A stretch of DNA of 64,000 bases from a bacterium. GTDB lineage: Bacteria; Patescibacteriota; Minisyncoccia; Phycocordibacterales; UBA9973. This document shows positions 1-64,000 of the stretch, piece after piece (positions within the stretch are counted from its first letter, which is position 1; the number at the start of each line of letters is the position of its first letter). The DNA is taken from assembly GCA_037127795.1 (NCBI GenBank), contig JBAXXQ010000001.1:405198-469197 (forward strand), given 5' to 3'. The notes beneath the pieces were generated by a model. That model searched no databases. It was not told where the DNA came from and worked only from the letters and a program-made list of their open reading frames with translations. Both the position numbers and the translations under genes were made by a program.

Positions 1-140
1 TGGAAGCTTCCGTATGCTTCTACATTGACCCCATCGAGCAATACTGGTGCTGCGCGCCCAGTGTGTAATTGACTATATTCTTTTGAAAGCCATTCTTCGC
101 ATTGCTTGGCATCTGTTTTAAATTTATCTAAATTATACAT
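1..140 (-). CDS. frr: Ribosome recycling factor, N-terminal part. Truncated by the window edge.
   Basis: Reverse-strand translation from the ATG at 138-140 reads MYNLDKFKTDAKQCEEWLSKEYSQLHTGRAAPVLLDGVNVEAYGS, which matches the RRF N-terminus pattern (..RtGRA.p.lLd.v.VeyYG). It runs off the window start. Confidence 0.6.
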   Translation of the reverse strand, partial: MYNLDKFKTDAKQCEEWLSKEYSQLHTGRAAPVLLDGVNVEAYGSF

Positions 141-228
141 ATGACTGGATTATAGCATGAAAAAAACACCGACCTATATAATAGACCGATGTTTGAAAAT
201 AAGTAATTACCATGCCAGTATTTTGAAT

Positions 229-840
229 TTATTTTTTTAAATGATAGAAAATATTTTGCAATTTAATTCGATCATATAAAAAATGGAATAAAAGTCCTCC
301 TATGGGAAACATGCAGATTGAACATACCTCAAGAAACTCTTTCCCAATTCTCCATTTTATAACAATCCCACAAAGTATTGTTATACCAATAATGTTAAAG
401 TAAATATATAATTCACTTATACCATCACTTCTAAAAGATCTTAAATTTTTAACAAAATAAACAGATAGGACTATTGAACAAATCCAACAGACGATTAGAA
501 AATAACTTATAGACTCTTTTCCTAAAATTACAGGCTCATATATTGTTTGCCAATATGGTACTGTACCTCCTGGTACGAGCCATACAACCATACGGTATCC
601 GCATTCATAATTTATAGGTAGAGGAAATACTTGTTTTGTTATGAAAGTATCTTTATCTGTCATAAAGTAACATTTCTTATTAAGACCAGAACGTATAACT
701 GAAAGTGCGTCTCTATCAGAAATTCCTTGAGGTTTTTCTTGTAGCAAAACAAACTCATCAATATTGCAATTTGTCTGCGCAATTACAGGTACTGTTTTTA
801 GACTTACAAACAATACAAAAAGTAATAGTAATTTTTTCAT
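229..840 (-). CDS. Hypothetical exported/membrane protein: signal peptide plus about three C-terminal TM helices.
   Basis: N-terminal MKKLLLLFVLFVSLKTVPVIAQ looks like a signal peptide. Hydrophobic segments follow later. No recognisable motif. Confidence 0.4.
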   Translation of the reverse strand: MKKLLLLFVLFVSLKTVPVIAQTNCNIDEFVLLQEKPQGISDRDALSVIRSGLNKKCYFMTDKDTFITKQVFPLPINYECGYRMVVWLVPGGTVPYWQTIYEPVILGKESISYFLIVCWICSIVLSVYFVKNLRSFRSDGISELYIYFNIIGITILCGIVIKWRIGKEFLEVCSICMFPIGGLLFHFLYDRIKLQNIFYHLKK

Positions 841-897
841 TGTACAATTTTTTATTTTTTAAAATATTACTTTAAAAATAGAAAATGTCAATGTTTT

Positions 898-1509
898 TTA
901 AAACACCACAGTAGCTATATATTCCAGCACTTGTTTTGAGGGTAAGTTCCCTTTTATAAGCAAATCTTTGGCTTCATATACGAGTTTTGTTTTTGTAGGA
1001 TTTTCTCTGACTGCATATTCGAGTCTATCGAGGAAAAAGAGTGCGCGTTCGCGACGAATAGCCGCTTCTTCTTTTTCATCTCCTAGAGCTGTCGCGAGCT
1101 CAGTCGCAATATTTTCCTTCGTGATTTTTTCTGTTTGTATAAAATCTTTTTGCAATGTCGTATCGACACGTACTCGCGAACGTATCGTCTGTGGGACCAG
1201 ATATGGATGTGGTGTTATAAAAATAATACGAGTCTCAATTGGTGGCTCTTCGAGAATTTTCAAAAGTACTTCTGCTGCTTCTGGAGAAAATGCAGAAAAA
1301 TACACAACACAATATCGCCTATCTCCGGTGTCTTCTATAATAAATGCACGCAATGCGAGCGCATCGTCCATAGTAAATCGTGATGCATTTTGTTCATAAG
1401 TCGCATATTTGTGCTGTGCAAGCTCTGCGAGATATTGTGTATACAAAAGAGTATTCCCCTGTATGAGAAATGTATGTTGTGGCTGATATGACTCTATTGC
1501 TTCAAACAT
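898..1509 (-). CDS. holB: DNA polymerase III delta-prime subunit (clamp-loader AAA+ like)
   Basis: Contains LLKILEEPP and the SRVRV (SRC-like) motif typical of HolB/delta-prime. Size (~200 aa) and position next to mreB fit. Confidence 0.7.
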   Translation of the reverse strand: MFEAIESYQPQHTFLIQGNTLLYTQYLAELAQHKYATYEQNASRFTMDDALALRAFIIEDTGDRRYCVVYFSAFSPEAAEVLLKILEEPPIETRIIFITPHPYLVPQTIRSRVRVDTTLQKDFIQTEKITKENIATELATALGDEKEEAAIRRERALFFLDRLEYAVRENPTKTKLVYEAKDLLIKGNLPSKQVLEYIATVVF

Positions 1510-1512
1510 ATT

Positions 1513-2532
1513 TTATCGCTTGGTCAAAATTGATCGCTGATAATCATCAAGATGTGCGAGAAGTATACCAGTACCTTTTGCGACAGCATACAAAGGCTCA
1601 TCCGCAACACGCACAGACACTCCTGTTTGTTGTTTGATAAGTTCAGAAAGATTTTGTAATTGAGAAGATCCACCAGTCATAACAATACCGTAGTCGATAA
1701 TATCACTTGCAAGCTCTGCTGGTGTATCACTAAGTACGTCTTTGATAGCTTTTACTATTTGTTGATATTGCGGTGCAAGTACTTCTGCAAGTTCATTGGT
1801 TGATATAGTAATAGTCTTGGGAAGTCCTGTGTGCATATCGCGCCCTTTTATGTCATCGCGGACATCGGGTACCACAATAAGTGCAGACGCAATGCGTTTT
1901 TTGATATCTTCTGCGGTACGATCACCAATTACAACACTGTATTTTTTGCGAATATAATCAATAATGGCTTGATCAATCTTGGTCCCCGCACATTTGACTG
2001 ATGTACTAGCGACAACACCACCGAGAGAAATAACTGCAACATCAGTAGTACCACCACCAATATCTACAAGCATGTGCCCCTTGGCCTCATTGATAGGTAC
2101 TCCTGCACCAAGCGCTGCAAGTATTGGTTCTTTTACAAGGACCACACTTCGCGCACCTGCAGAACGAGTCGCCTCTATCACTGCGCGACGTTCAGTAGAG
2201 GTAATACCAGCAGGCACAGAGACAATAGCATCTGGTTTGAAAAAGTAATTTTTACCCACTGCTTTATCGATCACTGATTTCAACACAGCACGAGCAGTAC
2301 GATAATCAGCAATAGCACCATCTTGCAATGGTCGATAAATACGCACACTTTCGGGAGTTTTGCCGATCATAGCTTTGGCATCATGCCCGATAGCTTCAAT
2401 CTTTTTATTCACTTGATCAATTGCCACAATTGTGGGCTCATCTACCACAATACCGCCTTCAAGAGTAAAAACCACTGTATTTGCAGTCCCGAGGTCGATA
2501 CCTATTTTTTTGTTTTGGAGGAATTTCCACAT
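1513..2532 (-). CDS. mreB: Rod-shape determining actin-like protein MreB
   Basis: KIGIDLGTANTVVF.., DIGGGTTDVAVISLGG and MTGGSSQL are actin-fold MreB motifs. The ORF track extends to 2595, but Met22 (MWKFLQNKKIGIDLGT) at 2532 gives the conserved N-terminus. Confidence 0.85.
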   Translation of the reverse strand: MWKFLQNKKIGIDLGTANTVVFTLEGGIVVDEPTIVAIDQVNKKIEAIGHDAKAMIGKTPESVRIYRPLQDGAIADYRTARAVLKSVIDKAVGKNYFFKPDAIVSVPAGITSTERRAVIEATRSAGARSVVLVKEPILAALGAGVPINEAKGHMLVDIGGGTTDVAVISLGGVVASTSVKCAGTKIDQAIIDYIRKKYSVVIGDRTAEDIKKRIASALIVVPDVRDDIKGRDMHTGLPKTITISTNELAEVLAPQYQQIVKAIKDVLSDTPAELASDIIDYGIVMTGGSSQLQNLSELIKQQTGVSVRVADEPLYAVAKGTGILLAHLDDYQRSILTKR

Positions 2533-2575
2533 AGTCGTATCAATAGTATAGTATATAGAGTATAAGCGCAAAAGT

Positions 2576-4447
2576 ATGTATATCATAGAAATCATTCCTA
2601 TACAGCGAGGTATACCATTCGATATGCTCTCGTATTATCACAAAGATCCTGTTCCTGTAGGGTCTATTGTAGAAGCACCATTCAAAAGTGGGACGCTTTT
2701 TGGTATCGTCTTGTCGACAAAATCCCTCATTGAGATGCGTTCTGAAGTACGCGGCTCACGATTTAATTTCAAAAAAATTACTCGTGTAGTAAATAGCTCA
2801 TCACTTTTTACTGATATTGCGAGTATGATCACTACTATCAGCAATACACTCTGTGTCCCCAATGGTGCAATTGCGCGACTTTGTTTACCAGAAATATTAC
2901 TGCAACATATTCACATAAAAGAATTATCGCAACAATTGCGATCGAGTGATGATACCTTTTTCCATATTGATGTGTGCATAGAAAAAAAAGATGAGCGCAT
3001 TGCACTACACAAAAGAACTATTCGTGAATGTCTTTCAAAAAAGAAAAGTGTTATTTTTGTAGTACCCACTATTCGTGAAGCAGAAGATTGGGCCATCACC
3101 CTTGCGACAGGTATAGAAGAGCGTATTGTTGTACTTCATAGCGAAAAGAAGAAAAAAGATATAGCGACTTTTTATAAAAAAATGGAAGACAGTACTTCTG
3201 CAAGTATTTTTATTGTGACACCACAATACTTTGCACTTCCTCGCAATGATATCGGCGCAATTATAGGCGAATCACAAAACAGTCCTTTTTATATTTCTCG
3301 AGATAGATTCAATGTTGATATGCGTCTATGTATAGAGCAATACGCATTGATAAAAAAAGTACATCTTATATGGGGTACTAGTTTGCCGACTTTTGACCTC
3401 CTCGCAACAACCAAAACAACTATACCTCGCCATCTGACCCCAGAAAATATAGAGATTGTAGAGATAGAAAAACAAACAGGGACACTTCCTAAAGAAATAA
3501 TTGAACTTATTGCGTATTCTGTACACAATAAAAAGAAATTATTTATTTATACCAACCAAAAAGGATTTGCGCCGATATCTATGTGTCGAGATTGTCACAG
3601 TATATTGGAATGCGATCACTGCAAGCTCCCCCTTAAACTAAGTTATAAAGATAAAAAAGATCGCGAATCTGGAAGACAATTTATCTGTACCAATTGTGAA
3701 AGAACATATCCTATAGAAACCAATTGTGGTCTTTGCCAAAGCTGGAACATTTCTCCATTTTCAATTGGAAGTGATGCACTCTATACAGAGATACTTGAAT
3801 ACGTAGATCCTGATCATGTGTATATAGTAGACAATACGCACAGTCCTGATGAAAAAACTATACAGTCCTATATTCAAAAATCTGAAAATCAAGAATATGG
3901 TATTTTTATAGGAACAAAAAAACTACTTCCCTATTTACCATCGTTTGATTATTGTGTTATCCCGTTTTTTGATCGGCTTATACAGATACCTTCATATACC
4001 ACCGTCGAAGACATGCTCGATATTGTACTGACCATGAGTGAAAAATCTACCGACAAAATGATTATCTGTACCCGCAACCCAGAGCTTTCTCTCATCGAAC
4101 AATTACAAAATAAAAAATTACAACAACTTATTGCAGACGAGCTTGATATCCGAGAAAAACTCGAATACCCACCATACGCAACACTTCACAAAATAACTAT
4201 CACTGTCCCCAAAATAAAAGAGCTTCTCATATTGCAAGCATTCACAGACTTTTTTGCAAATCTAGAAATAAAAGCATCAGTACAAATAAAGCCAGAAAAG
4301 ACAGATTTTGGGCAAAAAATCACTGCGCAGTGTATTTTGAAGACGACTGATGCACATATACAAGAGCATGCTGAAGAAATAAAAGACTTTCTTCTCGGAC
4401 TCCCCGGGGGGTATTCTATAGAACGAAATCCTCGTCGTCTGTTGTAA
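2576..4447 (+). CDS. priA: Primosomal protein N' (PriA)-like. The Cys-rich zinc-binding region is present, but Walker A and DEEH motifs are degenerate.
   Basis: The N-terminus matches the PriA 3'-DNA-binding pattern (VPVGSIVEAPFKSGTLFGIV). The C-terminus has CRDCHSILECDHC...CTNCERTY...CGLCQS, the PriA Cys cluster. No GKT/GKS P-loop anywhere. The DEEH position reads GESQ. Confidence 0.65.
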   Translation: MYIIEIIPIQRGIPFDMLSYYHKDPVPVGSIVEAPFKSGTLFGIVLSTKSLIEMRSEVRGSRFNFKKITRVVNSSSLFTDIASMITTISNTLCVPNGAIARLCLPEILLQHIHIKELSQQLRSSDDTFFHIDVCIEKKDERIALHKRTIRECLSKKKSVIFVVPTIREAEDWAITLATGIEERIVVLHSEKKKKDIATFYKKMEDSTSASIFIVTPQYFALPRNDIGAIIGESQNSPFYISRDRFNVDMRLCIEQYALIKKVHLIWGTSLPTFDLLATTKTTIPRHLTPENIEIVEIEKQTGTLPKEIIELIAYSVHNKKKLFIYTNQKGFAPISMCRDCHSILECDHCKLPLKLSYKDKKDRESGRQFICTNCERTYPIETNCGLCQSWNISPFSIGSDALYTEILEYVDPDHVYIVDNTHSPDEKTIQSYIQKSENQEYGIFIGTKKLLPYLPSFDYCVIPFFDRLIQIPSYTTVEDMLDIVLTMSEKSTDKMIICTRNPELSLIEQLQNKKLQQLIADELDIREKLEYPPYATLHKITITVPKIKELLILQAFTDFFANLEIKASVQIKPEKTDFGQKITAQCILKTTDAHIQEHAEEIKDFLLGLPGGYSIERNPRRLL

Positions 4448-4471
4448 AAAAAAGTAAGGTATGGTAGTATT

Positions 4472-4702
4472 TTGTCCATGCCAATGACTAATATAGAAAT
4501 CAAAAAGAACCCAACAGAGAACGCACAAAGTGTTCTCCGTCGTTTTACAAGAAAAATCCAAGAAAGTGGAATTATCCCAAAAATCAAGGGTAATCGCTAC
4601 AGTGTTCGTGATATGAGTAAGCTTTCTCAAAAGAAACTAGCTCTCAAAAAACTTACACGCCGTGCTGAAGTTGAAAAACTCAAAAAGCTCGGAAAAATGT
4701 AA
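4472..4702 (+). CDS. rpsU: 30S ribosomal protein S21
   Basis: IEIKKNPTENAQSVLRRFTRKIQESGII...RRAEVEKLKKLGK is a typical basic S21 sequence and length. Confidence 0.8.
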   Translation: MSMPMTNIEIKKNPTENAQSVLRRFTRKIQESGIIPKIKGNRYSVRDMSKLSQKKLALKKLTRRAEVEKLKKLGKM

Positions 4703-4714
4703 TTTTATACAAAT

Positions 4715-5137
4715 ATGATTTTTGAGTCTCCTACACTCACTATTTCCGCAAACGGCACCATCCCAGATGTGCCGTTTTTGGATATTAAAGAAGCAATACT
4801 CGGCAAAAAATACGATCTCTCTATTTCTTTTGTCGGTCCAAAAAATGCACAACGTCTCAATAAAGAATATCGCAACAAAGAATACATTCCCAACACACTC
4901 TCATTTCCACTCACTGAAACATCAGGAGAACTTTTTATTTGTCGTACTGTTGCACATCGCGAATGGCACAAATTTTGTAAAAGTTATGACGACTATATTA
5001 TCTTTTTGACTATTCACAGCATGTTGCATTTGAAAGGATTCGATCATGGTAGTACAATGGAGAGTAAGGAAACATTTTTTATGAATCGTTTCGCACATAC
5101 ACACAATCATGAAGCAACAAACATCCATCGGCATTGA
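4715..5137 (+). CDS. ybeY: Endoribonuclease YbeY (rRNA maturation factor)
   Basis: HSMLHLKGFDH is the H-x3-H-x5-H zinc motif of YbeY. Length ~140 aa. Sits between rpsU and ftsA. Confidence 0.8.
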   Translation: MIFESPTLTISANGTIPDVPFLDIKEAILGKKYDLSISFVGPKNAQRLNKEYRNKEYIPNTLSFPLTETSGELFICRTVAHREWHKFCKSYDDYIIFLTIHSMLHLKGFDHGSTMESKETFFMNRFAHTHNHEATNIHRH

Positions 5138-6251
5138 TATCGGAACAACACTCACTCGAGTTGTTGTTTGTGATGGAACCCAAGTTCTCGGTATCGGTAC
5201 AGCGGACACTCGCGGTATGCGCCAAGGATATATTGTCGACAAAGACATTGCTATAGAAAGTACTCGCAAAGCATTTACTAATGCCCAAATACAAAGCAAT
5301 ACCAAGATAAAAGAAGTAGTCCTCGCTATTGGCGGTATTGGGCTTTCTTCTGAATACGCATTGGGTAACTCAGTAGTTTCTCGTGCTGATGGCATCATCA
5401 GTAGTTTTGATATTGAAAAAGCGATTAGTGAAGCTGAGACACATTTGGATTTGAAAAATAAAACAATATTGCATGCATTCCCTATCAAGTTCAAAATTGA
5501 TGGCAACTATCTCGAAGGTCGCCCTGAAGGAATCACTGGTCTCAAGATTGAAGTAAAAGTTTTTTTTGTACTTTGTTTTACACAACACCTTCAAGATATG
5601 ATCGATGTTGTAGAAGCAACTGGTGTCAAAGTTACCAACTACATTGCAAGCCCACTTGCACCGAGCCATAGTCTTTTGACTGACCTCCAAAGAAATCTCG
5701 GCTGTGCACTTATAGATATCGGCGCAGAGACAGTATCGATCGCACTTTTTGAAAACAATCTCCCTGCCGCATTGCATGTATTTAATATCGGCGCACTTGC
5801 TATCACCAAAGACATCGCACTTGGTCTTCGTATTTCTCCTGAAGAAGCAGAAAGTATGAAGCTTGGTGTGTTGAGCTTTCAAGCAATACCAAAACGCAAA
5901 CTCGATGAGATTATCGATGCGCGTATTACAGACATTTTTGAAATTATAGAAAAATATTTAAAGAAACTTGGTCGCAGTGGACTCCTTCCAGCAGGTGCGG
6001 TAATCATTGGAGGTGGTAGCTATATGCAAACAGTAGACACTATTGCAAAAAACATGCTCAAACTCCCTATTCGTATTGGAAGTATTGACCTCGCAACAAA
6101 AAAGGGTCCAACTAAGGATCAACAAATCCTCATAGCATACGGCGCAGCACAGAGTACACTCCAAAACGCCGCTAATAAAAACAAGAAAAATAAAGACTCT
6201 GACGGTATATTGCAAGCAATCAAAGATTTTTTCAAACAATTGATGCCATAG
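5109..6251 (+). CDS. ftsA: Cell division protein FtsA (actin-like ATPase)
   Basis: N-terminal SIGIDIGTTLTRVVV, with DIGAETVSIALF and IIGGGSYM. Lies immediately upstream of ftsZ. Confidence 0.8.
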   Translation: MKQQTSIGIDIGTTLTRVVVCDGTQVLGIGTADTRGMRQGYIVDKDIAIESTRKAFTNAQIQSNTKIKEVVLAIGGIGLSSEYALGNSVVSRADGIISSFDIEKAISEAETHLDLKNKTILHAFPIKFKIDGNYLEGRPEGITGLKIEVKVFFVLCFTQHLQDMIDVVEATGVKVTNYIASPLAPSHSLLTDLQRNLGCALIDIGAETVSIALFENNLPAALHVFNIGALAITKDIALGLRISPEEAESMKLGVLSFQAIPKRKLDEIIDARITDIFEIIEKYLKKLGRSGLLPAGAVIIGGGSYMQTVDTIAKNMLKLPIRIGSIDLATKKGPTKDQQILIAYGAAQSTLQNAANKNKKNKDSDGILQAIKDFFKQLMP

Positions 6252-6336
6252 CTTTTGTTTTTGTCAAAAGCTTTTCCTATTCCCTTTTTTATGCTTTTGG
6301 GCTAATATACGCCTATAACAATAATACGAGATACCC

Positions 6337-7530
6337 ATGCCAAAACTAAGCCCAGAAATAGAAACAGCAGCACGAATCAAAGTTATAGGAGTCGGAGGAT
6401 CAGGCTGTAACGCAATCAATCACATGATAAACCACAAAGTTCGCAGTGTGGAATTTATCGCTATGAATACTGATGTGCAAGACTTGCACAAATCTCTCGC
6501 AGAAAAGAAAATCCATCTTGGTAAAAACCTCACCAAAGGGCTTGGTGCTGGAATGAATCCAGAAGTTGGTGCTCGTGCTGCAGAAGAAACAAAAGCAGAA
6601 ATTCAAGATGCTATCAAAGGTGCAGATATGGTATTCATCGCATGTGGTGAAGGTGGCGGTACTGGTACTGGTGGTGCTCCTATCGTAGCTCGCGCCGCAA
6701 AAGAACAAGGCATACTCACTGTAGCCGTAGTTACAAAACCATTTTTCTTTGAAGGTAACCAACGTATGAAGCTCGCAGAGCGTGGTATCGAAGAACTCGA
6801 AAATGAAGTAGATGCGATTATCGTTATCCCTAACGACCGTCTTCTTGCACTCGCAGGAAAAGACACTACATTCAAAGATGCATTTGCAAAATGTGATGAA
6901 GTACTTCGCCAAGCCGTAGAAGGTATTTCAGAACTCATTGCTTCTCCTGGTATTATCAACGTCGACTTTGCCGATATGAAAAGTGTTCTTACTGATGCAG
7001 GTACTGCACTTATGGGAGTTGGCTATGCTGCTGGTGATGGCCGTGCAGAAAAAGCTGCTATTCAAGCTATCAACTCTCCTCTCCTTGATATTTCTATCAA
7101 TGGGGCAAAAGGTGTACTCTTTGCCATCTCAAGTAACGACGACCTTACTATGGCTGAATTCCAAGATGCTGCAAAAGTTATTACAGAATCTATCGACAAA
7201 GACGCTCGCGTTATTATTGGTACTATCTTTGATGAACGCATGAAGAAAGGTGAACTCAAGATCACTGTTATTGCAACCGGCTTTCCAAATGAAGTAGGTA
7301 AAAAGACTACTCTCTTTACTGGATCAAATGCACAACAACTTTTCTCACGCCCAGAAGCAAGTACACAACCTGTACAACAAGCTCAACCAGTAGAAAAGCG
7401 TGAAGCTCCAAGTCCTATGATTCAAAAACCTGAACCAAAGATTGAAGAACCTCTCGAAGATATCGAAGAAGGCGAAGAAGATTGGGGCACTATTCCAGCA
7501 TTCCTCCGCAGAAACCAAACTAAGAAATAA
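6337..7530 (+). CDS. ftsZ: Cell division GTPase FtsZ
   Basis: GVGGSGCNAINHMI, the tubulin signature GGGTGTGGAPIVA, and NTDVQDL. C-terminal acidic tail present. Confidence 0.95.
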   Translation: MPKLSPEIETAARIKVIGVGGSGCNAINHMINHKVRSVEFIAMNTDVQDLHKSLAEKKIHLGKNLTKGLGAGMNPEVGARAAEETKAEIQDAIKGADMVFIACGEGGGTGTGGAPIVARAAKEQGILTVAVVTKPFFFEGNQRMKLAERGIEELENEVDAIIVIPNDRLLALAGKDTTFKDAFAKCDEVLRQAVEGISELIASPGIINVDFADMKSVLTDAGTALMGVGYAAGDGRAEKAAIQAINSPLLDISINGAKGVLFAISSNDDLTMAEFQDAAKVITESIDKDARVIIGTIFDERMKKGELKITVIATGFPNEVGKKTTLFTGSNAQQLFSRPEASTQPVQQAQPVEKREAPSPMIQKPEPKIEEPLEDIEEGEEDWGTIPAFLRRNQTKK

Positions 7531-7580
7531 AAATAAGAAAAACCGGAAATGATTATAAAAAATCATTTCCGGTTTTTTGA
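7530..7580. terminator. Bidirectional rho-independent terminator between convergent ftsZ and the 7600..8196 gene
   Basis: Perfect 12-bp stem ccggaaatgatt / aatcatttccgg (7543-7554 / 7561-7572), with an A-run upstream and a T-run downstream. Confidence 0.65.
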
Positions 7581-7599
7581 TTACAAAGAACTACTATTC

Positions 7600-8196
7600 T
7601 TAAGAATTATCATTAGAGCATATACCACAATTAATATCCCAACTAATAGGAGGTTCTTTAGTAAGAAAACTCAATTTAAATTCATGATTGTAGTAATACA
7701 CATGAAAATTAGATAACGAATCTCTTTGAGGACTCGCAAAGCATACAGTAACGCTTTCTGGTATTTCACCAGCAAGTAGTAATACTCGAATAATAGCTAA
7801 CCCTTCAGTATAGCTATATGCTTTTTTAACACCAAATTTTTCAGCTTCTAATAATAAATCCCTATGATTAACTCTTTTTTTGAAACGATATAAGACCGTT
7901 TCAAAAGAGGTACTAAATCCTAATTCTTCTTTAGGAAACAATTCCCAAAATCTTTTATCAAACGATATCTTTTTATTTACACCAACAAAAAAATTTTGAA
8001 GACTTTCTTCTGTAGGAGTAATATTTTCTACAGGATTGATAATAAATTTTTTACTTTTTATTAAAATATCAGAAATTAAATAAACGATGTGTGTAAGATT
8101 GTCGATAAAAATTTGTAACTTCGTTTTTTCTTCTTGAGAAAAAATTGCTTCGTTTTCAGTTTGCATTTTTTGTGCAGCAAGTAATAACTTTTCCAT
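7600..8196 (-). CDS. Hypothetical protein
   Basis: Long ORF convergent with ftsZ and sharing the terminator. No recognisable motifs. Confidence 0.4.
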   Translation of the reverse strand: MEKLLLAAQKMQTENEAIFSQEEKTKLQIFIDNLTHIVYLISDILIKSKKFIINPVENITPTEESLQNFFVGVNKKISFDKRFWELFPKEELGFSTSFETVLYRFKKRVNHRDLLLEAEKFGVKKAYSYTEGLAIIRVLLLAGEIPESVTVCFASPQRDSLSNFHVYYYNHEFKLSFLTKEPPISWDINCGICSNDNS

Positions 8197-8262
8197 ATTT
8201 TTTTATTAATTTATTTAAGCAAACATTATCATACTTATATCTTTTGTCAATGTATATATAGT

Positions 8263-9207
8263 GTGTGCTATACTATGTTCATGCAATACGATCTTATAAT
8301 CATTGGTGGTGGCCCTGCAGGCTGTGCTGCAGCGGTATATGCCGCACGAAAACAACTTCACACAGTACTTATTACTCCAGAATTTGGCGGACAAAGTATT
8401 GTCTCAGATGATATTCAAAACTGGATCGGTACACCTCATATTTCAGGTGCAGACCTTGCCCACTCACTCAAAGCACACGTAGAAGAATACAAAGGAACAT
8501 TTTTGGATATTATCGAAGGTCCAAAAGTAGTTAATCTCACCAAAGACAATTCCCTTTTTACTGCTATCCTTTCTGATGAGCAAACAATTTCTGCAAAAAG
8601 CGTTCTTATCACTGCTGGCTCAAGTCGCCGCAAGCTCACCTGTGCTGGCGCAGACAGGCTCGAACACAAAGGACTTACCTATTGCGCATCATGTGACGGA
8701 CTTTTGTTTTCTGATATGGATGTAGTAGTTATTGGTGGTGGTAATGCAGCATTTGAAAGTGTTGCCCAGCTTGCTGCGTATTGTAAAAGTGTGACCCTCA
8801 TTCACCGTAGTGAGACATTTCGTGCAGATGCAATAACAGTAGAAAAGATTCGCCAAAATCCAAAAGTAACTATCATCACCAACGCAATTCCAAAAGAAAT
8901 ACTTGGCGAGCAATTTGTTTCTGGTATCACTATCACTCACACAGATACACAACAAGACGAGACGCTCGATATCTCTGGTGTCTTTGTAGAAATTGGCCAA
9001 ATCGCAAATGGTGACTTCCTTGCAAAGCTCGTAGACGTAGATGAACACGGCAAAATAATAATCGACCCATGGACACAAAAGACTTCAGTCGAAGGTATCT
9101 GGGCTGCTGGCGATATTACCAATATCCGCTATCACCAAAACAATATTGCTGCAGGTGATGCCGTCAAAGCACTTGAAGATTTGTATCTTTGGGTGCAAAC
9201 AAAATAG
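8263..9207 (+). CDS. trxB: Thioredoxin-disulfide reductase
   Basis: FAD motif DLIIIGGGPAGCAAAVYA, redox-active CASCDG, and NADPH motif VVVIGGGNAA. The likely start is a few codons inside the ORF. Confidence 0.85.
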   Translation: MCYTMFMQYDLIIIGGGPAGCAAAVYAARKQLHTVLITPEFGGQSIVSDDIQNWIGTPHISGADLAHSLKAHVEEYKGTFLDIIEGPKVVNLTKDNSLFTAILSDEQTISAKSVLITAGSSRRKLTCAGADRLEHKGLTYCASCDGLLFSDMDVVVIGGGNAAFESVAQLAAYCKSVTLIHRSETFRADAITVEKIRQNPKVTIITNAIPKEILGEQFVSGITITHTDTQQDETLDISGVFVEIGQIANGDFLAKLVDVDEHGKIIIDPWTQKTSVEGIWAAGDITNIRYHQNNIAAGDAVKALEDLYLWVQTK

Positions 9208-9225
9208 CCCACAGAGGTGAGTACT

Positions 9226-9312
9226 GGAGACGTGGCTGAGTGATTGAAGGCATCGGTTTCGAAAACCGACATCGGGGCAACCTGATCGAGAGTTTGAATC
9301 TCTCCGTCTCCG
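9226..9312 (+). tRNA. tRNA-Ser(CGA), long variable arm
   Basis: Acceptor GGAGACG/CGTCTCC, D-arm GGCTGAGTGATTGAAGGC, anticodon stem-loop TCGGT-TTCGAAA-ACCGA (anticodon CGA), long variable arm, T-arm GAGAG-TTTGAAT-CTCTC, discriminator G. No encoded CCA. Confidence 0.8.
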
Positions 9313-9374
9313 CAAAAAAACTTGACTTTTTAAAATATGAGAGTACTATACTAATTGGAATTTAATGAGTTAGT

Positions 9375-9414
9375 AGGCCTCCTTCGTCATGGATTTGGGT
9401 GGGAGGCTTTTTTA
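9375..9414 (+). terminator. Possible terminator hairpin downstream of trxB/tRNA-Ser
   Basis: gcctcc...ggaggc stem followed by a T6 run. Confidence 0.35.
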
Positions 9415-9569
9415 TTTGACTTATTTTTTTGTGAGCCACAATAATTTGTTCGCCAGTCGCTCACAAATTTTCCAGCCCCGGACTCAGCTGTTTTTCTTGC
9501 TAGAAAAACATGCTTCCGTCTTCACAAAATACTCGCAGATGAAGCAGTTCATCTGCTTTCTGCATTTTG

Positions 9570-9641
9570 TGACCCTACCGGGAGTCGCACCCGGCTTCCA
9601 AGATTGAAAATCTTGTGTCCTAACTGATAGACGATAGGGCC
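9570..9641 (-). tRNA. tRNA-Glu(TTC)
   Basis: Reverse complement reads GGCCCTA-TC-GTC..GAC-CAAGA-TTTTCAA-TCTTG-..-CCGGG-TGCGACT-CCCGG-TAGGGTC-A. The anticodon loop gives TTC. The T-loop is atypical: TGCGACT instead of TTCRANY. Confidence 0.6.
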
Positions 9642-9689
9642 ATATAATATATCCACATAGGATATACAACCTGCCTATTATACAAAAAA

Positions 9690-9712
9690 CCAGAAAAAAA
9701 TCAAACGCCCTA
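9690..9712 (-). terminator. Rho-independent terminator of the 9735..9980 gene
   Basis: On the minus strand, aagcgccc-ttttata-gggcgtt is followed by a T-run. Confidence 0.5.
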
Positions 9713-9734
9713 TAAAAGGGCGCTTAAAATTGTT

Positions 9735-9980
9735 CTACTTAGAAGATACACTAACAAGATCGGTGATCTTTTCAAATGGAACAATCCTTTTTTCAGGAAA
9801 GAAACCTCCAATAAGTGGAATCAAAGTTTTTTGAATTCCTACTTTTTTTAGCCTACCAAGGCTATCCCTTAATTCTATAAGGTAGTTGGTAATTGAACCA
9901 TTGTTTGCAATCTCCAGCAGCTTGTTGGTAGTAAGAACTGCAGAAATTTTTTTTGGAACGGAATTAATGTGTTGTGACAT
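9735..9980 (-). CDS. Hypothetical small protein
   Basis: 81-aa ORF with its own terminator. No motif recognised. Confidence 0.35.
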   Translation of the reverse strand: MSQHINSVPKKISAVLTTNKLLEIANNGSITNYLIELRDSLGRLKKVGIQKTLIPLIGGFFPEKRIVPFEKITDLVSVSSK

Positions 9981-10056
9981 AATAACTTTTTTTAAATAGT
10001 ACGTTTTAAAAAATATTTTGTCAAATAAGCCGTACTCTGCTATGCTCTATATGCAC

Positions 10057-10130
10057 GCGCGGTTAGCTCATTTGGTTAGAGCGCTACATTGACATTGTAG
10101 AGGTGACAGGTTCGAATCCTGTATCGTGCA
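10057..10130 (+). tRNA. tRNA-Val(GAC)
   Basis: Acceptor GCGCGGT/ATCGTGC (two G-U pairs), D-arm GCTC-ATTTGGTTA-GAGC, anticodon arm CTACA-TTGACAT-TGTAG (anticodon GAC), T-arm ACAGG-TTCGAAT-CCTGT, discriminator A. Confidence 0.8.
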
Positions 10131-10273
10131 CAATCAAAAAATCTCAGGCTTTTGCTTTGGGATTTTTTGATATGCCTGAAGCTGGATTCGAACCGGAGGC
10201 AAAATTTCTGATGAAGAAGTTTTGTTTCGAGTGCCAGCAGGCGCGAGAAGCAAGTCCTCTACTGTGCACAATT

Positions 10274-10312
10274 AAAAAATCCCTCAATAGTTATGCTACT
10301 GAGGGATTTTGG
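10274..10312. terminator. Bidirectional terminator hairpin (10-bp stem). Terminates the 10320.. gene on the minus strand.
   Basis: aaatccctca-atagttatgctac-tgagggattt, flanked by an A-run and a T-run. Confidence 0.6.
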
Positions 10313-10319
10313 AAACCAA

Positions 10320-10967
10320 TTAACTATGGTAATACATTAAGCAATCCTTTATGGTCTCATAAACTTTTTCTGGTTCCTTTTCTCCAGAAATTTCATAAAA
10401 ATGAATATGAGATCCGGTATGTGTATCAACCTGTTCTTTTAGCCATCTCAAGGCAGGAAGAACATCTACTCCATAAAAAAATAATTTTTCTCTTATTTTT
10501 TCTGGTGTATCGCTATCGTTTCTCCCTCTAAGAGTAATACGCCTTTTTGCCTCATCTTCAGAAATCTGAAGATGAAACACTATGATTTTTTTACCAAAAT
10601 CGGTAAAAAATCTTACCAAAACTTCAGCCTCCATTTTACTTCTTGGAGACCCGTCAATAATCATAGGACCACCTGAATACTCATACAAAAATTTACGCAT
10701 CCACAAAGTGCTTGCGATGTATGCATTTTGTCTTTTACCGGCAACTTGTTTTTCATGCAACATTGCAGAAACTCTTGGAGACATCTTTGATATCTCATCT
10801 CTAAAAAGTTGTCCTGTTTCAGAGATAAATAAATCTTTACCGGTAATCTTCTTATAGTCTTCTTTTAGGAAGGATATTGTCGTTCCTTTCCCACAACAAG
10901 ATTGTCCAATAAAAACAATCACTGGTTCATGTTCAAATACATGCTTAAATACTAATTCTGTTGTCAT
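10320..10967 (-). CDS. Adenylate kinase family nucleoside-monophosphate kinase
   Basis: P-loop GQSCCGKGT and the IDGSPRS (DGFPR-like) NMP-kinase motif. The ORF track begins at 11027; Met21 places the P-loop nearer the N-terminus. Confidence 0.5.
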   Translation of the reverse strand: MTTELVFKHVFEHEPVIVFIGQSCCGKGTTISFLKEDYKKITGKDLFISETGQLFRDEISKMSPRVSAMLHEKQVAGKRQNAYIASTLWMRKFLYEYSGGPMIIDGSPRSKMEAEVLVRFFTDFGKKIIVFHLQISEDEAKRRITLRGRNDSDTPEKIREKLFFYGVDVLPALRWLKEQVDTHTGSHIHFYEISGEKEPEKVYETIKDCLMYYHS

Positions 10968-11052
10968 TTGTACTACATTTTTTATAAACTCTACACTTTT
11001 TTTATAAAAAGTCAAATAAAAAAGCATCTACCATGTAGATGCTTTTAGTACG

Positions 11053-11733
11053 TTATAACTTTAAAAGACTTTGTGTATAAGACGCATTTTTCAAAATTAG
11101 ATCTACAACATTGGCAGTATTCACAAAATTTGAATAATCAATAATTAAGTCTGGTACAAGAATCTTATCTCGAACCAACTGCTGCTCTTTTTCCGCAGTT
11201 ATAATTCTCGACTTAATCTGCTCCTCAGACTCTCCAGTTTCAAGCATTCGTTTTTGTAAACGTCCTAAAAGCTGATCAATAGGAACACTTAAGAATACCC
11301 AAAGAAGTCTATTTTTATAAATTTCTTTCATTCTTTTCCCCCCATTAATATCAAGATCTAATACCATAGACTTATTTTCTCGTATATTAATACGTTCTGC
11401 TTCCGACAGTAATGTACCGTACAGTTTACTATTTCCTTCATATTCATTTGTTTCCAAATAAATATGAGAATGAAATTTTTCTAGTGTTTTGAAGAAATTA
11501 TAATCTTCCCCATCCACCTCATTCGTTCTTTGATCTCGTGTTGCACCAGAAACAGAAAAACCAAAATAGTCTGGTTTTACATTCAAGATACAATGTTGAT
11601 CCTTTTTAATAAGAGTAGATTTTCCAGAACCAGAAGGCCCTGTAACTGCAATATCCCTATAAGGAAGATCTAATGGTAATCTCCTTAAGAAATCTCGTAA
11701 TTCTTGATTTTGAATTGTCATAATAAAAAACAT
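11053..11733 (-). CDS. gmk: Guanylate kinase
   Basis: GPSGSGKSTL P-loop, then SVSATRD..EVDGEDYNF, the guanylate-kinase GMP-binding signature. Confidence 0.75.
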   Translation of the reverse strand: MFFIMTIQNQELRDFLRRLPLDLPYRDIAVTGPSGSGKSTLIKKDQHCILNVKPDYFGFSVSGATRDQRTNEVDGEDYNFFKTLEKFHSHIYLETNEYEGNSKLYGTLLSEAERINIRENKSMVLDLDINGGKRMKEIYKNRLLWVFLSVPIDQLLGRLQKRMLETGESEEQIKSRIITAEKEQQLVRDKILVPDLIIDYSNFVNTANVVDLILKNASYTQSLLKL

Positions 11734-11782
11734 TTTTTATAACACTACCACAATTTCACAAAAATACAATATCTGGTATAGT

Positions 11783-12970
11783 ATGGGCATGAAAATTCTT
11801 AGTATTGAAACAAGTTGCGACGAAACAGGTATTTGTATACTCACATCACACACCCCAGACTCAGTAGAAATATCTGGTAATGCACTCGCTTCTCAAATAG
11901 ATCTTCATGCGCAATATGGGGGCGTTTTCCCTGCTATGGCAAAACGTGAGCACACAGAAAAAATACTCCCACTCACTATAGAAGCACTCTCACAAGCAAA
12001 CCTTTTGGTACAAGAAAAAAGTGAGCTTTCTGAAATACAAAAACAACATATCAGAGATATTTGCACTCGCGACACAGTACTCGCAGACTACCTTATAGAC
12101 TTTTTTTCATCATACAAAAAACCCGATATAGACTATATCGCCTGTACTGTCGGCCCTGGACTTGAACCAGCACTCTGGGTAGGAGTAAATACCGCAAAGT
12201 CTTTTGCAACAATATGGAATATACCACTCATACCTATCAATCACATGGAAGGGCATATCGTGACAGCAGTAATACAAAAAACAACAGGAGAAAATTTTAT
12301 TTTCACAAATCTCGCACTTCCCGCTCTTGCATTACTTGTTTCTGGTGGGCACACAGAGCTCGTACTTGTAGAAAATATTGGGCACTATACAAAAATCGGC
12401 CAAACACGAGATGATGCTGTCGGCGAAGCATTCGACAAAATAGCGCGCATGCTCGGCCTTGCATATCCTGGAGGTCCCAAGGTTTCAAAGCTTGCAAAAG
12501 AATTTCGCGCAAGTGGCACAACACAACCTTTTATACTTCCTCGCCCTATGATGCATACACAAGATTATGATTTTTCATTTTCTGGTATAAAAACCGCCAT
12601 GCTCTATACTATCCGAGATCTTACCGAGCAAAACACTCGCGAGCTTACTGATGAAGAAAAATCTGCACTTGCATGCGCATTTGAAGATGCTGCGATAGAA
12701 GTGTTGATCAAAAAAACTATGCGTGCTGTAGCAGAGCACCACATACAGACACTTATTATTGGTGGTGGTGTTGCTGGTAATACCTACCTCAAAGAGCAAC
12801 TCACCCTCGCAACAAATAAGGCAGGTATTACACTCCTTACACCAGAACAATGGCTTGCGACAGACAATGCCGTCATGATCGGCCTCGCCGCGACCCTCCA
12901 AGTACTCTCTGGTAATATACATACCCCCGAGCTTTCTACTATACGCGCTGATGGAAATATGACTTTATAG
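11783..12970 (+). CDS. tsaD: tRNA N6-adenosine threonylcarbamoyltransferase TsaD (Kae1/Gcp family)
   Basis: ILSIETSCDETGICI and the later VSGGHTELV / GIIGGGVAGN motifs of the Kae1/TsaD family. Confidence 0.85.
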   Translation: MGMKILSIETSCDETGICILTSHTPDSVEISGNALASQIDLHAQYGGVFPAMAKREHTEKILPLTIEALSQANLLVQEKSELSEIQKQHIRDICTRDTVLADYLIDFFSSYKKPDIDYIACTVGPGLEPALWVGVNTAKSFATIWNIPLIPINHMEGHIVTAVIQKTTGENFIFTNLALPALALLVSGGHTELVLVENIGHYTKIGQTRDDAVGEAFDKIARMLGLAYPGGPKVSKLAKEFRASGTTQPFILPRPMMHTQDYDFSFSGIKTAMLYTIRDLTEQNTRELTDEEKSALACAFEDAAIEVLIKKTMRAVAEHHIQTLIIGGGVAGNTYLKEQLTLATNKAGITLLTPEQWLATDNAVMIGLAATLQVLSGNIHTPELSTIRADGNMTL

Positions 12971-13010
12971 CCTTTTTGAAAAAAGCTTCAAATAATGCTA
13001 TATTTTACCT

Positions 13011-15182
13011 ATGAATACCGGCACAAACTACACTGTTCCTGAAAAGCTTTTACAAGCATACGCACCAGACAAAGAAGAATCGCGCATATATGACATATGG
13101 GAAAAATCAGGGTATTTTACCCCTGAAAATATGATTGCTGCAGGATACACAAAACCTGACGCAAAGCCATACACTATCATCCTCCCTCCTCCCAATGTGA
13201 CAGGTACCCTCCACATGGGCCATGCATTGATGGTGACCGTCCAAGATATTCTCATCCGCTACAAACGTATGTCTGGCTATCGTACTCTCTGGCTCCCCGG
13301 GACAGACCATGCTGCCATTGCAACACAATCAAAAGTAGAAAAAGAAATCCAAAAGAAAGAAGGTAAAAGTCGCTATGATCTCGGTCGCGAAGAATTACTT
13401 ACTCGTATCAATACTTTTGCTACACAAAGTCACGATACTATTGTGAGCCAAATGAAAGCAGTCGGCGCAAGTCTCGACTGGTCTCGTGAAGCATTTACTC
13501 TCGATGCAAAACGCAACCTCGCAGTAAATACTATTTTCAAAAAAATGTATGACGAAGGGCTTATCTATCGTGGGCACCGTATCGTAAACTGGGACCCTAA
13601 AGGACAAACCACTATTTCAGATGATGAGATAGTATATGAGGAAGAAAAAACTACATTCTATTATTTTAAATATGGACCATTTACTATTGGTACTGCTCGC
13701 CCAGAAACAAAATTCGGAGATAAGTATGTAGTAATGCATCCAGCAGATAAGAGATATACAGAATATACCCATGGTCAACAAATTGAGCTTGAATGGATTA
13801 ATGGACCACTCACCGCAACAATAATAAAAGACGAAGCTATTGATATGGAATTTGGTACAGGTGTTATGACTATTACCCCGTGGCACTCTTTGGTTGACTT
13901 TGAAATTGCTGAACGGCACGGACTTGATAAGGAACAAATCATTGACCAATACAGCAAACTACTCCCTATAGCTGGAGAATTTGCAGGAATGAAAATAAAA
14001 GACGCTCGAGAAAAAATTGTTGAAAAGCTTCGCGCAAAAGGACTTGTAGAAAAAGAGGAAGCTTATGTTCATAATATTGCAACAGCAGAACGTACTGGTG
14101 GTATTATCGAACCTCAAATAAAATTGCAATGGTTCATCAATGTAAACTTGCCCATTGTAGAGCGTGGTAACAAAACTCTCAAAGAGCTCATGCGTAAACC
14201 AGTCGCAGATGGTGCTATACGTATCGTGCCAGATTATTTTGGTAAAACGTATTTTCACTGGATTGATAACCTCAAAGACTGGTGCATCTCTCGCCAAATT
14301 TGGTACGGACACCGTGTCCCTGTATGGTACAAAGATCAAGAAATATATTGTGGTATCAATGCACCCGAGGGGGCAGATTGGAAACAAGATGAAGATACAC
14401 TTGATACATGGTTTTCTTCTGCATTGTGGACATTCTCTACACTCGGCTGGCCAGATATGACAGAGGATCTCAAAATATACCATCCTACCGATGTACTCGA
14501 GACAGGGTATGAAATTCTTTTCTTCTGGGTAGCTCGTATGATACTCATGACACAATACGCGCTTGGCGATATTCCCTTCAAAACTATATACCTCCATGGT
14601 ACTGTTCGCGATGGTCAAGGCCGCAAGATGAGTAAGTCTCTCGGTAATGGTATCGACCCTATAGAAATTGCACAAAAATACGGCTCAGATGCCGGACGTA
14701 TGGCACTTATTATTGGTACTGCTGCAGGGACAGATAGTAAGATTTCAGAAGACAAAATCAAAGGACAAAAACACTTTGCGAATAAGCTTTGGAATATCAC
14801 TCGTTTCGTTTTGACCAATTACAATGAAGCACAATCTAGTACTCCATTTACAGATGCAGATCAAAAACTTCTCGATGAATGGACTACTGTCGCAAAAGAA
14901 ATCGGCACAGCAATAGATGAATACAAGCTTCACATTGCCGCAGAATCTGTATACCAATATATCTGGAGTGTATTTGCAGACAAGATTCTCGAAGAAAGTA
15001 AGCCGCTTCTACAAAGTGAAGATATAGCTATCAAACATTCTCGTAGTCGTCTCTTATATACACTCCTTGTTGGTAATCTCAAACTCCTCCATCCGTTTAT
15101 GCCTTTTGTGACTGAAGCGATCTGGGAAGTATTACCAGAAAAAGAATCACCACTCATCATGGTTGCGACATGGCCGCAATAA
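13011..15182 (+). CDS. valS: Valyl-tRNA synthetase, short form without a long C-terminal coiled coil
   Basis: PPPNVTGTLHMGHAL (HIGH region), RTLWLPGTDHAAIATQ, and KMSKSLGN (KMSKS). The ValRS anticodon-binding region follows. Confidence 0.85.
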   Translation: MNTGTNYTVPEKLLQAYAPDKEESRIYDIWEKSGYFTPENMIAAGYTKPDAKPYTIILPPPNVTGTLHMGHALMVTVQDILIRYKRMSGYRTLWLPGTDHAAIATQSKVEKEIQKKEGKSRYDLGREELLTRINTFATQSHDTIVSQMKAVGASLDWSREAFTLDAKRNLAVNTIFKKMYDEGLIYRGHRIVNWDPKGQTTISDDEIVYEEEKTTFYYFKYGPFTIGTARPETKFGDKYVVMHPADKRYTEYTHGQQIELEWINGPLTATIIKDEAIDMEFGTGVMTITPWHSLVDFEIAERHGLDKEQIIDQYSKLLPIAGEFAGMKIKDAREKIVEKLRAKGLVEKEEAYVHNIATAERTGGIIEPQIKLQWFINVNLPIVERGNKTLKELMRKPVADGAIRIVPDYFGKTYFHWIDNLKDWCISRQIWYGHRVPVWYKDQEIYCGINAPEGADWKQDEDTLDTWFSSALWTFSTLGWPDMTEDLKIYHPTDVLETGYEILFFWVARMILMTQYALGDIPFKTIYLHGTVRDGQGRKMSKSLGNGIDPIEIAQKYGSDAGRMALIIGTAAGTDSKISEDKIKGQKHFANKLWNITRFVLTNYNEAQSSTPFTDADQKLLDEWTTVAKEIGTAIDEYKLHIAAESVYQYIWSVFADKILEESKPLLQSEDIAIKHSRSRLLYTLLVGNLKLLHPFMPFVTEAIWEVLPEKESPLIMVATWPQ

Positions 15183-15856
15183 ACAATCCACAACTTTGGT
15201 TTGCGATACTCTCCGGACTTCTTCCGAGTGTTATTTGGTTGTACTTTTGGATGCGCCACGGCAGAGGTGAGCACGAACCACTCGGGCTTATTATATTTTG
15301 TTTTATTTGTGGGGCACTTGCAGTACTTATTGCGAGTCCGCTTGAAGCCGCAACAAAAGGAATTCTCGACCACAACATCACTCGTATCGCGACATGGGCA
15401 AGTATCGAAGAAGTACTCAAACTAGTCGCCTGCTCGCTCATAGCGCTCCACAGCGACTATAGCGACCGCCCTATAGATCCTGCAATGTACCTTATTGCTA
15501 CCGCACTTGGTTTTGCTGCATTGGAAAATATTTTCTACATCATAAATCCAACATACGGACTTAATATCACCGCAGGACTACTCACTGGAGGACTTCGATT
15601 CTTTGGCTCAACACTCCTCCATGCAATATCGAGCTGCTTCATCGGTATATCTATAGGACTTGCACCAAAAGAAATGCGTTGGTTCTTTATGATATTCGGT
15701 CTCGGCGGTGCAATTTTCTTGCATACTACGTTTAATTTTTTTATACTTAAAAATACAGCAGCGAGCTTCTTGCAAATTTATGGATATTTGTGGATTGCTG
15801 CAATTATTAGCCTCCTTATATTAGAAAAACTTCGTCGTCTTTCGCGCGATAATTAA
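15170..15856 (+). CDS. PrsW-family intramembrane metalloprotease-like protein
   Basis: Polytopic membrane protein with the EEVLK (EExxK) motif, FxxxH (FLHTT) and HAISSC, as in PrsW/CAAX-like proteases. Confidence 0.45.
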   Translation: MAAINNPQLWFAILSGLLPSVIWLYFWMRHGRGEHEPLGLIIFCFICGALAVLIASPLEAATKGILDHNITRIATWASIEEVLKLVACSLIALHSDYSDRPIDPAMYLIATALGFAALENIFYIINPTYGLNITAGLLTGGLRFFGSTLLHAISSCFIGISIGLAPKEMRWFFMIFGLGGAIFLHTTFNFFILKNTAASFLQIYGYLWIAAIISLLILEKLRRLSRDN

Positions 15857-15867
15857 ATTATATTTAT

Positions 15868-16368
15868 ATGACAAAAAAAAGATCTTTTTTCGAACGACTT
15901 ACTGGGAATCTCAAACTCGATGAACTAGATGAAGATATTGTAGAAGAAAAAGAAATACATCTCGAAGTACCAGATACTGGCCGTCGTATCCCTGTATACC
16001 AAGAAGACGATGAAGAAGAAAATCACGAAGAGGAAGAAATCGGCGAGCTCGCTATCGATATGCACGAAACACCAAAAGAGGTTATTGTGCAAGCGTTTAT
16101 TGCAGGAGTCCCTCATGAGCACCTCACTATAAATATCACTCGCGATACACTCACTATCTCTGGCAAACGCGAAGAGCATCGTATTACCAACAAAGACTCT
16201 GTACACATCAGAGAGCTTTATTGGGGCTCATTTGAGCGTACTGTAGATCTCCCTGCAGAAGTAGACGTAGATCAATCTGAAGCACTCGAAAAGCACGGCA
16301 TGCTCATTGTCCGCCTACCAAAAATCGACAAAGGCCGCAAAACCACTCTCAAAGTAAAGCCTTTATAG
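15868..16368 (+). CDS. Hsp20/alpha-crystallin family small heat-shock protein
   Basis: Alpha-crystallin domain pattern: MHETPKEVIVQAFIAGV...LTISGKRE...FERTVDLP...GMLIVRLPK. Confidence 0.8.
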   Translation: MTKKRSFFERLTGNLKLDELDEDIVEEKEIHLEVPDTGRRIPVYQEDDEEENHEEEEIGELAIDMHETPKEVIVQAFIAGVPHEHLTINITRDTLTISGKREEHRITNKDSVHIRELYWGSFERTVDLPAEVDVDQSEALEKHGMLIVRLPKIDKGRKTTLKVKPL

Positions 16369-16387
16369 AATATAAATTCCGCATAAG

Positions 16388-16417
16388 AAAATCCCGACAC
16401 GTATGCCGGGATTTTTT
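16388..16417. terminator. Bidirectional terminator shared by hsp20 (+) and the 16447..17226 gene (-)
   Basis: aaaatcccg-acacgtatgc-cgggatttt, with flanking A and T runs. Confidence 0.6.
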
Positions 16418-16446
16418 GTAAATAAGTTTTGCAAGATTGTAAAAAA

Positions 16447-17226
16447 TTAAAGAACAACTTCGCAAGGACCGTAATAAGAATCTTGTCTATCACGAAAGTT
16501 TCGGTAGATACGGAACCTGCCATCAACATTCCTGCACATCCCCATAGCATCATCCCAAATATTGAGAGCATGAAACCCAATAAAAGATCGTATTACTTCA
16601 CCTGTTTCTACGCGATAGCGAAGTGCTGAGATAATACCTTCAATAGGTGTCATAAAATGTAAAGGTTCTTTTGAAAAAACATTATATGATTTTCCTAAAT
16701 GCTCAGCATCAGGACCTTGTCCACCCCTGTGTAATATAAGACGATTGTCTGTAATTCTGGTTTGCTGGGTTTTAATACAATCATGAATAATATGGTAATA
16801 TTCGCTCACACTGTCTTTTCCAAAAATTTCTACATATTTATTATATATATCATCTTCGGTAAAGCAGTTTGGTATGTATTCCAAAATATTAAAACCTTCT
16901 TTTTCTTCCGGAAGTGTGAGCTTGCTCCAATCAATATCATGATTGAAATACTTTTTCCAAAAAATTGAAAGTTTTTCTTGTTGCCTGTCCCAAACAGTAA
17001 TTAATATATGAGTTGTCTCATCAACTACCGCAGATGCAATTTCTTTAGCGCGACCCTTTCCAGGACCTGTCAAAAGTTGCTGCATTTGTTTTTTAGAAAA
17101 ACCACGTTGTCCCATTTTTTCAACTACTGATTGGGCAATCAGGAGGCCAAATTGTGCATATTGTGCACCTGTAGCCACTTCTTTTTCTAGACTCATTCTT
17201 GAGAATAATTTTGTTTTAAAGAGCAA
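16447..17226 (-). CDS. Hypothetical protein, immediately outside the integrative element
   Basis: 259-aa ORF with an upstream sigma70-like promoter. No motif recognised. Confidence 0.4.
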   Translation of the reverse strand: MLFKTKLFSRMSLEKEVATGAQYAQFGLLIAQSVVEKMGQRGFSKKQMQQLLTGPGKGRAKEIASAVVDETTHILITVWDRQQEKLSIFWKKYFNHDIDWSKLTLPEEKEGFNILEYIPNCFTEDDIYNKYVEIFGKDSVSEYYHIIHDCIKTQQTRITDNRLILHRGGQGPDAEHLGKSYNVFSKEPLHFMTPIEGIISALRYRVETGEVIRSFIGFHALNIWDDAMGMCRNVDGRFRIYRNFRDRQDSYYGPCEVVL

Positions 17227-17241
17227 TATTACTCTTTATTA

Positions 17242-17270
17242 TATAATAGCATATTTATATATAAAAGTCA
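17242..17270 (-). promoter_or_regulatory. Sigma70-like promoter (TTGACT-17 nt-TATTAT) for the 16447..17226 gene
   Basis: Minus strand reads acTTGACTtttatatataaatatgcTATTAT about 15 nt upstream of the ATG. A 30-nt block is nearly identical to the promoter at 48028..48056. Confidence 0.45.
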
Positions 17271-17322
17271 AGTATATATAGTCTATATAAGAAAAACACC
17301 TTCATTTCGAAGGCGTTTTTCT

Positions 17323-17392
17323 TTTGTGCTTGAGACCAGACTTGAACTGGTGACATCTCCCTCTTCAGGGGAGCGCTCTACCAACTGAGCTA
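17323..17392 (-). repeat. 70-nt direct repeat: partial copy of the tRNA-Phe 3' portion (attR-like end of the integrated element)
   Basis: Identical to 25320..25389. Here the 5' acceptor arm is replaced by non-complementary sequence (GCTCAGA vs the required GCTTGAG), so this copy is not a functional tRNA. Confidence 0.8.
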
Positions 17393-17576
17393 TCTGAGCG
17401 TTGGTATTTCCTTTATTATGCAATGTATTTTAATGATTTAGAGCCTATAATCCCCTTTTTGCCCTAAGCCTGTTTACATCCTGAAAAACCTTTATCTATT
17501 ACAATAATGTTTTCTAATAAACGACTTTGTAATAATATCAAATTTATATAAAATAATCAATTTACCGTATGTTTTT

Positions 17577-19061
17577 TTAAATTTCAGTATTAGCTGGTAT
17601 AAATTCCTTAACTTGAATGCTAATTTTAGGATAAACAAGTGACATTATAAATAAGGTTTTATTAACAATATCCAACATATCTTCTGTTACAGAATTCATT
17701 AAAGGAAATTGATATAAAGGTAGCCTGTGGAACCTATGCAACGGATTATAACATTTTTGATATACAGACTCTCTTATAGCCAACCAATTGGCATGAACAA
17801 AAGATGATGTATACGCATAATACTTATCATACATATTTTTTTCTCCAATATATTCGCATATTTTTCTTAGATCAAGAGAATCCCAATGTCCTAAATTAAT
17901 AGGAATAAATTCAACCCATACATCTTCATTTGCAATTTGTTCTATTTTTTCCTTATTAATACTAAAGCTTTTTAAATTACCCTCTTCAAATTTACGATAA
18001 ATTAAATTAGCTTGACCTGAACCATAAGAACGATACTCACTCCATATTTCTGGATTCTCAAATTCTTTTTTTATTAAATATGCTAATGTTGCGTAAGTTT
18101 CAAACAATATTCGGAGCATTACCCTGCCATTAATTGATAATCCTGTTTTATACATATTATTTTCAATAAATATTGTAAGAGCATACATAGTAAGACCAAA
18201 AACTGCTTCATGTTTTGGGTCAACAGCCGAAGTTGTAGATGTTTCTATAGAATGGTCAATGAGTTCATTCCACACTTTTTGGGTTTCTTTATAATAATGA
18301 TCATGACTTTTTGTAATTTCATTCTCTAAACCTTTATATTTAACATTTTTTTCACCTTCTATACTGTCCTCAGAAATACAACCTGTAAAATTATATGAAT
18401 AGTTCCAAAAATCCATAGCCCAAGTATTCATACTAATACCTGGTATTTGCATAATCTCTGCAGCTCTAATCATAGGCCTAACCTTTCTTTGATCCCCTTT
18501 GTTCGGATAATTTAAAATTTCAGACAACATATCTGGTGGAACATGCATTTTACCACTATTAATTGCAGCTGTTAGCTTAAGCCATCTACAATCTGTAGCT
18601 TTTTGAGATTGATGCCATAAACAATCTTGTACAGCATTACCTAGTGTAGACCAATCCTTAATCGGAACGGGTTTTTTATTTATTACATCTTCCCATTCCT
18701 TAATAAAAGGAAGATTTGGAAAAAGTAAAATTGGACGCAAAAGAGTACATATATCTTCTTTGGCATAAGAACAAATATGTGTTATAAATGCGATACGATC
18801 TAATTCAGAAAATTTTGAAATACCAGAAATTGTTATATCGAATAAATCTTTTTTATTAAGAGTAAATTCTAAACAATACCTAAAAAAGGCCAAAGCATCC
18901 TCTCTTTCTAATTGAGATATAATTAATACAGCCCACAATATTTCTGGAAGCCTATCATCTATCCATGAAGCTTTAGTCATTCCTATTTGAGCTAGTGGTG
19001 GGGTCAGCTTTTTACCTTCTTTTTTATATTTACTTAGCTCAGTTTCGTTTTTACCTTTCAT
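17577..19061 (-). CDS. Hypothetical 494-aa protein (element cargo)
   Basis: Long AT-rich ORF inside the element. Predicted helical, no catalytic motif recognised by eye. Co-oriented with, and 10 nt downstream of, the small basic protein gene. Confidence 0.45.
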   Translation of the reverse strand: MKGKNETELSKYKKEGKKLTPPLAQIGMTKASWIDDRLPEILWAVLIISQLEREDALAFFRYCLEFTLNKKDLFDITISGISKFSELDRIAFITHICSYAKEDICTLLRPILLFPNLPFIKEWEDVINKKPVPIKDWSTLGNAVQDCLWHQSQKATDCRWLKLTAAINSGKMHVPPDMLSEILNYPNKGDQRKVRPMIRAAEIMQIPGISMNTWAMDFWNYSYNFTGCISEDSIEGEKNVKYKGLENEITKSHDHYYKETQKVWNELIDHSIETSTTSAVDPKHEAVFGLTMYALTIFIENNMYKTGLSINGRVMLRILFETYATLAYLIKKEFENPEIWSEYRSYGSGQANLIYRKFEEGNLKSFSINKEKIEQIANEDVWVEFIPINLGHWDSLDLRKICEYIGEKNMYDKYYAYTSSFVHANWLAIRESVYQKCYNPLHRFHRLPLYQFPLMNSVTEDMLDIVNKTLFIMSLVYPKISIQVKEFIPANTEI

Positions 19062-19071
19062 ATTAATATTT

Positions 19072-19389
19072 TCATCTTACCTTCTCTCTTTCTTGAGCAA
19101 GTGCTTTTAATGAAAATACTGGTTTAATAGTCATATCCATAGTATCTTTTGGTCTTCCCCAAGCACGATCTGACAACCATTTACGGGCCTCAGGATCGCC
19201 ATTTTTAGCCTGCTCAATAGCTTTATCTACAATTGGTCCAAACTCAGTAAAAAGCTTTAATGCGAGCAATTCACGTGCTTTTTCATGCTCAAGTGCAGCA
19301 ACACCTTTTTTTCTTCCAGCACCTATTCGTTTGCCACCTCGTTGTATTTCCATGTTAATATTATACCATAAAAAGTGCTTGTTTACCAA
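19072..19389 (-). CDS. Small basic putative DNA-binding protein (possible excisionase/regulator of the element)
   Basis: Lys/Arg-rich N-terminus (GGKRIGAGRKKG), ~100 aa, first gene of a minus-strand pair in the element. The function is inferred from context only. Confidence 0.3.
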   Translation of the reverse strand: MVNKHFLWYNINMEIQRGGKRIGAGRKKGVAALEHEKARELLALKLFTEFGPIVDKAIEQAKNGDPEARKWLSDRAWGRPKDTMDMTIKPVFSLKALAQEREKVR

Positions 19390-19441
19390 TTTGAATTATT
19401 GATTGATATCAAAAATATTAGTGTATTAATTAGTATTAAAT

Positions 19442-20740
19442 ATGGTATTATCAAATAATATGGAACATATAAACTATGTAGAGATTTTAAAGAAAAAACT
19501 TCAGTCTCTCTTTGAAAAAGAAGACTGGAGTGAGAAAGATTTTTCTGAGGTTTTTTATGCTACTGACTCAAAAATTCAGGTCATTTGGATTTTAAATGAT
19601 TGGGTAAAAGACGGAAAATATATTGAAGAGTCTATGAGGGTCGCTGAGATATTAAAAAATGATCGGGACCCTATTATAAATAGTGAAGAAGATAAAAATG
19701 CCAAAGATGGTAAAGATATAAATTTTATTCATACAGTAAGAGGATCTCTTCCTTATTTACTAGAAAAGATCACTGCAAGTTTAAAAACTGAATACTATAC
19801 ACGCATATTAGATGTTACAGAAGATTTATTAAATGACAAAAATATTTACGTAAGAGCTCACGCTGTAACAGCGTTACTAAGTCTTTCTTATAATGTTTAT
19901 GCAACTAATCGTAACGATGGAACACCTTTTAATTTTGAAGATAGAGAGCGTGTTAGAGTGCTTGCCTTGAGGGTATTAAATGAAAATCATGTATACCCTA
20001 GAGTTTTAGAATTCGTAACAAGAGTTTTTGATAGATTACGCAGACTTAACGAGAACGATGCTAAAGTTTTTTTTGATTACTTACTTTATAAAAATATCGA
20101 AGAAAAAACATATAACCCTGATTATGTTTTAGAAAATGTAGCTCCTTTGTTGATATATTACGCTGAATTTCGTATAAAAATAAAAGACAATTTCAATGAT
20201 ACTTTCTTTAAAGAACTACTTATTTCTGTAATTAAAACAGCTCCTCCTAGATTAAAATCAACACTTGTCTGGCATATTTGGAAAGTTATAGAGGAAGATG
20301 CTTCTTGTTTAGGGGCTTTTGAAAAATATATAGATATTATTTTTGAAGGTGATTTTCAAAAAGAAACAGTTGGACAGTTGGAAATCTTAATGGAAAAAGT
20401 GTTTTCTATAGATCAAAACTTAGGAATTATAATATTTAAAAAATACATAAATTATATTGAAAAAAGGCAAACAAACGAAATGTTATGGCTTTTAAGTGTT
20501 CAAGATTTTTTACCTAAGATCGCAGATTTTGATGCTGATATTTTTTTAGAATCTTTAAAATCTCTTGTAGGTATATGGAGAAAAGGAAATGCTTATATTG
20601 GTGATTATAAAAATCTATTTAATTCGTTTACTTATATAAAAGAAAAAACTAAAAGAGAGCTAGTAAGGTATGAGGTTTTAAAAATCTTTTCTGAGATGCA
20701 TAAAATTAAGTCTGAGGTACTTGAAAGTTATGAAGATTGA
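19442..20740 (+). CDS. Hypothetical 432-aa alpha-helical (HEAT/ARM-like) protein (element cargo)
   Basis: Repeated helical segments with HEAT-like strings (YVRAHAVTALLSLS). Its last 20 nt overlap the next ORF, which suggests translational coupling. Confidence 0.4.
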   Translation: MVLSNNMEHINYVEILKKKLQSLFEKEDWSEKDFSEVFYATDSKIQVIWILNDWVKDGKYIEESMRVAEILKNDRDPIINSEEDKNAKDGKDINFIHTVRGSLPYLLEKITASLKTEYYTRILDVTEDLLNDKNIYVRAHAVTALLSLSYNVYATNRNDGTPFNFEDRERVRVLALRVLNENHVYPRVLEFVTRVFDRLRRLNENDAKVFFDYLLYKNIEEKTYNPDYVLENVAPLLIYYAEFRIKIKDNFNDTFFKELLISVIKTAPPRLKSTLVWHIWKVIEEDASCLGAFEKYIDIIFEGDFQKETVGQLEILMEKVFSIDQNLGIIIFKKYINYIEKRQTNEMLWLLSVQDFLPKIADFDADIFLESLKSLVGIWRKGNAYIGDYKNLFNSFTYIKEKTKRELVRYEVLKIFSEMHKIKSEVLESYED

Positions 20741-21305
20741 TGAATATAGAGATCTTATCGTGGAGTGTAAGAGAAGCTTAGAATCTTCGGAGCGTCTTTT
20801 TAAAGATGTCTTTGTTTCCTCTGTTATTACGAGTAACGGGATTGTTGCCTTGAGTCAGGATAATTTAGAAAGAAATAAAAAGATGCGATATATGGCGGTT
20901 GCATTGATATGTATCGAATGGGAATCTTTGAGATCTCAAATACATCATTCTGATCAAAGTAAGCATCATAAATTTTGTATTAAAGTATATAAAGGGGATA
21001 ATGCATGGGGCACAACAAAGAGTTTGAGGGAGTTGGGTATTTTAAGAGATTGTATTATGCACCATGGTGGAGAAATATTTAGATATACAGAGTGGATGAA
21101 GCGTAAAAGAGGTGTAATTGTAGTAATAGACAAAAAATATGAAGATCCTAAAACAAAGAAACTATCTTTTACAGATGAGCATCTTTTTTATTTTTTTAAA
21201 TTAATTAAAGAAGATAGTTTGGATCATATCTTTACTAGAATAGAAAACCATATTGAGAAAAATAACCCACCAGTTTCAATCCTTAAAAGACTTAGATTAT
21301 TTTAA
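20721..21305 (+). CDS. Hypothetical 194-aa protein (element cargo), overlapping the upstream ORF
   Basis: ORF in operon arrangement with 19442..20740. No motif recognised. Confidence 0.4.
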   Translation: MKVMKIDEYRDLIVECKRSLESSERLFKDVFVSSVITSNGIVALSQDNLERNKKMRYMAVALICIEWESLRSQIHHSDQSKHHKFCIKVYKGDNAWGTTKSLRELGILRDCIMHHGGEIFRYTEWMKRKRGVIVVIDKKYEDPKTKKLSFTDEHLFYFFKLIKEDSLDHIFTRIENHIEKNNPPVSILKRLRLF

Positions 21306-21661
21306 TATTTAGTTCCGATAAAATAGGCTACTAATAAGGTTCCGTATATAGCTATATACGGGTATATGTTTTTAATAAAACTAGATCCAAAAATAAGAAA
21401 AAGAAAGGAGTATAAGAATAGTTCTATTATGATTTCTTTATTCCATTTACTGTGTTGTCCAACTGTAAATGCAATATAAAAATACAGTGCCAAACCAATT
21501 ATAAAACTAATCCAAATAATATTAGGAGAAAAAATATTTGATATGGTCTGAATTAAGATTGAGCTTAGGATTATAATCGAGCTCCACATTATCCATCTCA
21601 AATTAGTTATTTGAATTTCTTTTTGTTCTAATTGGTGATGTAAAAAATCTTCTTTGTCCAT
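21302..21661 (-). CDS. Small membrane protein (three predicted TM helices)
   Basis: Hydrophobic stretches IIILSSILIQTISNIF, ISFIIGLALYFYIAF and LFLYSFLFLIFGSSFI. Confidence 0.35.
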   Translation of the reverse strand: MDKEDFLHHQLEQKEIQITNLRWIMWSSIIILSSILIQTISNIFSPNIIWISFIIGLALYFYIAFTVGQHSKWNKEIIIELFLYSFLFLIFGSSFIKNIYPYIAIYGTLLVAYFIGTKY

Positions 21662-21667
21662 ACCTAT

Positions 21668-21904
21668 TTACTGTTGTTTTCGTATTACTTTATAGATCCA
21701 AATAGCCCCAGATATAATTCCAGCATAAAATACTGGCGGCATAATAAGTCCAATAAGAAGGCATGCACCAGCTGTATTCCTATATTCTTCACGAGTCATT
21801 TTTTTAAATTTCCACCAATCTTTTTTAGATATATCACCAAATCCAGTTTTTTCTAGTATAGGCGAAGGTGATATTTTAAATGATTTAATTTTGTCTTTTT
21901 CCAT
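21668..21904 (-). CDS. Small membrane protein
   Basis: C-terminal TM helix (ACLLIGLIMPPVFYAGIISGAIWIY). Start taken at MEKDKIK. The longer ORF-track start overlaps an AT-rich leader. Confidence 0.3.
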   Translation of the reverse strand: MEKDKIKSFKISPSPILEKTGFGDISKKDWWKFKKMTREEYRNTAGACLLIGLIMPPVFYAGIISGAIWIYKVIRKQQ

Positions 21905-22255
21905 AGGTTTTTTTTGCAAAAATGATAATTCCATAGAGTGGAACACAAAAAGCCCACCACATGGAGTGAGGGTTTTAAGGCCCTCCATACTCGTTTCCAA
22001 GTATGGCCTGCAAAGACAAATCCCCATCTGATGGGTTCTTTATGTCTTTGCAGGACGATTTTTTCACCATGCCGCTGATTGCTCAAGGGTTTAGGCTACT
22101 TATTACTATTTAGTTGTACATCTAGAATATCACATGTGCTAAAAGATATCCACAGGTATAGATGCTTGCCCAAAAATGGCAGTGCGTTATGATTGGATCA
22201 CACGATTATATCGCCCAATAAAAGTATGGTTTCTGATTGAAATATATTCGAACGT

Positions 22256-22335
22256 AAAGATAAAATTAGAAGATAAAACTAAAAGATAAAAATGCAGACA
22301 AAAATAGATAATATTACAAACCTAAATAAGATAAA
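22256..22335 (+). repeat. Iteron-like direct repeats (AAGATAAAA x5), part of the putative origin of replication of the element
   Basis: aaagataaaat / gaagataaaac / aaagataaaaa at a 13-bp pitch (22256, 22269, 22282), then atagataat (22303) and aagataaac (22327). Confidence 0.5.
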
Positions 22336-22349
22336 CATCTACATACAGA

Positions 22350-22431
22350 ATTCCTGAACGTTCTAAAGTAAGCCTACTGCTTACTTGGTGGGTCGTCTTT
22401 TGACGTTCAGGAACCTACTAAGTAAATAGTA
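22350..22431 (+). repeat. Nested inverted repeats immediately upstream of the Prim-Pol gene (putative ori/operator)
   Basis: Outer stem ttcctgaacgt/acgttcaggaa (11 bp). It encloses an inner hairpin aagtaagc-ctact-gcttactt. A third hairpin ctacta-agtaaa-tagtag follows. Confidence 0.5.
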
Positions 22432-22451
22432 GACTTTGTCTTCATTCAAAT

Positions 22452-24251
22452 ATGAATAAAACAAATCTTGATGAAGCTATTAAATTAAGCGAACTGAACT
22501 GGAGTATTATACCAATAGGAAACAATAAAAAACCTCTCGTAAAATGGAAAGAATTTCAAGAAAGACTAGCAACTAAAGAAGAAATAACATCTTGGTTTAA
22601 AAGATGGCCAAATGCAAATATTGCTGTTGTTACAGGTAAAATATCAAACGTTATTGTTTTTGATATAGACGCAAAACACGGTAGAGAAATAAGAGAATTC
22701 CAAATACCGCCTACAATTATCTCAAAAACTGGAGGTGGTGGTAATCATATATTCTTTAAATACCCCGATCGACATGTCCCGAATTCAAATGGTACTCTTT
22801 TTGGAGAAGGAATAGATATTAAAGGGGATGATGGGTATGCAATAGTACCTTATTCATCTCATAAATCTGGTAATTTTTATGAATGGGTTGAAATGTGTTC
22901 TCCGTTTGATATAGAACCAATAGATGTCCCAAACTGGCTGTACAATAAATTATTTGAAAATAATAATTCTGACAGTAAAACAAAATTATGGGAAAAAGAA
23001 ACATCTGATGTATTAGAAGGTACAAGAAACCAAACAGCAGCATCTGTAGCTGGTAAGATAATAAATACAATTCGAGAAGAAAATATACCTATCATTGGAT
23101 GGAACATGTTTAAGGATTGGAATAAAAATATTCCATCCCCTCTTCCCGAAAAGGAATTAAGAAGTACCTGGGAGAGTATCGGAAAATACCATACAACTAA
23201 TGGAGAGGAATCTAAGCCTCTTCTTGAAAAAATTAATATTACATCATGGAAACAATTCTCAAAAAAAGATTTTTCTGAAGTAAGCTGGCGTATACAGAAC
23301 CTTATACCTATGGAGGGTTTTGTTATATTATCTGCAATTTCAGGAGAAAAGAAGACATGGGTTTCTCTTGAGATGGCAAAATGTATTGCTGAAGGTATAA
23401 ACTTTTTAGGGACCGAGCTCTTTAAAACTGAACAAGGAAAAATACTCTATATTGATCAAGAAAACCCTGAACGAGACATTGTTCGAAGAGGTAAACAGCT
23501 TGGATTCAAAGAGAATGAAAATTTCTATATTTATAGACCAAACTCTTTAAACTTAAACGATGAAAAAATTGTTAAAGAATTATTAAGTAAAATTAAAGAA
23601 AACAATATTAATGTTGTCTTCATAGATACATTCCGAGCAGTTGCAGGAGGACTCAAAGAAGATAAGGCTGAAGATGTTCGCATGTTTTTTAACCGTTTTA
23701 AAATACTAAAAGATAGTGGTGTTGTAATCGTATGGCTCGATCATCGAAGAAAACCTGCCAACTTTGAAGGAAAAGTGCCTAAAAAAGAACAATTACTGGG
23801 TAGCCAAGACAAGACAGCTAGTGTTGAAATACTACTCCAACTATCAAGTGAATCTGGAAGTAACGAAATACGTGTATTTCAAGCAAAGAATCGCCTAGAT
23901 AGAGAGATAAATGCTTTTAAAATAGCTATGGTTGATAAAGATAACGAAGATGGGACAAGAACTACAGATTTAATTTATGATGGTGAGATTGATGAAGATG
24001 AGACAAAAAAGAATGAAGCAAAAGAGTATATATTGGAATTATTAGGATCGGGAGGTAAAACAACAAAAGAAATAAAAAATACTGTTTCAACACAGAGAAA
24101 AATTGGCGAGAAGAACATAAGACTTGCACTAGGTGAACTTGTTGATAGCGAGCAAATCGATTATTCTAAAAAAGGGCGCAGTCATTTCTATTTTATTAAA
24201 GAAACATCATCTTTAGAAGAATCAGAAATAATGAGTTTGGACGATCTCTAA
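22452..24251 (+). CDS. Replication initiation protein: N-terminal bifunctional primase-polymerase (Prim-Pol) domain fused to a RepA/AAA_25-like helicase-loader domain
   Basis: Prim-Pol motifs: WSIIPIGNNKKPLVKWKEF, the DxD motif IVFDIDAKHG, and GGGNHIFFKYP. The C-terminal half has a RecA-like ATPase pattern (ILSAISGEKKTWVSLEMAKCIAEG ... VVFIDTFRAV ... WLDHRRK), typical of plasmid/phage RepA or AAA_25. Confidence 0.7.
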   Translation: MNKTNLDEAIKLSELNWSIIPIGNNKKPLVKWKEFQERLATKEEITSWFKRWPNANIAVVTGKISNVIVFDIDAKHGREIREFQIPPTIISKTGGGGNHIFFKYPDRHVPNSNGTLFGEGIDIKGDDGYAIVPYSSHKSGNFYEWVEMCSPFDIEPIDVPNWLYNKLFENNNSDSKTKLWEKETSDVLEGTRNQTAASVAGKIINTIREENIPIIGWNMFKDWNKNIPSPLPEKELRSTWESIGKYHTTNGEESKPLLEKINITSWKQFSKKDFSEVSWRIQNLIPMEGFVILSAISGEKKTWVSLEMAKCIAEGINFLGTELFKTEQGKILYIDQENPERDIVRRGKQLGFKENENFYIYRPNSLNLNDEKIVKELLSKIKENNINVVFIDTFRAVAGGLKEDKAEDVRMFFNRFKILKDSGVVIVWLDHRRKPANFEGKVPKKEQLLGSQDKTASVEILLQLSSESGSNEIRVFQAKNRLDREINAFKIAMVDKDNEDGTRTTDLIYDGEIDEDETKKNEAKEYILELLGSGGKTTKEIKNTVSTQRKIGEKNIRLALGELVDSEQIDYSKKGRSHFYFIKETSSLEESEIMSLDDL

Positions 24252-24321
24252 AAGCTAACTATTAATGTATTACCAAATTACCACGATAGTGTTCTATATC
24301 ATGGCAATTTGGTAATTATTA

Positions 24322-25278
24322 TTAAGTATTCAATGGATGTTTAGCCATTTGCCCACGTAAGTGCTCTGCGCTCGCATATAAATATATAGTCGTGGTCTTG
24401 ATATCTGCGTGGCCGAGCATTTTCCCTAAAGAATAGATATCTACTCCCCCTTCAAGCATTAACGTTGCAAACGTATGTCTAAGCTTGTGGGCTGTAAAGA
24501 ATATCCCAGAGGATGTCCGTATTTTCTCAATAAGGTTTTTAAGCCCTGTTTGCGTAAAACCAAGATTATGATTAAGTGACGTAAAGAACTCCGGGCATGT
24601 CTTATGGAGCCTGTGACGCTCTTCTAGATACCGTATAAGGCTCTGTGCGAGCGTTTGCGACATAGGAACTACACGATCCTTATTCCCCTTCCCTTGCCTA
24701 ATAAATATGGAAAAATTCTCTATATCTACGTCCATTAATTTAAGCTTCAAAAGCTCTTGTTTTCGCAACCCTGCATGAATGAACATAGAAAATATCGCAT
24801 GGTTCCTATACCGTAAAAATCTATACTTATATGGATAATTATAGACAACCTCAAGTAGTCGCTGTGTATCATACTGTGTTAATTTTGGCGGTAGCTTTTT
24901 ATGAAGCTTTGGTACTTCAATATCCTGTACCGGATTCTTTTGTATATATCCTTCCTTAATACACCAGCGGAAAAATACCAAGAGTGACTTATGGTAATGT
25001 AAAAAAGTATTCGGACTCCAATTGCGCTCAGTCCTACCGTTATAAAAGAAGTTTCGTATAGAATCCTCAGTTACTTGAGTGATATCTCTCGTATGTGTTG
25101 AATTTGAATAAAAGGTAACAACTTGCCTATATCTCTTGATGGTAACCTTCGAGAAACCTTTTATAGATAAAGAATGATCACAAAACTTCTCACATAAAAA
25201 TAATATATCCATGTTTTTTGTGTAAAGAGAAAGATCTTTTAGGATAGCCCGTAAGCTGTTTACACAAGGGAGAGACAA
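24322..25278 (-). CDS. Tyrosine recombinase/integrase
   Basis: C-terminal catalytic region HKLRHTFATLMLEGGVDIYSLGKMLGHADIKTTTIYLY shows the R..H-x-x-R...Y signature. Lies adjacent to the tRNA-Phe att site. Confidence 0.85.
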   Translation of the reverse strand: MSLPCVNSLRAILKDLSLYTKNMDILFLCEKFCDHSLSIKGFSKVTIKRYRQVVTFYSNSTHTRDITQVTEDSIRNFFYNGRTERNWSPNTFLHYHKSLLVFFRWCIKEGYIQKNPVQDIEVPKLHKKLPPKLTQYDTQRLLEVVYNYPYKYRFLRYRNHAIFSMFIHAGLRKQELLKLKLMDVDIENFSIFIRQGKGNKDRVVPMSQTLAQSLIRYLEERHRLHKTCPEFFTSLNHNLGFTQTGLKNLIEKIRTSSGIFFTAHKLRHTFATLMLEGGVDIYSLGKMLGHADIKTTTIYLYASAEHLRGQMAKHPLNT

Positions 25279-25323
25279 AAAAAATACCTCATTATCAAAA
25301 ATAGATTGATAATAAAGGATGTT

Positions 25324-25396
25324 GTGCTTGAGACCAGACTTGAACTGGTGACATCTCCCTCTTCAGGGGAGCGCTCTACCAACTGAGCTACTCAAG
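25324..25396 (-). tRNA. tRNA-Phe(GAA), intact copy reconstituted at the attL-like end
   Basis: Acceptor GCTTGAG/CTCAAGC (perfect), D-arm GCTC-AGTTGGTA-GAGC, anticodon arm CTCCC-CTGAAGA-GGGAG (anticodon GAA), T-arm ACCAG-TTCAAGT-CTGGT, discriminator A. Confidence 0.85.
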
Positions 25397-25454
25397 CAAT
25401 ACCATTTGGTACATATTTTATACACGAAAAAAGACTTTTTTGCAAATAGGAAAT

Positions 25455-25724
25455 CTATTTACTATCCCCTTTCAGCTGACTTAATATCCCTGTAAGGTTG
25501 CGGACATCAGTACCGCCACCAGTATTAAAGACTGCGCCAAGCTGACCCAAATATGGCTTCACAAAATACAATGCACCAAAACCAAGCAAGAATATCATTA
25601 CCCAATAAAACATACGAAATGCAGTCGCAATACGCTGTGCGCTTCGCATACGCTTCAAAATAATAGTATTTTCTTCAATAGCAGCTTCAAGTGCACTAAG
25701 TCTTTTGTCTAAAATTGGATCCAT
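25455..25724 (-). CDS. Hypothetical small membrane protein
   Basis: One or two TM segments (FYWVMIFLLGFGALYFV). No motif recognised. Confidence 0.35.
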   Translation of the reverse strand: MDPILDKRLSALEAAIEENTIILKRMRSAQRIATAFRMFYWVMIFLLGFGALYFVKPYLGQLGAVFNTGGGTDVRNLTGILSQLKGDSK

Positions 25725-25816
25725 ATACAGATATTATATCATATCGATATGTATTTTATCTACACAGGAGTATACTTATACAGAACAGTAATTATTACTA
25801 ATTCTTATTATTATTT

Positions 25817-26182
25817 ATGAATACAATTATATTGGCACACATACTCAGTATTGTTTTTATCACACTCGGTTTATCAATGATTTTTAATAAAAAATGGACT
25901 GCGCAAGTTATCCAAGAACTCGTCGCAAGTAGTAGTGTATTGTGGCTTGCAGGACTTCTCACTATACTTCTCGGCGCAATGATTGTCGTAATCAATATAC
26001 CGATCAATACCAACTTAGCTCTCTATATAGAAATTCTCGGCTGGATGACACTCATCAAAGGTATGATGATTATGATCTTCCCACAACAAACAATTCTCTA
26101 TTATAAAAAGATGAATATCACTAGTGCATTTACTTGGGGAGGAATTTTTGTAGTGATACTTGGTATACTTTTGGTATTGTAG
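25817..26182 (+). CDS. Hypothetical membrane protein (four TM helices)
   Basis: Hydrophobic helices throughout. No conserved motif. Confidence 0.4.
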   Translation: MNTIILAHILSIVFITLGLSMIFNKKWTAQVIQELVASSSVLWLAGLLTILLGAMIVVINIPINTNLALYIEILGWMTLIKGMMIMIFPQQTILYYKKMNITSAFTWGGIFVVILGILLVL

Positions 26183-26230
26183 AGTATCCACAATTGACTT
26201 GATGATACATTACTCTATATACTAGTAGTA

Positions 26231-26800
26231 ATGAAAAGAATATACATGGGGCTAAGTGTTATAGCTGCACTCGTAATAGGCTTTTTTGCTGGACAAGAAA
26301 TCTTGTCGCTCACTCATTTTGATGCATCAAACTTAGGCGCTTCTGTATTAAAAGAAAAAGATCCTACACTCATCGCAGTAATCACTGGTATACCTTCTGC
26401 TGATGCAATCAAAAAACAGCTCACCCCTCCTGCAGGACAAAAAATACGTTGGATAGATAGCGAGCCAACAAAAACTGGTGGTTGTAGAACTACAGAGCTC
26501 GATCAAAATACCGGCAAAACTACTCCTATAGGAAAAGATGCGACAACAGCGTGTAGAATTACTGGACTTCATTATGATTTTGTCCCAGTTACAACTGACA
26601 ATGCTCAAAGTAAAATGATCCCTACTAAACCAATTAAAACAACATCAGCAAAATTGCATGTAGTATATTCAGCAAGTACTTCAGCTGGATGTTCATCAAT
26701 AGAAATAGATCTCTATGGCTCAGGCGGTCCAATACCAGGAACATCTACAACAACAAAAGGTCCTTGTACTATTACCGGACTTCACTACTATTTTGATTAA
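26231..26800 (+). CDS. Secreted protein with an internal repeated Cys-containing motif
   Basis: N-terminal signal/TM segment, then repeated C(R/T)ITGLHY(D/Y)F units and Thr-rich linkers. Confidence 0.4.
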   Translation: MKRIYMGLSVIAALVIGFFAGQEILSLTHFDASNLGASVLKEKDPTLIAVITGIPSADAIKKQLTPPAGQKIRWIDSEPTKTGGCRTTELDQNTGKTTPIGKDATTACRITGLHYDFVPVTTDNAQSKMIPTKPIKTTSAKLHVVYSASTSAGCSSIEIDLYGSGGPIPGTSTTTKGPCTITGLHYYFD

Positions 26801-26802
26801 AT

Positions 26803-26832
26803 AAAAAAACACCCTCATTAGGGTGTTTTTTT
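26803..26832 (+). terminator. Rho-independent terminator
   Basis: aacaccc-tcatta-gggtgtt followed by a T7 run. Confidence 0.55.
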
Positions 26833-26835
26833 ATT

Positions 26836-26907
26836 GTGCCTCCAGTACGAATCGAACGTGCAATTACTCCTTAGGACGGAGTCGTTATATCCATTTAACT
26901 ATGGGGG
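26836..26907 (-). tRNA. tRNA-Arg(CCT)
   Basis: Reverse complement reads GCCCCCA-TA-GTTA-AATGGATA-TAAC-G-ACTCC-GTCCTAA-GGAGT-..-TTCGATT-..-TGGAGGC-A, giving anticodon CCT. There is one C-A mismatch in the acceptor stem and one in the T stem, so confidence is reduced. Confidence 0.6.
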
Positions 26908-26929
26908 CTATAGCCCCGTAAGGCATATA

Positions 26930-27160
26930 TTATGCGAGCATTTCCTTGATAACACTTTCTTGGAAACCAACAGTGACAGCGTCTCCAATCTTGATTACTG
27001 GTACGCCAAGCTGGCCAGTAAGCGCAACCATTTCTTTACGTTTTTCTATATCAGTACCAACATTATATTCAGTAAAGGCGAGATTATTTTTCTTAAAAAA
27101 ATCTTTTGCTAAATTACAATAATGGCAAGTTGTGGTGCTGTAAATGGTTATTTCTTTCAT
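26930..27160 (-). CDS. Glutaredoxin-like protein (NrdH/Grx family)
   Basis: CHYC redox motif near the N-terminus (MKEITIYSTTTCHYCNLAKDF), ~77 aa, with GVPVI.. as in glutaredoxins. Confidence 0.6.
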   Translation of the reverse strand: MKEITIYSTTTCHYCNLAKDFFKKNNLAFTEYNVGTDIEKRKEMVALTGQLGVPVIKIGDAVTVGFQESVIKEMLA

Positions 27161-27188
27161 ATGTGTATAGTATATCACACCCACAAAA

Positions 27189-27563
27189 CTAGAACCAAGA
27201 GCACACCATATCCCAAAAACGCTGTATTTTTGATCGAGGTGCAGGTGCAGGCTCGGGTGCTGGAGTACCGATAATTACCATACCTTCATCGGGTTTTACC
27301 AAGTGATATTTCTCTCGAAGCTCCATTTCTTGCCCCAAAGGAGTCTGCAAAAAACGAGTTTCTTCTTCTAGTTTCCCCTTTTTACTATCAAGGAGGGCTT
27401 GTTGTTGTTTTGCGGTATTTATACTTTTACGCAAACCGAGATATTTTTTACCCAAAGAAAATACAGAATTGGACAATACGAAAAATAATACCAATAGTAC
27501 AAATATTTTTATAAAGCTTTTCCATGAAAGATAGCTCTCTTTTTGTGTACTTTCTAGATTCAT
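27189..27563 (-). CDS. Septum formation initiator (FtsB/DivIC-like) protein
   Basis: Single N-terminal TM helix followed by a coiled-coil (LGLRKSINTAKQQQALLDSKKGKLEEETRFLQ), then a short Pro-rich tail. This matches the FtsB/DivIC architecture. Confidence 0.45.
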   Translation of the reverse strand: MNLESTQKESYLSWKSFIKIFVLLVLFFVLSNSVFSLGKKYLGLRKSINTAKQQQALLDSKKGKLEEETRFLQTPLGQEMELREKYHLVKPDEGMVIIGTPAPEPAPAPRSKIQRFWDMVCSWF

Positions 27564-27702
27564 ACGAATATGATACCATATCTATATGTTATTCAATCAA
27601 AATCCCAAAAAAGTAGGTATCGCCTGGAAGATTTTTTCTGCAATCATTATCGTAGGAATGATTTTGGTATACCTCCCAAATATCTTTTTTAAATAGTTTT
27701 TC

Positions 27703-29484
27703 CTATTCTCCAGATTTCATTACTTTGATGAATACATCATGCGGTATATTTATCCGTGCGTATTCAGCCATTTTCTTCTTTCCCTTCTTTTGTTTATCGA
27801 GCAATTTGTTTTTTCGACTTACATCTCCTCCGTATAGGTGCCCAGTCACATCTTTACGAAACGCTTTGAGTGTGCGAGATGCAACAATACGGCCATATGC
27901 ACGAGCTTGGATTTTCATCACGACTTGCTGACGAGGAAGTAGTTTTTCAAGCTTGTCGACAAAATCATCTGCTTCTTCTTGCATGCGTTTACGAGAAATA
28001 ATCCGAGTAAATGCTGGCTGTTCTTCGTCTCCAATAATAATATCCATACGGATAACATCTGCAATACGAGACTCTATTTGTTCATATGCAATAGATGCAT
28101 ACCCAGAACTAATACTTTTTATACCATCAAAAAATCCTCGCATAAGCTCACGAAGCGGCATAAGTACTACCAACTTCATTCTTCCATCTCCAAATTGCTC
28201 AAGCTCTTCTACGGTCGCCTCGTGATCATAGAGAAACGGCATAAGCACTCCTGAGTATGACTCTGGACTCAAAATAGAAACTCGTACCCAAGGCTCCATT
28301 ACTTGCTGGATTTGCCCATCATCTGGAAAAAGGTGCGGTGAGTACACTGAGATAGTTTTTCCTCCGCGAACTATTACTTCATAAGTAATAGACGGCAATG
28401 TAACAATAAGATCAAGATTGAATTCTCGACGAAGACGCTCGGTAATAATTTCCAAGTGCAACATACCAAGAAAACCACATCTATATCCGCGACCAAGCGC
28501 ACCAGACACTTCTTCTTCAAAAGAAAATGCTGAATCAGAAAGTCTCAAACGGCCAAGCGCCATACGCAAATCATCAAAATTGTCCTGACTTTCTGGGTAT
28601 ATAGACGCCCAAACCACAGGGCGCGGCTGTGTGTACCCTGGAAGTGCTTCAGTCTTCCCTTTTTGACTCACAATAGTATCTCCAACAGAGGCAATACCAG
28701 GCTGTTTTATACCCGTCACAATGTAGCCTATAGTGCCCGAAGAGAGGTTTTCTTGGGCTGTAGGCTCTGGAGTAAAGACTCCCACTTCAAGGGCCTGAAA
28801 CGCTTGATTTGAGGCTGCAAAGCGCAATGTATCCCCTTTTTTGATACTTCCATCAAATACACGCACAAATACAATAACCCCTTTGTGATTTGAATAACTA
28901 AAATCAAAAACCAGTGCTTGTGGGTTGGGGGTGGTCAATACATGTGGTGGCGGAATACGGTCAATAATAGTATCGAGAAGCTCTGCAACACCGAGACCAG
29001 TTTTTCCAGACACTTGGACAATATCTGACTCTGATACATCGAGCAATGTACAAATTTCAAAAATAACTTCATCTATTTTTGCAAATGGCGCATCTACTTT
29101 TGTAATAACAGGAATAATAACGAGCCCACTTTCTTTTGCCATAGCGAGAGTTGTCAATGTTTGTGCTTGCACTCCTTGTGTACCATCGACAAGCAATAGC
29201 GACCCTTCAACAGCTTTCAATGCGCGAGAAACTTCATAAGAAAAATCTATATGTCCAGGAGTATCGATAAGGTTCAATACATGATCCTTATACCGCATTC
29301 GTACCGGCTGCATTTTGATAGTAATACCGCGTTCACGTTCAAGCTCCATAGAGTCGAGTACTTGGTCACGCATTTTACGCGCCTCAACAGTACCAGTAAC
29401 CTCAAGCATTCTATCTGCAAGAGTACTTTTACCGTGGTCAATGTGTGCAATAATACTAAAATTGCGTATTTTTGGTGATTCCAT
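27703..29484 (-). CDS. lepA: Elongation factor 4 (LepA)
   Basis: IRNFSIIAHIDHGKSTLADR G1 motif, DTPGHIDF, NKVD-like VITKVD, and the LepA-specific C-terminal region. The ORF track extends 16 codons further upstream. Confidence 0.9.
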   Translation of the reverse strand: MESPKIRNFSIIAHIDHGKSTLADRMLEVTGTVEARKMRDQVLDSMELERERGITIKMQPVRMRYKDHVLNLIDTPGHIDFSYEVSRALKAVEGSLLLVDGTQGVQAQTLTTLAMAKESGLVIIPVITKVDAPFAKIDEVIFEICTLLDVSESDIVQVSGKTGLGVAELLDTIIDRIPPPHVLTTPNPQALVFDFSYSNHKGVIVFVRVFDGSIKKGDTLRFAASNQAFQALEVGVFTPEPTAQENLSSGTIGYIVTGIKQPGIASVGDTIVSQKGKTEALPGYTQPRPVVWASIYPESQDNFDDLRMALGRLRLSDSAFSFEEEVSGALGRGYRCGFLGMLHLEIITERLRREFNLDLIVTLPSITYEVIVRGGKTISVYSPHLFPDDGQIQQVMEPWVRVSILSPESYSGVLMPFLYDHEATVEELEQFGDGRMKLVVLMPLRELMRGFFDGIKSISSGYASIAYEQIESRIADVIRMDIIIGDEEQPAFTRIISRKRMQEEADDFVDKLEKLLPRQQVVMKIQARAYGRIVASRTLKAFRKDVTGHLYGGDVSRKNKLLDKQKKGKKKMAEYARINIPHDVFIKVMKSGE

Positions 29485-29607
29485 ATTAGTATTGCATTTT
29501 AACACAAAAAACAAAAAATGTATATAAATCAAACTATAAATATAAAAAGCCCTGTGATATACACAAGGCTTTTAGTAAAAAAAATGAACGTAATTATTAT
29601 TTTACAT

Positions 29608-31980
29608 CTACAGTGATGAATCTTTTTTTAGATGGTATTTTTCAAAACCAGAAACTAAAATAGTATCGTATCTCGTAAGATTAAAACTTTTTTGATCTTT
29701 GATACCAGATAACATACTGTTGTTCAACATAAGAGCTGATTTAAAACCATCTTTCTCACTAACCACTGAGTTAGATATTGCTTCTTTTTGAAAAAGCACA
29801 CTATCTTTCGAGATTTCTTTTCGAGCCTCATCTGATATTGGAGCAATCAGTTTTATTTTTTCACCAACTTTTTTAACTTTTGCTTTTGCTAAAAAATCTG
29901 GATGAACACCAACAACTTCATTATCCCAAATTTTAACCTTAAAACTTGCCAATTCTTCACCTAACATACCAACAATAACTAAACCGTCATCTTGATTTAT
30001 TAGTGAATTTAAAGAAATAAGAGCATCTGTGTCTACATTAGCAATCTTTTGTTTAGCTTCTTTTCTAGTTTTAGCTAAGCTTTCTAATATAGGCTGTTTT
30101 TGATCAAGATAATCTTCGTATTCACCTACCTTTCGTTCGCGCAACAATTCAGTACTAATAGGTAATTCAAAAATTTTCAATGCAATACGGGCAGGTAAGA
30201 ATATTTCGTATGGATACAAATCCACAGAAGGTACTACTACACTTACACCTGTATATGCACATTTTTTTGTAAATAAGCACTTTACCGTCTCTTGATACAT
30301 CTTATCGAGAGATTTACAAAAAATCTTTCCATCTACAACAATCGCTTTGTCATATTGGGTTTTTGTATTAGAAAAAAGTGACCGTACAGCTGACACTAAC
30401 ATACAATACTCATTAACAAGTATTACTATTGGAGCTTTAATTTCCAAAAGTCTTTTAAATCGGTTGTTACGAATAATAATCCTACGATATAAGACATCAA
30501 TTGTCGACATACTATAAGTACCATCTTTTTCTTTTCCCAACATCCTAAAACCAGCAGGTATTACAAGTACATTTTCTAAAAAAACAGTTCCCTCAAAAGG
30601 TGCACATTGCTTTAATACACCTATTACAGATATATTATTTTTCGGATAAAACACCTCTCTAAACAATGAATCCAATTCCACACTACATTCAAGATTTTTA
30701 GCGCTAAAAAACTCTTTAAATAATTTTTGAAAATTAACACTTGTTTCATCTTGAAAAATAGGATTTGGTACAGGTACTGCCAAAGCAATATGACCAAAAC
30801 TACGGCGAAATATATCCTGTTTTTTTTCAGTGCCAAAAATCTTTTCACAAAATAATCCATTTTCTGAAAATTTTGTACAAGCTTTGTCACTAAAATAATC
30901 TGGAGTAGTAACCTCACCTTTTGATAAAGCTAATATTTCAGCTGTAGTTATTTTTGATACACGTAAATACGGTTTTTCTCCCTTAATAATCTCTGGTAGA
31001 AACCCCATACCCTGTAATAAACAAAAGCTATCCTCTAAAGAAACCCCTTCATCTGAACCAATAGTAATCCATTCAGAAACACTTTTTTCCAAACCTTTTT
31101 CTACTGCCTTTTGAATAAAAGTCTCCTTTAAAAGAACACCCTCATCTAATTGCATATTGTTTTTGAAAAATAACCCAGACATACCTACAGATTGACTTTT
31201 TGCTTCTACTAGGCCGGGCTGAATGTTGAATTTGAAAAAATCTACATACGCCTTTTCTTTAGTATCAACCCAATATGATCTGCCATTTTTATGCTCTCTA
31301 ACAGAAAGAAGAATCCTATCGTCTTTTTTGTTTTTAATAATATTTCTAAAATTCTCTTTTTCGGTTTTTTCCTCAGAAAGAATAGAAGATGTTACTACTA
31401 TTGAACAATAAATTTGTGGATCTTCTTCAAGCACAGGCATTTCTTTTTCACGAAGAATACCAGCCACAAGAAATTTTTGTTCTTCACAAAAAATAGTATC
31501 ACCAATAGAAAGATTACGTTTAATCAATAAGTAAATAGAAATTTTATTATCTACTCGCTCTGTCGATACTACGGTTGCCTTATCATAAAACCCCATAGAA
31601 ACTCCGGTATTTTCGATTATCTGACCGAAAACATTTTCCACCAGTCTTTCCTTAGAATTTTTTGGTTCAATTTTTTTAACTTTTGCAACCAGTAAATCAC
31701 CACAAGAAACCTCTGTACCAACATTAATAATACTGTCAGTACTACGTGCTTTGAAAAAATTTAAATCTTTTTCACTAATACGAGGCAGATTATTATCTAG
31801 CCATTCATCAGTTTCAAGTAAGATATCAACCTTTTCAACAATTGCTGTTTCAAAATATTTTTTATCAACAACTTTTTGGCTTACAAAAGCCATGTTTGGA
31901 GTATTGATGCCACCCCAAGAAGGCATAACAGTGGTAAGTAATCCTTTACTTACGGTGTCAGAAATTTTTCTTACGTTCAT
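29608..31980 (-). CDS. Degenerate RNA polymerase beta(C-terminal)/beta'(N-terminal)-like fusion protein lacking catalytic motifs
   Basis: Residues ~90-180 align with the RpoB C-terminal region (GDLLVAKVKKIEP..ERLVENVFGQ ~ GDILVGKVTPKGE..LLRAIFGEKA; ISIYLLIKRNLSIGD..EKEMP ~ VKVYLAVKRRIQPGD..IEDMP). GRHGNKG is replaced by CEEQKFLVAG. Residues ~360-640 align with the RpoC N-terminus (ENGLFCEKIFG ~ RDGLFCARIFG; RRSFGHIALAVPVPNPIF ~ RRERMGHIELASPTAHIWF; STIDVLYRRIIIRNNRFKRLLEIKAPIVILVNEYCML ~ [38 protein letters not shown]). No zinc-finger cysteines. No NADFDGD. Confidence 0.6.
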   Translation of the reverse strand: MNVRKISDTVSKGLLTTVMPSWGGINTPNMAFVSQKVVDKKYFETAIVEKVDILLETDEWLDNNLPRISEKDLNFFKARSTDSIINVGTEVSCGDLLVAKVKKIEPKNSKERLVENVFGQIIENTGVSMGFYDKATVVSTERVDNKISIYLLIKRNLSIGDTIFCEEQKFLVAGILREKEMPVLEEDPQIYCSIVVTSSILSEEKTEKENFRNIIKNKKDDRILLSVREHKNGRSYWVDTKEKAYVDFFKFNIQPGLVEAKSQSVGMSGLFFKNNMQLDEGVLLKETFIQKAVEKGLEKSVSEWITIGSDEGVSLEDSFCLLQGMGFLPEIIKGEKPYLRVSKITTAEILALSKGEVTTPDYFSDKACTKFSENGLFCEKIFGTEKKQDIFRRSFGHIALAVPVPNPIFQDETSVNFQKLFKEFFSAKNLECSVELDSLFREVFYPKNNISVIGVLKQCAPFEGTVFLENVLVIPAGFRMLGKEKDGTYSMSTIDVLYRRIIIRNNRFKRLLEIKAPIVILVNEYCMLVSAVRSLFSNTKTQYDKAIVVDGKIFCKSLDKMYQETVKCLFTKKCAYTGVSVVVPSVDLYPYEIFLPARIALKIFELPISTELLRERKVGEYEDYLDQKQPILESLAKTRKEAKQKIANVDTDALISLNSLINQDDGLVIVGMLGEELASFKVKIWDNEVVGVHPDFLAKAKVKKVGEKIKLIAPISDEARKEISKDSVLFQKEAISNSVVSEKDGFKSALMLNNSMLSGIKDQKSFNLTRYDTILVSGFEKYHLKKDSSL

Positions 31981-32077
31981 TTTATTATAGTTTTAAAGAA
32001 CGTGGTCCTACGTCTATTTTTATACTCCCATTTCGGTTTTGGAGTTATGAACAATATAGCAACTTATTATATTTTTG

Positions 32078-33715
32078 TCAATATATATTTATTTTCAATT
32101 TATTTTGTAATATACCAATAGTTTGGATTGCTGTCTCGTTTTTTATTGATACAAGAAATGCGATATACAAAATACTAAAGCAAATAGACAGTACAGCACA
32201 GTATATAAGTAGCGGGAGCAAATGAAGTGTTATAAGGTAGCTATGTAGTCGAATAAGAACAACACTTGCCATACCAAAAACGATCACACAACCCAACACA
32301 CTCTGCCATACTGTTTGCAAAATATTTGAATCAGCGATAATACCGTCTTGCTGCTCACTTTGTATTTTTTTATGTAATGCAACCCACAAAAGAATTGCAT
32401 TTATTATCTGCACGAGAGAATACGCTCCCACCAAAGCAAATACTTCTTGTCCTTTTACTATAGGAAATACATACAAAAAGATCCCTATAAAAATTGGTGT
32501 CAAAAATAATGCAAAGAAATTTATTTTCAAAGGAATCTTTGTCTCCCCCATTGCATAAAATCCTCGCACCAATACAAGTATCATACTTTGTACTGCAAAT
32601 GATATAGAGAATATCGCAAGACACCATGCAGCGATAGTTATATAGTGTGGACCAAAGTGTCCTGATCCGAGCAAAATGCGCACTGCGTATTCGCGGAACA
32701 ATATAGAAAGCGCACACAATGGAATCGAGATAAATACTATCATTGCAATAGTTCTATGTATAAGCCCAGAAAATCCTGATAGGTTTTTTTCTGTATACAA
32801 TTCAGATAATGCCGGGAAACTTGCTACCGCATATGATATACCAATAATCATCAACGGTGTTGTCTGGATATTATATGAGAGCTGGAAGAGAGACAGTGTC
32901 CCTACAGAAAGTACTGACGCAAATGCGCTGATAATGAGAAAAGATACTGAGTTGAGAGATAGTCCAATAGTTCTCGGAATAGAAAGCCTTATTACCTCTT
33001 TTACTAAAGGCATATCGATATGGTGAGTTATTCCTGTACGGATCCCCATTCGCTTCAATGGTACGTAGTGCGTCAAAAAGTGTAATATTGCGCCAATCAC
33101 AACACCGTAGACAATACCAATAATACCGAAATGCGGTAAGAAGAAAATAATACCTGCGAGGATACCGATATTGTACAAAACTGGTGATAATGCAAAAGCA
33201 AAGAACTTTTTTTCTATTTGAGAAAATGTACCGAGCAAGTTTGAAAGCCCCAAGAAAAATGGCGACAAGAGTAATACTCGAGAAACTTCTACAAACAACA
33301 CCTTATCAGCAAGAGTGAACCCTGGTACCAAGAAATGCGCAAGATACGGCATCGCAATAAAACACACAGTACACAATATACTCATTCCTATAAGGTAGAT
33401 AGACAAAATACTATCGAGAAATGTAGTAAGCTTTTCCCCTTTTTCTGTCGCATCTTTTGCAAGTATTCGTGTGATAAATGGAATAAGTACGGTCATTGAA
33501 AACAATGACGCAAATGATGCATACAGAAAATCTGGTAACTTGAATGCCGCATAGTATACATCAAGCGAAGATGACGGGCCCAATATACCTGCAAGCATGT
33601 GATCTCGCAACAATCCAATCAATTGTGAAAGCAAAGAAAAAGCACCAAGAAGCAGGGCTGCATGGTGCACATTCTTTGTATCTTTATGAAATAAATCTAC
33701 GATTTTTGAGAACAC
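32078..33715 (-). CDS. murJ: Lipid II flippase MurJ (MviN)
   Basis: 14-TM polytopic protein. The N-terminal LLGAFSLLSQLIGLLRDHMLAGILG...YYAAFKLPDFLY pattern is typical of MurJ. Confidence 0.8.
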   Translation of the reverse strand: MFSKIVDLFHKDTKNVHHAALLLGAFSLLSQLIGLLRDHMLAGILGPSSSLDVYYAAFKLPDFLYASFASLFSMTVLIPFITRILAKDATEKGEKLTTFLDSILSIYLIGMSILCTVCFIAMPYLAHFLVPGFTLADKVLFVEVSRVLLLSPFFLGLSNLLGTFSQIEKKFFAFALSPVLYNIGILAGIIFFLPHFGIIGIVYGVVIGAILHFLTHYVPLKRMGIRTGITHHIDMPLVKEVIRLSIPRTIGLSLNSVSFLIISAFASVLSVGTLSLFQLSYNIQTTPLMIIGISYAVASFPALSELYTEKNLSGFSGLIHRTIAMIVFISIPLCALSILFREYAVRILLGSGHFGPHYITIAAWCLAIFSISFAVQSMILVLVRGFYAMGETKIPLKINFFALFLTPIFIGIFLYVFPIVKGQEVFALVGAYSLVQIINAILLWVALHKKIQSEQQDGIIADSNILQTVWQSVLGCVIVFGMASVVLIRLHSYLITLHLLPLLIYCAVLSICFSILYIAFLVSIKNETAIQTIGILQNKLKINIY

Positions 33716-33723
33716 AATAAGTA

Positions 33724-35985
33724 CTATTTTTTCTTAGTAGTAGACTTTTTTACAACTTTTGTAGTTGTTGGAGCAGGAGTTGTTACTGGTTGCTGTACTG
33801 TTGCACTACCTCCTTGTTTAAGCTTTGCCAATACTTCGTCGATTCCTTGAGTATTTGGACTAAGACTTTTTACCTGAGTAAATGCATCAAGTGCGTCTGC
33901 ATTATCCTTGATACCTACATAGTAATTTCCAAGTACTACATATCCTGAAGGATCAAATGGTTCTACTTTTGTATATGAGAGCAATGCATCACGAGCACCA
34001 CTTGAGTCTCCTGCAGATTGCTTCAATTGCGCTTTCAATACATATGCATCGAGGTAGTTTGGTTTGAGACTTATAGCATCTGCAATATAGCCATATGCTT
34101 TGTCTGTATCTCCTGTAGCGATAGAAATTTGTGCGAGAGAAAGAAGTGGTAATGGATTCTTTGGTGCATGTGCCTTTGCTTGCAATGCTGCTTGTTCTGC
34201 ATTTTGCGCAGTTTCTGGTTTATCTTTGTTTATAACAAGTTGATATACCTGTGAGAGAGAAAGCCAGTTTGATGCATCAGTATTGTCCCATGCAACAGCT
34301 GCTTGTGCTGATTGTTCTGCACTTGAGAAATATCCTTGCAATGCTGTCTTATCTGGATTTTCTTTTTTTGCTTCTGTATTAAATTGGTTAATAAAGAGAT
34401 TTGTACGAGCTTGCAAATATACATCATTTGCTGAAAGTTGTACTGCTTCATTAATATCATCGATTGCTGTTGGAGCATCTTTTGCAAAGAATGCTTTGTT
34501 GTAATACACAGTACCGGCAAATTTATTTAATGAGAAATATACTGCTGAGAAACTAGTCATAATAGCAACAACCAAAACCAAGATAGCGAAGAAACTAGTA
34601 CGAGGATCTTTCAAATAGTGGAATGTAAGAACTTTTTTCTTATCAGCAAGACTTGGAATACCTATCAAGATACCGAGGTACAAGAAACTCATTACAATAA
34701 GGATAAATCCTGGTGTTGAGATGAGAGTAAGAATAAAGAATACTGTTACTACTACCAAACTAGTTACAGAAATAAATCGTGAGAATTTATCAGGCAATGC
34801 AACAGCAAAAGATTTGAATCCTTGAATAATTACCAATACAAATATTACGAGCAATGCGAGCACTGGAAGAATACCGTTTGTAGCAAAGAGTGATTCAAAG
34901 AAAGAGTACCCTGTTTCAAATGGAGTATTCCAAACTGTTGTTTGATTGATTCCAGCTGGGTGGTACAAATTCCATGCACTTGAGAATCGTCCTGCGCCTA
35001 CACCAAAGGCTGGATTTGCATGAAGAGATGAGCGAACGACTTCTGCTGTTGCACCAAATGAAGGACGAATATCATTGAATACTACTCCAGCATACCGAGC
35101 AAGACCATATCCAACTGACGCACTACTGAGGAAGAAGAATAGTCCGATAAGTAATGATCCAAACGCAAAGAATGGGAATACTTGTACCTTACTATCATCT
35201 TCTTGTAAATCACTATTAAGCTTTTTCAAGAATTGTGCACCTGAGCGTTCAATAGAAGATTTGTATACGAATACGATAAGTGCAGCAATAGTAGAAATAA
35301 TCCACACAATACCGATATTGAGGAACGCCATTACAATAAGAGTCACACCAAGTGCTATGTATGAGAATGTCTTCAAAAGCTTTTTAGGGCGAAGCACTTC
35401 ACACATAAGAAGAGAGAGGAGGAATGTAAATGATACAAAGTATCCAAAATCAATCCATGATCCTACCAATGTTCCTTGGTTTGATACTGCAGCAAAATGC
35501 TTTGCAACAAATCCTGTATTTTGAGATACATACAAGATTACTTGCAATACTATTGTTATTACTGATCCGAGGAATCCAGCAACAAACAATTTTGCGAGAC
35601 GTTTTTCTTCCATTGCAATAGTTGCAACAATGAATGCAAACAATCCCAATGTGAGTGTTGTTGCAAATGAATCAAGTGCGAAGCCTCGACCCCAGAGAGA
35701 AACACTTACATTTTTTGAAAATAGCGCTCCTATAAAAGAAAGTACTACCCAACCAGCAACAAATAACAATGTCTTACTTTTTGGTACAGTAATACTACCA
35801 GCAATAAATTGCCCTACGAACCATACAGAAACTGCTAAAAATGTTCCTGTGTAAAAGAGAACCCCTTTTAATGCTAATACGCCACCTACATTTACCGGAA
35901 GAAATAGGAATGGCAACAAACCGATCATTACACTAATAATTGAGAACGCGACTTTATTACATTTATCTACTATATTTTGGTGCAT
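33724..35985 (-). CDS. Polytopic membrane protein with C-terminal TPR repeats (O-antigen ligase/Wzy-like architecture)
   Basis: More than 10 TM helices in the N-terminal 450 aa. The C-terminal soluble region has TPR-like repeats (AYGYIADAISLKPNYLDAYVLKAQ..) and a Thr/Lys-rich tail. Confidence 0.4.
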   Translation of the reverse strand: MHQNIVDKCNKVAFSIISVMIGLLPFLFLPVNVGGVLALKGVLFYTGTFLAVSVWFVGQFIAGSITVPKSKTLLFVAGWVVLSFIGALFSKNVSVSLWGRGFALDSFATTLTLGLFAFIVATIAMEEKRLAKLFVAGFLGSVITIVLQVILYVSQNTGFVAKHFAAVSNQGTLVGSWIDFGYFVSFTFLLSLLMCEVLRPKKLLKTFSYIALGVTLIVMAFLNIGIVWIISTIAALIVFVYKSSIERSGAQFLKKLNSDLQEDDSKVQVFPFFAFGSLLIGLFFFLSSASVGYGLARYAGVVFNDIRPSFGATAEVVRSSLHANPAFGVGAGRFSSAWNLYHPAGINQTTVWNTPFETGYSFFESLFATNGILPVLALLVIFVLVIIQGFKSFAVALPDKFSRFISVTSLVVVTVFFILTLISTPGFILIVMSFLYLGILIGIPSLADKKKVLTFHYLKDPRTSFFAILVLVVAIMTSFSAVYFSLNKFAGTVYYNKAFFAKDAPTAIDDINEAVQLSANDVYLQARTNLFINQFNTEAKKENPDKTALQGYFSSAEQSAQAAVAWDNTDASNWLSLSQVYQLVINKDKPETAQNAEQAALQAKAHAPKNPLPLLSLAQISIATGDTDKAYGYIADAISLKPNYLDAYVLKAQLKQSAGDSSGARDALLSYTKVEPFDPSGYVVLGNYYVGIKDNADALDAFTQVKSLSPNTQGIDEVLAKLKQGGSATVQQPVTTPAPTTTKVVKKSTTKKK

Positions 35986-36003
35986 ATGGGTATAAGTATA
36001 CTA

Positions 36004-38844
36004 CTAGAGTACAATATTTACCACACGACTTTCCACAACAATTATCTTTTTGACTTGTTGTCCAGATATGTACTGCTGAATCTTTTCATTTTCTAGTGCA
36101 AGTTTTTCAATTTCTTCTTTTGCGGTACCAATAGCGACTTCGATAGTGCCACGAAGTTTGCCATTTATTTGAATAGGAAGTGTCATCGTTGAGTCGATAA
36201 TTTTTGTAGGGTCATACTTAGGCCAAGACTCTAAATGAATACTTGAGGTGTTACCGAGCATATACCAAAGCTCCTCTGCTATATGTGGCGCAAATGGTGC
36301 AAGAAGTTGCAACAATGTTTTATATTCAGTATTTGAGATATTTTCTATACTATCCCACTCATTAGTCAAAATCATCATTTGAGAAATAGCAGTATTGAAT
36401 TTAAATTCTTCAATATCTTCAGTCATTTTTTTGATAGTTTTGTGTAATTGTTTTGTCTCTGTAGTTACGGTATCAGAAATTTTTTCTTGTAATTTCCACA
36501 CACGCTCAAGAAAACGTCGTACGCCAACTACCCCGTTTGGATCCCACGGATAATTTGTTGTTACTCCATATGGCCCCATAAATGCCAAATACATACGAAC
36601 AGTATCTGCACCGAGCAATTTCACAATATTATCTGGATCAATAACATTCCCTTTTGATTTACTCATTTTATTTCCATCAGGGCCTAATATGAGCCCGCGA
36701 TTGCGACGGACAGTATACGCTTCGGTATCTTGTACAAGCCCAATATCATAGAGCGCTTTTGTCCAAAAACGAGAGTATAGCAAGTGCATGGTAGTATGCT
36801 CTGCACCTCCCATATACAGATCAAGAGGCATCCATGCAGCCATTTTTTCTGGACTTGCAAAAGCCTCATTATTTTTATTATCTACATAGCGATAAAAGTA
36901 CCATGAAGAATCCACAAAAGTATCCATAGTTTCTACTTCCGGCTTCCAGCCTTTACCAAATATTTTTTCAGTGCGCTCAAAAAGCTCCTTACTACGAGCA
37001 AGTGGAGCTGTACCATCTGGGGTGTGATCTACATCTGTCGGCAAAAGCCATGGCAAATGTTCATCTGGGACCGGGTGCGCAATACCTTCTGGATCATACA
37101 CTATTGGTATAGGAGTACCCCAATATCTTTGACGGCTAATACCCCAATCACGAAGTCTATAAGTACTTACCAATCTCCCACCAACCTTATTAGTAATTTC
37201 TACCTTATCTACAAGTGGTCTATCTAATACTGGTAAATTGTACACACTAGCAAATTCAGCATCTCTTTCATCATGCATAGGTACTGCCATCACAGCTCCT
37301 GTACCATACCCAGCAAGCACATAATCTGCGATCCATACAGGAACAACTTCATTATTTGCGGGATTTATAACAAAAACACCTTTGAGCTGTACGCCAGTTT
37401 TCTCTTTTGATTGTTGACGATCAAGCTCAGACTTCTTTTTTGTATCTGCTATATATGCGAGTACTTCATCTTTGTTTTCTATTTGTGAAAGTAATTGCTG
37501 TACGAGTGCATGCTCTGGTGCAAGTACTACATATGTCACTCCAAAAAGTGTATCCGCACGAGTGGTAAATACAGTAATTTTTGTATCAAGCGCTTTCAGT
37601 AGTTCAGGTTCTTTTTCTGCATCAAAATGAGGAAGTTCTGCTTTTACAAAACGAGTAGGAACATTAAGCAATGTCTCAATTTCAGACATTTGTTTTTTTG
37701 TAATAGCATCATCAGCAGTATCTTGTATTATTTTTATAAAACCAGTATTTGATTTTATTTTTTTTACATCAAAATCCCAAGTAAATGTATCTTTAAAAAT
37801 TTTATCTTCTTCAAAATCAGGAGAACAAAAAGCACCAGATAATATAAGTCCTGCAATTGGTTTTGTTATTTTTTCCAAAACTTTCATTGCAACAACAGAG
37901 CCCAAACTATGCCCCCATACAATAGTATTTTCATCATAAGCAACAGCATCAAGCGCAGTGGCAACTTGTTCTATTTCTTTTGGAGAATTTGTATTTGGTA
38001 ATACTGGACAGACAACAGTGTGACCTCTTTTTTCCAACTCTTCTTTTAGCCATGCATACTTTCCTTCATTAGGAGACCCTTGGAAGCCATGAAGTAATAC
38101 ATATGTATATTTTTTTGTAAAACTAAAATCTATTTCACTACCCTCACTTCTTCCAATCCAATTTTTTTGAGATTCTTTTATAGCGTGTGGCCAGTCGCGA
38201 GTATCGAGATCATCGATAAGTCTATCTGCGTATTTTGTAATACGGAGCATCCACTGTTCTTGGTCACGCTGTATTACCTCGCTCCCACAACGCTCACACT
38301 TATTATCTACAACCTGCTCATTCGCAAGAATAGTCTGATCTTTAGGGCACCAGTTCACCTTGGTCACTGCACGATACACCAAATCTTTTTTAAGAAATTG
38401 TGTAAACATCCACTGTGTCCATTTGTAGTACTCAGGCGCACAAGAAACTATCTCTTTATCCCAATCAAACATTGCCCCCATACTCTTGAGCTGCTCACGC
38501 ATCACATCCATTTGCTTATATGTCCAACTCATTGGATCACCACCGAATTTGATAGCAGCATTTTCTGCAGGAAGACCAAATGCATCGAAGCCCATAGGGT
38601 ACAACACATTGAAGCCTTGCATACGTTTGTATCGCGCAAAAATATCTGGTACAGAAAATGCATACCAGTGTCCTACATGGAGATTGCCCGATGGATAACT
38701 AAACTCCACTAGTTGATAAAAATTCTCTTTTTCTGAGACACTATCTTGCACCTTATACAGACCCTGCTCTTGCCATTTCTCTTGCCATTTCTTCTCTATT
38801 TCTACATGGTTGTATAGGTTTTTCATATATACCCATTTTTTCAT
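36004..38844 (-). CDS. leuS: Leucyl-tRNA synthetase with an inserted alpha/beta serine-hydrolase domain
   Basis: HIGH region (YPSGNLHVGHWYAF), CP1 editing domain (TVFTTRADTLFGVTYVVLAPEH, GTGAVMAVPMHDERDAEFA) and KMSKS (GNKMSKSKGN) are all present. About 180 extra residues between WIGRSEGSEIDF and the CP1 start carry HG (LLHGFQGS), GHSLG and PHFD motifs. Confidence 0.85.
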   Translation of the reverse strand: MKKWVYMKNLYNHVEIEKKWQEKWQEQGLYKVQDSVSEKENFYQLVEFSYPSGNLHVGHWYAFSVPDIFARYKRMQGFNVLYPMGFDAFGLPAENAAIKFGGDPMSWTYKQMDVMREQLKSMGAMFDWDKEIVSCAPEYYKWTQWMFTQFLKKDLVYRAVTKVNWCPKDQTILANEQVVDNKCERCGSEVIQRDQEQWMLRITKYADRLIDDLDTRDWPHAIKESQKNWIGRSEGSEIDFSFTKKYTYVLLHGFQGSPNEGKYAWLKEELEKRGHTVVCPVLPNTNSPKEIEQVATALDAVAYDENTIVWGHSLGSVVAMKVLEKITKPIAGLILSGAFCSPDFEEDKIFKDTFTWDFDVKKIKSNTGFIKIIQDTADDAITKKQMSEIETLLNVPTRFVKAELPHFDAEKEPELLKALDTKITVFTTRADTLFGVTYVVLAPEHALVQQLLSQIENKDEVLAYIADTKKKSELDRQQSKEKTGVQLKGVFVINPANNEVVPVWIADYVLAGYGTGAVMAVPMHDERDAEFASVYNLPVLDRPLVDKVEITNKVGGRLVSTYRLRDWGISRQRYWGTPIPIVYDPEGIAHPVPDEHLPWLLPTDVDHTPDGTAPLARSKELFERTEKIFGKGWKPEVETMDTFVDSSWYFYRYVDNKNNEAFASPEKMAAWMPLDLYMGGAEHTTMHLLYSRFWTKALYDIGLVQDTEAYTVRRNRGLILGPDGNKMSKSKGNVIDPDNIVKLLGADTVRMYLAFMGPYGVTTNYPWDPNGVVGVRRFLERVWKLQEKISDTVTTETKQLHKTIKKMTEDIEEFKFNTAISQMMILTNEWDSIENISNTEYKTLLQLLAPFAPHIAEELWYMLGNTSSIHLESWPKYDPTKIIDSTMTLPIQINGKLRGTIEVAIGTAKEEIEKLALENEKIQQYISGQQVKKIIVVESRVVNIVL

Positions 38845-38889
38845 AAAAACCCTATAAAAGCAATAAAACCCTCATTTCGAGGGTTTTAT

Positions 38890-40017
38890 TTATTTCTCAT
38901 GACTGAGTGCGATAGTGAGTGCTTCGATAGCGATTTTGCGAGCGGCGTCTGGTTTGAAAAAGTCTTTTGCATGATGCGCCATAGTATCATAGCGATCCTT
39001 ATTTTCTAAAATAGTTTCTATTTCATGGAGGATCACTGAGGGGTTCATATTTGATTCTTCAACTACGACACACCCACCTGCACGTGCATAATGATACGCA
39101 TTTTTTCTTTGATGATCATCATGGGCTATTGGATACGGTATCAAAATAGAAGGCTTGCCCCATGCTGCAATATCAAACAATCCGCTTCCTGAACGAGATA
39201 TTACAATAGTACTTGCCCCACCAAACATCTTCATCTGCAGTTCATTCAAAAATGGGTACACTTTGTATCGAGTACGGTGAATATTATTTTCGAGTACAAT
39301 ACGACTATCTTCAAGTACGGTCTCATAGAGCGCAGGACCTGTTTGATGAATGATTTGATATTTTTGTAAAAGCTCTGGGAGTAATGCAACAATTGCATCA
39401 TTGATAGCTTTTGCACCTTGTGAGCCACCAATCACACCAATCACCGGCATACTAGGATCGAGCTCAAAAAACTTTACCGGGTCTTCTGTTGCAGCCATTG
39501 CAGTAGAGCGACGCATAGGATACCCCACAAGAGAAACCTTACTTTCATCAAAATACGCAGCCGCTTCTGGGAATGCAATTGCGACACGCACAGCAAATTT
39601 TCCAGACCATTTATTCACTCGTCCTGGCGCAGTGTCTGATTCATGAATAATAACAGGGATGCGGAGCAATCGAGCCGCAAACAATACAGGAAATGCTGGA
39701 TAGCCCCCCTTACTGACAATAACATCAGGATACAAGACAAATACTTTTCTCAAAGCACCAAATATACCAAAAAATGTTTTTATTGCATCAATAAGATTTT
39801 GTACTGACGGATATACTCGCAACTTCCCTGCTGATACGCGAATAAATGTTATATATTGAGACTTCAATGCATCTGTATCGTATGGGCGATCTGCCATATA
39901 ATACATTTTCAAATTGACGATTTTTTCTTCATCAACAAGTTTATTCATTGCTTCAGCAATGGCAATAAGTGGATAAAAGTGTCCTCCTGTTCCGCCTCCT
40001 GTAAAAAGTATTTTCAT
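38890..40017 (-). CDS. murG: UDP-GlcNAc:undecaprenyl-PP-MurNAc-pentapeptide GlcNAc transferase MurG
   Basis: MKILFTGGGTGGHFYPLIAIAEA is the GT28 N-terminal G-rich loop. C-terminal GGSQGA motif present. Confidence 0.85.
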   Translation of the reverse strand: MKILFTGGGTGGHFYPLIAIAEAMNKLVDEEKIVNLKMYYMADRPYDTDALKSQYITFIRVSAGKLRVYPSVQNLIDAIKTFFGIFGALRKVFVLYPDVIVSKGGYPAFPVLFAARLLRIPVIIHESDTAPGRVNKWSGKFAVRVAIAFPEAAAYFDESKVSLVGYPMRRSTAMAATEDPVKFFELDPSMPVIGVIGGSQGAKAINDAIVALLPELLQKYQIIHQTGPALYETVLEDSRIVLENNIHRTRYKVYPFLNELQMKMFGGASTIVISRSGSGLFDIAAWGKPSILIPYPIAHDDHQRKNAYHYARAGGCVVVEESNMNPSVILHEIETILENKDRYDTMAHHAKDFFKPDAARKIAIEALTIALSHEK

Positions 40018-40039
40018 AAGATATTTCTAGTATACACTA

Positions 40040-41155
40040 TTACGCGGCTCGTTTGTAGCGAGATACTTGTAAAATAATCCCGACTGACGCAAGCGCAAAA
40101 AGTAATGCTGTCCCCCCTTGAGACACAAAAACCAACGGAACTCCGGTCAATGGAAACAGTCCTACAATAGATACGATATTGAGGAACGACTGCGCGACAA
40201 GCATAGTCACAAGTCCTACCACCATAAATCGACTAAATGCATCCGGCGCACGAAGTGCAATACTGTACCCTCGTATAGAAAAGAACACATATAGACATAC
40301 CAATATGACAGTACCAAAAAATCCAAACTCTTCTCCATACACGGCAAATATCGAGTCTCCTTGTGGTTCTGGAAGATAATTAAATTTTTGAATACTCTGA
40401 CCCAACCCTCGCCCAAATACTCCACCAGATCCTATTGCGATGAGAGATTGCTGTACTTGGTACGATGCGCCACGAGGATCAGCACTTGGATTAAGAAATG
40501 TTTTTACGCGATTCATTGTATATGGTCTAAAGAAAAGCAATGTCACAAAACCAAATACAGCAATACCACAAATCCACAAAATCTTTTTCATCTGTATTCC
40601 AGATACAAAAAGCATTACCGATGAAGCCCCCGCAATAAGAATCAAACTTTTTGTATCAGGTTGCAAAAGCAGCAATCCTCCAGTCACTGCAATCATGACT
40701 ACAAAAGGAACAATCTGGCTTGAATCTCCTTCTTTTTTCTTTTTTTCAAACCATGCAAGCCATGAAGAAAAATAAATAACGAACGCGATTTTCAAAAACT
40801 CTGCCGGCTGAAACGATACTGGGCCAATAGCAATCCAACGCCGTGCTCCTCCATGACTAAAACCAATATGGGGAATAAAAACTAATGCAGTAAATACTAG
40901 TCCGAACAAAAATATATAGAGTGAATGTTTTCTCCAAAAGGTATAAGGGATTTTTAAACAAATAACGAGCGCAATAAACCCTGCAGTATACCCAAGTGCA
41001 AGCTGACTAAATAATACACTATAAAACTTGCTCTCACTGTGCGCCAAGATTCCCAACGATGCAGAAATAAAAATAAATAATCCAGCAATACAAATCGTCA
41101 AAACTACTCCAAAAAATGATCTATCAAATGGTTGTAGCTTTTGTTGTACTGCCAT
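40040..41155 (-). CDS. ftsW: SEDS-family peptidoglycan glycosyltransferase (FtsW/RodA), probably FtsW by synteny
   Basis: 10-TM protein carrying the SEDS signature region. Located between murG and mraY. Confidence 0.7.
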   Translation of the reverse strand: MAVQQKLQPFDRSFFGVVLTICIAGLFIFISASLGILAHSESKFYSVLFSQLALGYTAGFIALVICLKIPYTFWRKHSLYIFLFGLVFTALVFIPHIGFSHGGARRWIAIGPVSFQPAEFLKIAFVIYFSSWLAWFEKKKKEGDSSQIVPFVVMIAVTGGLLLLQPDTKSLILIAGASSVMLFVSGIQMKKILWICGIAVFGFVTLLFFRPYTMNRVKTFLNPSADPRGASYQVQQSLIAIGSGGVFGRGLGQSIQKFNYLPEPQGDSIFAVYGEEFGFFGTVILVCLYVFFSIRGYSIALRAPDAFSRFMVVGLVTMLVAQSFLNIVSIVGLFPLTGVPLVFVSQGGTALLFALASVGIILQVSRYKRAA

Positions 41156-41158
41156 ATA

Positions 41159-42223
41159 TTAACCAACCAATGCAAGTACAAGTCCTGCTATTGCTGCAAT
41201 CATACCAATAATCCAATATCGCATAACAATCTTTTCTCGTGACCATCCCAATGCATGAAAATGATGATGTAGCGGCGCTATTTTGAACACGCGTCTTTTA
41301 TTGAAATATTTATAACTAGTTATTTGAATAATATTTGAAGCACTGGTTGCCGCAAGTGGTAATGCAATAAGTGGTAAAAGCAATACGGTATCTGTAAGAA
41401 ATGCAATAACAGTGAGCACTACAGTAAGCCCCAATATTCCTGTTTCTCCCATATAAAACTTTGCGGGTGGTACATTGAACCAAAGGAATGCCAATATAGA
41501 TCCAGAAAGCACACCACAAAAGGCTGCAATATCTACCATATGCTTACCAAATGCAATACCTGCATATGCACCAAAAATAATAGCGAGTACTCCTCCTGCG
41601 AGTCCATCCATACCATCGATCACACTAGTAGAAAATGTTGCAACAAGCACCATAATAAAAAATGGAATGAACAAAAATCCTAGGTGAAGAAAATGCCCGG
41701 TGAGTGGTATTGCGACAGCATTCATACCAAGCTTAAAATAAAACCAAGAACCAATAAGTGCCCCCACCAACGATACAATAGCAATCTTCACGCGACGGTA
41801 TTTGATATCATCATTTATAAAGCGACCATTACCGCCATTGATTTGCAAAAAGTCGTCAAAAAGCCCAACCATAGAACCAAAAAGTAATGACGCGAGTGGG
41901 ACCAATGTTTGATTTCTACTATAAAAATCTAAGCTTTTACTAAGATCAGAAGGAAAAACTTTTGAAATGAGCCACATTATAGAAATCACTGCAAGTGTAG
42001 AAAACCAAATAACTACCCCGCCTACTCGCGGTGTAGAAATTTCTTCTTTGGTATTGTGTAATGCTTCAAAAGAATTGTTGGTGATATCTGTCGCATCAGT
42101 ACGAGCAATCTTTTTCCAAAGCTTATGCAATTGCATATATTTCAAAAAACGAGGGGCAGCAACAATCCCTACTGCGAATGCAAGTGTAGTTGGTAAGAAA
42201 ATTTTTACAACGTGAATAATCAT
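41159..42223 (-). CDS. mraY: Phospho-N-acetylmuramoyl-pentapeptide transferase MraY
   Basis: Polytopic protein with PRVGGVVIW (PTMGG-like), DDFL and MGETGILGL (MGDTGSL-like) motifs. Confidence 0.75.
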   Translation of the reverse strand: MIIHVVKIFLPTTLAFAVGIVAAPRFLKYMQLHKLWKKIARTDATDITNNSFEALHNTKEEISTPRVGGVVIWFSTLAVISIMWLISKVFPSDLSKSLDFYSRNQTLVPLASLLFGSMVGLFDDFLQINGGNGRFINDDIKYRRVKIAIVSLVGALIGSWFYFKLGMNAVAIPLTGHFLHLGFLFIPFFIMVLVATFSTSVIDGMDGLAGGVLAIIFGAYAGIAFGKHMVDIAAFCGVLSGSILAFLWFNVPPAKFYMGETGILGLTVVLTVIAFLTDTVLLLPLIALPLAATSASNIIQITSYKYFNKRRVFKIAPLHHHFHALGWSREKIVMRYWIIGMIAAIAGLVLALVG

Positions 42224-42228
42224 AGGAA

Positions 42229-42759
42229 TTATTGTATATCTTTTTGTGTTAATAATTGTTTTATTTTTGCTGATTGTGCTGCAAATTCTGGAAGCTCAGC
42301 AGTACTAGTAATACCAAACTCTCGCAACAAATCAATACTTGGTACATACGAAACACTTCTACCATTCCCTTTTGCTTCTATAAGTCCTCGAGCCACGAGC
42401 GCTCGTATACTGTAGACACTATTTACTCCGCGGATAAATTCGATATCAGTCTTTGTTGCACCTTCCATATAAGCCACAATCGCGAGTGTTTCGCCTTGTG
42501 CTTTTGAAAGCTCTTTTGCAAAGCTTTCTTTTTGCATAGCCGCAATAAACTCACTCATTGATTCATCAATAGCAAGCCCAACAGTATTGTTTTGTACCAA
42601 AACGACAACACCACTATTTTGTAAACTTTGTACAAGTTCTTGGACTGCAGGTGCAATATCTGCGACAGGTACCCCACAAAGTTTTGCAAGTGCATCAAAA
42701 GACTGCGGTTCTGCAGTAAAAAAAAGTATTGCGTGTATCTGGCAAGTAAGTTTATTCAT
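42229..42759 (-). CDS. scpB: Segregation and condensation protein B
   Basis: Winged-helix pattern FFTAEPQSFDALAKLCGVP..RGLIE. ~175 aa. Overlaps scpA. Confidence 0.75.
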   Translation of the reverse strand: MNKLTCQIHAILFFTAEPQSFDALAKLCGVPVADIAPAVQELVQSLQNSGVVVLVQNNTVGLAIDESMSEFIAAMQKESFAKELSKAQGETLAIVAYMEGATKTDIEFIRGVNSVYSIRALVARGLIEAKGNGRSVSYVPSIDLLREFGITSTAELPEFAAQSAKIKQLLTQKDIQ

Positions 42760-43483
42760 GATTTTTGGTTAACATTATATCGGTAAATACTCCAGACTCT
42801 TGCTCTGCAGAAACCATACCTCTACGTACTAATTCTAGCATACCCAAGAAAGAAACGATTGTGTATACCTTTTGTGTCTTGGTATCTCCATCTGGATCAC
42901 GGACCACAATATCATTGAAGCTTGTTTTCAATGCTTTGGTAATACGGTCCTCAAGCGTCGCAAGTACTTCTGTAATAGAAATAGTTTTGTACACTCGCGC
43001 TACAGGAGCTTTTGATACTACTGGGACATTACTGAACAAACTAGTAAGTATTGGAAGCAATGTATCTTTGGTAATATGTGGATCAGGAGAAAATACGATA
43101 GGGCGCGACATAGGACGACCTTCAAATAAAATCTTTTTCCCATATTGTTTTGAAAGATCTATTTGTATATGAGAAATTATTTCAAACAATGCAAGGCGTC
43201 GCTCGAGATCGGTGATAGACTCTACTTCTTCTGGTGCGAGCTCAAGATTTGGCAAAAGCGAACGAGCCTTTATCAAAATAAGTGTCGCGGCGACAGCAAG
43301 GAATTGCCCCACCATATCTGGCGTCATACCCTTTTGTTGTATATACAAAATAAAATCATCAGTAACAGCCGCAAGTGAAATATCATTCACAAAAAACTTA
43401 CGCTTTTCTACCATTTCCAACAAGACTTCAATAGGTCCCTGGAAGGTTTCGTGTTGAATATGAAATTGCTCTGAAGTGGTCAT
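42752..43483 (-). CDS. scpA: Segregation and condensation protein A (kleisin)
   Basis: FQGPIEVLLEMVEKRKFFVNDISLAAVTDDF is the typical ScpA N-terminus. Co-transcribed with scpB. Confidence 0.75.
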   Translation of the reverse strand: MTTSEQFHIQHETFQGPIEVLLEMVEKRKFFVNDISLAAVTDDFILYIQQKGMTPDMVGQFLAVAATLILIKARSLLPNLELAPEEVESITDLERRLALFEIISHIQIDLSKQYGKKILFEGRPMSRPIVFSPDPHITKDTLLPILTSLFSNVPVVSKAPVARVYKTISITEVLATLEDRITKALKTSFNDIVVRDPDGDTKTQKVYTIVSFLGMLELVRRGMVSAEQESGVFTDIMLTKNHE

Positions 43484-43572
43484 ACTATAGACAATAGTAT
43501 AAATGATTTTGCAACTATATAAAACATTTACAGGTATGGCATTTTCGCGTACAGTACAAAAAAATATATATT

Positions 43573-44094
43573 ATGCTATTTACAATCAAATTTTTAACAG
43601 ACTATGATTCTGGTTTGTATGGTTCTATCGAAGGTAAATATCGCCAATACCAAAGAATAACTTTTGAGGTAGAAAAAGAGCTTATGGAAAAAAATATGAT
43701 CCAAGAGCTTTCTTCAGAACTCAACATTTTTATTAATAAAAAGTTTGCTGAAAAAAAATCTTCCAGAACCTGTGCACTTGCATGGAAACGATGGAGTAAA
43801 ATTATTTTTGAAAGTTACTTTATTAATGAAAATGGTGGCTTTGAAAGTCCCACCAAGGCACTATGTACAGATGTGTGGACAGATATTTTTGAAAAAAAAG
43901 AGCTTCTTCCTACACCGTTACGACTAATTGAAATCGATACCGAGACAGTAATCCCTAATATGCCTTTTGAAGCATGGATTACAGAAACAAATGAGATTTT
44001 AAAGCCTTATTTGGTTTTACAAGGATCATACGATGAACAAACTCGATATATCGGGTTGGGATTTGAACTTATTGCAAACAAAAAAGCTTGTTGA
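43573..44094 (+). CDS. Hypothetical protein
   Basis: 173-aa ORF. No motif recognised. Confidence 0.35.
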   Translation: MLFTIKFLTDYDSGLYGSIEGKYRQYQRITFEVEKELMEKNMIQELSSELNIFINKKFAEKKSSRTCALAWKRWSKIIFESYFINENGGFESPTKALCTDVWTDIFEKKELLPTPLRLIEIDTETVIPNMPFEAWITETNEILKPYLVLQGSYDEQTRYIGLGFELIANKKAC

Positions 44095-44145
44095 TTACTC
44101 AGCAAGCTTTTTCTTTTATCTATTTCATGATTATTATTCTTATCC

Positions 44146-45489
44146 CTAATCCTCCTCTTTATCAAATCTTTCATCGATTCTGACCATATCTCTAGGAAAA
44201 AGAGTTGCCTCACGTATGTTCGCTAGATTCAAAAACTGCATAGTTATACGTTCTGCACCAAATGCAAATCCTCCTTCAGGTGGTACACCATATTTGAACG
44301 CATCAAGAAACATTTTGATTTTTTTTGGATCCATTCCCCATATCTTTACGTGCTCCATTAATTGATTGTAGTTATTTATTCGGCGTCCACCTGAAAGTAA
44401 TTCTCTTCCACGACAAACAAGATCAACTCCTTCATTAAATTCAGGGTTTTCTTCACTAGGAAATACATAAAAAGGTTTCTTCATTGTAGGGTAGCCGTAC
44501 ACGAATACGAAGTCTGACCCTGTCTCTTTTTTGATTATCTCAGAAATTTCAACTTCATCTTGAGAGCTCAAATCCTTATCACCTCTATTATCTCTCCCGT
44601 ATACTTCAAATATTTTCTGATGCGCTTCTGTAAGAGATAGTGTTGGTGTGTATTCTATTATATTAGGAAGCTCTACATTAAGAATTTTCAAATGTTCACT
44701 GTTTCTTATCTTTATCTGCTCCAAAATATATCGGATAGTACCCTCTGCCATATCACGGACATCTTTCCAACTTTCGATAAATGCCATTTCTGCATCGAGA
44801 GATACTATCTCTGTAAGATGACGGGTAGTAGTACTTGGTTCTGCTCGAAATACTTTATTAACAGAGAAACAACGCTCAAAACCTGTCATAACAATTTGTT
44901 TGTATAATTGTGGAGATTGTGAAAGAAATGCCTTTTTATCAAAGTAGCTAATTTCAAAAACTTCTGCTCCTCCCTCTGCTGTCGCAGGAACAATACTTGG
45001 TGCCTGAAATTCAAAAAACATATTCTTTTTCATATACTCTCTAAAAGCATCTATTATTGTTTCTTGAATTTTAAAAATTGCTTGAATTTTTGGATGCCGA
45101 ATAACAAGCGCTCTATTATCGAGCTCTGTTGTAAGATCAAGATTATACCCACTAAGTGACATATCAAATGGTAGTGGCTCTGCTTCTGCAAGAACTTTTA
45201 TTTTTAAAATCTCAAGCTCGATATCTCCATTTAATACACCCTCTTTTTTATTTCTATCGGGTCGCTCATTTACTTTACCAACAACTTCAACAACCCACTC
45301 TTGGCGGATCTCTTTACCTACCTGCATTGCCTCACTATTGGGCAAAATAACCCCCTGAACAATACCGGTCATATCACGAAAATCAAAAAAGACCATTTTT
45401 CCTTGATCACGACGAACATCAATCCATCCTTTAATAGTAACCTCCAAACCTTTATGAGCCCCCAATTCGTTTATGTAGATTCTTTGCAT
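44146..45489 (-). CDS. Class IIb aminoacyl-tRNA synthetase: archaeal-type AspRS or AsnRS
   Basis: N-terminal OB-fold, motif 2 FRAEPSTTTRHLTEIVSLDAEMAF, QSPQLYKQ, and motif 3 GGFAFGAERITM. Confidence 0.75.
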   Translation of the reverse strand: MQRIYINELGAHKGLEVTIKGWIDVRRDQGKMVFFDFRDMTGIVQGVILPNSEAMQVGKEIRQEWVVEVVGKVNERPDRNKKEGVLNGDIELEILKIKVLAEAEPLPFDMSLSGYNLDLTTELDNRALVIRHPKIQAIFKIQETIIDAFREYMKKNMFFEFQAPSIVPATAEGGAEVFEISYFDKKAFLSQSPQLYKQIVMTGFERCFSVNKVFRAEPSTTTRHLTEIVSLDAEMAFIESWKDVRDMAEGTIRYILEQIKIRNSEHLKILNVELPNIIEYTPTLSLTEAHQKIFEVYGRDNRGDKDLSSQDEVEISEIIKKETGSDFVFVYGYPTMKKPFYVFPSEENPEFNEGVDLVCRGRELLSGGRRINNYNQLMEHVKIWGMDPKKIKMFLDAFKYGVPPEGGFAFGAERITMQFLNLANIREATLFPRDMVRIDERFDKEED

Positions 45490-45564
45490 ATGTGCATATT
45501 CTACAACAAAAATGAATAAAAAAAAAGCTCTACAGGAATATATCCTTATAGAGCTTTTTAATAA

Positions 45565-45846
45565 TTAACTAAAACAATCCATATGTATCTGTGTTGCCAC
45601 TTCTGCTATCTTACGACCGTATTCACCCATTTCAATAAGATAGAAATCAACAACATCTTGATTACTACCAAGGGTTTTAAAAAGTGGACGAAATCGTTCA
45701 TCTCTTTTAAGCTCTTGAACAAACCTAGAAAAATATTCAGAGTCACCAGGAGATTTTCGAGGTATCTTAATACCAGGTATATCGTTTGACTCAAAAACTT
45801 TGCTGTTTAATAAAGCGATAAGCGTATCTTTTTCTTTGTTAGTCAT
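45565..45846 (-). CDS. Hypothetical small protein
   Basis: ORF preceded by a strong promoter whose inferred start site lies downstream of the longer ORF-track start. Start taken at MTNKEK. Confidence 0.35.
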   Translation of the reverse strand: MTNKEKDTLIALLNSKVFESNDIPGIKIPRKSPGDSEYFSRFVQELKRDERFRPLFKTLGSNQDVVDFYLIEMGEYGRKIAEVATQIHMDCFS

Positions 45847-45864
45847 ACATTTTATTTTTTTATT

Positions 45865-45892
45865 ATTATAGCATAATTTATAAAAAATGCAA
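45865..45892 (-). promoter_or_regulatory. Sigma70-like promoter TTGCAT-16 nt-TATAAT
   Basis: Minus strand reads attGCATtttttataaattatgcTATAAT. The inferred TSS is about 12 nt before the ATG at 45846. Confidence 0.5.
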
Positions 45893-45936
45893 TAATTAAA
45901 GCCACGCATTATATCGTGACTTTATACTGTAAATAA

Positions 45937-46071
45937 TTATCTTGGTTTTGAGACCGTTGTTGTGGTCGTAATGACTGTCGTTGTAACCTCAACGGTAACA
46001 CCCTTACCTTCTCCACCTCCGCCTCCGCCCCAAAATACTGAACTTTGCGAAAAAGAAAATCTTTTTTTCAT
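45937..46071 (-). CDS. Candidate 44-aa Gly/Thr-rich small peptide (MKKRFSFSQSSVFWGGGGGGEGKGVTVEVTTTVITTTTTVSKPR)
   Basis: Not in the supplied ORF track. Hand-translated from ATG (46071) to TAA (45939-45937). Has its own TTGCAT-16-TATAAT promoter and follows the ABC exporter terminator. Confidence 0.35.
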   Translation of the reverse strand: MKKRFSFSQSSVFWGGGGGGEGKGVTVEVTTTVITTTTTVSKPR

Positions 46072-46090
46072 GTTAATTTATTTTGTATGC

Positions 46091-46118
46091 ATTATATCAT
46101 GATTTATAAAAAATGCAA
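46091..46118 (-). promoter_or_regulatory. Sigma70-like promoter TTGCAT-16 nt-TATAAT for the small peptide gene
   Basis: Minus strand reads attGCATtttttataaatcatgaTATAAT. A short leader precedes the ATG at 46071. Confidence 0.5.
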
Positions 46119-46122
46119 TAAT

Positions 46123-46156
46123 AAAACCCTTACCGAAATACATCGATAAGGGTTTT
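46123..46156 (-). terminator. Rho-independent terminator after the ABC exporter gene
   Basis: aaaaccctta-ccgaaatacatcga-taagggtttt (10-bp stem), with a T-run on the minus strand. Confidence 0.6.
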
Positions 46157-46173
46157 AAAGAACATGTAATACA

Positions 46174-47988
46174 TTATTTTCCAAAAGCATCAGCTTGTAA
46201 TTTATATAACTCGGCATATCTGCCGTTTTTATTATATAAATATTCATGATTTCCATGTTCAATAATTGCTCCATTTTCAAGAACTATTATTTTTGAGGCC
46301 TGCTTAACAGTTGAAAAATTATGAGAAATAAGTATAACAATCTTATCTGCTGTTTTTTCTTCCAAATTTTGGAATATGGACTGAGTAGTTAATGCATCAA
46401 CAGAAGATGTCGGTTCGTCTAATACACAAACTAAAGCATCTCTATAAAAAATACGAGAAATAGCAATACGTTGGTGTTCCCCAACGGAAAGATCTGTTCC
46501 ATCACGAAACCCTTTCCAAATTAGCTGCTTGGTACCATTTTTTAATTTATCAACAAATGATTTTGCTCCAGCCATTTCGAGAGACCAATCCACTCTTTCA
46601 GTATTAATACTATATTCTCCTTTTCCTAATGCTACAGATTCTTCAGCAGAAACATTATATCTTCCATATGTCTGAAACATTACAGCCAAATATTTATGCC
46701 ATGTTTTGACATCAATATCTTTTAGATTTACTCCATCAACCAATATCATACCTTCAGTTGGGTCATAGACCCGGCAAAGTAATTTTATCAATGTTGTTTT
46801 TCCTGCACCACTAAGACCTACAATTGCCAACTTTTCAGCTGATCTAATAGTAAGATTTATATTCTGCAAAACTTTTACAGAAGAACCATCATAACTAAAA
46901 GAAACATTAACAAATTCTATGGTTGGAGGTTTTTTATACTCAGGGAAAATAGCATCTACATTTGAAACTATTATTGGTTTTGTTTCAAAAACATCAAACC
47001 AAATAGTTGCATATTGGTTCGCATCTTGCAAAACAACAAGACTCCCAAAAAAATTACTCATTGAACCATAAAAATTATTATATGCTGAAAAACAAAAAAC
47101 CATAGAACCAATAGGTAGTAATCCAGCAAGACCTTTTTGTAAAATAATAATACCTGCAAGTAAACTGAAAATAACAGTATATATTCTCAATAATGTTTGC
47201 GATAAATTCTTTCTACTCTGAAGACTTATTATTTTTACATCCTCTGCGTCCATATGATCAGCGACCTCATGAACAAATTTCGAAGAAGAATTAAACATAT
47301 TTAACTCAATAAGATAATATTGAGACATAAATAAGCCCATTCTATTTTGAATAATTCTCTTTGAGTCAGTATTCAACCTTCTAATTCTAAAAAGTTTCCT
47401 ACTATATTTTCGCTCAACATAATACAAAGGAGCTGCAGACAAAAGTGCTAAAATAGCCAAATGAAAATCAATAGATATAAGTATACATAACGTAACACTT
47501 ATAGCAATAAGTGCAGAAATTATATTACAATTTTGATTTATCATTGAGAATATAGCACCCTTTCCCCACTCATTCCCTTGTTGAATTTTTGATTGATACT
47601 CACTAGATTCAAGTGTCGCAGCATCTAAACTAGATTGTTTTTGAGAAAATATTTTTTGAATACCTGTCATAAACCTTTCAGAAAATACAATTTCAAAATA
47701 TTTTTCCCATACACCCAGCACTGCTGGAATAAAAAAGGAAGCAAGTAATAGTAATATGTATGGTAATAATAAATGTACTATAGATAAAATACTAAGATCT
47801 TGAAACCCTTGTACTTTTATAATATATACAACCTTATTAACCAACAAACTAAACGAACCAATAGAGATAAGAGGTGTTAGACCTGTCAGAATAGACAAGA
47901 TAACAAATCCCCAAAAAGGCTTAGGTGCAATTTTCGCACCTAACACAAAAGATTTAACTGATATATGCATCAGACTTTTTTTCTTCAT
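46174..47988 (-). CDS. ABC transporter permease/ATP-binding fusion protein (exporter type)
   Basis: N-terminal 6-TM domain. C-terminal NBD with Walker A GLSGAGKTT, signature LSVGEHQRIAISR, and Walker B LVCVLDEPTS. Confidence 0.8.
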   Translation of the reverse strand: MKKKSLMHISVKSFVLGAKIAPKPFWGFVILSILTGLTPLISIGSFSLLVNKVVYIIKVQGFQDLSILSIVHLLLPYILLLLASFFIPAVLGVWEKYFEIVFSERFMTGIQKIFSQKQSSLDAATLESSEYQSKIQQGNEWGKGAIFSMINQNCNIISALIAISVTLCILISIDFHLAILALLSAAPLYYVERKYSRKLFRIRRLNTDSKRIIQNRMGLFMSQYYLIELNMFNSSSKFVHEVADHMDAEDVKIISLQSRKNLSQTLLRIYTVIFSLLAGIIILQKGLAGLLPIGSMVFCFSAYNNFYGSMSNFFGSLVVLQDANQYATIWFDVFETKPIIVSNVDAIFPEYKKPPTIEFVNVSFSYDGSSVKVLQNINLTIRSAEKLAIVGLSGAGKTTLIKLLCRVYDPTEGMILVDGVNLKDIDVKTWHKYLAVMFQTYGRYNVSAEESVALGKGEYSINTERVDWSLEMAGAKSFVDKLKNGTKQLIWKGFRDGTDLSVGEHQRIAISRIFYRDALVCVLDEPTSSVDALTTQSIFQNLEEKTADKIVILISHNFSTVKQASKIIVLENGAIIEHGNHEYLYNKNGRYAELYKLQADAFGK

Positions 47989-48027
47989 AATATATTTTTT
48001 ATTTTTTTGTAAATGTTGTTTATATAA

Positions 48028-48056
48028 ATAATAGCATATTTATATACAAAAGTCAA
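48028..48056 (-). promoter_or_regulatory. Sigma70-like promoter TTGACT-17 nt-TATTAT upstream of the second ABC gene
   Basis: Minus strand reads acTTGACTtttgtatataaatatgcTATTAT. A 30-nt block is nearly identical to 17242..17270. Confidence 0.45.
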
Positions 48057-48063
48057 GTACTTT

Positions 48064-49863
48064 TTATTGCATCAATATTTGATTTTTAATAAGTTTTTGA
48101 TATTCGTCGCAACGTTTTTCAAGCTCTACATGAGTACCACTATCTACTATCTCCCCTTTTGCTACAACAAAAATAATATCAGCATCCATAACAGTTGAAA
48201 GTCGGTGTGCAATTATTACTGTAGTGCGTCCTTTTGCACTTTTATTGATTGATTCATGAATAAGTTTTTCATTTATTGAATCGAGTGCGGATGTCGCTTC
48301 ATCAAAAATCAAAACCTTAGGCTCTTTAATAAGCGCTCGTGCAATACCTATTCTTTGACGCTCGCCACCAGAAACTTTTATACCACCCTCACCTATCATA
48401 GTATCAAGACCATGATCTTTGAGCTTTGCAACAAAATCATCAAGTGATGCATCGGATACAGCTTTTACAAGACGCTCTTCATCTACCTCTACCCCCATAG
48501 GAAGTCCAAATAAAATATTATCTCTAATACTTCTATCGAACAAATCAATCTTTTGCTCAACATTACCTATCTGTGATCGCAACCAGTGCAAATCAAGATC
48601 TTTTATACTTACATCATCTATAAGAATCTCTCCTTTTATTACTTCATAATAACGGCGCATTAGATTAACAATTGTTGATTTACCAGATCCAGAAACACCG
48701 ACAAAACCAATTTTTGCACCAGCAGGTATAACAAAGTTTATATTTTCTAAAGTACTTTCTTCTTCTTTATCTACCTCGACTTCTTCTTCCTCTTCTTTTG
48801 CACTCTTACGATACGGGTACGCAAAATTAACATTTTTAAATTCAATTTTTCCAGCAAAATTTTCTATTTTTTTACCACCAATATTTGGATTGATATCAGG
48901 CGCAATATCCAACAAATCAAAATACTTTTTTATTTCTACTATCTGGAAAAGCATTCGGCGTTGATAATTCATTATCATAACAAGGTTTGCAAAAATTGAA
49001 CTTGTCCAAGAAAAGAATGTTACAAACATTCCCGTAGAATGATCCCCAATCAATATTAAATATACGCCAATAGAGAGTGTGGCATATTGCCCTATAGTGA
49101 TTATATATTTATGACCATAAAAAAATTTCAAATAATCAAGCCAGGTCTTTTTTGTAAAATTAGTTACCTGTGTATAGGCAGTATCAAAATCGTTAAACGT
49201 TTTTTCTTCTTGTCCTTCTGCAATTACAAGAGTTGCATTTCTATACAACTCAGACTGCAATTTTGATTGCCCTTGATTTTTCTTACGAATTTCTCCTACA
49301 ACAGGGAATATCTTTTTATTTCTACGTAGTGATACAAGTACATACATAAGTACGAATGCAAGAGCGGTACCAGCAATACGCCAATCAAAACACGCAAGTA
49401 TTACCAAAGTTACCAATATCTGCAAAACAGCTTGCAACATATTATAAAATATGTCATTAAACATATTTATTAATGAATTTTGTCCTTTATTTACAATAGT
49501 TTGTTTTACACCAGAATGCTCATTGGTGTGTTGTCCAATAGAAAATTCAAGCATCTTTTTAAGAGATATAGACGAAAGTGCTTGATCTATATTATCGTCG
49601 AGATATTTAATATCAACATACTCTTTTAGGTGCCACAAAATCTGCGACTGAATAACAGTAAGTAAAAAAGAAATACCTAGAAAAATAAAAGTTAAACGAA
49701 CATTATGATGAATAACAGCATCAACACCCTTACCAAATAAATACGGTGAAAACGCAGAAAAAATCTGAACAATAATCAATATTACTGTTGTTATAATAAA
49801 ATATTTCCAAAAAGGTTTAAAGAAATAAATTACTCTTTTAAAAAAAGATTTTTCTACTTTCAT
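48064..49863 (-). CDS. ABC transporter permease/ATP-binding fusion protein (exporter type), likely the heterodimer partner
   Basis: TM domain plus NBD with GVSGSGKSTIVNLM, LSGGERQRIGIARAL and VLIFDEATSALD. An acidic insert (EEEEEVEVDKEEE) precedes Walker A. Confidence 0.8.
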   Translation of the reverse strand: MKVEKSFFKRVIYFFKPFWKYFIITTVILIIVQIFSAFSPYLFGKGVDAVIHHNVRLTFIFLGISFLLTVIQSQILWHLKEYVDIKYLDDNIDQALSSISLKKMLEFSIGQHTNEHSGVKQTIVNKGQNSLINMFNDIFYNMLQAVLQILVTLVILACFDWRIAGTALAFVLMYVLVSLRRNKKIFPVVGEIRKKNQGQSKLQSELYRNATLVIAEGQEEKTFNDFDTAYTQVTNFTKKTWLDYLKFFYGHKYIITIGQYATLSIGVYLILIGDHSTGMFVTFFSWTSSIFANLVMIMNYQRRMLFQIVEIKKYFDLLDIAPDINPNIGGKKIENFAGKIEFKNVNFAYPYRKSAKEEEEEVEVDKEEESTLENINFVIPAGAKIGFVGVSGSGKSTIVNLMRRYYEVIKGEILIDDVSIKDLDLHWLRSQIGNVEQKIDLFDRSIRDNILFGLPMGVEVDEERLVKAVSDASLDDFVAKLKDHGLDTMIGEGGIKVSGGERQRIGIARALIKEPKVLIFDEATSALDSINEKLIHESINKSAKGRTTVIIAHRLSTVMDADIIFVVAKGEIVDSGTHVELEKRCDEYQKLIKNQILMQ

Positions 49864-49865
49864 TT

Positions 49866-50864
49866 TTATATACTCAACCCTACTGCGCTATACACCTCTC
49901 CTATTTTCTTTTGAGCGATTTCGTTTGCACGGGCTGCGCCTTTAGCGAGAATTTCTTGGACAAGCTCTGGGTGTGATTCGTAGTATGCACGTTTTTCGCG
50001 CATAGGTTGTACAAAGTCTATAATATCTTTACTAAGCATCTTTTTTGCATCCCCATAACCAAGTCCTTTGGTATATTGCGCCCGGAGCTCATCTGAAGTA
50101 TTGAACAGTTTATGTATTTGATACAAAACCAAATCATCAGGATTTTTTTCATCATCGCGACCTTGTGAATCTGTGACAATACTCATTACCGCTTTGGTAA
50201 TTTCTTCGTCAGTACCAAAAAGAGGAATGGTGTTGTTGTAGCTTTTTGACATCTTTTGCCCATCTACACCAGGGACCACAGCCACACTTTCCAATACGAG
50301 TTCATTGGGTAATACAAAAGATTCTCCGTATTGATGGTTGTATTTGCCTGCTATGTCACGAGTATATTCGATATGCTGCTTTTGATCTTTTCCTACAGGG
50401 ACCACATCTGCATCGTAGAGTAATATATCTGCTGCCATAAGTACTGGGTAATTGAAAAGTCCCATACCAGGCTCTATATCACGAGCGACAGCATCTTTGT
50501 ACGCATGTGCACGCATCATAAATGGTACTGTCACCAAGGTATCAAAAATCCAACAGAGCTGTGTGTGTGCAGGGACAGCAGATTGTTTAAAAAGTACTAC
50601 AGACTCTGGATCAAGCCCGATAGCGAGATAGTCGAGCACGAGATCATAGGTGTGCTTTTGCATAGTGTCTTTGTCTTGTACAGAATTGAGCGCATGGAGA
50701 TCTGCGACAAATACAAAACTCTCGTATTCGTGTTGTAAATCAACAAATTGCTTCATTGCGCCAAAATAATTACCAATATGAGGACGACCTGTTGGTTTTA
50801 CTCCTGAAATAAGACGTTTTTTGGCACCTGATGAGTTTTGTATAGATGTGGATTGCATGTGCAT
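49866..50864 (-). CDS. trpS: Tryptophanyl-tRNA synthetase
   Basis: ISGVKPTGRPHIGNYFGA (HIGH-like) and GQKMSKSYNN (KMSKS). ~330 aa. Confidence 0.85.
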   Translation of the reverse strand: MHMQSTSIQNSSGAKKRLISGVKPTGRPHIGNYFGAMKQFVDLQHEYESFVFVADLHALNSVQDKDTMQKHTYDLVLDYLAIGLDPESVVLFKQSAVPAHTQLCWIFDTLVTVPFMMRAHAYKDAVARDIEPGMGLFNYPVLMAADILLYDADVVPVGKDQKQHIEYTRDIAGKYNHQYGESFVLPNELVLESVAVVPGVDGQKMSKSYNNTIPLFGTDEEITKAVMSIVTDSQGRDDEKNPDDLVLYQIHKLFNTSDELRAQYTKGLGYGDAKKMLSKDIIDFVQPMREKRAYYESHPELVQEILAKGAARANEIAQKKIGEVYSAVGLSI

Positions 50865-50916
50865 ATAGTACCAAAAATGGTGGATTTTTGAAAGTACAGA
50901 AAGGTGCTACAATCCT

Positions 50917-52314
50917 ATGTACATGGCAAACCAGAACCAACAACACATAAAGAACGCAACACTTCGTGTCCCTCCACACGACCTCCAAAGTGAACAAGCG
51001 GTACTTGGTGCCCTTATGCTCCGTGCAAATGCAATGCACGATATTGCAGACATGATCACCAAAGAAATGTTTTATGCCAAAAAGCACAACATGATCTTTC
51101 AAGCGATTCTTGATCTTTCTATAAAAAATGAACCTGTCGATATTCTCTCTCTTGCAACAAAACTAAAAGAAAAGAAACAACTCGAAGATGTCGGCGGGAA
51201 TTCATATCTGAACGAACTCCTCAATACTGTCCCTTCTACGGTAAACATCCGCCACTACGGAGAAACAGTGTACAAAAAATTCATCATGCGTTCTCTCATC
51301 GAAGCAGCTGATCAAATTGCGCAAGTATCATACGAAGAAAATGAAATGGATGTATCTGACTTGCTCGACATTGCAGAAAAAAATATTTTCAAAGTATCAC
51401 AGAGCTTTAGTAAAAAAGGTGCATTCACTTCTATCAAACAATCCCTCCTCGAAACATGGGAACAGCTCGAATACCTTCGCGAACACAAAGACGAAGTACG
51501 CGGTGTCTCTACAGGTTTTGCGGATTTTGATAATCTCACTGCAGGGCTACAAAAATCAGACCTTATTATCCTTGCTGCTCGTCCAAGTATGGGTAAGACA
51601 ACATTTGCGCTTGATATAGCTCGTAATGTTGCCCTCTCTGGCAAAAGTGTAGGTATTTTCTCACTGGAAATGAGTGCACAACAACTTGTACAACGTATGC
51701 TCTCTGCTGAGAGTCGTATCGATGCGTGGAGTATCCGTACTGGACACGGCCTCTCACCACAACACTTTGGAGTCCTTCAAGAAGCAGCATCACGCCTACA
51801 AAAAGCACCTATCTATATAGATGACCAAGCTGGAAACAGTATTGTCAAAATGCGCTCTGTTGCACGACGTTTAAAAAGTGAGCACGGTCTTGATCTGATT
51901 GTTGTCGATTACTTGCAGCTTATGACAACCAGCAAAAACTACGACAGTATGGTGAACCAAGTGACCGAGATTTCTCGCTCTCTCAAAGGGCTTGCTCGTG
52001 AACTCGATGTTCCAGTACTTGCCCTCTCACAGCTTTCTCGTGAAGTTGAAAAACGTGGAGGCCGCCCTCGCCTTTCAGACCTTCGAGACTCTGGATCTAT
52101 CGAGCAGGACGCGGACTTGGTAATGTTTATTCACCGTGAAGACCGTTACAAAGAAGCAGCAGAAAAAGACAACATCACTGAGATCCTTATCGAAAAGCAC
52201 CGTAATGGACCTGTCGGCATGGTACAGCTCCTCTTCGACGGCAAAACAACATCATTCCTCAATATTGATAAAAGCAAGCTTCCTGTACAAGCCCGCTCTC
52301 TAAACGATTTCTAA
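50917..52314 (+). CDS. dnaB: Replicative DNA helicase DnaB
   Basis: N-terminal PPHDLQSEQAVLGALML, Walker A AARPSMGKTTFALD, then LSQLSREVE.. and the RecA-like core. Confidence 0.9.
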   Translation: MYMANQNQQHIKNATLRVPPHDLQSEQAVLGALMLRANAMHDIADMITKEMFYAKKHNMIFQAILDLSIKNEPVDILSLATKLKEKKQLEDVGGNSYLNELLNTVPSTVNIRHYGETVYKKFIMRSLIEAADQIAQVSYEENEMDVSDLLDIAEKNIFKVSQSFSKKGAFTSIKQSLLETWEQLEYLREHKDEVRGVSTGFADFDNLTAGLQKSDLIILAARPSMGKTTFALDIARNVALSGKSVGIFSLEMSAQQLVQRMLSAESRIDAWSIRTGHGLSPQHFGVLQEAASRLQKAPIYIDDQAGNSIVKMRSVARRLKSEHGLDLIVVDYLQLMTTSKNYDSMVNQVTEISRSLKGLARELDVPVLALSQLSREVEKRGGRPRLSDLRDSGSIEQDADLVMFIHREDRYKEAAEKDNITEILIEKHRNGPVGMVQLLFDGKTTSFLNIDKSKLPVQARSLNDF

Positions 52315-52315
52315 T

Positions 52316-52915
52316 ATGGAAAATACTATTGAACAACTCGCGCAACTTTTTTTGAAATTCCCCGGTATTGGTAATCGTCAAGCAAAACGTTTTGCGCATT
52401 TTATTGCAAGCCAACCAGAAGGCTATGTATACACCCTCGCAGATACACTCACCAAAGCTCGCGCCAATGCGCACACCTGTACCCTTTGTAAAAGAATTTT
52501 TGAAGGAAATCCTGGTATATGCCAAATCTGTACCGATATCAAAAAAGATCCAAGCTGTATTGTTGTTGTAGAAAAATCCCCCGACATTGATGCATTCAGA
52601 AAAACAGATTATAACGGTATATTTTTTGTACTTGGTGGACTTATCCCTATAGTACAAAAAGACATTCTCCAAGGGACCAATATCACCCTTTTGACCAATC
52701 GTATAAAAACAGATACCAAAGTGCACGAAGTTATTCTTGCGTTCCCACTAACCCCCAATGGTGACCATACAGACAGTGTGGTACGCGAAATCATCGCAAA
52801 GCTTGAGCTCCCTCATATCAAAATATCTTCTCTTGGTCGCGGACTCGCCTCAGGGACCGAGCTCGAATACGCAGATCCGTACTCACTGAACGCCTCACTC
52901 AAAAAACGAGAATAA
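52316..52915 (+). CDS. recR: Recombination protein RecR
   Basis: HhH LAQLFLKFPGIGNRQAKRFA, C4 zinc finger CTLCKRI..CQIC, and the Toprim domain. Confidence 0.85.
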   Translation: MENTIEQLAQLFLKFPGIGNRQAKRFAHFIASQPEGYVYTLADTLTKARANAHTCTLCKRIFEGNPGICQICTDIKKDPSCIVVVEKSPDIDAFRKTDYNGIFFVLGGLIPIVQKDILQGTNITLLTNRIKTDTKVHEVILAFPLTPNGDHTDSVVREIIAKLELPHIKISSLGRGLASGTELEYADPYSLNASLKKRE

Positions 52916-52952
52916 AAAAATCTTCACTATAGTGAAGATTTTTTTATAAGAA

Positions 52953-53336
52953 TTATTTTATAGAATTGATTACTACTTTGAGGTGTGGTTGTTTGTGACC
53001 ATTCTTTTTGAAGTAACGACTCTTTTGGAGGTATTTGATAACAATCAATTTTGGATTGCGGCCTACAACAGCAACAGTTCCTTTTACTTGCATACCAGAG
53101 ATGTGTGGTGTACCGATAAGAGTATCTTTTCCATCATCAAAAAGAAGTACATCCGGGAAAACAATTTCGTCACCTTTTTTGTATTCTCCTCCTTCTGGAG
53201 TAAGAACTTTTTCGATAGTGATAGTGTCACCTACAGCAACTTTGTATTGCTTGCCGCCGGCTTTAATAACAGCAAAATCTGCTTGTTCTGCTACCTCCTT
53301 TTTTGATACTTTTGTTGTTGTTTTTGCTGTTGCCAT
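52953..53336 (-). CDS. rplU: 50S ribosomal protein L21
   Basis: AVIKAGGKQYKVAVGDTITIEK and the KVLLF... pattern of bL21, with an N-terminal basic extension. Confidence 0.8.
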   Translation of the reverse strand: MATAKTTTKVSKKEVAEQADFAVIKAGGKQYKVAVGDTITIEKVLTPEGGEYKKGDEIVFPDVLLFDDGKDTLIGTPHISGMQVKGTVAVVGRNPKLIVIKYLQKSRYFKKNGHKQPHLKVVINSIK

Positions 53337-53375
53337 AAATTCTTATATAAATTTGGGTAAATTAAATGTCAGAGT

Positions 53376-53403
53376 AGTATACTCTTTTTTTTAAAAAATG
53401 CAA
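53376..53403 (-). promoter_or_regulatory. Sigma70-like promoter TTGCAT-16 nt-TATACT for rplU
   Basis: Minus strand reads attGCATtttttaaaaaaaagagTATACT, about 35 nt upstream of the rplU ATG. Confidence 0.45.
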
Positions 53404-53430
53404 TATCTATCCAATAGGTTCAATAAAATA

Positions 53431-53454
53431 GCCCTGTTTTAAATAAAACAGGGC
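53431..53454. terminator. Perfect 10-bp hairpin (gccctgtttt-aaat-aaaacagggc). Possibly a terminator for the minus-strand helicase transcript.
   Basis: Lies between the helicase stop and the rplU promoter. Flanked by A/T tracts. Confidence 0.4.
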
Positions 53455-53523
53455 CCCAGAGATCAGAATAGGATACGCGACGTTAGAGTAGTACAACAAA
53501 CGGCACATAACAACACATCATAT

Positions 53524-53697
53524 ATAAAGAACTATTTTTTTAAAAAATGGCACGAGATATTTCGCTCGTGCCCCATAGTCTACAGCACGCCAGAAAACTA
53601 AACAATACTGTACTGAACAGAATTACAATCTACCAACTTCCAAATTTCTTTAGAAGCTGGATAAATTGGCGAAGGATAAAAATCCTTCGCCCCTTAG
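53524..53697 (+). repeat. Composite repeat unit 1: hairpin A (53548-53571, ggcacgag-atatttcg-ctcgtgcc) plus hairpin B (53669-53692, ggcgaagga-taaaaa-tccttcgcc), with conserved flanks
   Basis: Shares the 28-nt core tggcacgagatatttcgctcgtgcccca and the ...atctaccaa..ttccaaa...ctggataaattggcgaagg.aaaaat.ccttcgcccc module with the unit at 55745..55932. Confidence 0.6.
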
Positions 53698-53762
53698 TGA
53701 GGACTAATGAGCAAAACAGAAGATTACTGGACCACTGGACACCATAGCATACAACTATTATA

Positions 53763-55565
53763 TTATTTCTTAAATAATTTTATACCCTCTTGTACAGCTT
53801 GGTCAAAAGTTATTTCACTTTTGTATGCAGACTGCAACCATTTTGGAAGACCACCAAAAGTAAATCTTCTAAACTGCTGAGACATAAGGAATATACACCC
53901 CTTATCATTTACAGAACGTATAGTTCTTCCACGTGCTTGCAGCATTTTTGTTATAACACGCCAAGTCCATAACGCCCACCTCATATTTCCAAAACGCTTT
54001 TCTTCAAATTGCGCTTGTGGATCAGCAGGCCCAGGATATCCAGGACGTAAATAAAATGTAAAACCTGCAGCGCCATCAGGCAAATCGATACCCTCACCAT
54101 ATTGAGCTTCTGTACCGATAAGCACATCGCCATGTCCTTCACGAAATTTTCGTACGGCCTCGCGAGCAGAAAAATTTTCATTATAGCTTGTAACTACAAC
54201 TCCTTCTTCTGCGGCAAACTTAATACATTGATTACGCTCTTCATCAGATACCACAATAATCAAAGACCTGATTCCGTTTTGCTTCCCAATACTAACACCT
54301 CGCAACATTTTACGAATAGTACGATTTTTATCATTTCGACTCATTCCCTTTATTGATAAATCAGGAACGTCTTTAGGCATAAAAATCTTTGTATGAGAAA
54401 GTGGAAAATCAGACTCTAGGTCAACGAAATCTCCATCAATCCCCGTGTCTCGTGACAAGATACTAGGATCTCTACCAATAGTTGCAGACATAGCCATATA
54501 CTTTTCTGGTAATAGTTTGGTTCTAGTAAGTCCTGCAATTGCATAACTTTTAATAGTGAGGATATATTGAGATTTACGATCATCAACTTTTTCACTATTC
54601 CAAAAACCAAACACATACGAAAGAGGTTTTTTTTCTTTACCCTCAAGAGCAAACTCTAAACTTTTTACATACCTGTATAATGCACCAGTAAATTCATCTA
54701 ATGCTTTTAAAAGCTCTCTATCAGAAACAGGATTTACCCTCTTTTCTTTAATAGCTTTTTTGATTTTTTCATCAATGCGCTCTCTTTTAATTTTTAATAA
54801 AATCTTTAAAAGTTCGCGCAAATCATCATCTTGCAATAGTTGTGTACGAGATCCAGATTCATAATTACGTAATATGCGAATCATAGTATCAGAGAAATCT
54901 CTAATATGTTTCGCTTCAGTTCGACATTCAATACTACAAAGTAATTCCCAAAATTGCTCAAGGGAGGTATCTGTAATATTGTAGTGCAGCATACTACGTA
55001 TAGAATTTGCCCATTTATGAACCTCATCTATAACAATAGCTTCAGGCATTTCTTTTCTTCCAAGCGCTTCGTAAAAATAATAATGTGTAGTACACGCTAC
55101 TATTTCACTTTTACGAGAAAGATACTTTGCTTGAAAATACGGACACGGTTTTACACCTTGCTCGTATGTTTCGCCTGTTTCCAAATTGACACGGTGTGGG
55201 CATTCTTTTAAAAGACCACAAGGTACCTGATCTGCTTTGTATGAATCTACATAATATAGACAATCATACTCATTTCTCCCATACACTGCCGATACTTGTG
55301 GATACAACGTAACCACATTATCTACCAATGTTTTATTTGGGCAAACAAAAAATCCATTTTTACCAGCTGCATTTGTTTTCAAAAATGCATACCCGAGACT
55401 TGTTTTACCAGTCCCTGTTGGTGCTTGTACTAACATTTTATTACTGTCTGGCATTTTTTGTAATACCAAAAGTTGATTTGGGCGAGGTTCATCATGAGCC
55501 TGCTTAAAATTTGCCAAGAAAAGATCTAACGTCTTTTTCTCAGACTGATGTTTCTGATGTTGCAT
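53763..55565 (-). CDS. DinG/XPD (Rad3)-family ATP-dependent DNA helicase with an Fe-S cluster domain
   Basis: Walker A QAPTGTGKTSLGY. Four-Cys cluster YDCLYYVD..PCGLLKECP..PCPYF between motifs I and II. DEAH box IVIDEVHKW. C-terminal helicase motifs (GTEAQYGEGID, RGRTIRS). Confidence 0.7.
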   Translation of the reverse strand: MQHQKHQSEKKTLDLFLANFKQAHDEPRPNQLLVLQKMPDSNKMLVQAPTGTGKTSLGYAFLKTNAAGKNGFFVCPNKTLVDNVVTLYPQVSAVYGRNEYDCLYYVDSYKADQVPCGLLKECPHRVNLETGETYEQGVKPCPYFQAKYLSRKSEIVACTTHYYFYEALGRKEMPEAIVIDEVHKWANSIRSMLHYNITDTSLEQFWELLCSIECRTEAKHIRDFSDTMIRILRNYESGSRTQLLQDDDLRELLKILLKIKRERIDEKIKKAIKEKRVNPVSDRELLKALDEFTGALYRYVKSLEFALEGKEKKPLSYVFGFWNSEKVDDRKSQYILTIKSYAIAGLTRTKLLPEKYMAMSATIGRDPSILSRDTGIDGDFVDLESDFPLSHTKIFMPKDVPDLSIKGMSRNDKNRTIRKMLRGVSIGKQNGIRSLIIVVSDEERNQCIKFAAEEGVVVTSYNENFSAREAVRKFREGHGDVLIGTEAQYGEGIDLPDGAAGFTFYLRPGYPGPADPQAQFEEKRFGNMRWALWTWRVITKMLQARGRTIRSVNDKGCIFLMSQQFRRFTFGGLPKWLQSAYKSEITFDQAVQEGIKLFKK

Positions 55566-55639
55566 GTTTTACATTTTTAATTGTGAAAAGAACTAAAATC
55601 TAAAGGTATACAATAAAAGTATTCTATACCTTATAAATT

Positions 55640-55662
55640 GGCGAAGAAAAAAAATCTTCGCC
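55640..55662 (+). repeat. Partial extra copy of the hairpin-B module (ggcgaaga-aaaaaaa-tcttcgcc), with the conserved ataaattggcgaag left flank
   Basis: Third occurrence of the B palindrome, 100 nt upstream of the helicase start. Confidence 0.5.
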
Positions 55663-55744
55663 CCAAGGGTAACTGGACATGGCTATGAGATGCGTCAGAT
55701 GACAGTAGCTGAGCATGCGCTAGGTTGCCAATTTTTAAATATAT

Positions 55745-55932
55745 AATAAAAGAACTTATTTTAAATTTTGGCACGAGATATTTCGCTCGTGCCCCAGAGA
55801 TGAGCTTAACCAAGAGAACAAAACCGTGCTGGGGAACGCTGGGCTCTACAACATAGTTTAATCTACCAATCTTCCAAACATAATTTGAAAAACTGGATAA
55901 ATTGGCGAAGGAAAAAATTCCTTCGCCCCACA
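55745..55932 (+). repeat. Composite repeat unit 2: hairpin A (55770-55793) plus hairpin B (55904-55927)
   Basis: Same modules and the same orientation as 53524..53697. Hairpin A is identical. Confidence 0.6.
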
Positions 55933-55988
55933 GATAGGTAAAGAATAACTAACAATTCAATACCTCACAAGACTTAACCGGATAAATT

Positions 55989-56015
55989 ACAGGAGAGTTT
56001 TTAAGGCTCTCCTGT
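55989..56015. terminator. Hairpin (acaggagag-tttttaagg-ctctcctgt) downstream of the 56036..56656 gene
   Basis: 9-bp perfect stem immediately after the stop codon of the minus-strand gene. Confidence 0.4.
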
Positions 56016-56035
56016 GTTTAATCTTTAATGTACAG

Positions 56036-56656
56036 CTATTCTTCAAAAATTTCCCACTTGGCAACTTTGAACATACCAAATGGTCCCTTTTTTGCTGGGC
56101 GATAATCTCCAAGACCAACCTTGGTTCCGGCAGCATCAAACAATTGTTTAACAATATCAGCCTGGCAGCCAAATTCTGCGGTGGTATTAATCTCTATCTC
56201 AAGATCAATTTCCCACGATTTAAACAAAGGTCTTACAATTCCTACCGCAACAGCTTTACCGCCATTTTTTAGTACACCCCTTCTTTTATCAACCACATAA
56301 TCTTCAGTACCTTCTTTAAAAGGAAGAAATGTAGCACCTAAAAAATCAAGGAATCCAAAAATACTAGTGGATTCAGCAGTAGAAATCTGCTTTTTACCAA
56401 TTTTTACACTGCGTCCTGCTTCTGCAAGACAGGCTGTTAGGTATTCAATCTTGATACCCGGTTTACCTTCTTCACTTTTAAGTACCTTACGAGCTGCAAT
56501 TTCTGAAAGAGGAATATCTTTCTGTGTTGCAGATTTTGCACTTACTCCAATAAGCTGATCAAGTAACTCATCAGTCATTGGGTTTTGTAACATTCCGTTA
56601 CCTTTTGCAGCAAGAGTTATTTTAACTCGTACGCTGTCCTTAGATTTTGTAGCCAT
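56036..56656 (-). CDS. Hypothetical 206-aa soluble protein
   Basis: Clean ORF with its own promoter region and terminator hairpin. No motif recognised. Confidence 0.4.
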   Translation of the reverse strand: MATKSKDSVRVKITLAAKGNGMLQNPMTDELLDQLIGVSAKSATQKDIPLSEIAARKVLKSEEGKPGIKIEYLTACLAEAGRSVKIGKKQISTAESTSIFGFLDFLGATFLPFKEGTEDYVVDKRRGVLKNGGKAVAVGIVRPLFKSWEIDLEIEINTTAEFGCQADIVKQLFDAAGTKVGLGDYRPAKKGPFGMFKVAKWEIFEE

Positions 56657-56804
56657 AGCTATTTAATTTTTAGTGAAACAATATATTTCTTTAATAGTAT
56701 ATACATATATAGATATTTTGTCAAGAACTATGCAAGTCCTTTTTTATATTTTCTAATTTTAGCTTATTTTATATGGTTTTTATATACTATGCTATACTAA
56801 TATC

Positions 56805-57722
56805 ATGATTTCTCGATACAATTACCGTGATTTTACTTGGATAGATATAGAATCACCTACTCAAGAAGAGCTTTTACATATTGCAGAAGAATGGGCAATT
56901 CCACCCCATATTTCTGAAGAACTTGCGAACCACACCATCAGACCAAAGGTAGAAAATACCAAGGATTTGCTTTATTTAGTACTTCACTTCCCTTCTACAA
57001 CTACCACCAACACCAAACACAAAGCATACGAGCTTGATTTTATTATAGGCAAAAACTTCCTCATCACCGTCCACTATGAGCCGATTGATGCATTATATGT
57101 ATTCTCAAAAACATTCGAGGTAAGCTCTATTTTAGACCGAGATAATCGCGCAAGCACTCCAGGGTTTGTATTTTCTGCACTTATTCGCGCATTGTACAAA
57201 AACTGTCTTGAAGAGCTCGATGCAATCACCCACACACTCAACGCACTCGAGCGAGAAATTTTTTCAAGTAAAGAAGATCTCACTATCAAACGTATTTCTT
57301 CTATTAGTAAAAAGATTCTTGATTTTAGACAAGCAACTCGCTCACATGCAGATATTTTAAAATCTTTTGAATCTACCAGCGTTGCTATTTTTGGACAAGA
57401 ATATAAACAAACAGCAGACATACTCATTTCTGAATACAACAAGGTCCACAATGCTGTCGAACAAAACAGAGATACACTCATGGAGCTCAAAGATACCCAT
57501 GCAGCCCTCGTATCAAGTCGTTCACAAGATATCATGAAGACGTTTACTGTGATGACTGTAATTATGCTCCCTATGAGTCTTTTGGTAGGGATATTCACTA
57601 TCCGTCTTCCTGAAGGAGTCTATCTCGCAAAAACCATACGCGACTTTTATTTTATACTAGGCGCAATGACACTCACCGCATTAGTAATGGTATTATTTTT
57701 CAAAATTAAAAAATGGATATAA
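56805..57722 (+). CDS. CorA-family divalent-cation transporter homologue with a divergent selectivity motif (TIR in place of GMN)
   Basis: CorA-like N-terminal cytoplasmic domain (WIDIESPTQEEL...IRPKVEN...LVLHF). Two C-terminal TM helices (MTVIMLPMSLLVGIFTIRLPEG ... FILGAMTLTALVMVLFF). The motif position reads G-I-F-T-I-R. Confidence 0.55.
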   Translation: MISRYNYRDFTWIDIESPTQEELLHIAEEWAIPPHISEELANHTIRPKVENTKDLLYLVLHFPSTTTTNTKHKAYELDFIIGKNFLITVHYEPIDALYVFSKTFEVSSILDRDNRASTPGFVFSALIRALYKNCLEELDAITHTLNALEREIFSSKEDLTIKRISSISKKILDFRQATRSHADILKSFESTSVAIFGQEYKQTADILISEYNKVHNAVEQNRDTLMELKDTHAALVSSRSQDIMKTFTVMTVIMLPMSLLVGIFTIRLPEGVYLAKTIRDFYFILGAMTLTALVMVLFFKIKKWI

Positions 57723-59098
57723 AGCTCTACAACACAAAATCTCGTTCAGTCGAAACATTCACCCCCATTACTCCAGGCGTGGTGACCATGTACGCATGTG
57801 GTCCGACCGTATACGACAAAACCCATATTGGGCATATGAAAAAATATATCGGTGACGACATTATTCGCCGTACTTTTAGCCTCCTTGGGTACAACGTAAA
57901 TCACGTGATGAATATCACCGACGTTGGCCACCTCACAGACGATGGCGATGCAGGCGATGACAAATTTGAAAAAGGTGCAAAAAAAGAAGGCAAATCTGTG
58001 TGGGATATTGCGCAATATTATACAGATTATTTTCATACTACTATGCGCGCAGTTGGTGTACTTACTCCGACACATGAGACCAAAGCAACAGACCATATTC
58101 CAGAAATGATTGCTCTCGTAGAAACACTTCTCAAAAAAGGCTTTGCATATGAGACTTCACAAGCAGTGTATTTTGATACTACTAAATATCCAGACTATGG
58201 CGCACTCTCTCGTCAAAAACTTTCAGACAAAGAGACAGCAGTACGCGACGAAGTGGTAGATGATATTGAAAAGAAACATGCTACAGACTTTTCTATTTGG
58301 TTCAAACGTATTGGCCGTTTTGCAGATCATAGTATGTATTGGCAAAACCCTGCAGGTATACCAGGTGACGGCTTCCCTGGGTGGCATATAGAGTGCTCAG
58401 CGATGAGTATGGCGTATTTGGGCGAGACTATAGATATACATACCGGCGGTATAGATCATATCCCTGTACACCACGAAAACGAGATAGCGCAGAGCTGCGC
58501 CGCAACAGGCAAAGATTTTGTACATTACTGGATACACCACGACTTTCTTCTTGTAGATGGAGAAAAGATGTCAAAGAGTAAACAAAACTTTTATACGCTC
58601 GAAGATATCATCGCGCGCAAATTGAATCCACTCGCTGTACGTATTCTTTTTATGCAAACAAGTTATCGCAAAACACTCAACTTCACCTGGGAAATGTTTG
58701 AGACCGCAGACCTCCAATTACAAAAACTTATTCGTTTTGCATCACACCAAAAAGACATAGGTACTCCTATCGATACATACATACAATCATTTAATGAAGC
58801 ACTTGCAGATGATTTCAATACAGCAAAAGCACTTGCTACTGTATGGGAAACACTCGGAGATAGTACACACGCTCAGGCTGATATTTGGGCAAGCTTGCTC
58901 TATATGGATCAAGTACTAGGACTCAACCTCAAAGAGACTCCTGTTTTTACCATCACCCCCGAAGCACAAACTATCATAGATGCTCGCAATACTGCACGCG
59001 CACAAAAAGATTTTGCAACAAGTGATACACTCCGTAACGAGCTTATAACACTAGGATACGAAGTACTCGACACTCCTGAAGGAACAAAAGTGCAATAA
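57713..59098 (+). CDS. cysS: Cysteinyl-tRNA synthetase
   Basis: MYACGPTVYDKTHIGHMKKY (HIGH), the zinc-binding Cys/His residues, and KMSKSKQN (KMSKS). Confidence 0.9.
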   Translation: MDIKLYNTKSRSVETFTPITPGVVTMYACGPTVYDKTHIGHMKKYIGDDIIRRTFSLLGYNVNHVMNITDVGHLTDDGDAGDDKFEKGAKKEGKSVWDIAQYYTDYFHTTMRAVGVLTPTHETKATDHIPEMIALVETLLKKGFAYETSQAVYFDTTKYPDYGALSRQKLSDKETAVRDEVVDDIEKKHATDFSIWFKRIGRFADHSMYWQNPAGIPGDGFPGWHIECSAMSMAYLGETIDIHTGGIDHIPVHHENEIAQSCAATGKDFVHYWIHHDFLLVDGEKMSKSKQNFYTLEDIIARKLNPLAVRILFMQTSYRKTLNFTWEMFETADLQLQKLIRFASHQKDIGTPIDTYIQSFNEALADDFNTAKALATVWETLGDSTHAQADIWASLLYMDQVLGLNLKETPVFTITPEAQTIIDARNTARAQKDFATSDTLRNELITLGYEVLDTPEGTKVQ

Positions 59099-59117
59099 TA
59101 TTTTTTATATATAAAAC

Positions 59118-60836
59118 CTAACTTGGGACGTTGAAGTCTGTTGTTTGTGATCCAGCCATTGGGAGCACGAGAGAGAATGTAGAACCTTTTCCGAGACCTT
59201 CTGATTCAATCACTACATCACCTTTGTGTGCTGCAGCAATTTGTTTTGCAAGATACAAGCCGAGACCGCTACCACCCGTATTGAGCTTACCGCCTTCACC
59301 ACGACTAAATTTTTGGAACAATTTATCCTTTGTTTCAGGACTAATACCAACACCTGAATCACTCACCGCAAAGACTACTTTGTCTGCTTTTTTGGTAAGA
59401 TGTACTGCCACAAATCCTTTTGGTGTGTACTTGATAGCGTTGTCTATAAGGTTGAGCACGATTTGGCGAATTTTTGTCGCATCTGCCACCACCATGAATT
59501 TATCTGTCTTGGACATATCGAGACGAAGCTCAAGAGATTTGTTTTGCGCAGGGATCTGCATTTCATTAAATACTGCTGTCACTATAGTACCGAGCTCTAT
59601 TGGAGAAAATGAGTACACCATTCCCCCTTGTTCGATTTTTGAAATATTGAGCAAGTCTTCTACGATATTGATAAGTCCTTGTGCTGATGCATAAATACGT
59701 CGTACAGCCTCATCCTGCCCCTCTGCAAGCTTGCCATATGAACCTTCATCAAGCATAGAAGAATACCCCTTGATAGCAGTAAGCGGACTACGGAGCTGGT
59801 GAGCAGCGAGCGAAAGGAACTCTGATTTGAGCTTATCAAGACTCTTCAATTTTTCATTTGCATTCGCAAGTCCCAAATTCGACTCTTCCAACTTCAAACG
59901 CAACTGTTCAAGCTTATCTTTCTGCTCGATTTCTTGCTTAACAGATTTAATCAATAATCTACCCAATAAAATAGCAATTAAAAATCCAATACCATTAAGA
60001 ATAAAATTTGTTCGCACTTTAATAAAGAAGAATTGTGACCCAATTATAGCAACAAGTCCCCAAATAAATGCCTGTGCTGCAAAAAGTTTTACATTAAAAA
60101 ACTGATAACGAACTATCAATACAGCCATATAGATTAAAAACACCATCATACCAAACTGTCCATATATTTCTAGTCCTGAATCACTCAAAAGACCTAATTT
60201 TGTTAAATACTGGACTACAAATACTATGCCAAAAAAAGATATCATGAATAATTCAATACCAACCCCCATATAGAGTATTTGTTTTTTAAATACAGAATCA
60301 GCTTTTCTGTATTTACGAATAAGGAGAATTAAGATCCAAAAAAATGAAATAACACTAAGTAGTATGTAGTAAAATTTAAATGGTAAATATTCAAACTGAA
60401 ACGCATCACAACTGGTAATATTAAAACCACTCACATTTAAAGCGGTTGGTGTCAAAATAAACACAGGAGCAAGTAGTATTAAAAATATTTTTTTAATTTT
60501 ATTTGAAACATCTTTTTTTTCTATGAACACATAAATAAAATAAATACAAAGAATAGCGATTGTACTAAGTATTATTCCTGAAAATGACCATACAAATAAC
60601 ATAAAACTACTATGTATATTAGTCCATTCGATAAGACTAATTACAGTCCACAACGAGAAAAATACACAAATCGCAAAAAACAATCTGTTAAGTATATAAA
60701 ATTGTCCTTTCAAGAAAATATAGAAACTAAAGACTAATGCTAAAATTGTAATTGGAATATATGCATAATACAAAAGCGCAGGAACACTTGAAGAAAAAAT
60801 TAAATATAGTGGTTCTGGAAAAAGATAACAAAGCAT
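59118..60836 (-). CDS. Sensor histidine kinase (multi-TM sensor, HisKA + HATPase_c). No adjacent response regulator.
   Basis: N-terminal ~10 TM helices. H-box LSLAAHQLRSPLTAIKGY. N/G boxes (LNLIDNAIKYT, SGVGIS, GGSGLGLYLAK). Confidence 0.7.
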   Translation of the reverse strand: MLCYLFPEPLYLIFSSSVPALLYYAYIPITILALVFSFYIFLKGQFYILNRLFFAICVFFSLWTVISLIEWTNIHSSFMLFVWSFSGIILSTIAILCIYFIYVFIEKKDVSNKIKKIFLILLAPVFILTPTALNVSGFNITSCDAFQFEYLPFKFYYILLSVISFFWILILLIRKYRKADSVFKKQILYMGVGIELFMISFFGIVFVVQYLTKLGLLSDSGLEIYGQFGMMVFLIYMAVLIVRYQFFNVKLFAAQAFIWGLVAIIGSQFFFIKVRTNFILNGIGFLIAILLGRLLIKSVKQEIEQKDKLEQLRLKLEESNLGLANANEKLKSLDKLKSEFLSLAAHQLRSPLTAIKGYSSMLDEGSYGKLAEGQDEAVRRIYASAQGLINIVEDLLNISKIEQGGMVYSFSPIELGTIVTAVFNEMQIPAQNKSLELRLDMSKTDKFMVVADATKIRQIVLNLIDNAIKYTPKGFVAVHLTKKADKVVFAVSDSGVGISPETKDKLFQKFSRGEGGKLNTGGSGLGLYLAKQIAAAHKGDVVIESEGLGKGSTFSLVLPMAGSQTTDFNVPS

Positions 60837-60839
60837 ATA

Positions 60840-61229
60840 TTAACTATCTGATTTTATTAAACTGGTAAAATCAGAACAAGTCTCGTTATTTGCTATATCT
60901 ATAGCACTATCAGAGCAATACGTAATAGAACATTTCCTATCACCTGTAATACAACTATTTGCGGCATCACAATTTGTTATATCATTACCACACTCCTTAT
61001 ATAGATCTGGTTTATATTTTTGAATTTTTGAAAAATAAGTCTTTGTTGTGCATTGATCATCACTACAAACAGTAAAACACTTGTTATATTGTGGGTCGCA
61101 AGTACCATTATAGGCGACAACATAGTCTCCCTTAATAAAAAATTTATAAAAAGAAATAATACTAATTATAAAGATTAAACAAATAAGGATAGTTGAAAGA
61201 GTATGATTTCGTATATATTGGATATTCAT
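60840..61229 (-). CDS. Small membrane-anchored Cys-rich extracellular protein
   Basis: N-terminal TM helix (LSTILICLIFIISIISFY), then a domain with about 14 Cys in about 95 residues. Confidence 0.4.
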   Translation of the reverse strand: MNIQYIRNHTLSTILICLIFIISIISFYKFFIKGDYVVAYNGTCDPQYNKCFTVCSDDQCTTKTYFSKIQKYKPDLYKECGNDITNCDAANSCITGDRKCSITYCSDSAIDIANNETCSDFTSLIKSDS

Positions 61230-61258
61230 ATTTTTTAACTTATTTTATTATATCACAA

Positions 61259-62215
61259 TCAAAGTTCTAAAGTAAATTTATATAAGAACGATTCTGGTTT
61301 AAAACTCTCTTTAAAATACCTAAGACCTGGAATACCTAAATCTTGCTCAAAGTTATAATAAGTAACACCAAGTTTTTGTAATTCTACAGCTTCTTGCCAT
61401 ATCAAAAAATCAATTACACCAAAATGAGTAATATCCGTTTTTGAAAAGTGTGCAGTTGCATACAAATTAGAAACTATCTCATACATGGTAAAACCAACCA
61501 AAGCATCATTTACATATAACGAAACTATTTTTAGAGAATCATTTTTAAACTCAAAAACCCTATCTAACGCTTTAAATTCATTAAGTTCAAAAGTATTATC
61601 TAAAGACTTATTATCTGACCATTTTTTAAAGAAATCAAGATATATCTCCTTTTTAACATTACTAACTAGTGAGTGTTCTACTCGATAATTTGGATATTTT
61701 GATATAAATTTTTTAATATTTTTCTTATGAGTATTTCCTAATCTCCACTGATCCATAGACGCCAAATTTGCAATAGAATATATATAATCAGCAGAGTCCT
61801 TATCTAAGGTTTTTTTATACTCGGATAACTTAGATAACGAAACGACCTCTTCAGGAATTAATTGTAGTATCTTTTTTCCATAATTTCTTTGAGAAAAATC
61901 AAACAGTTTTTGTATAGTATCATCAACTTCATTTTTACCGATAAAAGAAAGGAATCTATCATTGGTAATATAATCGTTAAAAATAACAACAAGATTTCCA
62001 TTTAATACAGAAATAAGTTTAGTTTTTTCTACATCCCAAGACCACATACTTATAAAATTAAAATCTGAGTATGGAAAAAAAGCGCTTGTATATGTATTAA
62101 TATCTTCCTGATCAGATAATTCTAATTTTTTAAAATTGGGAAAATGTGGAATCATAAAATAGAAAGTAAATAAGCCCCTATAAATGTTATACAGATAGCT
62201 ATAATTTTTTGCCAA
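61259..62215 (-). CDS. DUF2156/LPG-synthase-C-like protein (aminoacyl-phosphatidylglycerol synthase C-terminal-domain homologue)
   Basis: ~300-aa soluble protein. The C-terminal NFEQDLGIPGLRYFKESFKP segment resembles the conserved end of MprF-type aa-tRNA-dependent transferase domains. Overlaps the downstream DMT transporter by 64 nt. Confidence 0.35.
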   Translation of the reverse strand: MAKNYSYLYNIYRGLFTFYFMIPHFPNFKKLELSDQEDINTYTSAFFPYSDFNFISMWSWDVEKTKLISVLNGNLVVIFNDYITNDRFLSFIGKNEVDDTIQKLFDFSQRNYGKKILQLIPEEVVSLSKLSEYKKTLDKDSADYIYSIANLASMDQWRLGNTHKKNIKKFISKYPNYRVEHSLVSNVKKEIYLDFFKKWSDNKSLDNTFELNEFKALDRVFEFKNDSLKIVSLYVNDALVGFTMYEIVSNLYATAHFSKTDITHFGVIDFLIWQEAVELQKLGVTYYNFEQDLGIPGLRYFKESFKPESFLYKFTLEL

Positions 62216-63069
62216 AGATGTTTAGCTTGTATCTTTTCAACAGCCACCCTAGGAAAGAATATAGTTAAAATAATACCTATAATAAACACAAAGATTGGCT
62301 GGAATGCTTCAGCAAGAAAAACAAGCGCAATAGGAGCAAGCATGTACGCAAAAGAGAATGCCATATTACCTAAAAGATAAAATGCCTCATTTAATGCATA
62401 TAGTGAGATTATTTTTTTTGAGTTATCTTTGAGTGCTCTTATAAAATTACGTCGATATGTTCCTATAAAAACAAAGATCAAACTACCTATAATTGCGAGT
62501 GCAAAATTTTCCCAAAAAAACGAAACCCAAACATTTTCTTCTAGTGCTACAGCCTTGAACAAAACACCTCCTATTGCCCAAAAAAAGGCTGCTGCTAGCA
62601 TAGGAATAATAACTTTTTTACGTAATTTAAAATGATTTTCTGTATCTATTTCAAAAGAAATAATAGCGGCACCCAAAATAGTTATAAACATTGCCGCTAT
62701 CTGTAATCCAGTTAAAACTTCGCCGAGAATAAAGTAGCCTAATATGTAAGCGAAGACTGGCACTAATTGATAAAAAACAACAGCAACAGAGGCCTCCTCA
62801 TACTGAAGAGCTATTAAATAACACCATAAAACAGCAACATTACATAATCCAGAAACAACCAAAACGAGTAAGTGGATACCTCCAACATGTAAAACTTTTG
62901 GATCTATTATATAAAGAATAGGTAATGTAACAATAGAGAAAACAGATGAAAAAATAAGAATAGAACCAATACCACTACTTTTAAAGTATTTTTCTAAAAG
63001 AAACTTGTCTATATGGTTTGTTAACGCATACATCAGTGGACCAACAAGTGCAATAAAAAGCCAAGTCAT
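62152..63069 (-). CDS. DMT-superfamily (EamA-like) transporter
   Basis: 10 TM helices as two EamA-like repeats. Typical length of ~300 aa. Confidence 0.6.
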   Translation of the reverse strand: MTWLFIALVGPLMYALTNHIDKFLLEKYFKSSGIGSILIFSSVFSIVTLPILYIIDPKVLHVGGIHLLVLVVSGLCNVAVLWCYLIALQYEEASVAVVFYQLVPVFAYILGYFILGEVLTGLQIAAMFITILGAAIISFEIDTENHFKLRKKVIIPMLAAAFFWAIGGVLFKAVALEENVWVSFFWENFALAIIGSLIFVFIGTYRRNFIRALKDNSKKIISLYALNEAFYLLGNMAFSFAYMLAPIALVFLAEAFQPIFVFIIGIILTIFFPRVAVEKIQAKHLWQKIIAICITFIGAYLLSIL

Positions 63070-63124
63070 AGTACTTATTATAATACGCTAATTAAAATAA
63101 AAGTCAATTTTTAAAAAAACCTCT

Positions 63125-63520
63125 CTATTCTAAGTTAAAAGATGGATATCTTGTACCTCTTTTTACAAAATTCGTTTCAGTATTTTTGAGTTTAAAAAGA
63201 TCTACAAAATATTTTTCTATAAAAGTACAATCCATACCATTTTTACAAGTATATGCATCAATACTCACAAAACCTCGAGCTGCGAAAGTATGAATACTAA
63301 TATGACTTTCTGCGATAACAACAAAACCACTCCACCCCCCAGGATCTTTTTGACTTAAATCTTCTGCAAAATATACTACCGGTTGTGCAAGTTTTTTCAT
63401 ACCAAGTTTTTCTGGTAAATCATTAAGCGCACCGAGAACAAGAGCTTTTGAATTCAAAAGTGTAATATCTCCCCCATATCCATCAAGCATAAAATGCTCT
63501 CCAAAATTTTCTGTTTGCAT
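63125..63520 (-). CDS. speH: S-adenosylmethionine decarboxylase proenzyme (SpeH type)
   Basis: GEHFMLDGYGGD and the self-processing/active-site region AESHISIHTFAARGFVSIDAYTC (ESHxxxHTxPE..DxxTCG). Confidence 0.7.
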   Translation of the reverse strand: MQTENFGEHFMLDGYGGDITLLNSKALVLGALNDLPEKLGMKKLAQPVVYFAEDLSQKDPGGWSGFVVIAESHISIHTFAARGFVSIDAYTCKNGMDCTFIEKYFVDLFKLKNTETNFVKRGTRYPSFNLE

Positions 63521-63578
63521 AATTTTTAAATTATAACACAAATAAAGCCTATATAATACATATGATATACTATATATT

Positions 63579-64000
63579 ATGAGTGAAAAATTTCCATCTG
63601 AACAAAATATAGAAAATGAGAATGTATTAGAACAAAAAGAACAGAATAGGTTTACTATCGAACCCTTTACTTTTAACCCTCAAAAACTTGAAGAATTAGA
63701 AGATATAGCAAAACAATTATATTCTATTGATCAGAAACGTTTTTCAGGGGATCAATTTTTTAATTTAGAATTATTTAAGAGTGTTTTAATTAACACTATT
63801 CCAAACGAAACCAATAACGGAAAAATAAACACTGTTATTTTAATAAAAAATCCAAAATCTAATTCTATATTTGGTTTTATTTATGCGGAACCAGCAGAAA
63901 ATATTTATACAGATAGCGAAGACGAACTCCTAAATTTTTTCCCAGAAAGACTCTCTAATCCAGATATTGAATCTACTGCATATATCACAGATTTAGCTTT
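63579..64000 (+). CDS. Hypothetical protein, 5' part. Runs off the window end.
   Basis: ATG at 63579, open to the window end (MSEKFPSEQNIENE...). Not in the ORF track because no stop lies within the window. Confidence 0.3.
   Translation, partial: MSEKFPSEQNIENENVLEQKEQNRFTIEPFTFNPQKLEELEDIAKQLYSIDQKRFSGDQFFNLELFKSVLINTIPNETNNGKINTVILIKNPKSNSIFGFIYAEPAENIYTDSEDELLNFFPERLSNPDIESTAYITDLA

Follow-up and report, generated by a model that had tools for sequence, protein, structure and literature searches.

What is the block of DNA that lies between two copies of one tRNA-Phe sequence in a patescibacterial chromosome, and how did it come to be there? Patescibacteria (CPR) get by with very small genomes and rely on other cells; to our knowledge, their mobile elements are poorly described. 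The window analyzed here, to which all coordinates refer (Table 1), is a stretch of 64,000 nucleotides. Taken as a whole, the block is very probably a 7,998-bp site-specific integrative element in the single tRNA-Phe(GAA) locus of a patescibacterial (Paceibacteria/Nomurabacteria-like) genome, one that would replicate once excised and that carries defence-like cargo. It also contains a LOOT RNA.

Table 1. Features of the element and its borders (window coordinates)
Feature	Position	Strand	Basis or remark
Host-side hairpin with T/A runs, just outside attR	17299..17313	.	terminator-like site
attR: displaced pseudo-tRNA, left 69-nt copy	17324..17392	-	repeat search; Rfam 52.7 bits
Element-borne heterologous 5' acceptor arm GCTCAGA	17393..17399	-	comparison with tRNA-Phe of two other Patescibacteria (L006, L023)
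DitA homologue, 494 aa, DUF5677 domain	17577..19061	-	PADLOC DitA PDLC03826; Pfam DUF5677 E=1e-17
Small basic protein, 93-105 aa	19072..19389	-	ORF and gene call; directly upstream of DitA, same operon
ARM/HEAT-like alpha-solenoid protein, 432 aa	19442..20740	+	AF2 model; homologue search
194-aa protein with RDCIMH (Rx4H) motif	20721..21305	+	overlaps solenoid gene
Multi-pass membrane protein, 119 aa	21302..21661	-	ORF and gene call; second gene downstream of LOOT
Small protein with C-terminal membrane helix	21668..21904	-	78 aa from internal ATG; first gene downstream of LOOT
LOOT RNA (Rfam RF03000, 21968-22097) with conserved 3' extension GGUGGGCUUUUUG	21945..22097	-	Rfam covariance model
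Non-coding region, LOOT to replicase	22100..22451	.	AAAGATAAAA-type repeats at 22139-22148 and 22256-22291
Replicase: Prim-Pol, PriCT_1, AAA_25 (RepA-like helicase), wHTH	22452..24251	+	Pfam; PHROGs primase/polymerase families
20-nt inverted repeat, 90% complementary	24269..24316	.	between convergent replicase and integrase genes
Xer-like tyrosine integrase	24322..25278	-	Pfam Phage_integrase and SAM-like domains; phrog_1 integrase E=3e-51
attL: right copy (25322-25390) within intact tRNA-Phe(GAA) gene (25324-25397)	25322..25397	-	ARAGORN; repeat search; Rfam

The tRNA-Phe junctions and the empty site

The block is bordered by an exact direct repeat whose copies lie 7,998 bp apart, start to start, and are flanked by differing bases on both sides; a 26-mer derived from it occurs exactly twice in the window, against zero expected (100 shuffles). 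The original prediction placed an exact repeat of about 70 nt at 17323..17392 and 25320..25389. The exact repeat is real, but a repeat search of the window sets its length at 69 nt and its second copy 2 nt away from the predicted place. As predicted, it starts at position 8 of tRNA-Phe(GAA), but it ends 3 nt beyond the discriminator base rather than 4 nt past the 3' end; CCA is not encoded. ARAGORN calls the right copy as part of a complete gene whose acceptor stem pairs (GCTTGAG/CTCAAGC), in agreement with its proposed standing as the functional tRNA, although the gene extends to 25397, not 25396. The left copy receives no ARAGORN tRNA call and scores below the intact gene with the Rfam tRNA model (52.7 bits, over 17327-17399, against 70.8). 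Its 5' arm, GCTCAGA, does not pair with CTCAAGC, as the prediction of a displaced copy had it, but neither is that arm a random sequence: the tRNA-Phe genes of other Patescibacteria have exactly this 5' acceptor arm (GCTCAGA/TCTGAGC in two of them). Thus, the attP of the element carries a whole, or almost complete, tRNA-Phe-like sequence. The hairpin on the host side of attR is, by its sequence, the presumptive original bidirectional terminator downstream of tRNA-Phe, and the layout of caaaagaaaaa and a hairpin also stands 3' of tRNA-Phe in two relatives (L015, L018).

A 58-mer of the tRNA-Phe matches 21 GTDB species representatives, all of them labelled Patescibacteria. The gene order IleRS-PrsW-HSP20-tRNA-Phe-hyp89-(hyp124)-LepA is kept in those loci that extend far enough on both sides (tblastn), and homologues of the integrase, the replicase and the DitA protein are found by tblastn in none of the 21 related tRNA-Phe loci. 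With the flanking order kept and nothing inserted in the relatives, the block is an insertion; the uninterrupted tRNA-Phe locus that had been predicted for related genomes is what they contain. The Logan assembly of SRR12676973 is identical to window positions 17366-25351 (0 mismatches), and at each end it breaks off within the repeat. This independent assembly establishes that the interior is not the artefact of one assembler. The GC content of the element (0.28-0.34) is lower than that of its immediate flanks (0.38-0.41), as had been predicted of an A+T-rich interior, but other stretches of the window are equally A+T-rich, so that composition is by itself weak evidence.

The junctions suggest how the locus would have been assembled. 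The Xer-like integrase would have recombined the attP of the element, with its almost complete tRNA-Phe sequence, and the chromosomal tRNA-Phe gene. At attL, the host 5' arm and the remaining tRNA would then constitute the working gene; at attR, the pseudo-tRNA at 17327-17399 would result from joining the foreign 5' arm of the element to the body of the tRNA and the terminator of the host.

Integrase, replicase and cargo

The tyrosine integrase predicted beside the tRNA is confirmed by Pfam, PHROGs and NCBIfam; it faces inward and lies on the same strand as tRNA-Phe, 45 nt away. (The NCBI gene call has 296 aa, starting at 25212.) Its six catalytic residues (R, K, HxxR, H, Y) all align with those of XerD and XerA, which are its closest solved relatives, and Pfam has no match on the N-terminal side of its SAM-like core-binding domain. 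A chromosomal XerC/XerD/XerA resolvase it is not: its scores lie below the NCBIfam cut-offs (175 against 329.6 bits for XerD and 184.5 against 220 for XerA). Nor does a Xer of chromosome dimer resolution suit a gene that 21 relatives lack at this locus and whose homologues adjoin tRNAs with variable cargo. Mean column identity in the family is 78% in an alignment of 23 of the top homologues, out of 2,877 found, an unusual degree of conservation that could also reflect partial domestication; IMG/VR holds no relative of the integrase above about 35% identity.

Sister elements place this integrase in a family. On a 720-kb scaffold, a 70% identical integrase directly follows tRNA-Phe and is itself followed by LOOT and a diversity-generating retroelement, the whole being closed by a second complete tRNA-Phe 7,859 bp away. 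Integrases of 68-69% identity directly follow tRNA-Lys, one of them accompanied by LOOT and Schlafen/PIN cargo. That sites of one kind hold different cargo argues for recent activity of the family, whose attachment sites appear to be whole tRNA genes. What the analysis shows is both junctions, an intact integrase, relatives whose site is empty, and sisters at two targets, tRNA-Phe and tRNA-Lys.

The replicase gene is directly beside that of the integrase, and the inverted repeat between the two is likely to be their shared terminator, as its sequence and placement suggest. Pfam, PHROGs and NCBIfam bear out the predicted Prim-Pol/helicase replication protein. Its DxD and GGGxH motifs show no variation among homologues, and neither do Walker A Lys301 and Walker B Asp392. 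Those homologues reside in small islands, together with LOOT, serine recombinases and cargo of the restriction-modification or toxin-antitoxin kind. The non-coding region upstream of the replicase gene is a putative replication origin: it holds an iteron-like array (13-nt period, 2.8 copies, at 22256-22291), which is short, and an 11-nt inverted repeat (22351-22361 and 22403-22413). The region of iterons and inverted repeats in the original prediction is therefore found in part, but the most structured stretch, at 21968-22097, is the LOOT gene. Promoter-like sites are no more frequent than in shuffles. Once excised, the 8-kb circle would replicate from this repeat-bearing region.

The cargo looks like anti-phage defence. 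The DitA match covers model positions 3-474 of 486 at E=2.4e-74 (PADLOC); DitB is matched by none of the eight main ORFs at E<=0.01 and, in the same collection, by none of four of the cargo ORFs at E<=10. The small basic protein encoded just upstream, a possible DitA partner, has a weak phrog_15261 match and homologues in two LOOT loci, and has no PADLOC match of any kind even at E<=10. The solenoid protein (188 homologues; AF2 pLDDT 93.4) has only generic armadillo/importin proteins as structure matches, with TM about 0.3. A 38% identical homologue lies in an element at tRNA-Lys (L159), and the gene that follows it there aligns pairwise with the 194-aa protein at E=5e-9, with the motif conserved; the indexed search returns no homologues of the 194-aa protein. 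The L159 counterpart has a sub-threshold HEPN_RiboL-PSP match, which together with the motif makes the 194-aa protein a putative HEPN-like partner of the solenoid, in a gene pair that recurs in L159. Through phage defence, two sets of genes would pay for the keep of the element: the DitA homologue plus the small protein encoded upstream of it, and the solenoid plus its HEPN-like partner. The hydrophobic segments of the 119-aa membrane protein are read straight from its sequence, and it matches no family in Pfam, PHROGs, PADLOC or NCBIfam. Its 78-aa neighbour is called as 106 aa in Logan; the start codon is uncertain because the longer readings overlap LOOT.

As predicted, capsid, terminase and tail genes have no PHROGs or Pfam family match in the element, and the lack of structural or packaging matches in these collections speaks against a complete prophage. 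Transfer and packaging families, FtsK/Tra-like translocases included, are absent from the element ORFs in Pfam, PHROGs and NCBIfam, and no excisionase or recombination directionality factor is recognized among them. The layout of tRNA and integrase, the displaced copy, the replicase and the absence of virion genes all support the original view of an integrative plasmid- or satellite-like element. It would behave as an integrative plasmid or tycheposon, neither phage nor conjugative.

The LOOT RNA

LOOT is an sRNA-type motif from metagenomes, and we know of no function or host assigned to it. Its covariation has been remarked on (PMC7657543). The element's match to the LOOT motif (Rfam RF03000; Weinberg et al. 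2017, PMC5737381) in sequence and structure is well above the gathering score (76.0 against 46.4 bits) and spans the full model length (1-121); the folding z-score is -4.15, and a terminator-like site lies at 21970-21953. What differs from the motif as known is its place inside mobile elements, a same-orientation gene downstream and the 3' extension, which is kept across loci. Most well-flanked LOOT loci are mobile-element contexts, and some LOOT contigs carry a large terminase subunit and serine recombinases in a prophage-like arrangement.

In the element, LOOT would head a short operon of the two small membrane proteins and act on it as a leader or small-RNA regulator. A more general proposal, which we hold tentatively and at somewhat below even chances, is that LOOT is a dedicated mobile-element RNA of patescibacterial phages and integrative elements: a leader near the promoter, or a small RNA, whose 3' end is itself terminator-like, situated at the boundary between a maintenance module and a highly variable accessory operon, and controlling that operon. 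The element in the window would then be a rare carrier, with a Xer-like tyrosine integrase and a whole tRNA-Phe attP. On the same proposal, the maintenance module may be a recombinase or a replicase, usually on the opposite strand, and control could be exerted by attenuation or antitermination, or by an immunity-type RNA analogous to the CI RNA of phage P4.

Rival readings and known systems

The size and layout of the element (integrase, primase-helicase, defence-like cargo and no virion genes) would also suit a phage satellite of the PICI or P4 kind. Such a satellite stays integrated until a helper phage of the same host infects; it then leaves the chromosome, is copied by its own primase-helicase and travels in the capsids of the helper, to which LOOT would be the regulatory or hijacking link. 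The prophage-like LOOT contigs and a relative of the replicase (L005) that has a P4 cII-like gene beside LOOT point in this direction. A satellite is nevertheless unlikely: small terminase, capsid, head-size redirection, packaging-site and phage-sensing regulator families are not detected in Pfam, PHROGs, PADLOC or NCBIfam, with some latitude for the small ORFs of no known family; IMG/VR holds no closer kin of the integrase than already noted; and no helper phage is identified. The notion of a fixed, immobile genomic island, an old insertion whose genes now belong to the host and whose repeat is kept identical by gene conversion, draws on the missing excisionase, on the absence of the attP junction pattern from IMG/VR, and on the extra non-conserved genes beside the site (hyp259), which suggest that leftovers accumulate there; the union of a foreign 5' arm with a host-identical remainder at attR could likewise reflect homogenization between copies. 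We regard it as distinctly improbable in view of the identical 69-nt repeats, the intact frames and conserved catalytic motifs of integrase and replicase, the occurrence of the block in 0 of 21 related species, and the sister elements, whose sites are alike and whose cargo differs. It is scarcely credible that assembly or binning joined a plasmid or a foreign contig to the chromosome by way of a tRNA sequence common to both. Both ends of the same-sample Logan contig fall within the repeat, which makes the short-read graph ambiguous there, but the junctions are those that site-specific integration would generate (host promoter side to integrase side, foreign arm to host-type terminator), and integrated sister elements of the same layout occur in independent assemblies, the 720-kb scaffold among them. 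Even a free molecule would, moreover, be this very element, excised.

Read as an integrative, replicating and defence-carrying element, the locus is a cleanly bounded example of a family of small integrative elements with defence-type cargo and a replicase of their own: its att sites are exact, the site is empty in relatives, and sisters occur at tRNA-Phe and tRNA-Lys. Movement between lineages has left a visible trace in the foreign 5' acceptor arm. LOOT now has a concrete genomic setting in which its function becomes testable for the first time, and the alpha-solenoid and HEPN-like pair is a candidate defence module that recurs in related elements.

The accepted workings of tRNA-targeting islands are left unchanged. 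Like the tRNA-gene islands of Islander (PMC4383910), the element has its integrase beside a regenerated tRNA and a displaced tRNA repeat at the far end, and is absent from relatives; it differs in an unusually long identity block (69 of about 73 nt, and the whole tRNA in sister L152), in carrying a 5' acceptor arm, and in its short, Xer-like two-domain integrase of about 296 aa. Actinomycete-type integrative conjugative elements (AICEs, about 9-17 kb) also occupy tRNA genes and replicate autonomously after excision, but no FtsK/Tra-like DNA translocase or other conjugation function is found here in Pfam or PHROGs, and replicase type and host differ as well. The full-length DitA homologue recalls the Aditi system (Millman et al., bioRxiv 10.1101/2022.05.11.491447), which has two proteins; in place of a detected DitB, the element has the unrelated 93-105-aa protein in the neighbouring position. 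[quoted passage not shown] Tycheposon cargo serves adaptation or phage interference; of such cargo, the element has a DitA homologue (with DitB not detected) and other, putative, genes. It differs from tycheposons in its patescibacterial host, in the presence of LOOT and in relatives that switch between tyrosine and large serine recombinases, and the likeness drawn here is one of layout. It is a tRNA-targeting integrative element of ordinary mechanism, probably self-replicating and tycheposon-like.

The tRNA-Phe attachment site and its surroundings

A repeat search of 15-28 kb of the window yields a single long exact direct repeat of 69 nt, its copies 7,998 bp apart from start to start; a 26-mer of it occurs exactly twice in the window, with none expected in shuffles. 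The bases flanking the repeat differ between the copies on both sides. The repeat is thus 69 nt long, not 70 nt as in the original prediction, and its second copy starts at 25322, not 25320. It runs from tRNA position 8 to 3 nt beyond the discriminator base. What had been said of the tRNA copies themselves stands: the right repeat copy (attL) lies in an intact tRNA-Phe(GAA), called by ARAGORN with a paired acceptor stem (GCTTGAG/CTCAAGC), and the left copy (attR), for which ARAGORN makes no call, has a non-complementary 5' arm. Because that arm, GCTCAGA, is unable to pair with CTCAAGC, the left copy has the lower Rfam tRNA score (52.7 bits vs 70.8 bits for the intact gene).

Identity of the two copies implies that attP and attB each held the same 69 nt. 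The junctions are modeled as GATTGATAATAAAGGATG + 69-nt repeat + TCTGAGCGTTGGTATTTCCT (attP) and ATTTCGAAGGCGTTTTTCTT + 69-nt repeat + CTCAAGCAATACCATTTGGT (attB). The attP junction finds no match among IMG/VR viral contigs, and the window holds no further degenerate tRNA-Phe fragment of the kind that an older att site would leave. Logan, an independent assembly of run SRR12676973, reproduces window 17366-25351 without mismatch. The notion that this 7,986-bp contig is a circle was rejected: both of its ends break within the repeat, as for a k-mer graph break. The contig confirms the interior sequence of the element and is silent on a circular form.

A 58-nt core of the tRNA-Phe is found in 21 GTDB species representatives, labeled Nomurabacteria, Paceibacteria/Paceibacterota, Patescibacteria or 'Saccharibacteria' with one exception ('uncultured bacterium'). 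Searching with the window's flanking proteins (tblastn) shows a conserved order, IleRS-PrsW-HSP20-tRNA-Phe-hyp89-(hyp124)-LepA (hyp89 and hyp124 are hypothetical proteins), at these related loci, whose LepA is 66-78% identical to that of the window. The check proposed with the original prediction, that relatives should have an uninterrupted tRNA-Phe, comes out in its favor: tblastn detects homologues of the integrase, the replicase and the DitA-like protein at none of the 21 loci. In several of them no more than about 50 nt separate the tRNA-Phe from HSP20, and the hairpin with T/A runs that borders the left repeat copy on its outer side is of the same type as one found 3' of tRNA-Phe in relatives. 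The comparison supports the reading that insertion took place at the 3' side of tRNA-Phe.

The 5' arm of the left copy is foreign to the host. The element side of this copy runs on into GCTCAGA, exactly the tRNA-Phe 5' acceptor arm at two relatives' loci, L006 and L023 (stem GCTCAGA/TCTGAGC); the host acceptor stem is unique among 22 genomes. In L152, a sister element with a related integrase, the distal copy is a complete tRNA. Together, the GCTCAGA arm and this complete distal tRNA argue that the family carries a near-full-length tRNA-Phe as its attP, which would then be essentially the whole tRNA. On the simplest reading, the 3' part supplied by the element would have to match the host, so that the one tRNA-Phe visible stays functional, and the element's own 5' arm, never part of a working tRNA, would persist as a vestige of a different lineage.

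Between HSP20 and the left repeat lies a 259-aa ORF that has no family match and is absent from 21/21 relatives, some of which have 0.5-1.4 kb of other material at its spot, marking the downstream side of the tRNA as a variable hot spot. The ORF may have been left behind by a previous insertion at this tRNA, although a search for an older tRNA fragment found none. On the other side, relatives do not conserve a pair of ORFs, of 121 and 189 aa, that lies between tRNA-Arg(CCU) and hyp89; L099, one of the LOOT loci discussed below, encodes a homologue 50% identical to the 121-aa product. No tRNA-Arg fragment repeat was found flanking these variable genes at 25.8-26.8 kb. Farther out, a 790-aa protein in a low-G+C stretch adjoining lepA has weak Pfam matches to RNA polymerase beta (Rpb2 domain 6, aa 20-186) and beta-prime (Rpb1 domain 1, aa 467-558); these suggest a two-barrel RNA-polymerase-like fusion protein, as known from some prophages (YonO-like). 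The 946-aa leucyl-tRNA synthetase has an apparent alpha/beta-hydrolase domain inserted at aa 249-355, and an isoleucyl-type class I synthetase ORF is just 723 aa long, ending 13 nt within the next gene (PrsW), a layout common to relatives.

Genes of the element

Features of the element and its surroundings
Feature	Coordinates	Strand	Remarks
Isoleucyl-type class I tRNA synthetase ORF	13011-15182	plus	
259-aa ORF	16447-17226	minus	
Left repeat copy (attR)	17324-17392		69 nt
Overlapping gene pair	19442-21305	plus	432-aa and 194-aa proteins
LOOT RNA (Rfam RF03000)	21968-22097	minus	76 bits vs threshold 46.4
LOOT RNA with 3' extension	21945-22097	minus	
Two small membrane proteins		minus	3' of LOOT, same strand as LOOT
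Gene pair		minus	93-105-aa basic protein, then 494-aa DitA homologue
Non-coding region			about 350 nt; three to five AAAGATAAAA-type repeats, 11-nt inverted repeat
Replicase	22452-24251	plus	Prim-Pol, PriCT_1, AAA_25, wHTH domain
20-nt inverted repeat	24269-24316		between convergent integrase and replicase genes
Integrase	24322-25278	minus	Phage_integrase, SAM-like domains
Right repeat copy (attL)	25322-25390		69 nt
tRNA-Phe(GAA)	25324-25397	minus	
Two ORFs, 121 and 189 aa	25817-26800		
tRNA-Arg(CCU)	26836-26908		
790-aa protein	29608-31980	minus	
Leucyl-tRNA synthetase	36004-38844	minus	

The gene content bears out the original prediction of a tyrosine integrase abutting the tRNA, a Prim-Pol/helicase replication protein, and no capsid, terminase or tail genes. 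The solved structures closest to the integrase are archaeal XerA and E. coli XerD, with which all six catalytic residues align. Its best scores are likewise to XerA/XerD/XerC models, but they fall well under the cut-offs; since the gene is also absent from this locus in the 21 relatives and its homologues sit in mobile contexts, a housekeeping Xer of the host is rejected. Homologues number 2,877 at E<=1e-20, the top ones 65-79% identical (mean column identity is 78% in an alignment of 23 of these). IMG/VR holds no close relatives of either integrase or replicase, and a profile search there retrieves integrases only 25-36% identical to the window's. Owing to the choice of start codon, the ORF-tool forms of the integrase and of one flanking gene have no exact-protein record; the replicase has one, on a 580,599-bp contig of an NCBI MAG. 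In the replicase, primase motifs and Walker A and B residues do not vary among homologues. Among the element's genes, no capsid, terminase, tail, relaxase or FtsK/Tra-like families were detected, and GenBank phages and PLSDB plasmids contain no near-identical DNA beyond a tRNA match. A promoter scan was uninformative (43 sites vs 41.7 expected).

Two gene pairs are candidate cargo. The 494-aa protein matches almost the whole of the PADLOC DitA model (E=2.4e-74), as well as Pfam DUF5677. In DefenseFinder/PADLOC naming, DitA belongs to the two-gene Aditi system; no match to DitB was found among the element's ORFs searched. Aditi has been described as two proteins of unknown function (bioRxiv 10.1101/2022.05.11.491447).

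The 432-aa protein has 188 homologues and is predicted to be an all-helical solenoid (pLDDT 93) with only generic armadillo/HEAT likeness; its longer homologues offer no Pfam or PADLOC clue. Its 194-aa partner is without homologues in the indexed search, and a single-sequence model of it is unusable (pLDDT 40). The sister element L159, at tRNA-Lys, has a solenoid gene with 38% identity and, next in order, a gene for a 164-aa protein. This protein resembles the 194-aa one (pairwise E=5e-9) in the region of a conserved R-x-C-I-x-H motif and matches HEPN_RiboL-PSP below threshold. The solenoid and R-x-C-I-x-H genes, which occur together at different tRNAs in two elements whose integrases are related (10943-13809 in L159), are read as a probable conserved two-gene accessory module, possibly a HEPN-type defence or abortive-infection pair. 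The L159 module has an additional 362-aa gene upstream.

The LOOT RNA and the sister elements

The structured RNA LOOT also lies beside replicase homologues (L003/L004, L005) and in the sister elements L152 and L157. A three-block pattern built from these copies finds one contig in IMG/VR, a phage fragment with a large terminase, and at least 120 loci in JGI/ENA metagenomes; 20/20 of those re-checked pass the Rfam threshold, at 68-97 bits. Among the matches listed, the gene 3' of LOOT is co-oriented in 107/110 loci at a median gap of 72 nt, and in 72/107 the upstream gene is on the other strand. Of the 121 loci listed, 53 have a large serine recombinase; by BLAST clustering of these matches it is the immediate upstream neighbour in 23, and in many of the 23 its start is on the other strand, 160-290 nt away from LOOT. 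Terminases occur in 7 listed loci and PrimPol-helicases in 6; hallmark genes are found in 15/18 listed loci with >=3 kb on each side and in 30/42 of those >=8 kb long. The downstream genes are extremely diverse, and many of their products are apparently secreted or surface-located (staphylococcal-type nucleases, subtilases, trypsin-like proteases and peptidoglycan-binding proteins, for example).

Outside the Rfam model, a conserved G-rich segment and U tract (GGUGGGCUUUUUG) follow LOOT on its 3' side. Among the matches listed, this extension is present in 89/110 loci vs 32% of control windows; in the window it scores as terminator-like. Single-sequence folding predicts an alternative long-range helix between a conserved AUAAAGAAC inside LOOT and GCUUUUUGU of the extension. 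We conclude that mobile elements carry LOOT at the head of variable accessory operons, where it may act either as a leader or as an independent small RNA. The element's tyrosine integrase family is found in 0/121 of the metagenome and viral LOOT loci listed; in using it, the window's element is an unusual LOOT carrier.

Homologues of the replicase (41-54% identity) are located in small islands of other genomes, where they neighbour large serine recombinases; restriction-modification or toxin-antitoxin genes are the cargo, and one abuts tRNA-Leu. In the sister elements L152/L153, the order is tRNA-Phe, integrase, LOOT, cargo with a diversity-generating retroelement, and a second complete tRNA-Phe, with an 83-nt repeat (98% identity) at a spacing of 7,859 bp. 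The retroelement (L152 15517-17499, and also in L153) comprises bAvd, a reverse transcriptase and a 98-nt template/variable repeat pair, which in L152 differs mainly at template adenines. In L157 and L159 the integrase lies directly 3' of tRNA-Lys(UUU), and L157 has Schlafen/PIN-type genes along with LOOT. Two further loci, L148 and L161, lack a tRNA and resemble mobile elements, with genes for TrwB, relaxase or type IV secretion. These contexts, and the distance of the IMG/VR integrases, point to a non-viral family of integrative elements whose cargo is exchangeable; across the wider set of relatives, so are the recombinases.

Comparison with known systems

The element is real, and its original interpretation is supported; what is added is the Patescibacteria host, a family of sister elements, a whole-tRNA attP with a foreign arm, and the placing of an orphan RNA, LOOT, in mobile elements. 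It is neither an AICE, having no transfer gene, nor a prophage, nor, as far as the evidence goes, a recognisable phage satellite. Mechanistically, it is a classical tRNA-targeting island. Its organisation matches that of the tycheposons (bioRxiv 10.1101/2020.12.28.424599): an inward-facing integrase beside a tRNA, an adjoining small replication module, cargo that may be adaptive or anti-phage, leftovers piling up beside the tRNA, and a streamlined host genome.

Follow-up and report, generated by a model that had tools for sequence, protein, structure and literature searches.

A solenoid and HEPN gene pair, a stand-alone DitA-like gene and a small-terminase-like gene on a phage-satellite-like element integrated at tRNA-Phe

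Borders and content of the integrative element

The 64-kb stretch of DNA analysed (the window) contained an 8.0-kb integrative element, flanked by a perfect 69-nt direct repeat derived from tRNA-Phe. The left copy (attL, 17324..17392, no strand assigned) corresponded to the 3' part of tRNA-Phe and formed the left end of the element (100% identity, repeat spacing 7998); positions 17327-17399 on the minus strand, at attL, scored as tRNA-like (52.7 bits, Rfam). The right copy (attR, 25322-25390) lay inside an intact tRNA-Phe(GAA) gene (25324-25397, minus strand; ARAGORN, direct-repeat search, Rfam tRNA 70.8 bits). The GC content was 28-34% within the element vs. 38-42% in the left flank. A tyrosine-type integrase was encoded next to attR (24322..25278, minus strand), with the C-terminal tyrosine-recombinase motifs HKLRHTFAT...GH..IKTTTIYLY read directly from the sequence. 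A replication protein (22452..24251, plus strand) combined PrimPol, PriCT_1, a helicase-type AAA_25 ATPase and a wHTH (Pfam: Prim-Pol 9.9e-29, AAA_25 7.7e-24, PriCT_1 7e-7), and also matched DNA polymerase/primase families of PHROGs. The att repeats, tRNA-Phe, integrase, PrimPol/AAA_25 gene and low GC confirmed the integrative element of the original prediction, and the coordinates, strands and divergent arrangement of the four cargo ORFs that it had described were correct.

Two small ORFs of 119 aa each (21302..22027, minus strand; ORF list) had long hydrophobic stretches, which by eye appear to be membrane segments, and neither ORF had a family match. The upstream one overlapped a LOOT RNA (Rfam RF03000), a structured RNA found at full length (21968..22097, minus strand; cmscan 76 bits, gathering score 46.4; 1-121/121), and because of this overlap the ORF probably starts further downstream. 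Mobile islands now provide a genomic setting for the LOOT RNA, an orphan Rfam motif. An identical element occurred as a separate 7,986-bp contig in another sample (Logan); this contig ended within the att repeat, which an assembly break at the repeat explains equally well as excision or packaging.

The small-terminase-like and DitA-like genes

A small basic protein, predicted to bind DNA, was encoded on the minus strand (19072..19389; 105 aa from TTG). Its real start is probably the ATG at 19353, which gives a product of 93 aa; the Logan gene call was also 93 aa, and a promoter-like site overlapped the TTG start. Assignment of this site (TTGGTA-18-TATAAT with a TG extension; 19360..19389, minus strand; 10/12 matches in a consensus scan) to the unit formed with the 494-aa DitA-like gene is only suggestive, such sites numbering no more than chance in the region.

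Homologues of the 105-aa protein (38-59% identity) were directly upstream of, or overlapped, a large ORF of 485-675 aa in the large-terminase position in all six distinct viral contigs. Both contigs scanned against PHROGs had large-terminase matches (phrog_38, 6.5e-104; phrog_979, 2.7e-35), a third carried a close homologue of the large terminase (phmmer 5e-243), and two others had a Walker A motif, identified by eye, in the terminase-position ORF. A portal gene came next in one contig (PHROG). The 105-aa protein itself matched no small-terminase profile in Pfam or PHROGs; its only matches were a weak one to DUF5681 in Pfam (0.018) and one to phrog_15261, of unknown function (7e-4), and its viral homologue L106 had no PHROG match. 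By synteny, the 105/93-aa protein is small-terminase-like (TerS-like). Homology to phage proteins, which the original prediction had named as counting against a novel accessory or defence role, was thus found for this protein, whose relatives are phage genes immediately before the large terminase. It would be part of the element's own transfer machinery, steering the large terminase of a helper phage to package element DNA; the window had no large terminase, as expected of a satellite.

With an integrase, a primase and a TerS-like gene, and with no structural genes (capsid, tail, lysis) in its 8 kb, the element resembles a phage satellite. Only three of the five PICI core functions were present. 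No PICI regulator (alpA/stl/merR type) and no capsid-morphogenesis or capsid-remodelling gene was matched with Pfam and PHROGs among 8 element proteins (the set left out the integrase and the small ORFs at 21300-22460); the capsid-morphogenesis gene is facultative in PICIs, and SaPI-type PICIs also have no such gene. These two absences, together with the lack of a small-terminase profile match for a small, basic and probably DNA-binding protein, would also agree with a transcription regulator or excision factor on an integrative plasmid or mobilisable island, a reading that we regard as possible but doubtful. Islands with an integrase and a PrimPol-helicase are common integrated plasmids, and the SatelliteFinder authors caution that a set of three core genes may also belong to mobile elements of other kinds. 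Opposed to it are the terminase-position ORF directly after the 105-aa homologue in 6/6 viral contigs, a gene order by which small terminases are defined, and the absence of conjugation and mobilisation genes from the 8 kb.

The 494-aa gene (17577..19061, minus strand) was the last gene before attL. Its product had been described as domain-less, which was wrong: it matched the PADLOC DitA profile PDLC03826 (E 2.4e-74; residues 6-479 vs. profile 3-474/486) and Pfam DUF5677 (1e-17), and was colinear with the verified DitA of S. kuerlensis (BLASTP, 25% identity, E 2e-25). On these alignments, it is a full-length homologue of DitA, of the Aditi defence family. It had 701 homologues, rare members of the family carrying C-terminal HEPN_AbiV, YbeY or UDG domains. 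The AF2 model (pLDDT 89.8) was all-alpha, with a central four-helix bundle weakly resembling HEPN toxins structurally, which was the sole biochemical lead.

Aditi has been validated as a defence system of two genes, its mechanism being uncharacterised; in its validated form it needs both DitA and DitB (Millman et al. 2022). No DitB was found in the element (PADLOC, E ≤ 1, 8 element proteins), in the 64-kb window (phmmer, E ≤ 10), in any fetched locus (HMM of two DitB sequences, E ≤ 10), or in 74 related loci with a readable gene downstream of DitA. DitB did not align with the 432-aa and 194-aa families of the same element either (hhalign probability < 1%). In 77 related loci, no neighbour of any kind recurred beside the DitA-like gene. 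Members of this clade often lay among restriction-modification and Abi genes or adjoined recombinases, and in a plain listing of the 131 neighbours over these loci, proteins of restriction-modification, Abi, Mrr and methylase type were numerous. The closest homologues of the 494-aa protein adjoined large serine recombinases. The 494-aa DitA-like protein would be defence cargo that works by itself; a DUF5677 gene assayed by itself in E. faecalis did not count among those that gave protection. The existence of a large and widespread clade of DitA-like proteins without DitB bears on the mechanism of Aditi, especially on which of its two proteins is the effector.

The stop of the 105-aa gene and the start of the 494-aa gene were 10 nt apart, as originally described, and the DitA-like gene would share a transcription unit with the TerS-like gene, downstream of it and at the end of the element. 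Co-transcription, implied by this spacing and the shared promoter-like site, is what a dedicated two-gene system, with an effector joined by a small regulator or partner, would show. Such a system is scarcely tenable and largely refuted: a 105-aa homologue adjoined the DitA-like gene in 0/77 related loci, none of these genes had a recurrent neighbour, and the 105-aa family precedes large terminase genes in phages. The proposed pairing of the 105-aa and 494-aa genes therefore failed when co-occurrence was checked, and instead of two gene pairs the cargo comprised three units, of which only the 432-aa and 194-aa genes form a pair.

The solenoid and HEPN gene pair

The first gene of the conserved pair encoded an ARM/HEAT-type alpha-solenoid protein of 432 aa (19442..20740, plus strand), and the second a predicted HEPN RNase of 194 aa (20721..21305, plus strand; a start at the ATG at 20730 gives 191 aa), with its Rx4H motif encoded at 21045-21062. 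The overlap of the two genes was 20 nt from the TTG start, in agreement with the original prediction, and 11 nt from the ATG at 20730, the start called by both NCBI and Logan. The 432-family gene was followed by the 194-family gene within 0-13 nt in 14/14 other loci with downstream sequence, and co-occurrence, proposed as a check of the pair, was thus borne out in every other checkable locus. Judged by gene order and overlap, the pair is a genuine conserved operon with predicted translational coupling. Both families were rare, with only 13 homologues of the 432-aa protein among 5.8e9 proteins and 6 representatives of the 194-aa family among 1.8e9 proteins, and their named matches came from Patescibacteria-type MAGs.

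The AF2 model of the 432-aa protein, built from a 13-sequence alignment, was all-alpha with about 22 helices (pLDDT 88.4, pTM 0.81). Its best Foldseek matches in the PDB were armadillo designs, importin-alpha and AP2 (E about 6e-4), with TM of only 0.25-0.39, which indicates generic similarity. The HEAT-like helical character first proposed for this protein agreed with the modelled HEAT/ARM-like solenoid. The solenoid had no Pfam or PADLOC match, no enzymatic motif, and no nucleotidyltransferase match in Pfam or NCBIfam.

The 194-aa protein contained the HEPN Rx4H motif R109-D-C-I-M-H114. Residues E104, R109 and H114 were invariant in a 15-sequence alignment with the motif E-x4-R-[ND/H]-x3-H, the residue after R being N or D in 13/15 sequences and H in two. 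Among Pfam families, HEPN_RiboL-PSP (PF18735), described as AbiD/AbiF-related, came closest to the homologues and was matched by 6 of the 15 members (best 4.2e-5); other members matched HEPN_MAE_28990, Cthe2314 and Swt1. The protein of the window had no direct match to Pfam HEPN models and no PADLOC match, and was matched by an HMM of 13 other family members (1.3e-12). The 194-aa protein is accordingly classed as a predicted HEPN RNase, and the statement that no nuclease motif was visible did not hold for it, given the invariant Rx4H in 15 members.

Neighbours of the pair included methylases, restriction enzymes, AbiU2, Ymh and Cthe2314 HEPN proteins, an Ltp-like lipoprotein, resolvases and a terminase domain, and the islands that carried it adjoined tRNA. 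Operons that join a HEPN gene to a repeat-protein gene are known, as in AbiU2 with Sel1 and LA2681 with TPR (PMC3710099). The pair is best read as a rare module of Abi/toxin-antitoxin-like type that PADLOC does not include, a function suggested by the motif and the neighbours. The solenoid would bind the RNase and hold it inactive, or would serve as a sensor. The RNase would be freed by a phage protein or when its partner is lost, and RNA cleavage would then abort the infection or kill cells that lose the element. The pair offers a two-gene HEPN candidate outside PADLOC with a clear, mutable active site (R109/H114), from an uncultured lineage whose immunity is little explored.

A plasmid-style addiction module, in which a labile solenoid antitoxin and a stable HEPN RNase toxin keep the element in the chromosome with no action on phages, is rather unlikely. 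It would agree with the tight coupling and constant association of the two genes, with the classic use of HEPN toxins in toxin-antitoxin systems (PMC3710099), and with the location of the pair always on tRNA- or recombinase-associated islands. A solenoid of 430 aa is, however, very large for an antitoxin, and the neighbours were mostly restriction-modification, Abi and superinfection-exclusion genes and not plasmid-maintenance genes. Toxin-antitoxin and abortive-infection roles can coexist.

An anti-defence or phage-derived function of the solenoid and HEPN pair or of the DitA-like protein is very unlikely. Mobile elements do carry anti-defence genes, and some pair-bearing loci also had a terminase-like gene and may be prophages; against this, 2.9 million viral contigs yielded no relatives of the 432-aa or the 494-aa protein, DitA is part of a defence system that has been validated, and HEPN RNases are typical defence effectors (PMC3710099). 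The expectation of defence or anti-defence cargo was partly supported, two of the three units being of defence type, and gained no support in its anti-defence part.

Reading of the whole element and known systems compared

We favour, with moderate confidence, three separate units (TerS-like, DitA-like, and solenoid with HEPN) on an 8.0-kb tRNA-Phe-integrated phage-satellite-like element, with the activities of the proteins and the defence phenotype being putative. The element suggests that phage satellites exist in Patescibacteria-type bacteria, for which no description of satellites was found in the literature searched. We know of no cultured host of this kind. A more far-reaching version is unlikely: the element would be a phage satellite in a bacterium of the Patescibacteria type (CPR), would exploit a helper phage by means of a divergent small terminase, and would equip its host with two immune modules not described before (a DitA that suffices without DitB, and abortive infection by a HEAT/ARM sensor and a HEPN RNase), the LOOT RNA being a regulatory RNA of such elements.

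Among known systems, the pair resembled the HEPN Abi/TA modules with repeat proteins (AbiU2 with Sel1, LA2681 with TPR, and the AbiD/AbiF/Ribo L-PSP-HEPN clade; Anantharaman et al. 2013) in having a small Rx4H HEPN protein whose gene shares an operon with that of an alpha-solenoid, within defence islands or mobile elements. It differed in having an armadillo/HEAT-type 430-aa solenoid as partner in place of Sel1 or TPR, in the lack of an L-PSP fusion, and in being a very rare family with neither protein matched by PADLOC. With the type VII TA system HepT/MntA (HEPN-MNT) it shared the two-gene operon and a small HEPN RNase as presumed toxin, but it had no MNT nucleotidyltransferase, the upstream gene encoding a solenoid without enzymatic motif.

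The 494-aa protein was colinear with the DitA of Aditi (DitA and DitB; Millman et al. 2022) over its full length, and its gene likewise sits in mobile or defence contexts. In contrast to Aditi, the clade of the 494-aa protein is stand-alone, without DitB, and its relationship to the verified DitA is distant.

Compared with satellites of the PICI/SaPI type, the element had no recognised alpA/stl/merR-type regulator or capsid-morphogenesis gene, its terS was assigned by synteny only, its mobilisation is putative, and its host appears to be of the Patescibacteria type. It agreed with them in being about 8 kb and att-integrated, in combining an integrase with a primase-replicase and, by synteny, a terS-like gene, and in having no capsid, tail or lysis genes. 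In PICI-type satellites, accessory (defence) genes are usually located after terS at the end of the element, which is the position of the 494-aa gene.

Borders and gene content of the integrative element

The original prediction placed the four ORFs in an integrative element, and this element was real, with an att repeat, an integrase, a replication gene and a drop in GC content all present. A perfect 69-nt direct repeat occurred at 17324-17392 and 25322-25390 (spacing 7,998 bp), its sequence being the 3' part of tRNA-Phe(GAA), the gene for which lies at 25324-25397. Genes within the element encoded a tyrosine-type integrase (24322-25278) and, at 22452-24251, a replication protein with PrimPol, PriCT_1 and AAA_25 domains, and GC content was 28-34% within it vs. 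38-42% in the left flank. No relatives of the PrimPol protein were found in viral contigs.

The element was also recovered, identical and with all eight genes, as a contig of its own (7,986 bp) from a second sample (L116; Logan SRR12676973); this contig corresponds to about 17366-25351 of the window. Both ends of this contig lay within the 69-nt att repeat, about 30 nt in. A break of the k-mer graph at the repeat would give the same ends. A circular or excised molecule could account for the contig, but a break in assembly at the repeat does so equally well, and the contig was not used as proof of an excised circle.

The four ORFs were confirmed at their predicted positions, 17577-19061 (-; 494 aa), 19072-19389 (-; 105 aa), 19442-20740 (+; 432 aa) and 20721-21305 (+; 194 aa), with the predicted 10-nt gap between the 105- and 494-aa ORFs and 20-nt overlap between the 432- and 194-aa ORFs. 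Gene calls of the Logan run and of NCBI favored shorter starts: the small ORF would begin at an ATG (19353) and have 93 aa, the TTG start of the 105-aa version falling on a promoter-like -35 box, and the last ORF of the 432+194 pair would begin at an ATG (20730) and have 191 aa, which decreases its overlap with the 432-aa gene to 11 nt.

The pair of a solenoid gene and a predicted HEPN gene, and its surroundings

The proposed pairing of the 432- and 194-aa ORFs held across genomes, in all 14 other distinct loci with downstream sequence. The gene after the 432-aa homologue was in each case (14/14) a homologue of the 194-aa protein, of 143-200 aa and 0-13 nt away or overlapping; the two genes are a conserved operon. 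Only 13 homologues of the 432-aa protein were present among 5.8 billion proteins, the sole lineage-named match being from a Patescibacteria-group MAG, and no relatives were found in viral contigs. The AlphaFold model of the 432-aa protein was an alpha-solenoid (pLDDT 88.4, pTM 0.81), which bore out its earlier description as helical and HEAT-like; its best PDB matches were armadillo designs, importin-alpha and AP2 (TM 0.25-0.39), a generic likeness.

A word-indexed homology search with the 194-aa protein returned itself alone, and an exhaustive phmmer search returned six representatives including itself (five other real matches), besides one spurious repeat protein. Its homologues came from inspection of gene neighbourhoods and from this phmmer search. 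The window protein scored 1.3e-12 against a family HMM made without its own sequence. Residues E104, R109 and H114 were invariant in the family alignment (E-x4-R-[N/D/H]-x3-H), and this motif includes the HEPN catalytic signature Rx4-6H, which is intact. The earlier statement that no nuclease motif was visible did not stand for the 194-aa protein, a predicted HEPN RNase signature being invariant in its family. The Pfam profile HEPN_RiboL-PSP was matched by 6/15 family members (best 4.2e-5), and other members matched HEPN_MAE_28990, Cthe2314 and Swt1. Ribo L-PSP-HEPN is catalytically intact and related to AbiD/AbiF, and HEPN genes also share operons with genes for Sel1 or TPR repeat proteins (HEPN survey, PMC3710099). 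Neither protein of the pair was matched by PADLOC, a PDB sequence search with profiles of all three protein families gave no real matches, and no description of a HEAT plus HEPN defence system was found in the literature searched.

For this pair we infer an interaction, toxicity, a trigger and a phenotype, as follows. The predicted HEPN RNase would be complexed with the solenoid and inactive in that state. It would be freed when the solenoid recognises a phage component or when the partner is lost; it would then cut cellular or phage RNA, and the infection would be aborted. The main rival to such a defensive role is that the pair is purely an addiction module.

The contexts of the pair were those of mobile elements and defence. 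Islands bearing it were adjacent to tRNA genes and carried serine recombinases, methylases and restriction enzymes. Other HEPN genes (AbiU2, Ymh, Cthe2314) and an Ltp-like lipoprotein were also among the genes of these islands, and one island had a terminase domain. A related genome (locus L001) had in common with the right flank of the window (26836-33715) the gene order tRNA-Arg(CCT)-glutaredoxin-DivIC-LepA-MurJ; a 790-aa ORF (29608-31980, -) lay between LepA and MurJ in this host flank of the window. In L001 the solenoid-HEPN pair belonged to another island, directly beside tRNA-Arg, together with a Toprim primase and a HEPN gene (AbiU2); the tRNA-Phe/tRNA-Arg neighbourhood thus appears to be a hotspot of insertion.

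A full-length LOOT RNA (Rfam RF03000, an orphan structured RNA) was present inside the element at 21968-22097 (-), and further copies were found at L001:4974-5091, L005:9805-9925, L086:3104-3224, L094:1580-1701, L014:1453-1567 and L034:968-1078 of the compared loci. Of eight other long loci with the solenoid-HEPN pair, four had a LOOT RNA 0.1-6.3 kb from the pair, whereas only 2/80 DitA loci contained one; its density was 5 in about 165 kb of pair loci vs. 2 in about 870 kb of DitA loci. In L086 and L094 the RNA came after a homologous gene, the L094 copy of which has a terminase nuclease domain, and in L005, L086 and L094 it was upstream of a common gene family, the L005 member of which has an Ltp lipoprotein domain. 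These settings suggest that LOOT is an RNA associated with mobile elements or phages. The LOOT RNA covered roughly the first 20 codons of a 119-aa ORF (21668-22027, -; 106 aa in the Logan call), the true start of which therefore probably lies further downstream. Both this ORF and its neighbour, likewise of 119 aa (21302-21661), had long hydrophobic stretches, taken by eye as membrane segments, and both were without family matches.

The DitA-like protein and the small terminase-like ORF

The 494-aa protein had been described as having no recognisable motif, and this was incorrect: it matched Pfam DUF5677 above threshold (1e-17) and, along its whole length, the DitA profile of PADLOC (E 2.4e-74; residues 6-479 vs. 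profile 3-474/486). Its alignment with the verified DitA of Saccharibacillus kuerlensis was colinear (25% identity, E 2e-25). Judged by sequence, the 494-aa protein is homologous to DitA. The Aditi defence system, which Millman et al. (2022) validated, has two proteins, DitA and DitB, and these authors described both as being of unknown function and without HHpred hits; the verified system has a DitA of 483 aa and a DitB of 372 aa. Reviews up to 2026 list the mechanism of Aditi as unknown, and no paper offering such a mechanism was found in the literature searched.

DitB was absent from the eight element proteins (PADLOC scan), had no match among all window ORFs (phmmer) and was found in no fetched locus (HMM of two DitB sequences, E ≤ 10). 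The possibility that the 432- or the 194-aa protein is a diverged DitB was rejected, since neither BLASTP nor hhalign showed any similarity to the two DitB sequences used, and profile-profile comparison gave no relation of DitB to their families.

The DitA-like family had 701 matches (E < 1e-5) and, separately, 141 relatives among candidate stretches of GTDB species genomes, and its hosts included CPR lineages, Omnitrophota, Proteobacteria (including cultured Pseudomonas, Bradyrhizobium and Idiomarina) and archaea. A conserved partner was ruled out by neighbour clustering, no neighbour family occurring in more than 3 of 77 loci, and a DitB-sized same-strand gene was downstream in only 5/74 loci; the DitA-like clade is stand-alone. 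Its neighbours included, in a descriptive tally, many AbiEii-type ATPases, type I/II/IV restriction-modification components and resolvases. The nearest homologues of the 494-aa protein adjoined large serine recombinases; DUF5677 was likewise enriched beside serine recombinases in a recent preprint, and the DUF5677 gene assayed there was not among its protective genes. Stand-alone anti-phage activity of the DitA-like protein is about as probable as its absence.

The AlphaFold model of the 494-aa protein was all-helical (pLDDT 89.8), and no PDB relatives were found (nothing significant with Foldseek, nothing by sequence search). Rare members carried extra C-terminal domains, namely HEPN_AbiV (two cases), YbeY endoribonuclease and uracil-DNA-glycosylase (P0076, P0084, P0066 and P0092), and these domains may hint at an effector partner of DitA. 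That the DUF5677 core is itself a HEPN domain is a weak lead, and its hhalign comparison with HEPN_AbiV was negative. In one of the closest relatives (L100:7001-9393) the DitA-like gene was followed by a second, shorter DUF5677 gene (263 aa), so the domain appears to be tandemly arranged there.

The 105- and 494-aa ORFs had been proposed as a gene pair, and this pairing was not conserved: no 105-aa homologue preceded any other DitA-like gene, and the basic motif GG-K/R-x-GAGR-K/P-KG was in no ORF preceding these genes. The 105-aa ORF is not the partner of DitA. Six distinct viral contigs carried relatives of it (38-59% identity), always directly before, and mostly overlapping, an ORF of 485-675 aa. 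This following ORF was a large terminase by PHROG in 2/2 contigs scanned (phrog_38, 6.5e-104; phrog_979, 2.7e-35), in a third contig it was closely homologous to one of these two (phmmer 5e-243), and in two further contigs it had a Walker A motif, by eye. A portal gene came next, by PHROG call in one contig and by a common N-terminal sequence, seen by eye, in three others. The position directly before the large terminase is the canonical one of the small terminase. No curated small-terminase profile matched the 105-aa protein, so the call rests on synteny, and the 93-aa version had no match in the phage database (tblastn).

Comparison with known systems

The element is consistent with the layout of PICI-type satellites in its size of 8 kb, its integrase, its primase-replicase and its terS-like gene, and in the absence of capsid, tail and lysis genes; only 3/5 PICI core functions were present. 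Accessory genes usually come after terS in this layout (PMC10085698), and in the element this slot is held by the DitA-like gene. The 93-aa protein would redirect the packaging of a helper phage. Elements of this kind could be other mobile elements, as the authors of that work caution (PMC10085698), and no description of satellites in Patescibacteria was found in the literature searched. Judged by the closest homologues and by synteny, the host is probably of Patescibacteria type. Relative to Aditi, the element has the DitA homologue and lacks DitB. Neither PADLOC nor the literature searched contained a DitA that lacks DitB, an operon of ARM/HEAT and HEPN genes, or an 8-kb element with terS in a genome of Patescibacteria type. 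None of these is of a categorically new kind: DitA is a known family, and HEPN modules and satellites are known kinds.

What the first reader, a model, noticed from the sequence alone, without database searches (positions are those of the whole stretch)
37582..38118. Leucyl-tRNA synthetase carries an inserted RBBP9/YdeN-type alpha/beta serine-hydrolase domain just before the CP1 editing domain
In typical LeuRS, about 10 residues separate WIGRSEG.EI.F from the start of CP1 (TVYTTRPDT). Here about 180 residues are inserted. They carry an oxyanion-hole HG (VLLHGFQGSPNEGKYAWLKEELEKRGH), a nucleophile elbow GHSLG (TIVWGHSLGSVVA) and a C-terminal His (AELPHFDAEK). In pattern and spacing this matches the PF06821-like Ser-hydrolase family (E. 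coli YdeN, human RBBP9). The canonical CP1 editing motifs are still intact after the insert. A second hydrolase fold embedded at the editing-domain junction of an aaRS is an unusual architecture. It might act as an auxiliary deacylase or esterase, or it might be a mobile domain insertion.
Basis: partly seen in the sequence, partly recalled or inferred. Interest (0 to 1): 0.6.

Follow-up and report, generated by a model that had tools for sequence, protein, structure and literature searches.

The report
Serine hydrolase nested inside LeuRS
The leucyl-tRNA synthetase of this small-genome (Patescibacteria-type) bacterium carries a complete, apparently active serine-hydrolase domain spliced into a hairpin at the edge of its proofreading domain. 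Close relatives of that hydrolase are almost always found either inside LeuRS or encoded immediately upstream of the LeuRS gene, which suggests an undescribed accessory activity of this essential enzyme.

Summary
Window 36004..38844 (-) encodes a bacterial LeuRS (TIGR00396, 865 bits). Residues 243-421 (37582..38118) are a 179-aa insert in the turn of the first CP1 hairpin, 5 residues before the T-rich editing motif.

The insert is an RBBP9/YdeN-type alpha/beta serine hydrolase:
- Pfam matches are above the curated cut-offs.
- A family profile hits YdeN at 1.5e-48.
- The AF2 model has pLDDT 94.
- The best Foldseek matches are RBBP9 and YdeN (TM 0.79-0.85).

It is not a one-off. At least 38 species-level Patescibacteria genomes carry it in frame at the same site, and others carry it just after CP1. 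In 39 aligned LeuRS copies, HG, Ser313 and His406 are (near-)invariant, residue 378 is always Asp or Glu, and the CP1 editing residues are also invariant.

The closest standalone relatives lie directly upstream of insert-less leuS in four bacterial contexts. In one further case the gene sits in a hydrolase-hydrolase-YbaK-like-Ham1-leuS operon with an archaeal-type leuS.

In related LeuRS the same two sites also host NUDIX, ASCH, Ham1, HAD, nucleotidyltransferase-like and DUF559 domains.

The best reading is an active aminoacyl-linkage hydrolase functionally coupled to LeuRS. The substrate is unknown. I found no published description.

The parts
36004..38844 (-). leuS ORF. It is 946 aa from the first ATG. 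NCBI's identical protein P0002 starts at Met7 (38826) and is 940 aa. The stop codon is at 36004-36006.
   Evidence: TIGR00396 864.6 bits; P0002, 100% identical.
38119..38844 (-). N-terminal catalytic (Rossmann) part of LeuRS, residues 1-242. It includes HIGH (HVGH, 38668-38679) and ends with hairpin strand SEGSEIDFSF (38119-38148).
37582..38118 (-). Inserted RBBP9/YdeN-type alpha/beta serine-hydrolase domain, residues 243-421.
   Evidence: boundaries.
38086..38091 (-). Oxyanion-hole His252-Gly253 (LLHG).
   Evidence: His in 39/39 and Gly in 38/39 LeuRS-embedded copies.
37900..37914 (-). Nucleophile elbow G311-H-S313-L-G315. The Ser313 codon is at 37906-37908.
   Evidence: HSLG is invariant in 39/39 copies. 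Ser is present in 52/52 embedded representatives.
37711..37722 (-). Acidic triad region D375-T-A-D378. Asp378 (37711-37713) aligns with the catalytic Asp of YdeN/RBBP9. Asp375 (37720-37722) is a signature residue of the LeuRS-linked subfamily.
   Evidence: Residue 378 is D in 27 and E in 12 of 39 copies. Residue 375 is D in 36/39, against Ser in 100/113 generic family members.
37627..37629 (-). Catalytic His406 (PHFD).
   Evidence: 39/39; 52/52 embedded representatives.
37165..37581 (-). CP1 editing domain, residues 422-560. It carries the T-rich motif TTRADT (37549-37566) and HDERD (37261-37275).
   Evidence: PF13603 164.8 bits. T427, T428, R429, D431, T432, D525, R527 and D528 are invariant in 39 insert-bearing LeuRS.
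36007..37164 (-). Second half of the catalytic core (KMSKS at 36655-36669), the anticodon-binding domain and the C-terminal domain, residues 561-946.

Best explanation
SHOWN. Residues 243-421 form a complete, separately folding RBBP9/YdeN-type alpha/beta serine hydrolase: oxyanion H252-G253, nucleophile Ser313, acid Asp378, base His406. The domain is inserted in the turn of the first beta-hairpin of the CP1 editing domain of an otherwise intact bacterial LeuRS. It belongs to a LeuRS-dedicated subfamily that occurs in three arrangements: as a gene immediately upstream of leuS, as an insert before CP1 (this window), or as an insert after CP1. The catalytic residues have been kept across LeuRS cores that are only about 45-55% identical.

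INFERRED. The domain is an active second hydrolytic module that works together with LeuRS. By analogy with RBBP9, Ser313 would attack the carbonyl of an alpha-aminoacyl linkage (ester, thioester or amide) carrying a hydrophobic side chain. This forms an aminoacyl-enzyme, which His406/Asp378-activated water then hydrolyses. The most likely role is a built-in 'trans-editing-like' clean-up of products that LeuRS generates and that CP1 does not clear. Candidates are mis-acylated tRNA(Leu) 3' ends, released non-cognate aminoacyl species, or homocysteine thiolactone. CP1 keeps its own editing site, so the hydrolase adds to editing and does not replace it.

Confidence by layer: fold, family and insertion about 0.97; catalytically active about 0.85; functionally coupled to LeuRS about 0.6; aminoacyl-linkage clean-up or proofreading as the specific role about 0.35.
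For: Family and fold.

Clean loop insertion, with short linkers in the full-length AF2 model (pLDDT 84).

Purifying selection:
- Ser313 and His406 are present in 52/52 embedded representatives.
- In 39 aligned LeuRS, His252, HSLG and His406 are invariant and residue 378 is D or E in all 39.
- The insert is 66-74% identical to those of P0003, P0004 and P0006, whose LeuRS are 72-75% identical overall.

Spread: 38 of 42 GTDB loci hold the domain in frame between the N-terminal core and CP1. A further 8 metagenome loci do the same.

Specific link to leuS:
- The nearest standalone homologues are P0185, P0127, P0130 and P0135, which are 50-55% identical to embedded copies.
- Each lies directly upstream of, and co-directional with, an insert-less leuS. 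The gaps are 2, 6, 24 and 36 nt, and the outer neighbours differ.
- P0153 sits in the arrangement hydrolase - hydrolase - YbaK-like tRNA_edit (PF04073) - Ham1 - archaeal-type leuS.
- Family members that are 35% identical or less are not near leuS.

Subfamily-specific conserved residues, absent from generic YdeN proteins: E292, Q293, F344, F354, W356, D375, E412.

Chemistry precedent: RBBP9 traps single Leu/Ile, Met, Phe, Tyr or Trp residues on its catalytic Ser. It needs a free alpha-amine. Its authors allow 'amide (or ester or thioester)' substrates (PMC8866121).

Position: the insert is 5 residues upstream of the T-rich editing motif.
Against: - No substrate was tested, and no model coordinates were available. 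Whether the Ser313 pocket faces the tRNA 3'-end path or the CP1 pocket is unknown.
- The same two LeuRS sites host unrelated enzymes in close orthologues: NUDIX, ASCH, Ham1, HAD, an ANT(2'')-like nucleotidyltransferase and DUF559. The sites may therefore simply tolerate passengers.
- The same hydrolase clade also occurs sporadically inside ValRS (not next to CP1), AlaRS, TsaD, an Fmt-like protein, UvrA and SecA.
- LeuRS orthologues 75-78% identical lack the insert, so it is dispensable for LeuRS function.
- RBBP9's alpha-amine anchor Glu108 has no strictly conserved counterpart. Only D346 is a partial candidate, in 26/39 copies.
- I know of no alpha/beta-hydrolase-fold aminoacyl-tRNA deacylase (own knowledge).
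- The insert has markedly lower GC3 than the host gene. This suggests looser constraint or a different history.
Confidence: 0.45

Rival explanations
1. Autonomous passenger enzyme. A small housekeeping YdeN-type esterase or aminopeptidase is nested in a permissive surface loop of an essential, constitutively expressed protein. It does its own job (for example peptide or ester turnover) with no mechanistic link to aminoacylation. The benefit would be guaranteed co-expression and saved regulatory sequence in a streamlined genome, or there may be no benefit at all.
For: Many unrelated domains occupy the same two LeuRS sites in close orthologues. The same hydrolase clade sits in UvrA, SecA, TsaD and ValRS at ordinary inter-domain loops. 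The insert is present or absent among LeuRS that are 75-78% identical. CP1 editing residues are unchanged with or without the insert. The insert's GC3 is lower than the core's in 31/35 genes.
Against: The closest standalone relatives are repeatedly the immediate upstream partner of leuS, with differing outer neighbours and even with an archaeal-type leuS. LeuRS is by far the commonest host. The subfamily has its own conserved signature residues.
Confidence: 0.3
2. Substrate provisioning. Like RBBP9, the domain is an aminopeptidase that releases N-terminal hydrophobic residues (above all Leu) from scavenged peptides. It would supply LeuRS in organisms that cannot make amino acids. This would be a Rosetta-stone fusion of consecutive steps.
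For: RBBP9 is an aminopeptidase that forms Leu/Ile, Met, Phe, Tyr and Trp adducts (PMC8866121). The domain is linked to leuS by fusion and by adjacency. Rare hosts include ValRS and AlaRS, which use other abundant hydrophobic amino acids. Patescibacteria are generally amino-acid auxotrophs (own knowledge).
Against: Channelling a freely diffusing amino acid gives little obvious advantage. This reading does not explain the operon partners YbaK-like deacylase and Ham1. It also does not explain the UvrA, SecA and TsaD hosts or the NUDIX companion.
Confidence: 0.12
3. Self-protection. The hydrolase cleaves the aminoacyl linkage of LeuRS-directed toxins, such as leucyl-adenylate mimics or aminoacyl-nucleoside antibiotics. 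This would resemble the way MccF detoxifies processed microcin C (own knowledge).
For: The domain has a tight physical and genetic link to the antibiotic target LeuRS. In one orthologue the same site hosts an aminoglycoside-2''-adenylyltransferase-like domain. The family's chemistry targets alpha-aminoacyl linkages.
Against: This is purely analogical. No toxin gene or resistance context was seen. The domain is conserved across very diverse environments and lineages.
Confidence: 0.05
4. Selfish or decaying insertion: an intein-like or homing element, or a neutral remnant that is inactive or spliced out.
For: The distribution is patchy. GC3 is atypically low. A DUF559 endonuclease occupies the same site in one orthologue.
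Against: The junctions lack intein features: the insert begins with Thr-Lys and ends with Asp-Thr, with no His-Asn. The catalytic triad is fully conserved in all 39 aligned and 52 representative copies. The insert diverges only slightly faster than the LeuRS core.
Confidence: 0.03

Closest known systems
RBBP9 / YdeN serine hydrolases (Pfam PF06821; PDB 2qs9, 7oex, 9fcr, 1uxo)
   Same: Both are minimal alpha/beta-hydrolase folds of about 180 aa without a lid domain. Both have the HG oxyanion motif, a GHSxG elbow and a Ser-Asp-His triad in the same order and spacing. Foldseek TM is 0.79-0.85 and the profile E-value is 1.5e-48 to YdeN.
   Different: The known members are free-standing proteins, whereas this one is nested inside LeuRS. 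Identity to RBBP9 is only 25-26% and to YdeN 20%. RBBP9's amine-anchoring Glu108 is not conserved. The LeuRS-linked clade has its own signature (E292, Q293, F344, F354, W356, D375, E412) and a longer 340-357 loop. The function of bacterial YdeN is unknown.
Canonical bacterial LeuRS with the CP1 editing domain (e.g. E. coli 4aq7/4arc, T. thermophilus 2bte, N. gonorrhoeae 7nu3)
   Same: It has the same core, with HIGH, KMSKS, the CP1 T-rich motif and the HD.RD motif. The full-length model matches these structures at TM about 0.7-0.78.
   Different: None of the 50 best-matching solved chains (621-876 residues in the structure) has a domain in the first CP1 hairpin. The window protein also has a shortened C-terminal part of CP1 and no leucine-specific domain.
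Free-standing trans-editing factors (YbaK/ProX PF04073, AlaX, Dtd)
   Same: Conceptually both are an extra hydrolytic module that complements a synthetase. A YbaK-like gene shares an operon with the hydrolase and leuS in L056.
   Different: The fold and catalytic mechanism are unrelated. Those factors are not serine hydrolases (own knowledge). No deacylase activity has been shown for any YdeN-family protein.
Alpha-amino-acid ester hydrolases of the alpha/beta-hydrolase superfamily, e.g. human BPHL/valacyclovirase (own knowledge, not tested here)
   Same: These are serine alpha/beta hydrolases that cleave hydrophobic L-aminoacyl esters of nucleosides and need a free alpha-amine. This is a chemical precedent for an aminoacyl-ribose ester substrate.
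   Different: They belong to a different, larger alpha/beta-hydrolase subfamily with a cap domain. No sequence relationship beyond the superfamily was shown here.
Other synthetases with accessory enzyme domains, e.g. NCBIfam NF040702 'isoleucine--tRNA ligase, N-acetyltransferase domain-containing' (listed)
   Same: Both are class Ia synthetases carrying an extra catalytic domain.
   Different: The domain family differs. This protein is not a member (64 bits against a cut-off of 1999).

Membership tests
RBBP9/YdeN serine hydrolase family (PF06821) | Match to the family HMM above the curated threshold | tested here: met
   The insert alone scores 24.4 bits against GA 22. Within the full protein it scores 20.2, which is below GA. 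29 of 39 insert-bearing LeuRS hit PF06821 at E<=1e-5. The family profile hits YdeN at 1.5e-48 and RBBP9 at 1e-33.
RBBP9/YdeN serine hydrolase family (PF06821) | Minimal alpha/beta-hydrolase fold of about 180 residues without a cap | tested here: met
   The AF2 model has pLDDT 94.1 and pTM 0.91. The top 7 Foldseek PDB hits are RBBP9 and YdeN, TM 0.79-0.85.
RBBP9/YdeN serine hydrolase family (PF06821) | HG oxyanion motif and a Ser-Asp-His triad at the family positions | tested here: met
   H252-G253, S313, D378 and H406 are conserved in 39/39 LeuRS copies (D or E at 378; Gly253 in 38/39).
RBBP9/YdeN serine hydrolase family (PF06821) | Hydrolase (aminopeptidase-type) activity that needs a free alpha-amine | not testable with these tools
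   This is known only for human RBBP9 (PMC8866121). The Glu108 equivalent is not conserved.
Bacterial leucine--tRNA ligase (TIGR00396) | Equivalog HMM above the cut-off | tested here: met
   864.6 bits against 548.4.
Bacterial leucine--tRNA ligase (TIGR00396) | HIGH and KMSKS signature motifs | tested here: met
   HVGH 56-59 and KMSKS 726-730.
Bacterial leucine--tRNA ligase (TIGR00396) | CP1 editing domain with the T-rich motif and the conserved Asp | tested here: met
   PF13603 164.8 bits. TTRADT and HDERD are invariant among 39 relatives.
Intein / self-splicing insertion | Cys/Ser/Thr at the N-junction, His-Asn at the C-junction and a nucleophile at +1, with a Hint fold | tested here: not met
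   The junctions read ...DFSF|TKKY... and ...KALDT|KITV.... There is no His-Asn, and the fold is alpha/beta hydrolase.
YbaK/ProX trans-editing deacylases (PF04073) | Match to the tRNA_edit domain | tested here: not met
   The window protein has no PF04073 hit. A PF04073 gene is only an operon neighbour in L056.

The most novel reading that the evidence does not exclude
The insert and its leuS-adjacent standalone relatives would be the first alpha/beta-hydrolase-fold aminoacyl-tRNA (or aminoacyl-ester/thioester) proofreading enzyme. That would give LeuRS a third hydrolytic quality-control site, and it would reveal the long-sought native function of the bacterial YdeN/RBBP9 family. More broadly, LeuRS in Patescibacteria would serve as a modular scaffold into which its own operon partners (hydrolase, NUDIX, Ham1) are repeatedly built.
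Probability: 0.25. Interest if true: 0.9.

Novelty: new variant of a known kind. Interest (0 to 1): 0.66.

Why it matters
LeuRS is one of the best-studied editing synthetases and is a drug target. A conserved, catalytically intact serine hydrolase built into the CP1 hairpin, or encoded right next to leuS, in dozens of candidate-phyla-radiation species suggests an accessory activity that has not been described.

The finding gives a concrete, testable lead to the function of the orphan YdeN/RBBP9 family: an aminoacyl-linkage substrate connected with LeuRS.

It also shows that two loops flanking CP1 are natural insertion hot spots. They accept at least seven different enzyme families, which is useful for protein engineering and for understanding how streamlined genomes package functions.

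There is a practical consequence too. Public annotation names this essential LeuRS 'alpha/beta fold hydrolase'. Gene callers also often truncate such genes at the insert, which can make LeuRS look absent in metabolic reconstructions.

Tried and rejected
- The word-index search with the insert alone returned one distant hit and missed even the identical protein. The exhaustive search was needed.
- A mixed alignment of full LeuRS with standalone hydrolases (A2) misaligned and was discarded. Separate alignments A3 and A4 were used for the structure predictions.
- The 30-sequence alignment A1 was too diverse for locus scanning. It was replaced by A5 and A7, so the two scans are motif-biased samples and not censuses.
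- The 'split LeuRS' idea came from the many database proteins that begin exactly at the hydrolase. It was rejected for the one such protein checked: for P0129 the open frame in L001 is continuous for 1175 aa, so the start is a gene-calling artefact. The fragmented leuS in L002 looks like a frameshifted assembly.
- The idea that the hydrolase always flanks an editing domain was rejected. In ValRS P0172 it sits at the loop before the 'YYPT' motif, not next to CP1.
- The idea that CP1 is degenerate in insert-bearing LeuRS was rejected, because the editing residues are invariant.
- The intein or selfish-element reading was rejected on the junctions and on triad conservation.
- The afdb50 fold library was unavailable.
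- Model coordinates are not exposed, so no geometry could be measured (active-site orientation, distance to CP1).
- Six literature searches found no description of this architecture (one paper checked). One search served to find the RBBP9 precedent.
Full report
**1. The observation**

The minus-strand ORF at 36004..38844 encodes 946 aa. It is a bacterial LeuRS: TIGR00396 scores 864.6 bits against a cut-off of 548. The HIGH motif (HVGH, 56-59), the KMSKS motif (726-730) and a CP1 editing domain (PF13603, 164.8 bits) are all present.

Residues 243-421 (window 37582..38118) are extra. Insert-less orthologues that are 75-78% identical read SEGSEIDFQI-K-EID-KKITVFTTRADT. The window reads SEGSEIDFSF-[179 aa]-KITVFTTRADT. 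The insert therefore sits in the turn of the first CP1 beta-hairpin, 5 residues before the T-rich editing motif TTRADT (427-432).

An identical protein (P0002, 940 aa, on a 580,599-bp contig) is in NCBI. There it is named 'MAG: alpha/beta fold hydrolase'.

**2. What the insert is**

- On the insert alone, five Pfam alpha/beta-hydrolase models pass their curated cut-offs, including Ser_hydrolase PF06821 (24.4 bits against 22).
- A profile built from the insert and 113 standalone homologues hits B. subtilis YdeN (1uxo) at 1.5e-48 and human RBBP9 at about 1e-33.
- AlphaFold2 with that alignment gives pLDDT 94.1 and pTM 0.91.
- The seven best Foldseek matches in the PDB are RBBP9 and YdeN, with TM 0.79-0.85. 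The next hits are about six orders of magnitude weaker.
- In the full-length model (pLDDT 84, pTM 0.72) the insert folds as the same separate domain. Linkers of about 4 and 2 residues connect it to the two intact hairpin strands.
- None of the 50 best-matching solved LeuRS chains (621-876 residues in the structure) has anything at this position.

**3. It is conserved and looks active**

An exhaustive phmmer search of 1.84 billion representatives found 1098 relatives. The best were mostly proteins of about 1000 aa with the domain at residues about 240-415. BLAST with LeuRS pieces showed these to be LeuRS, with the hydrolase before CP1 in 42 proteins and after CP1 in 6.

A scan of one genome per GTDB species gave 42 loci. 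In 38 of them the domain is in frame between the LeuRS N-terminal core and CP1. All 38 are from Patescibacteria: Paceibacterota, Kaiserbacteria, Taylorbacteria, Curtissbacteria and Minisyncoccia.

In the alignment of these 38 with the window protein:
- H252, H312-S313-L314-G315 and H406 are invariant.
- G253 is present in 38/39.
- Residue 378 is Asp in 27 and Glu in 12.
- The CP1 editing residues T427, T428, R429, D431, T432, D525, R527 and D528 are also invariant.

Ser313 and His406 are present in 52/52 embedded representatives. The insert is 66-74% identical to those of P0003, P0004 and P0006, whose LeuRS are 72-75% identical overall. Insert identity tracks core identity (Pearson 0.53 over 325 pairs). 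This is the pattern of a domain under purifying selection that is largely inherited with its host.

**4. A specific link to LeuRS**

Within the embedded clade there are genuine standalone genes of about 180 aa. P0127, P0130, P0135 and P0185 are 50-55% identical to embedded copies.

Each of these four lies immediately upstream of, and co-directional with, an insert-less leuS. The gaps are 6, 24, 36 and 2 nt. The outer neighbours differ in each case.

A fifth, P0153, heads a tightly packed row: hydrolase, second YdeN-like hydrolase, YbaK-like tRNA_edit protein (PF04073), Ham1, leuS. Here the leuS is of the archaeal type (TIGR00395, 608.6 bits).

A metagenome scan showed a clear split. Relatives that are 43% identical or more to P0130 were all inside LeuRS, apart from P0130's own leuS-adjacent locus (one of these loci also has an extra standalone copy about 1 kb upstream). 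Relatives that are 35% identical or less were standalone genes with no LeuRS nearby.

The LeuRS-linked clade carries signature residues that are absent from generic YdeN proteins: E292, Q293, F344, F354, W356, D375 and E412. It also has a longer 340-357 loop.

So the same hydrolase lineage is tied to LeuRS in three arrangements: upstream gene, pre-CP1 insert and post-CP1 insert. This is Rosetta-stone-type evidence for a functional relationship.

**5. Evidence that cuts the other way**

Among the 120 closest LeuRS clusters there is a wide range of architectures:
- About half have no insert.
- Many carry a NUDIX domain of about 175 aa after CP1.
- At the pre-CP1 site (or just inside CP1, as for ASCH in P0003), others carry ASCH, a DUF559 endonuclease, an aminoglycoside-2''-adenylyltransferase-like domain or Ham1.
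- One has NUDIX plus a HAD-like domain after CP1.

Twenty of the 39 hydrolase-bearing LeuRS also have NUDIX. The two loops flanking CP1 are therefore general landing sites.

The hydrolase clade is also found, once each among the top 150 representatives, inside ValRS, AlaRS, TsaD, an Fmt-like protein, UvrA and SecA, and fused to an inositol monophosphatase. In the ValRS it is not next to the editing domain.

The insert is dispensable for LeuRS as such, because close orthologues lack it.

Families seen as inserts (hydrolase, NUDIX, Ham1) are also seen as genes just upstream of leuS. This suggests that operon partners are recruited into the gene. That fits either functional coupling or mere opportunity.

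**6. Mechanism**

The only characterised family member is human RBBP9. When its catalytic Ser is replaced by Dap, it traps single Leu/Ile, Met, Phe, Tyr or Trp residues. It requires a free alpha-amine. [quoted passage not shown] This is the chemistry of aminoacyl esters and thioesters that a synthetase produces.

I therefore favour the following reading. Ser313, Asp378 and His406 hydrolyse an alpha-aminoacyl linkage connected with the LeuRS reaction, acting as a built-in counterpart of a trans-editing factor. CP1 keeps its own editing function.

What is shown:
- the fold and family;
- the intact triad and its conservation;
- the position next to the editing motif;
- the genomic coupling to leuS.

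What is inferred:
- catalytic activity;
- the substrate class;
- cooperation with LeuRS.

The rivals are:
- an autonomous passenger enzyme;
- a Leu-releasing aminopeptidase that feeds LeuRS;
- detoxification of aminoacyl-adenylate mimics;
- a selfish or decaying insert.

The last is disfavoured by the junction sequences and the fully conserved triad.

**7. Comparison with what is known, and novelty**

The domain passes the sequence, fold and catalytic-residue tests for RBBP9/YdeN membership. Activity could not be tested. The host passes the tests for bacterial LeuRS. The insert is not an intein and not a YbaK-type factor.

Six literature searches found no description of a LeuRS with an alpha/beta-hydrolase or NUDIX insert. 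A 2026 survey of domain insertions that discusses LeuRS editing domains also does not mention one.

I rate this a new variant of a known kind: known parts in an undescribed, widespread and evolutionarily dynamic architecture.

**8. Caveats**

- The two locus scans used motif-derived patterns, so they are biased samples.
- The number of independent insertion or adjacency events was not determined by tree reconciliation.
- Statements about BPHL, MccF, homocysteine-thiolactone editing and Patescibacteria auxotrophy rest on my own knowledge, not on tool results.

Noticed in passing
window 29608..31980 (-): A 790-aa ORF with low GC3 (0.197). It has an RpoB-like piece (Pfam Rpb2_6, residues 20-186) followed by an RpoC-like piece (Rpb1_1, residues 467-558). 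PDB phmmer matches residues ~450-634 to beta' residues ~226-427 at E 5e-21. It could be a YonO-like single-chain two-barrel RNA polymerase, perhaps of mobile-element origin.
   Followed up: partly
window 37582..38118 versus the rest of 36004..38844: The insert has GC3 of 0.128, against 0.307 for the rest of leuS, although GC at codon positions 1 and 2 is similar. Its GC3 is lower than any 537-nt in-frame window of the other 37 large ORFs (minimum 0.145). The same bias holds in 31/35 other insert-bearing leuS genes (mean -0.079, Wilcoxon p 4e-8). The cause is unexplained.
   Followed up: partly
LeuRS orthologues P0003-P0121; loci L013-L050: A second insertion hot spot lies just after CP1. It carries NUDIX in many Paceibacteria LeuRS, including 20 of the 39 that also have the hydrolase. 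At or near the pre-CP1 site, other orthologues carry ASCH, DUF559, an ANT(2'')-like nucleotidyltransferase or Ham1, and one has NUDIX plus a HAD-like domain after CP1.
   Followed up: partly
L056 3501-7549 (GCA_020049755.1): A tightly packed row of genes: YdeN-like hydrolase, second YdeN-like hydrolase, YbaK-like tRNA_edit protein, Ham1, archaeal-type leuS.
   Followed up: partly
P0002 (identical to the window LeuRS); P0129 / L001 3167-6694: There are annotation problems. NCBI names this LeuRS 'alpha/beta fold hydrolase'. Relatives with inserts are named 'class I tRNA ligase family protein'. Gene callers often start the gene at the hydrolase boundary, which truncates LeuRS even though the frame is open for 1175 aa.
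   Followed up: yes
P0172, P0177, P0158, P0196, P0180, P0154, P0198: The same hydrolase clade is nested in ValRS, AlaRS (after the tRNA-synt_2c catalytic region, upstream of the tRNA_SAD domain), TsaD, an Fmt-like protein, UvrA and SecA. It is also fused N-terminally to an inositol monophosphatase.
   Followed up: partly
window ~38845..38889: A terminator-like hairpin (AAAACCCTC-gaaa-TGAGGGTTTT, followed by ATT) lies between the murG stop and the leuS start. leuS follows mraY-ftsW-murG on the same strand but may have its own promoter.
   Followed up: no
window 33724..35985 (-) and 2576..4447 (+): Two large ORFs (753 aa, with many predicted hydrophobic segments, and 623 aa) have no Pfam match at E<=1e-6.
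   Followed up: no
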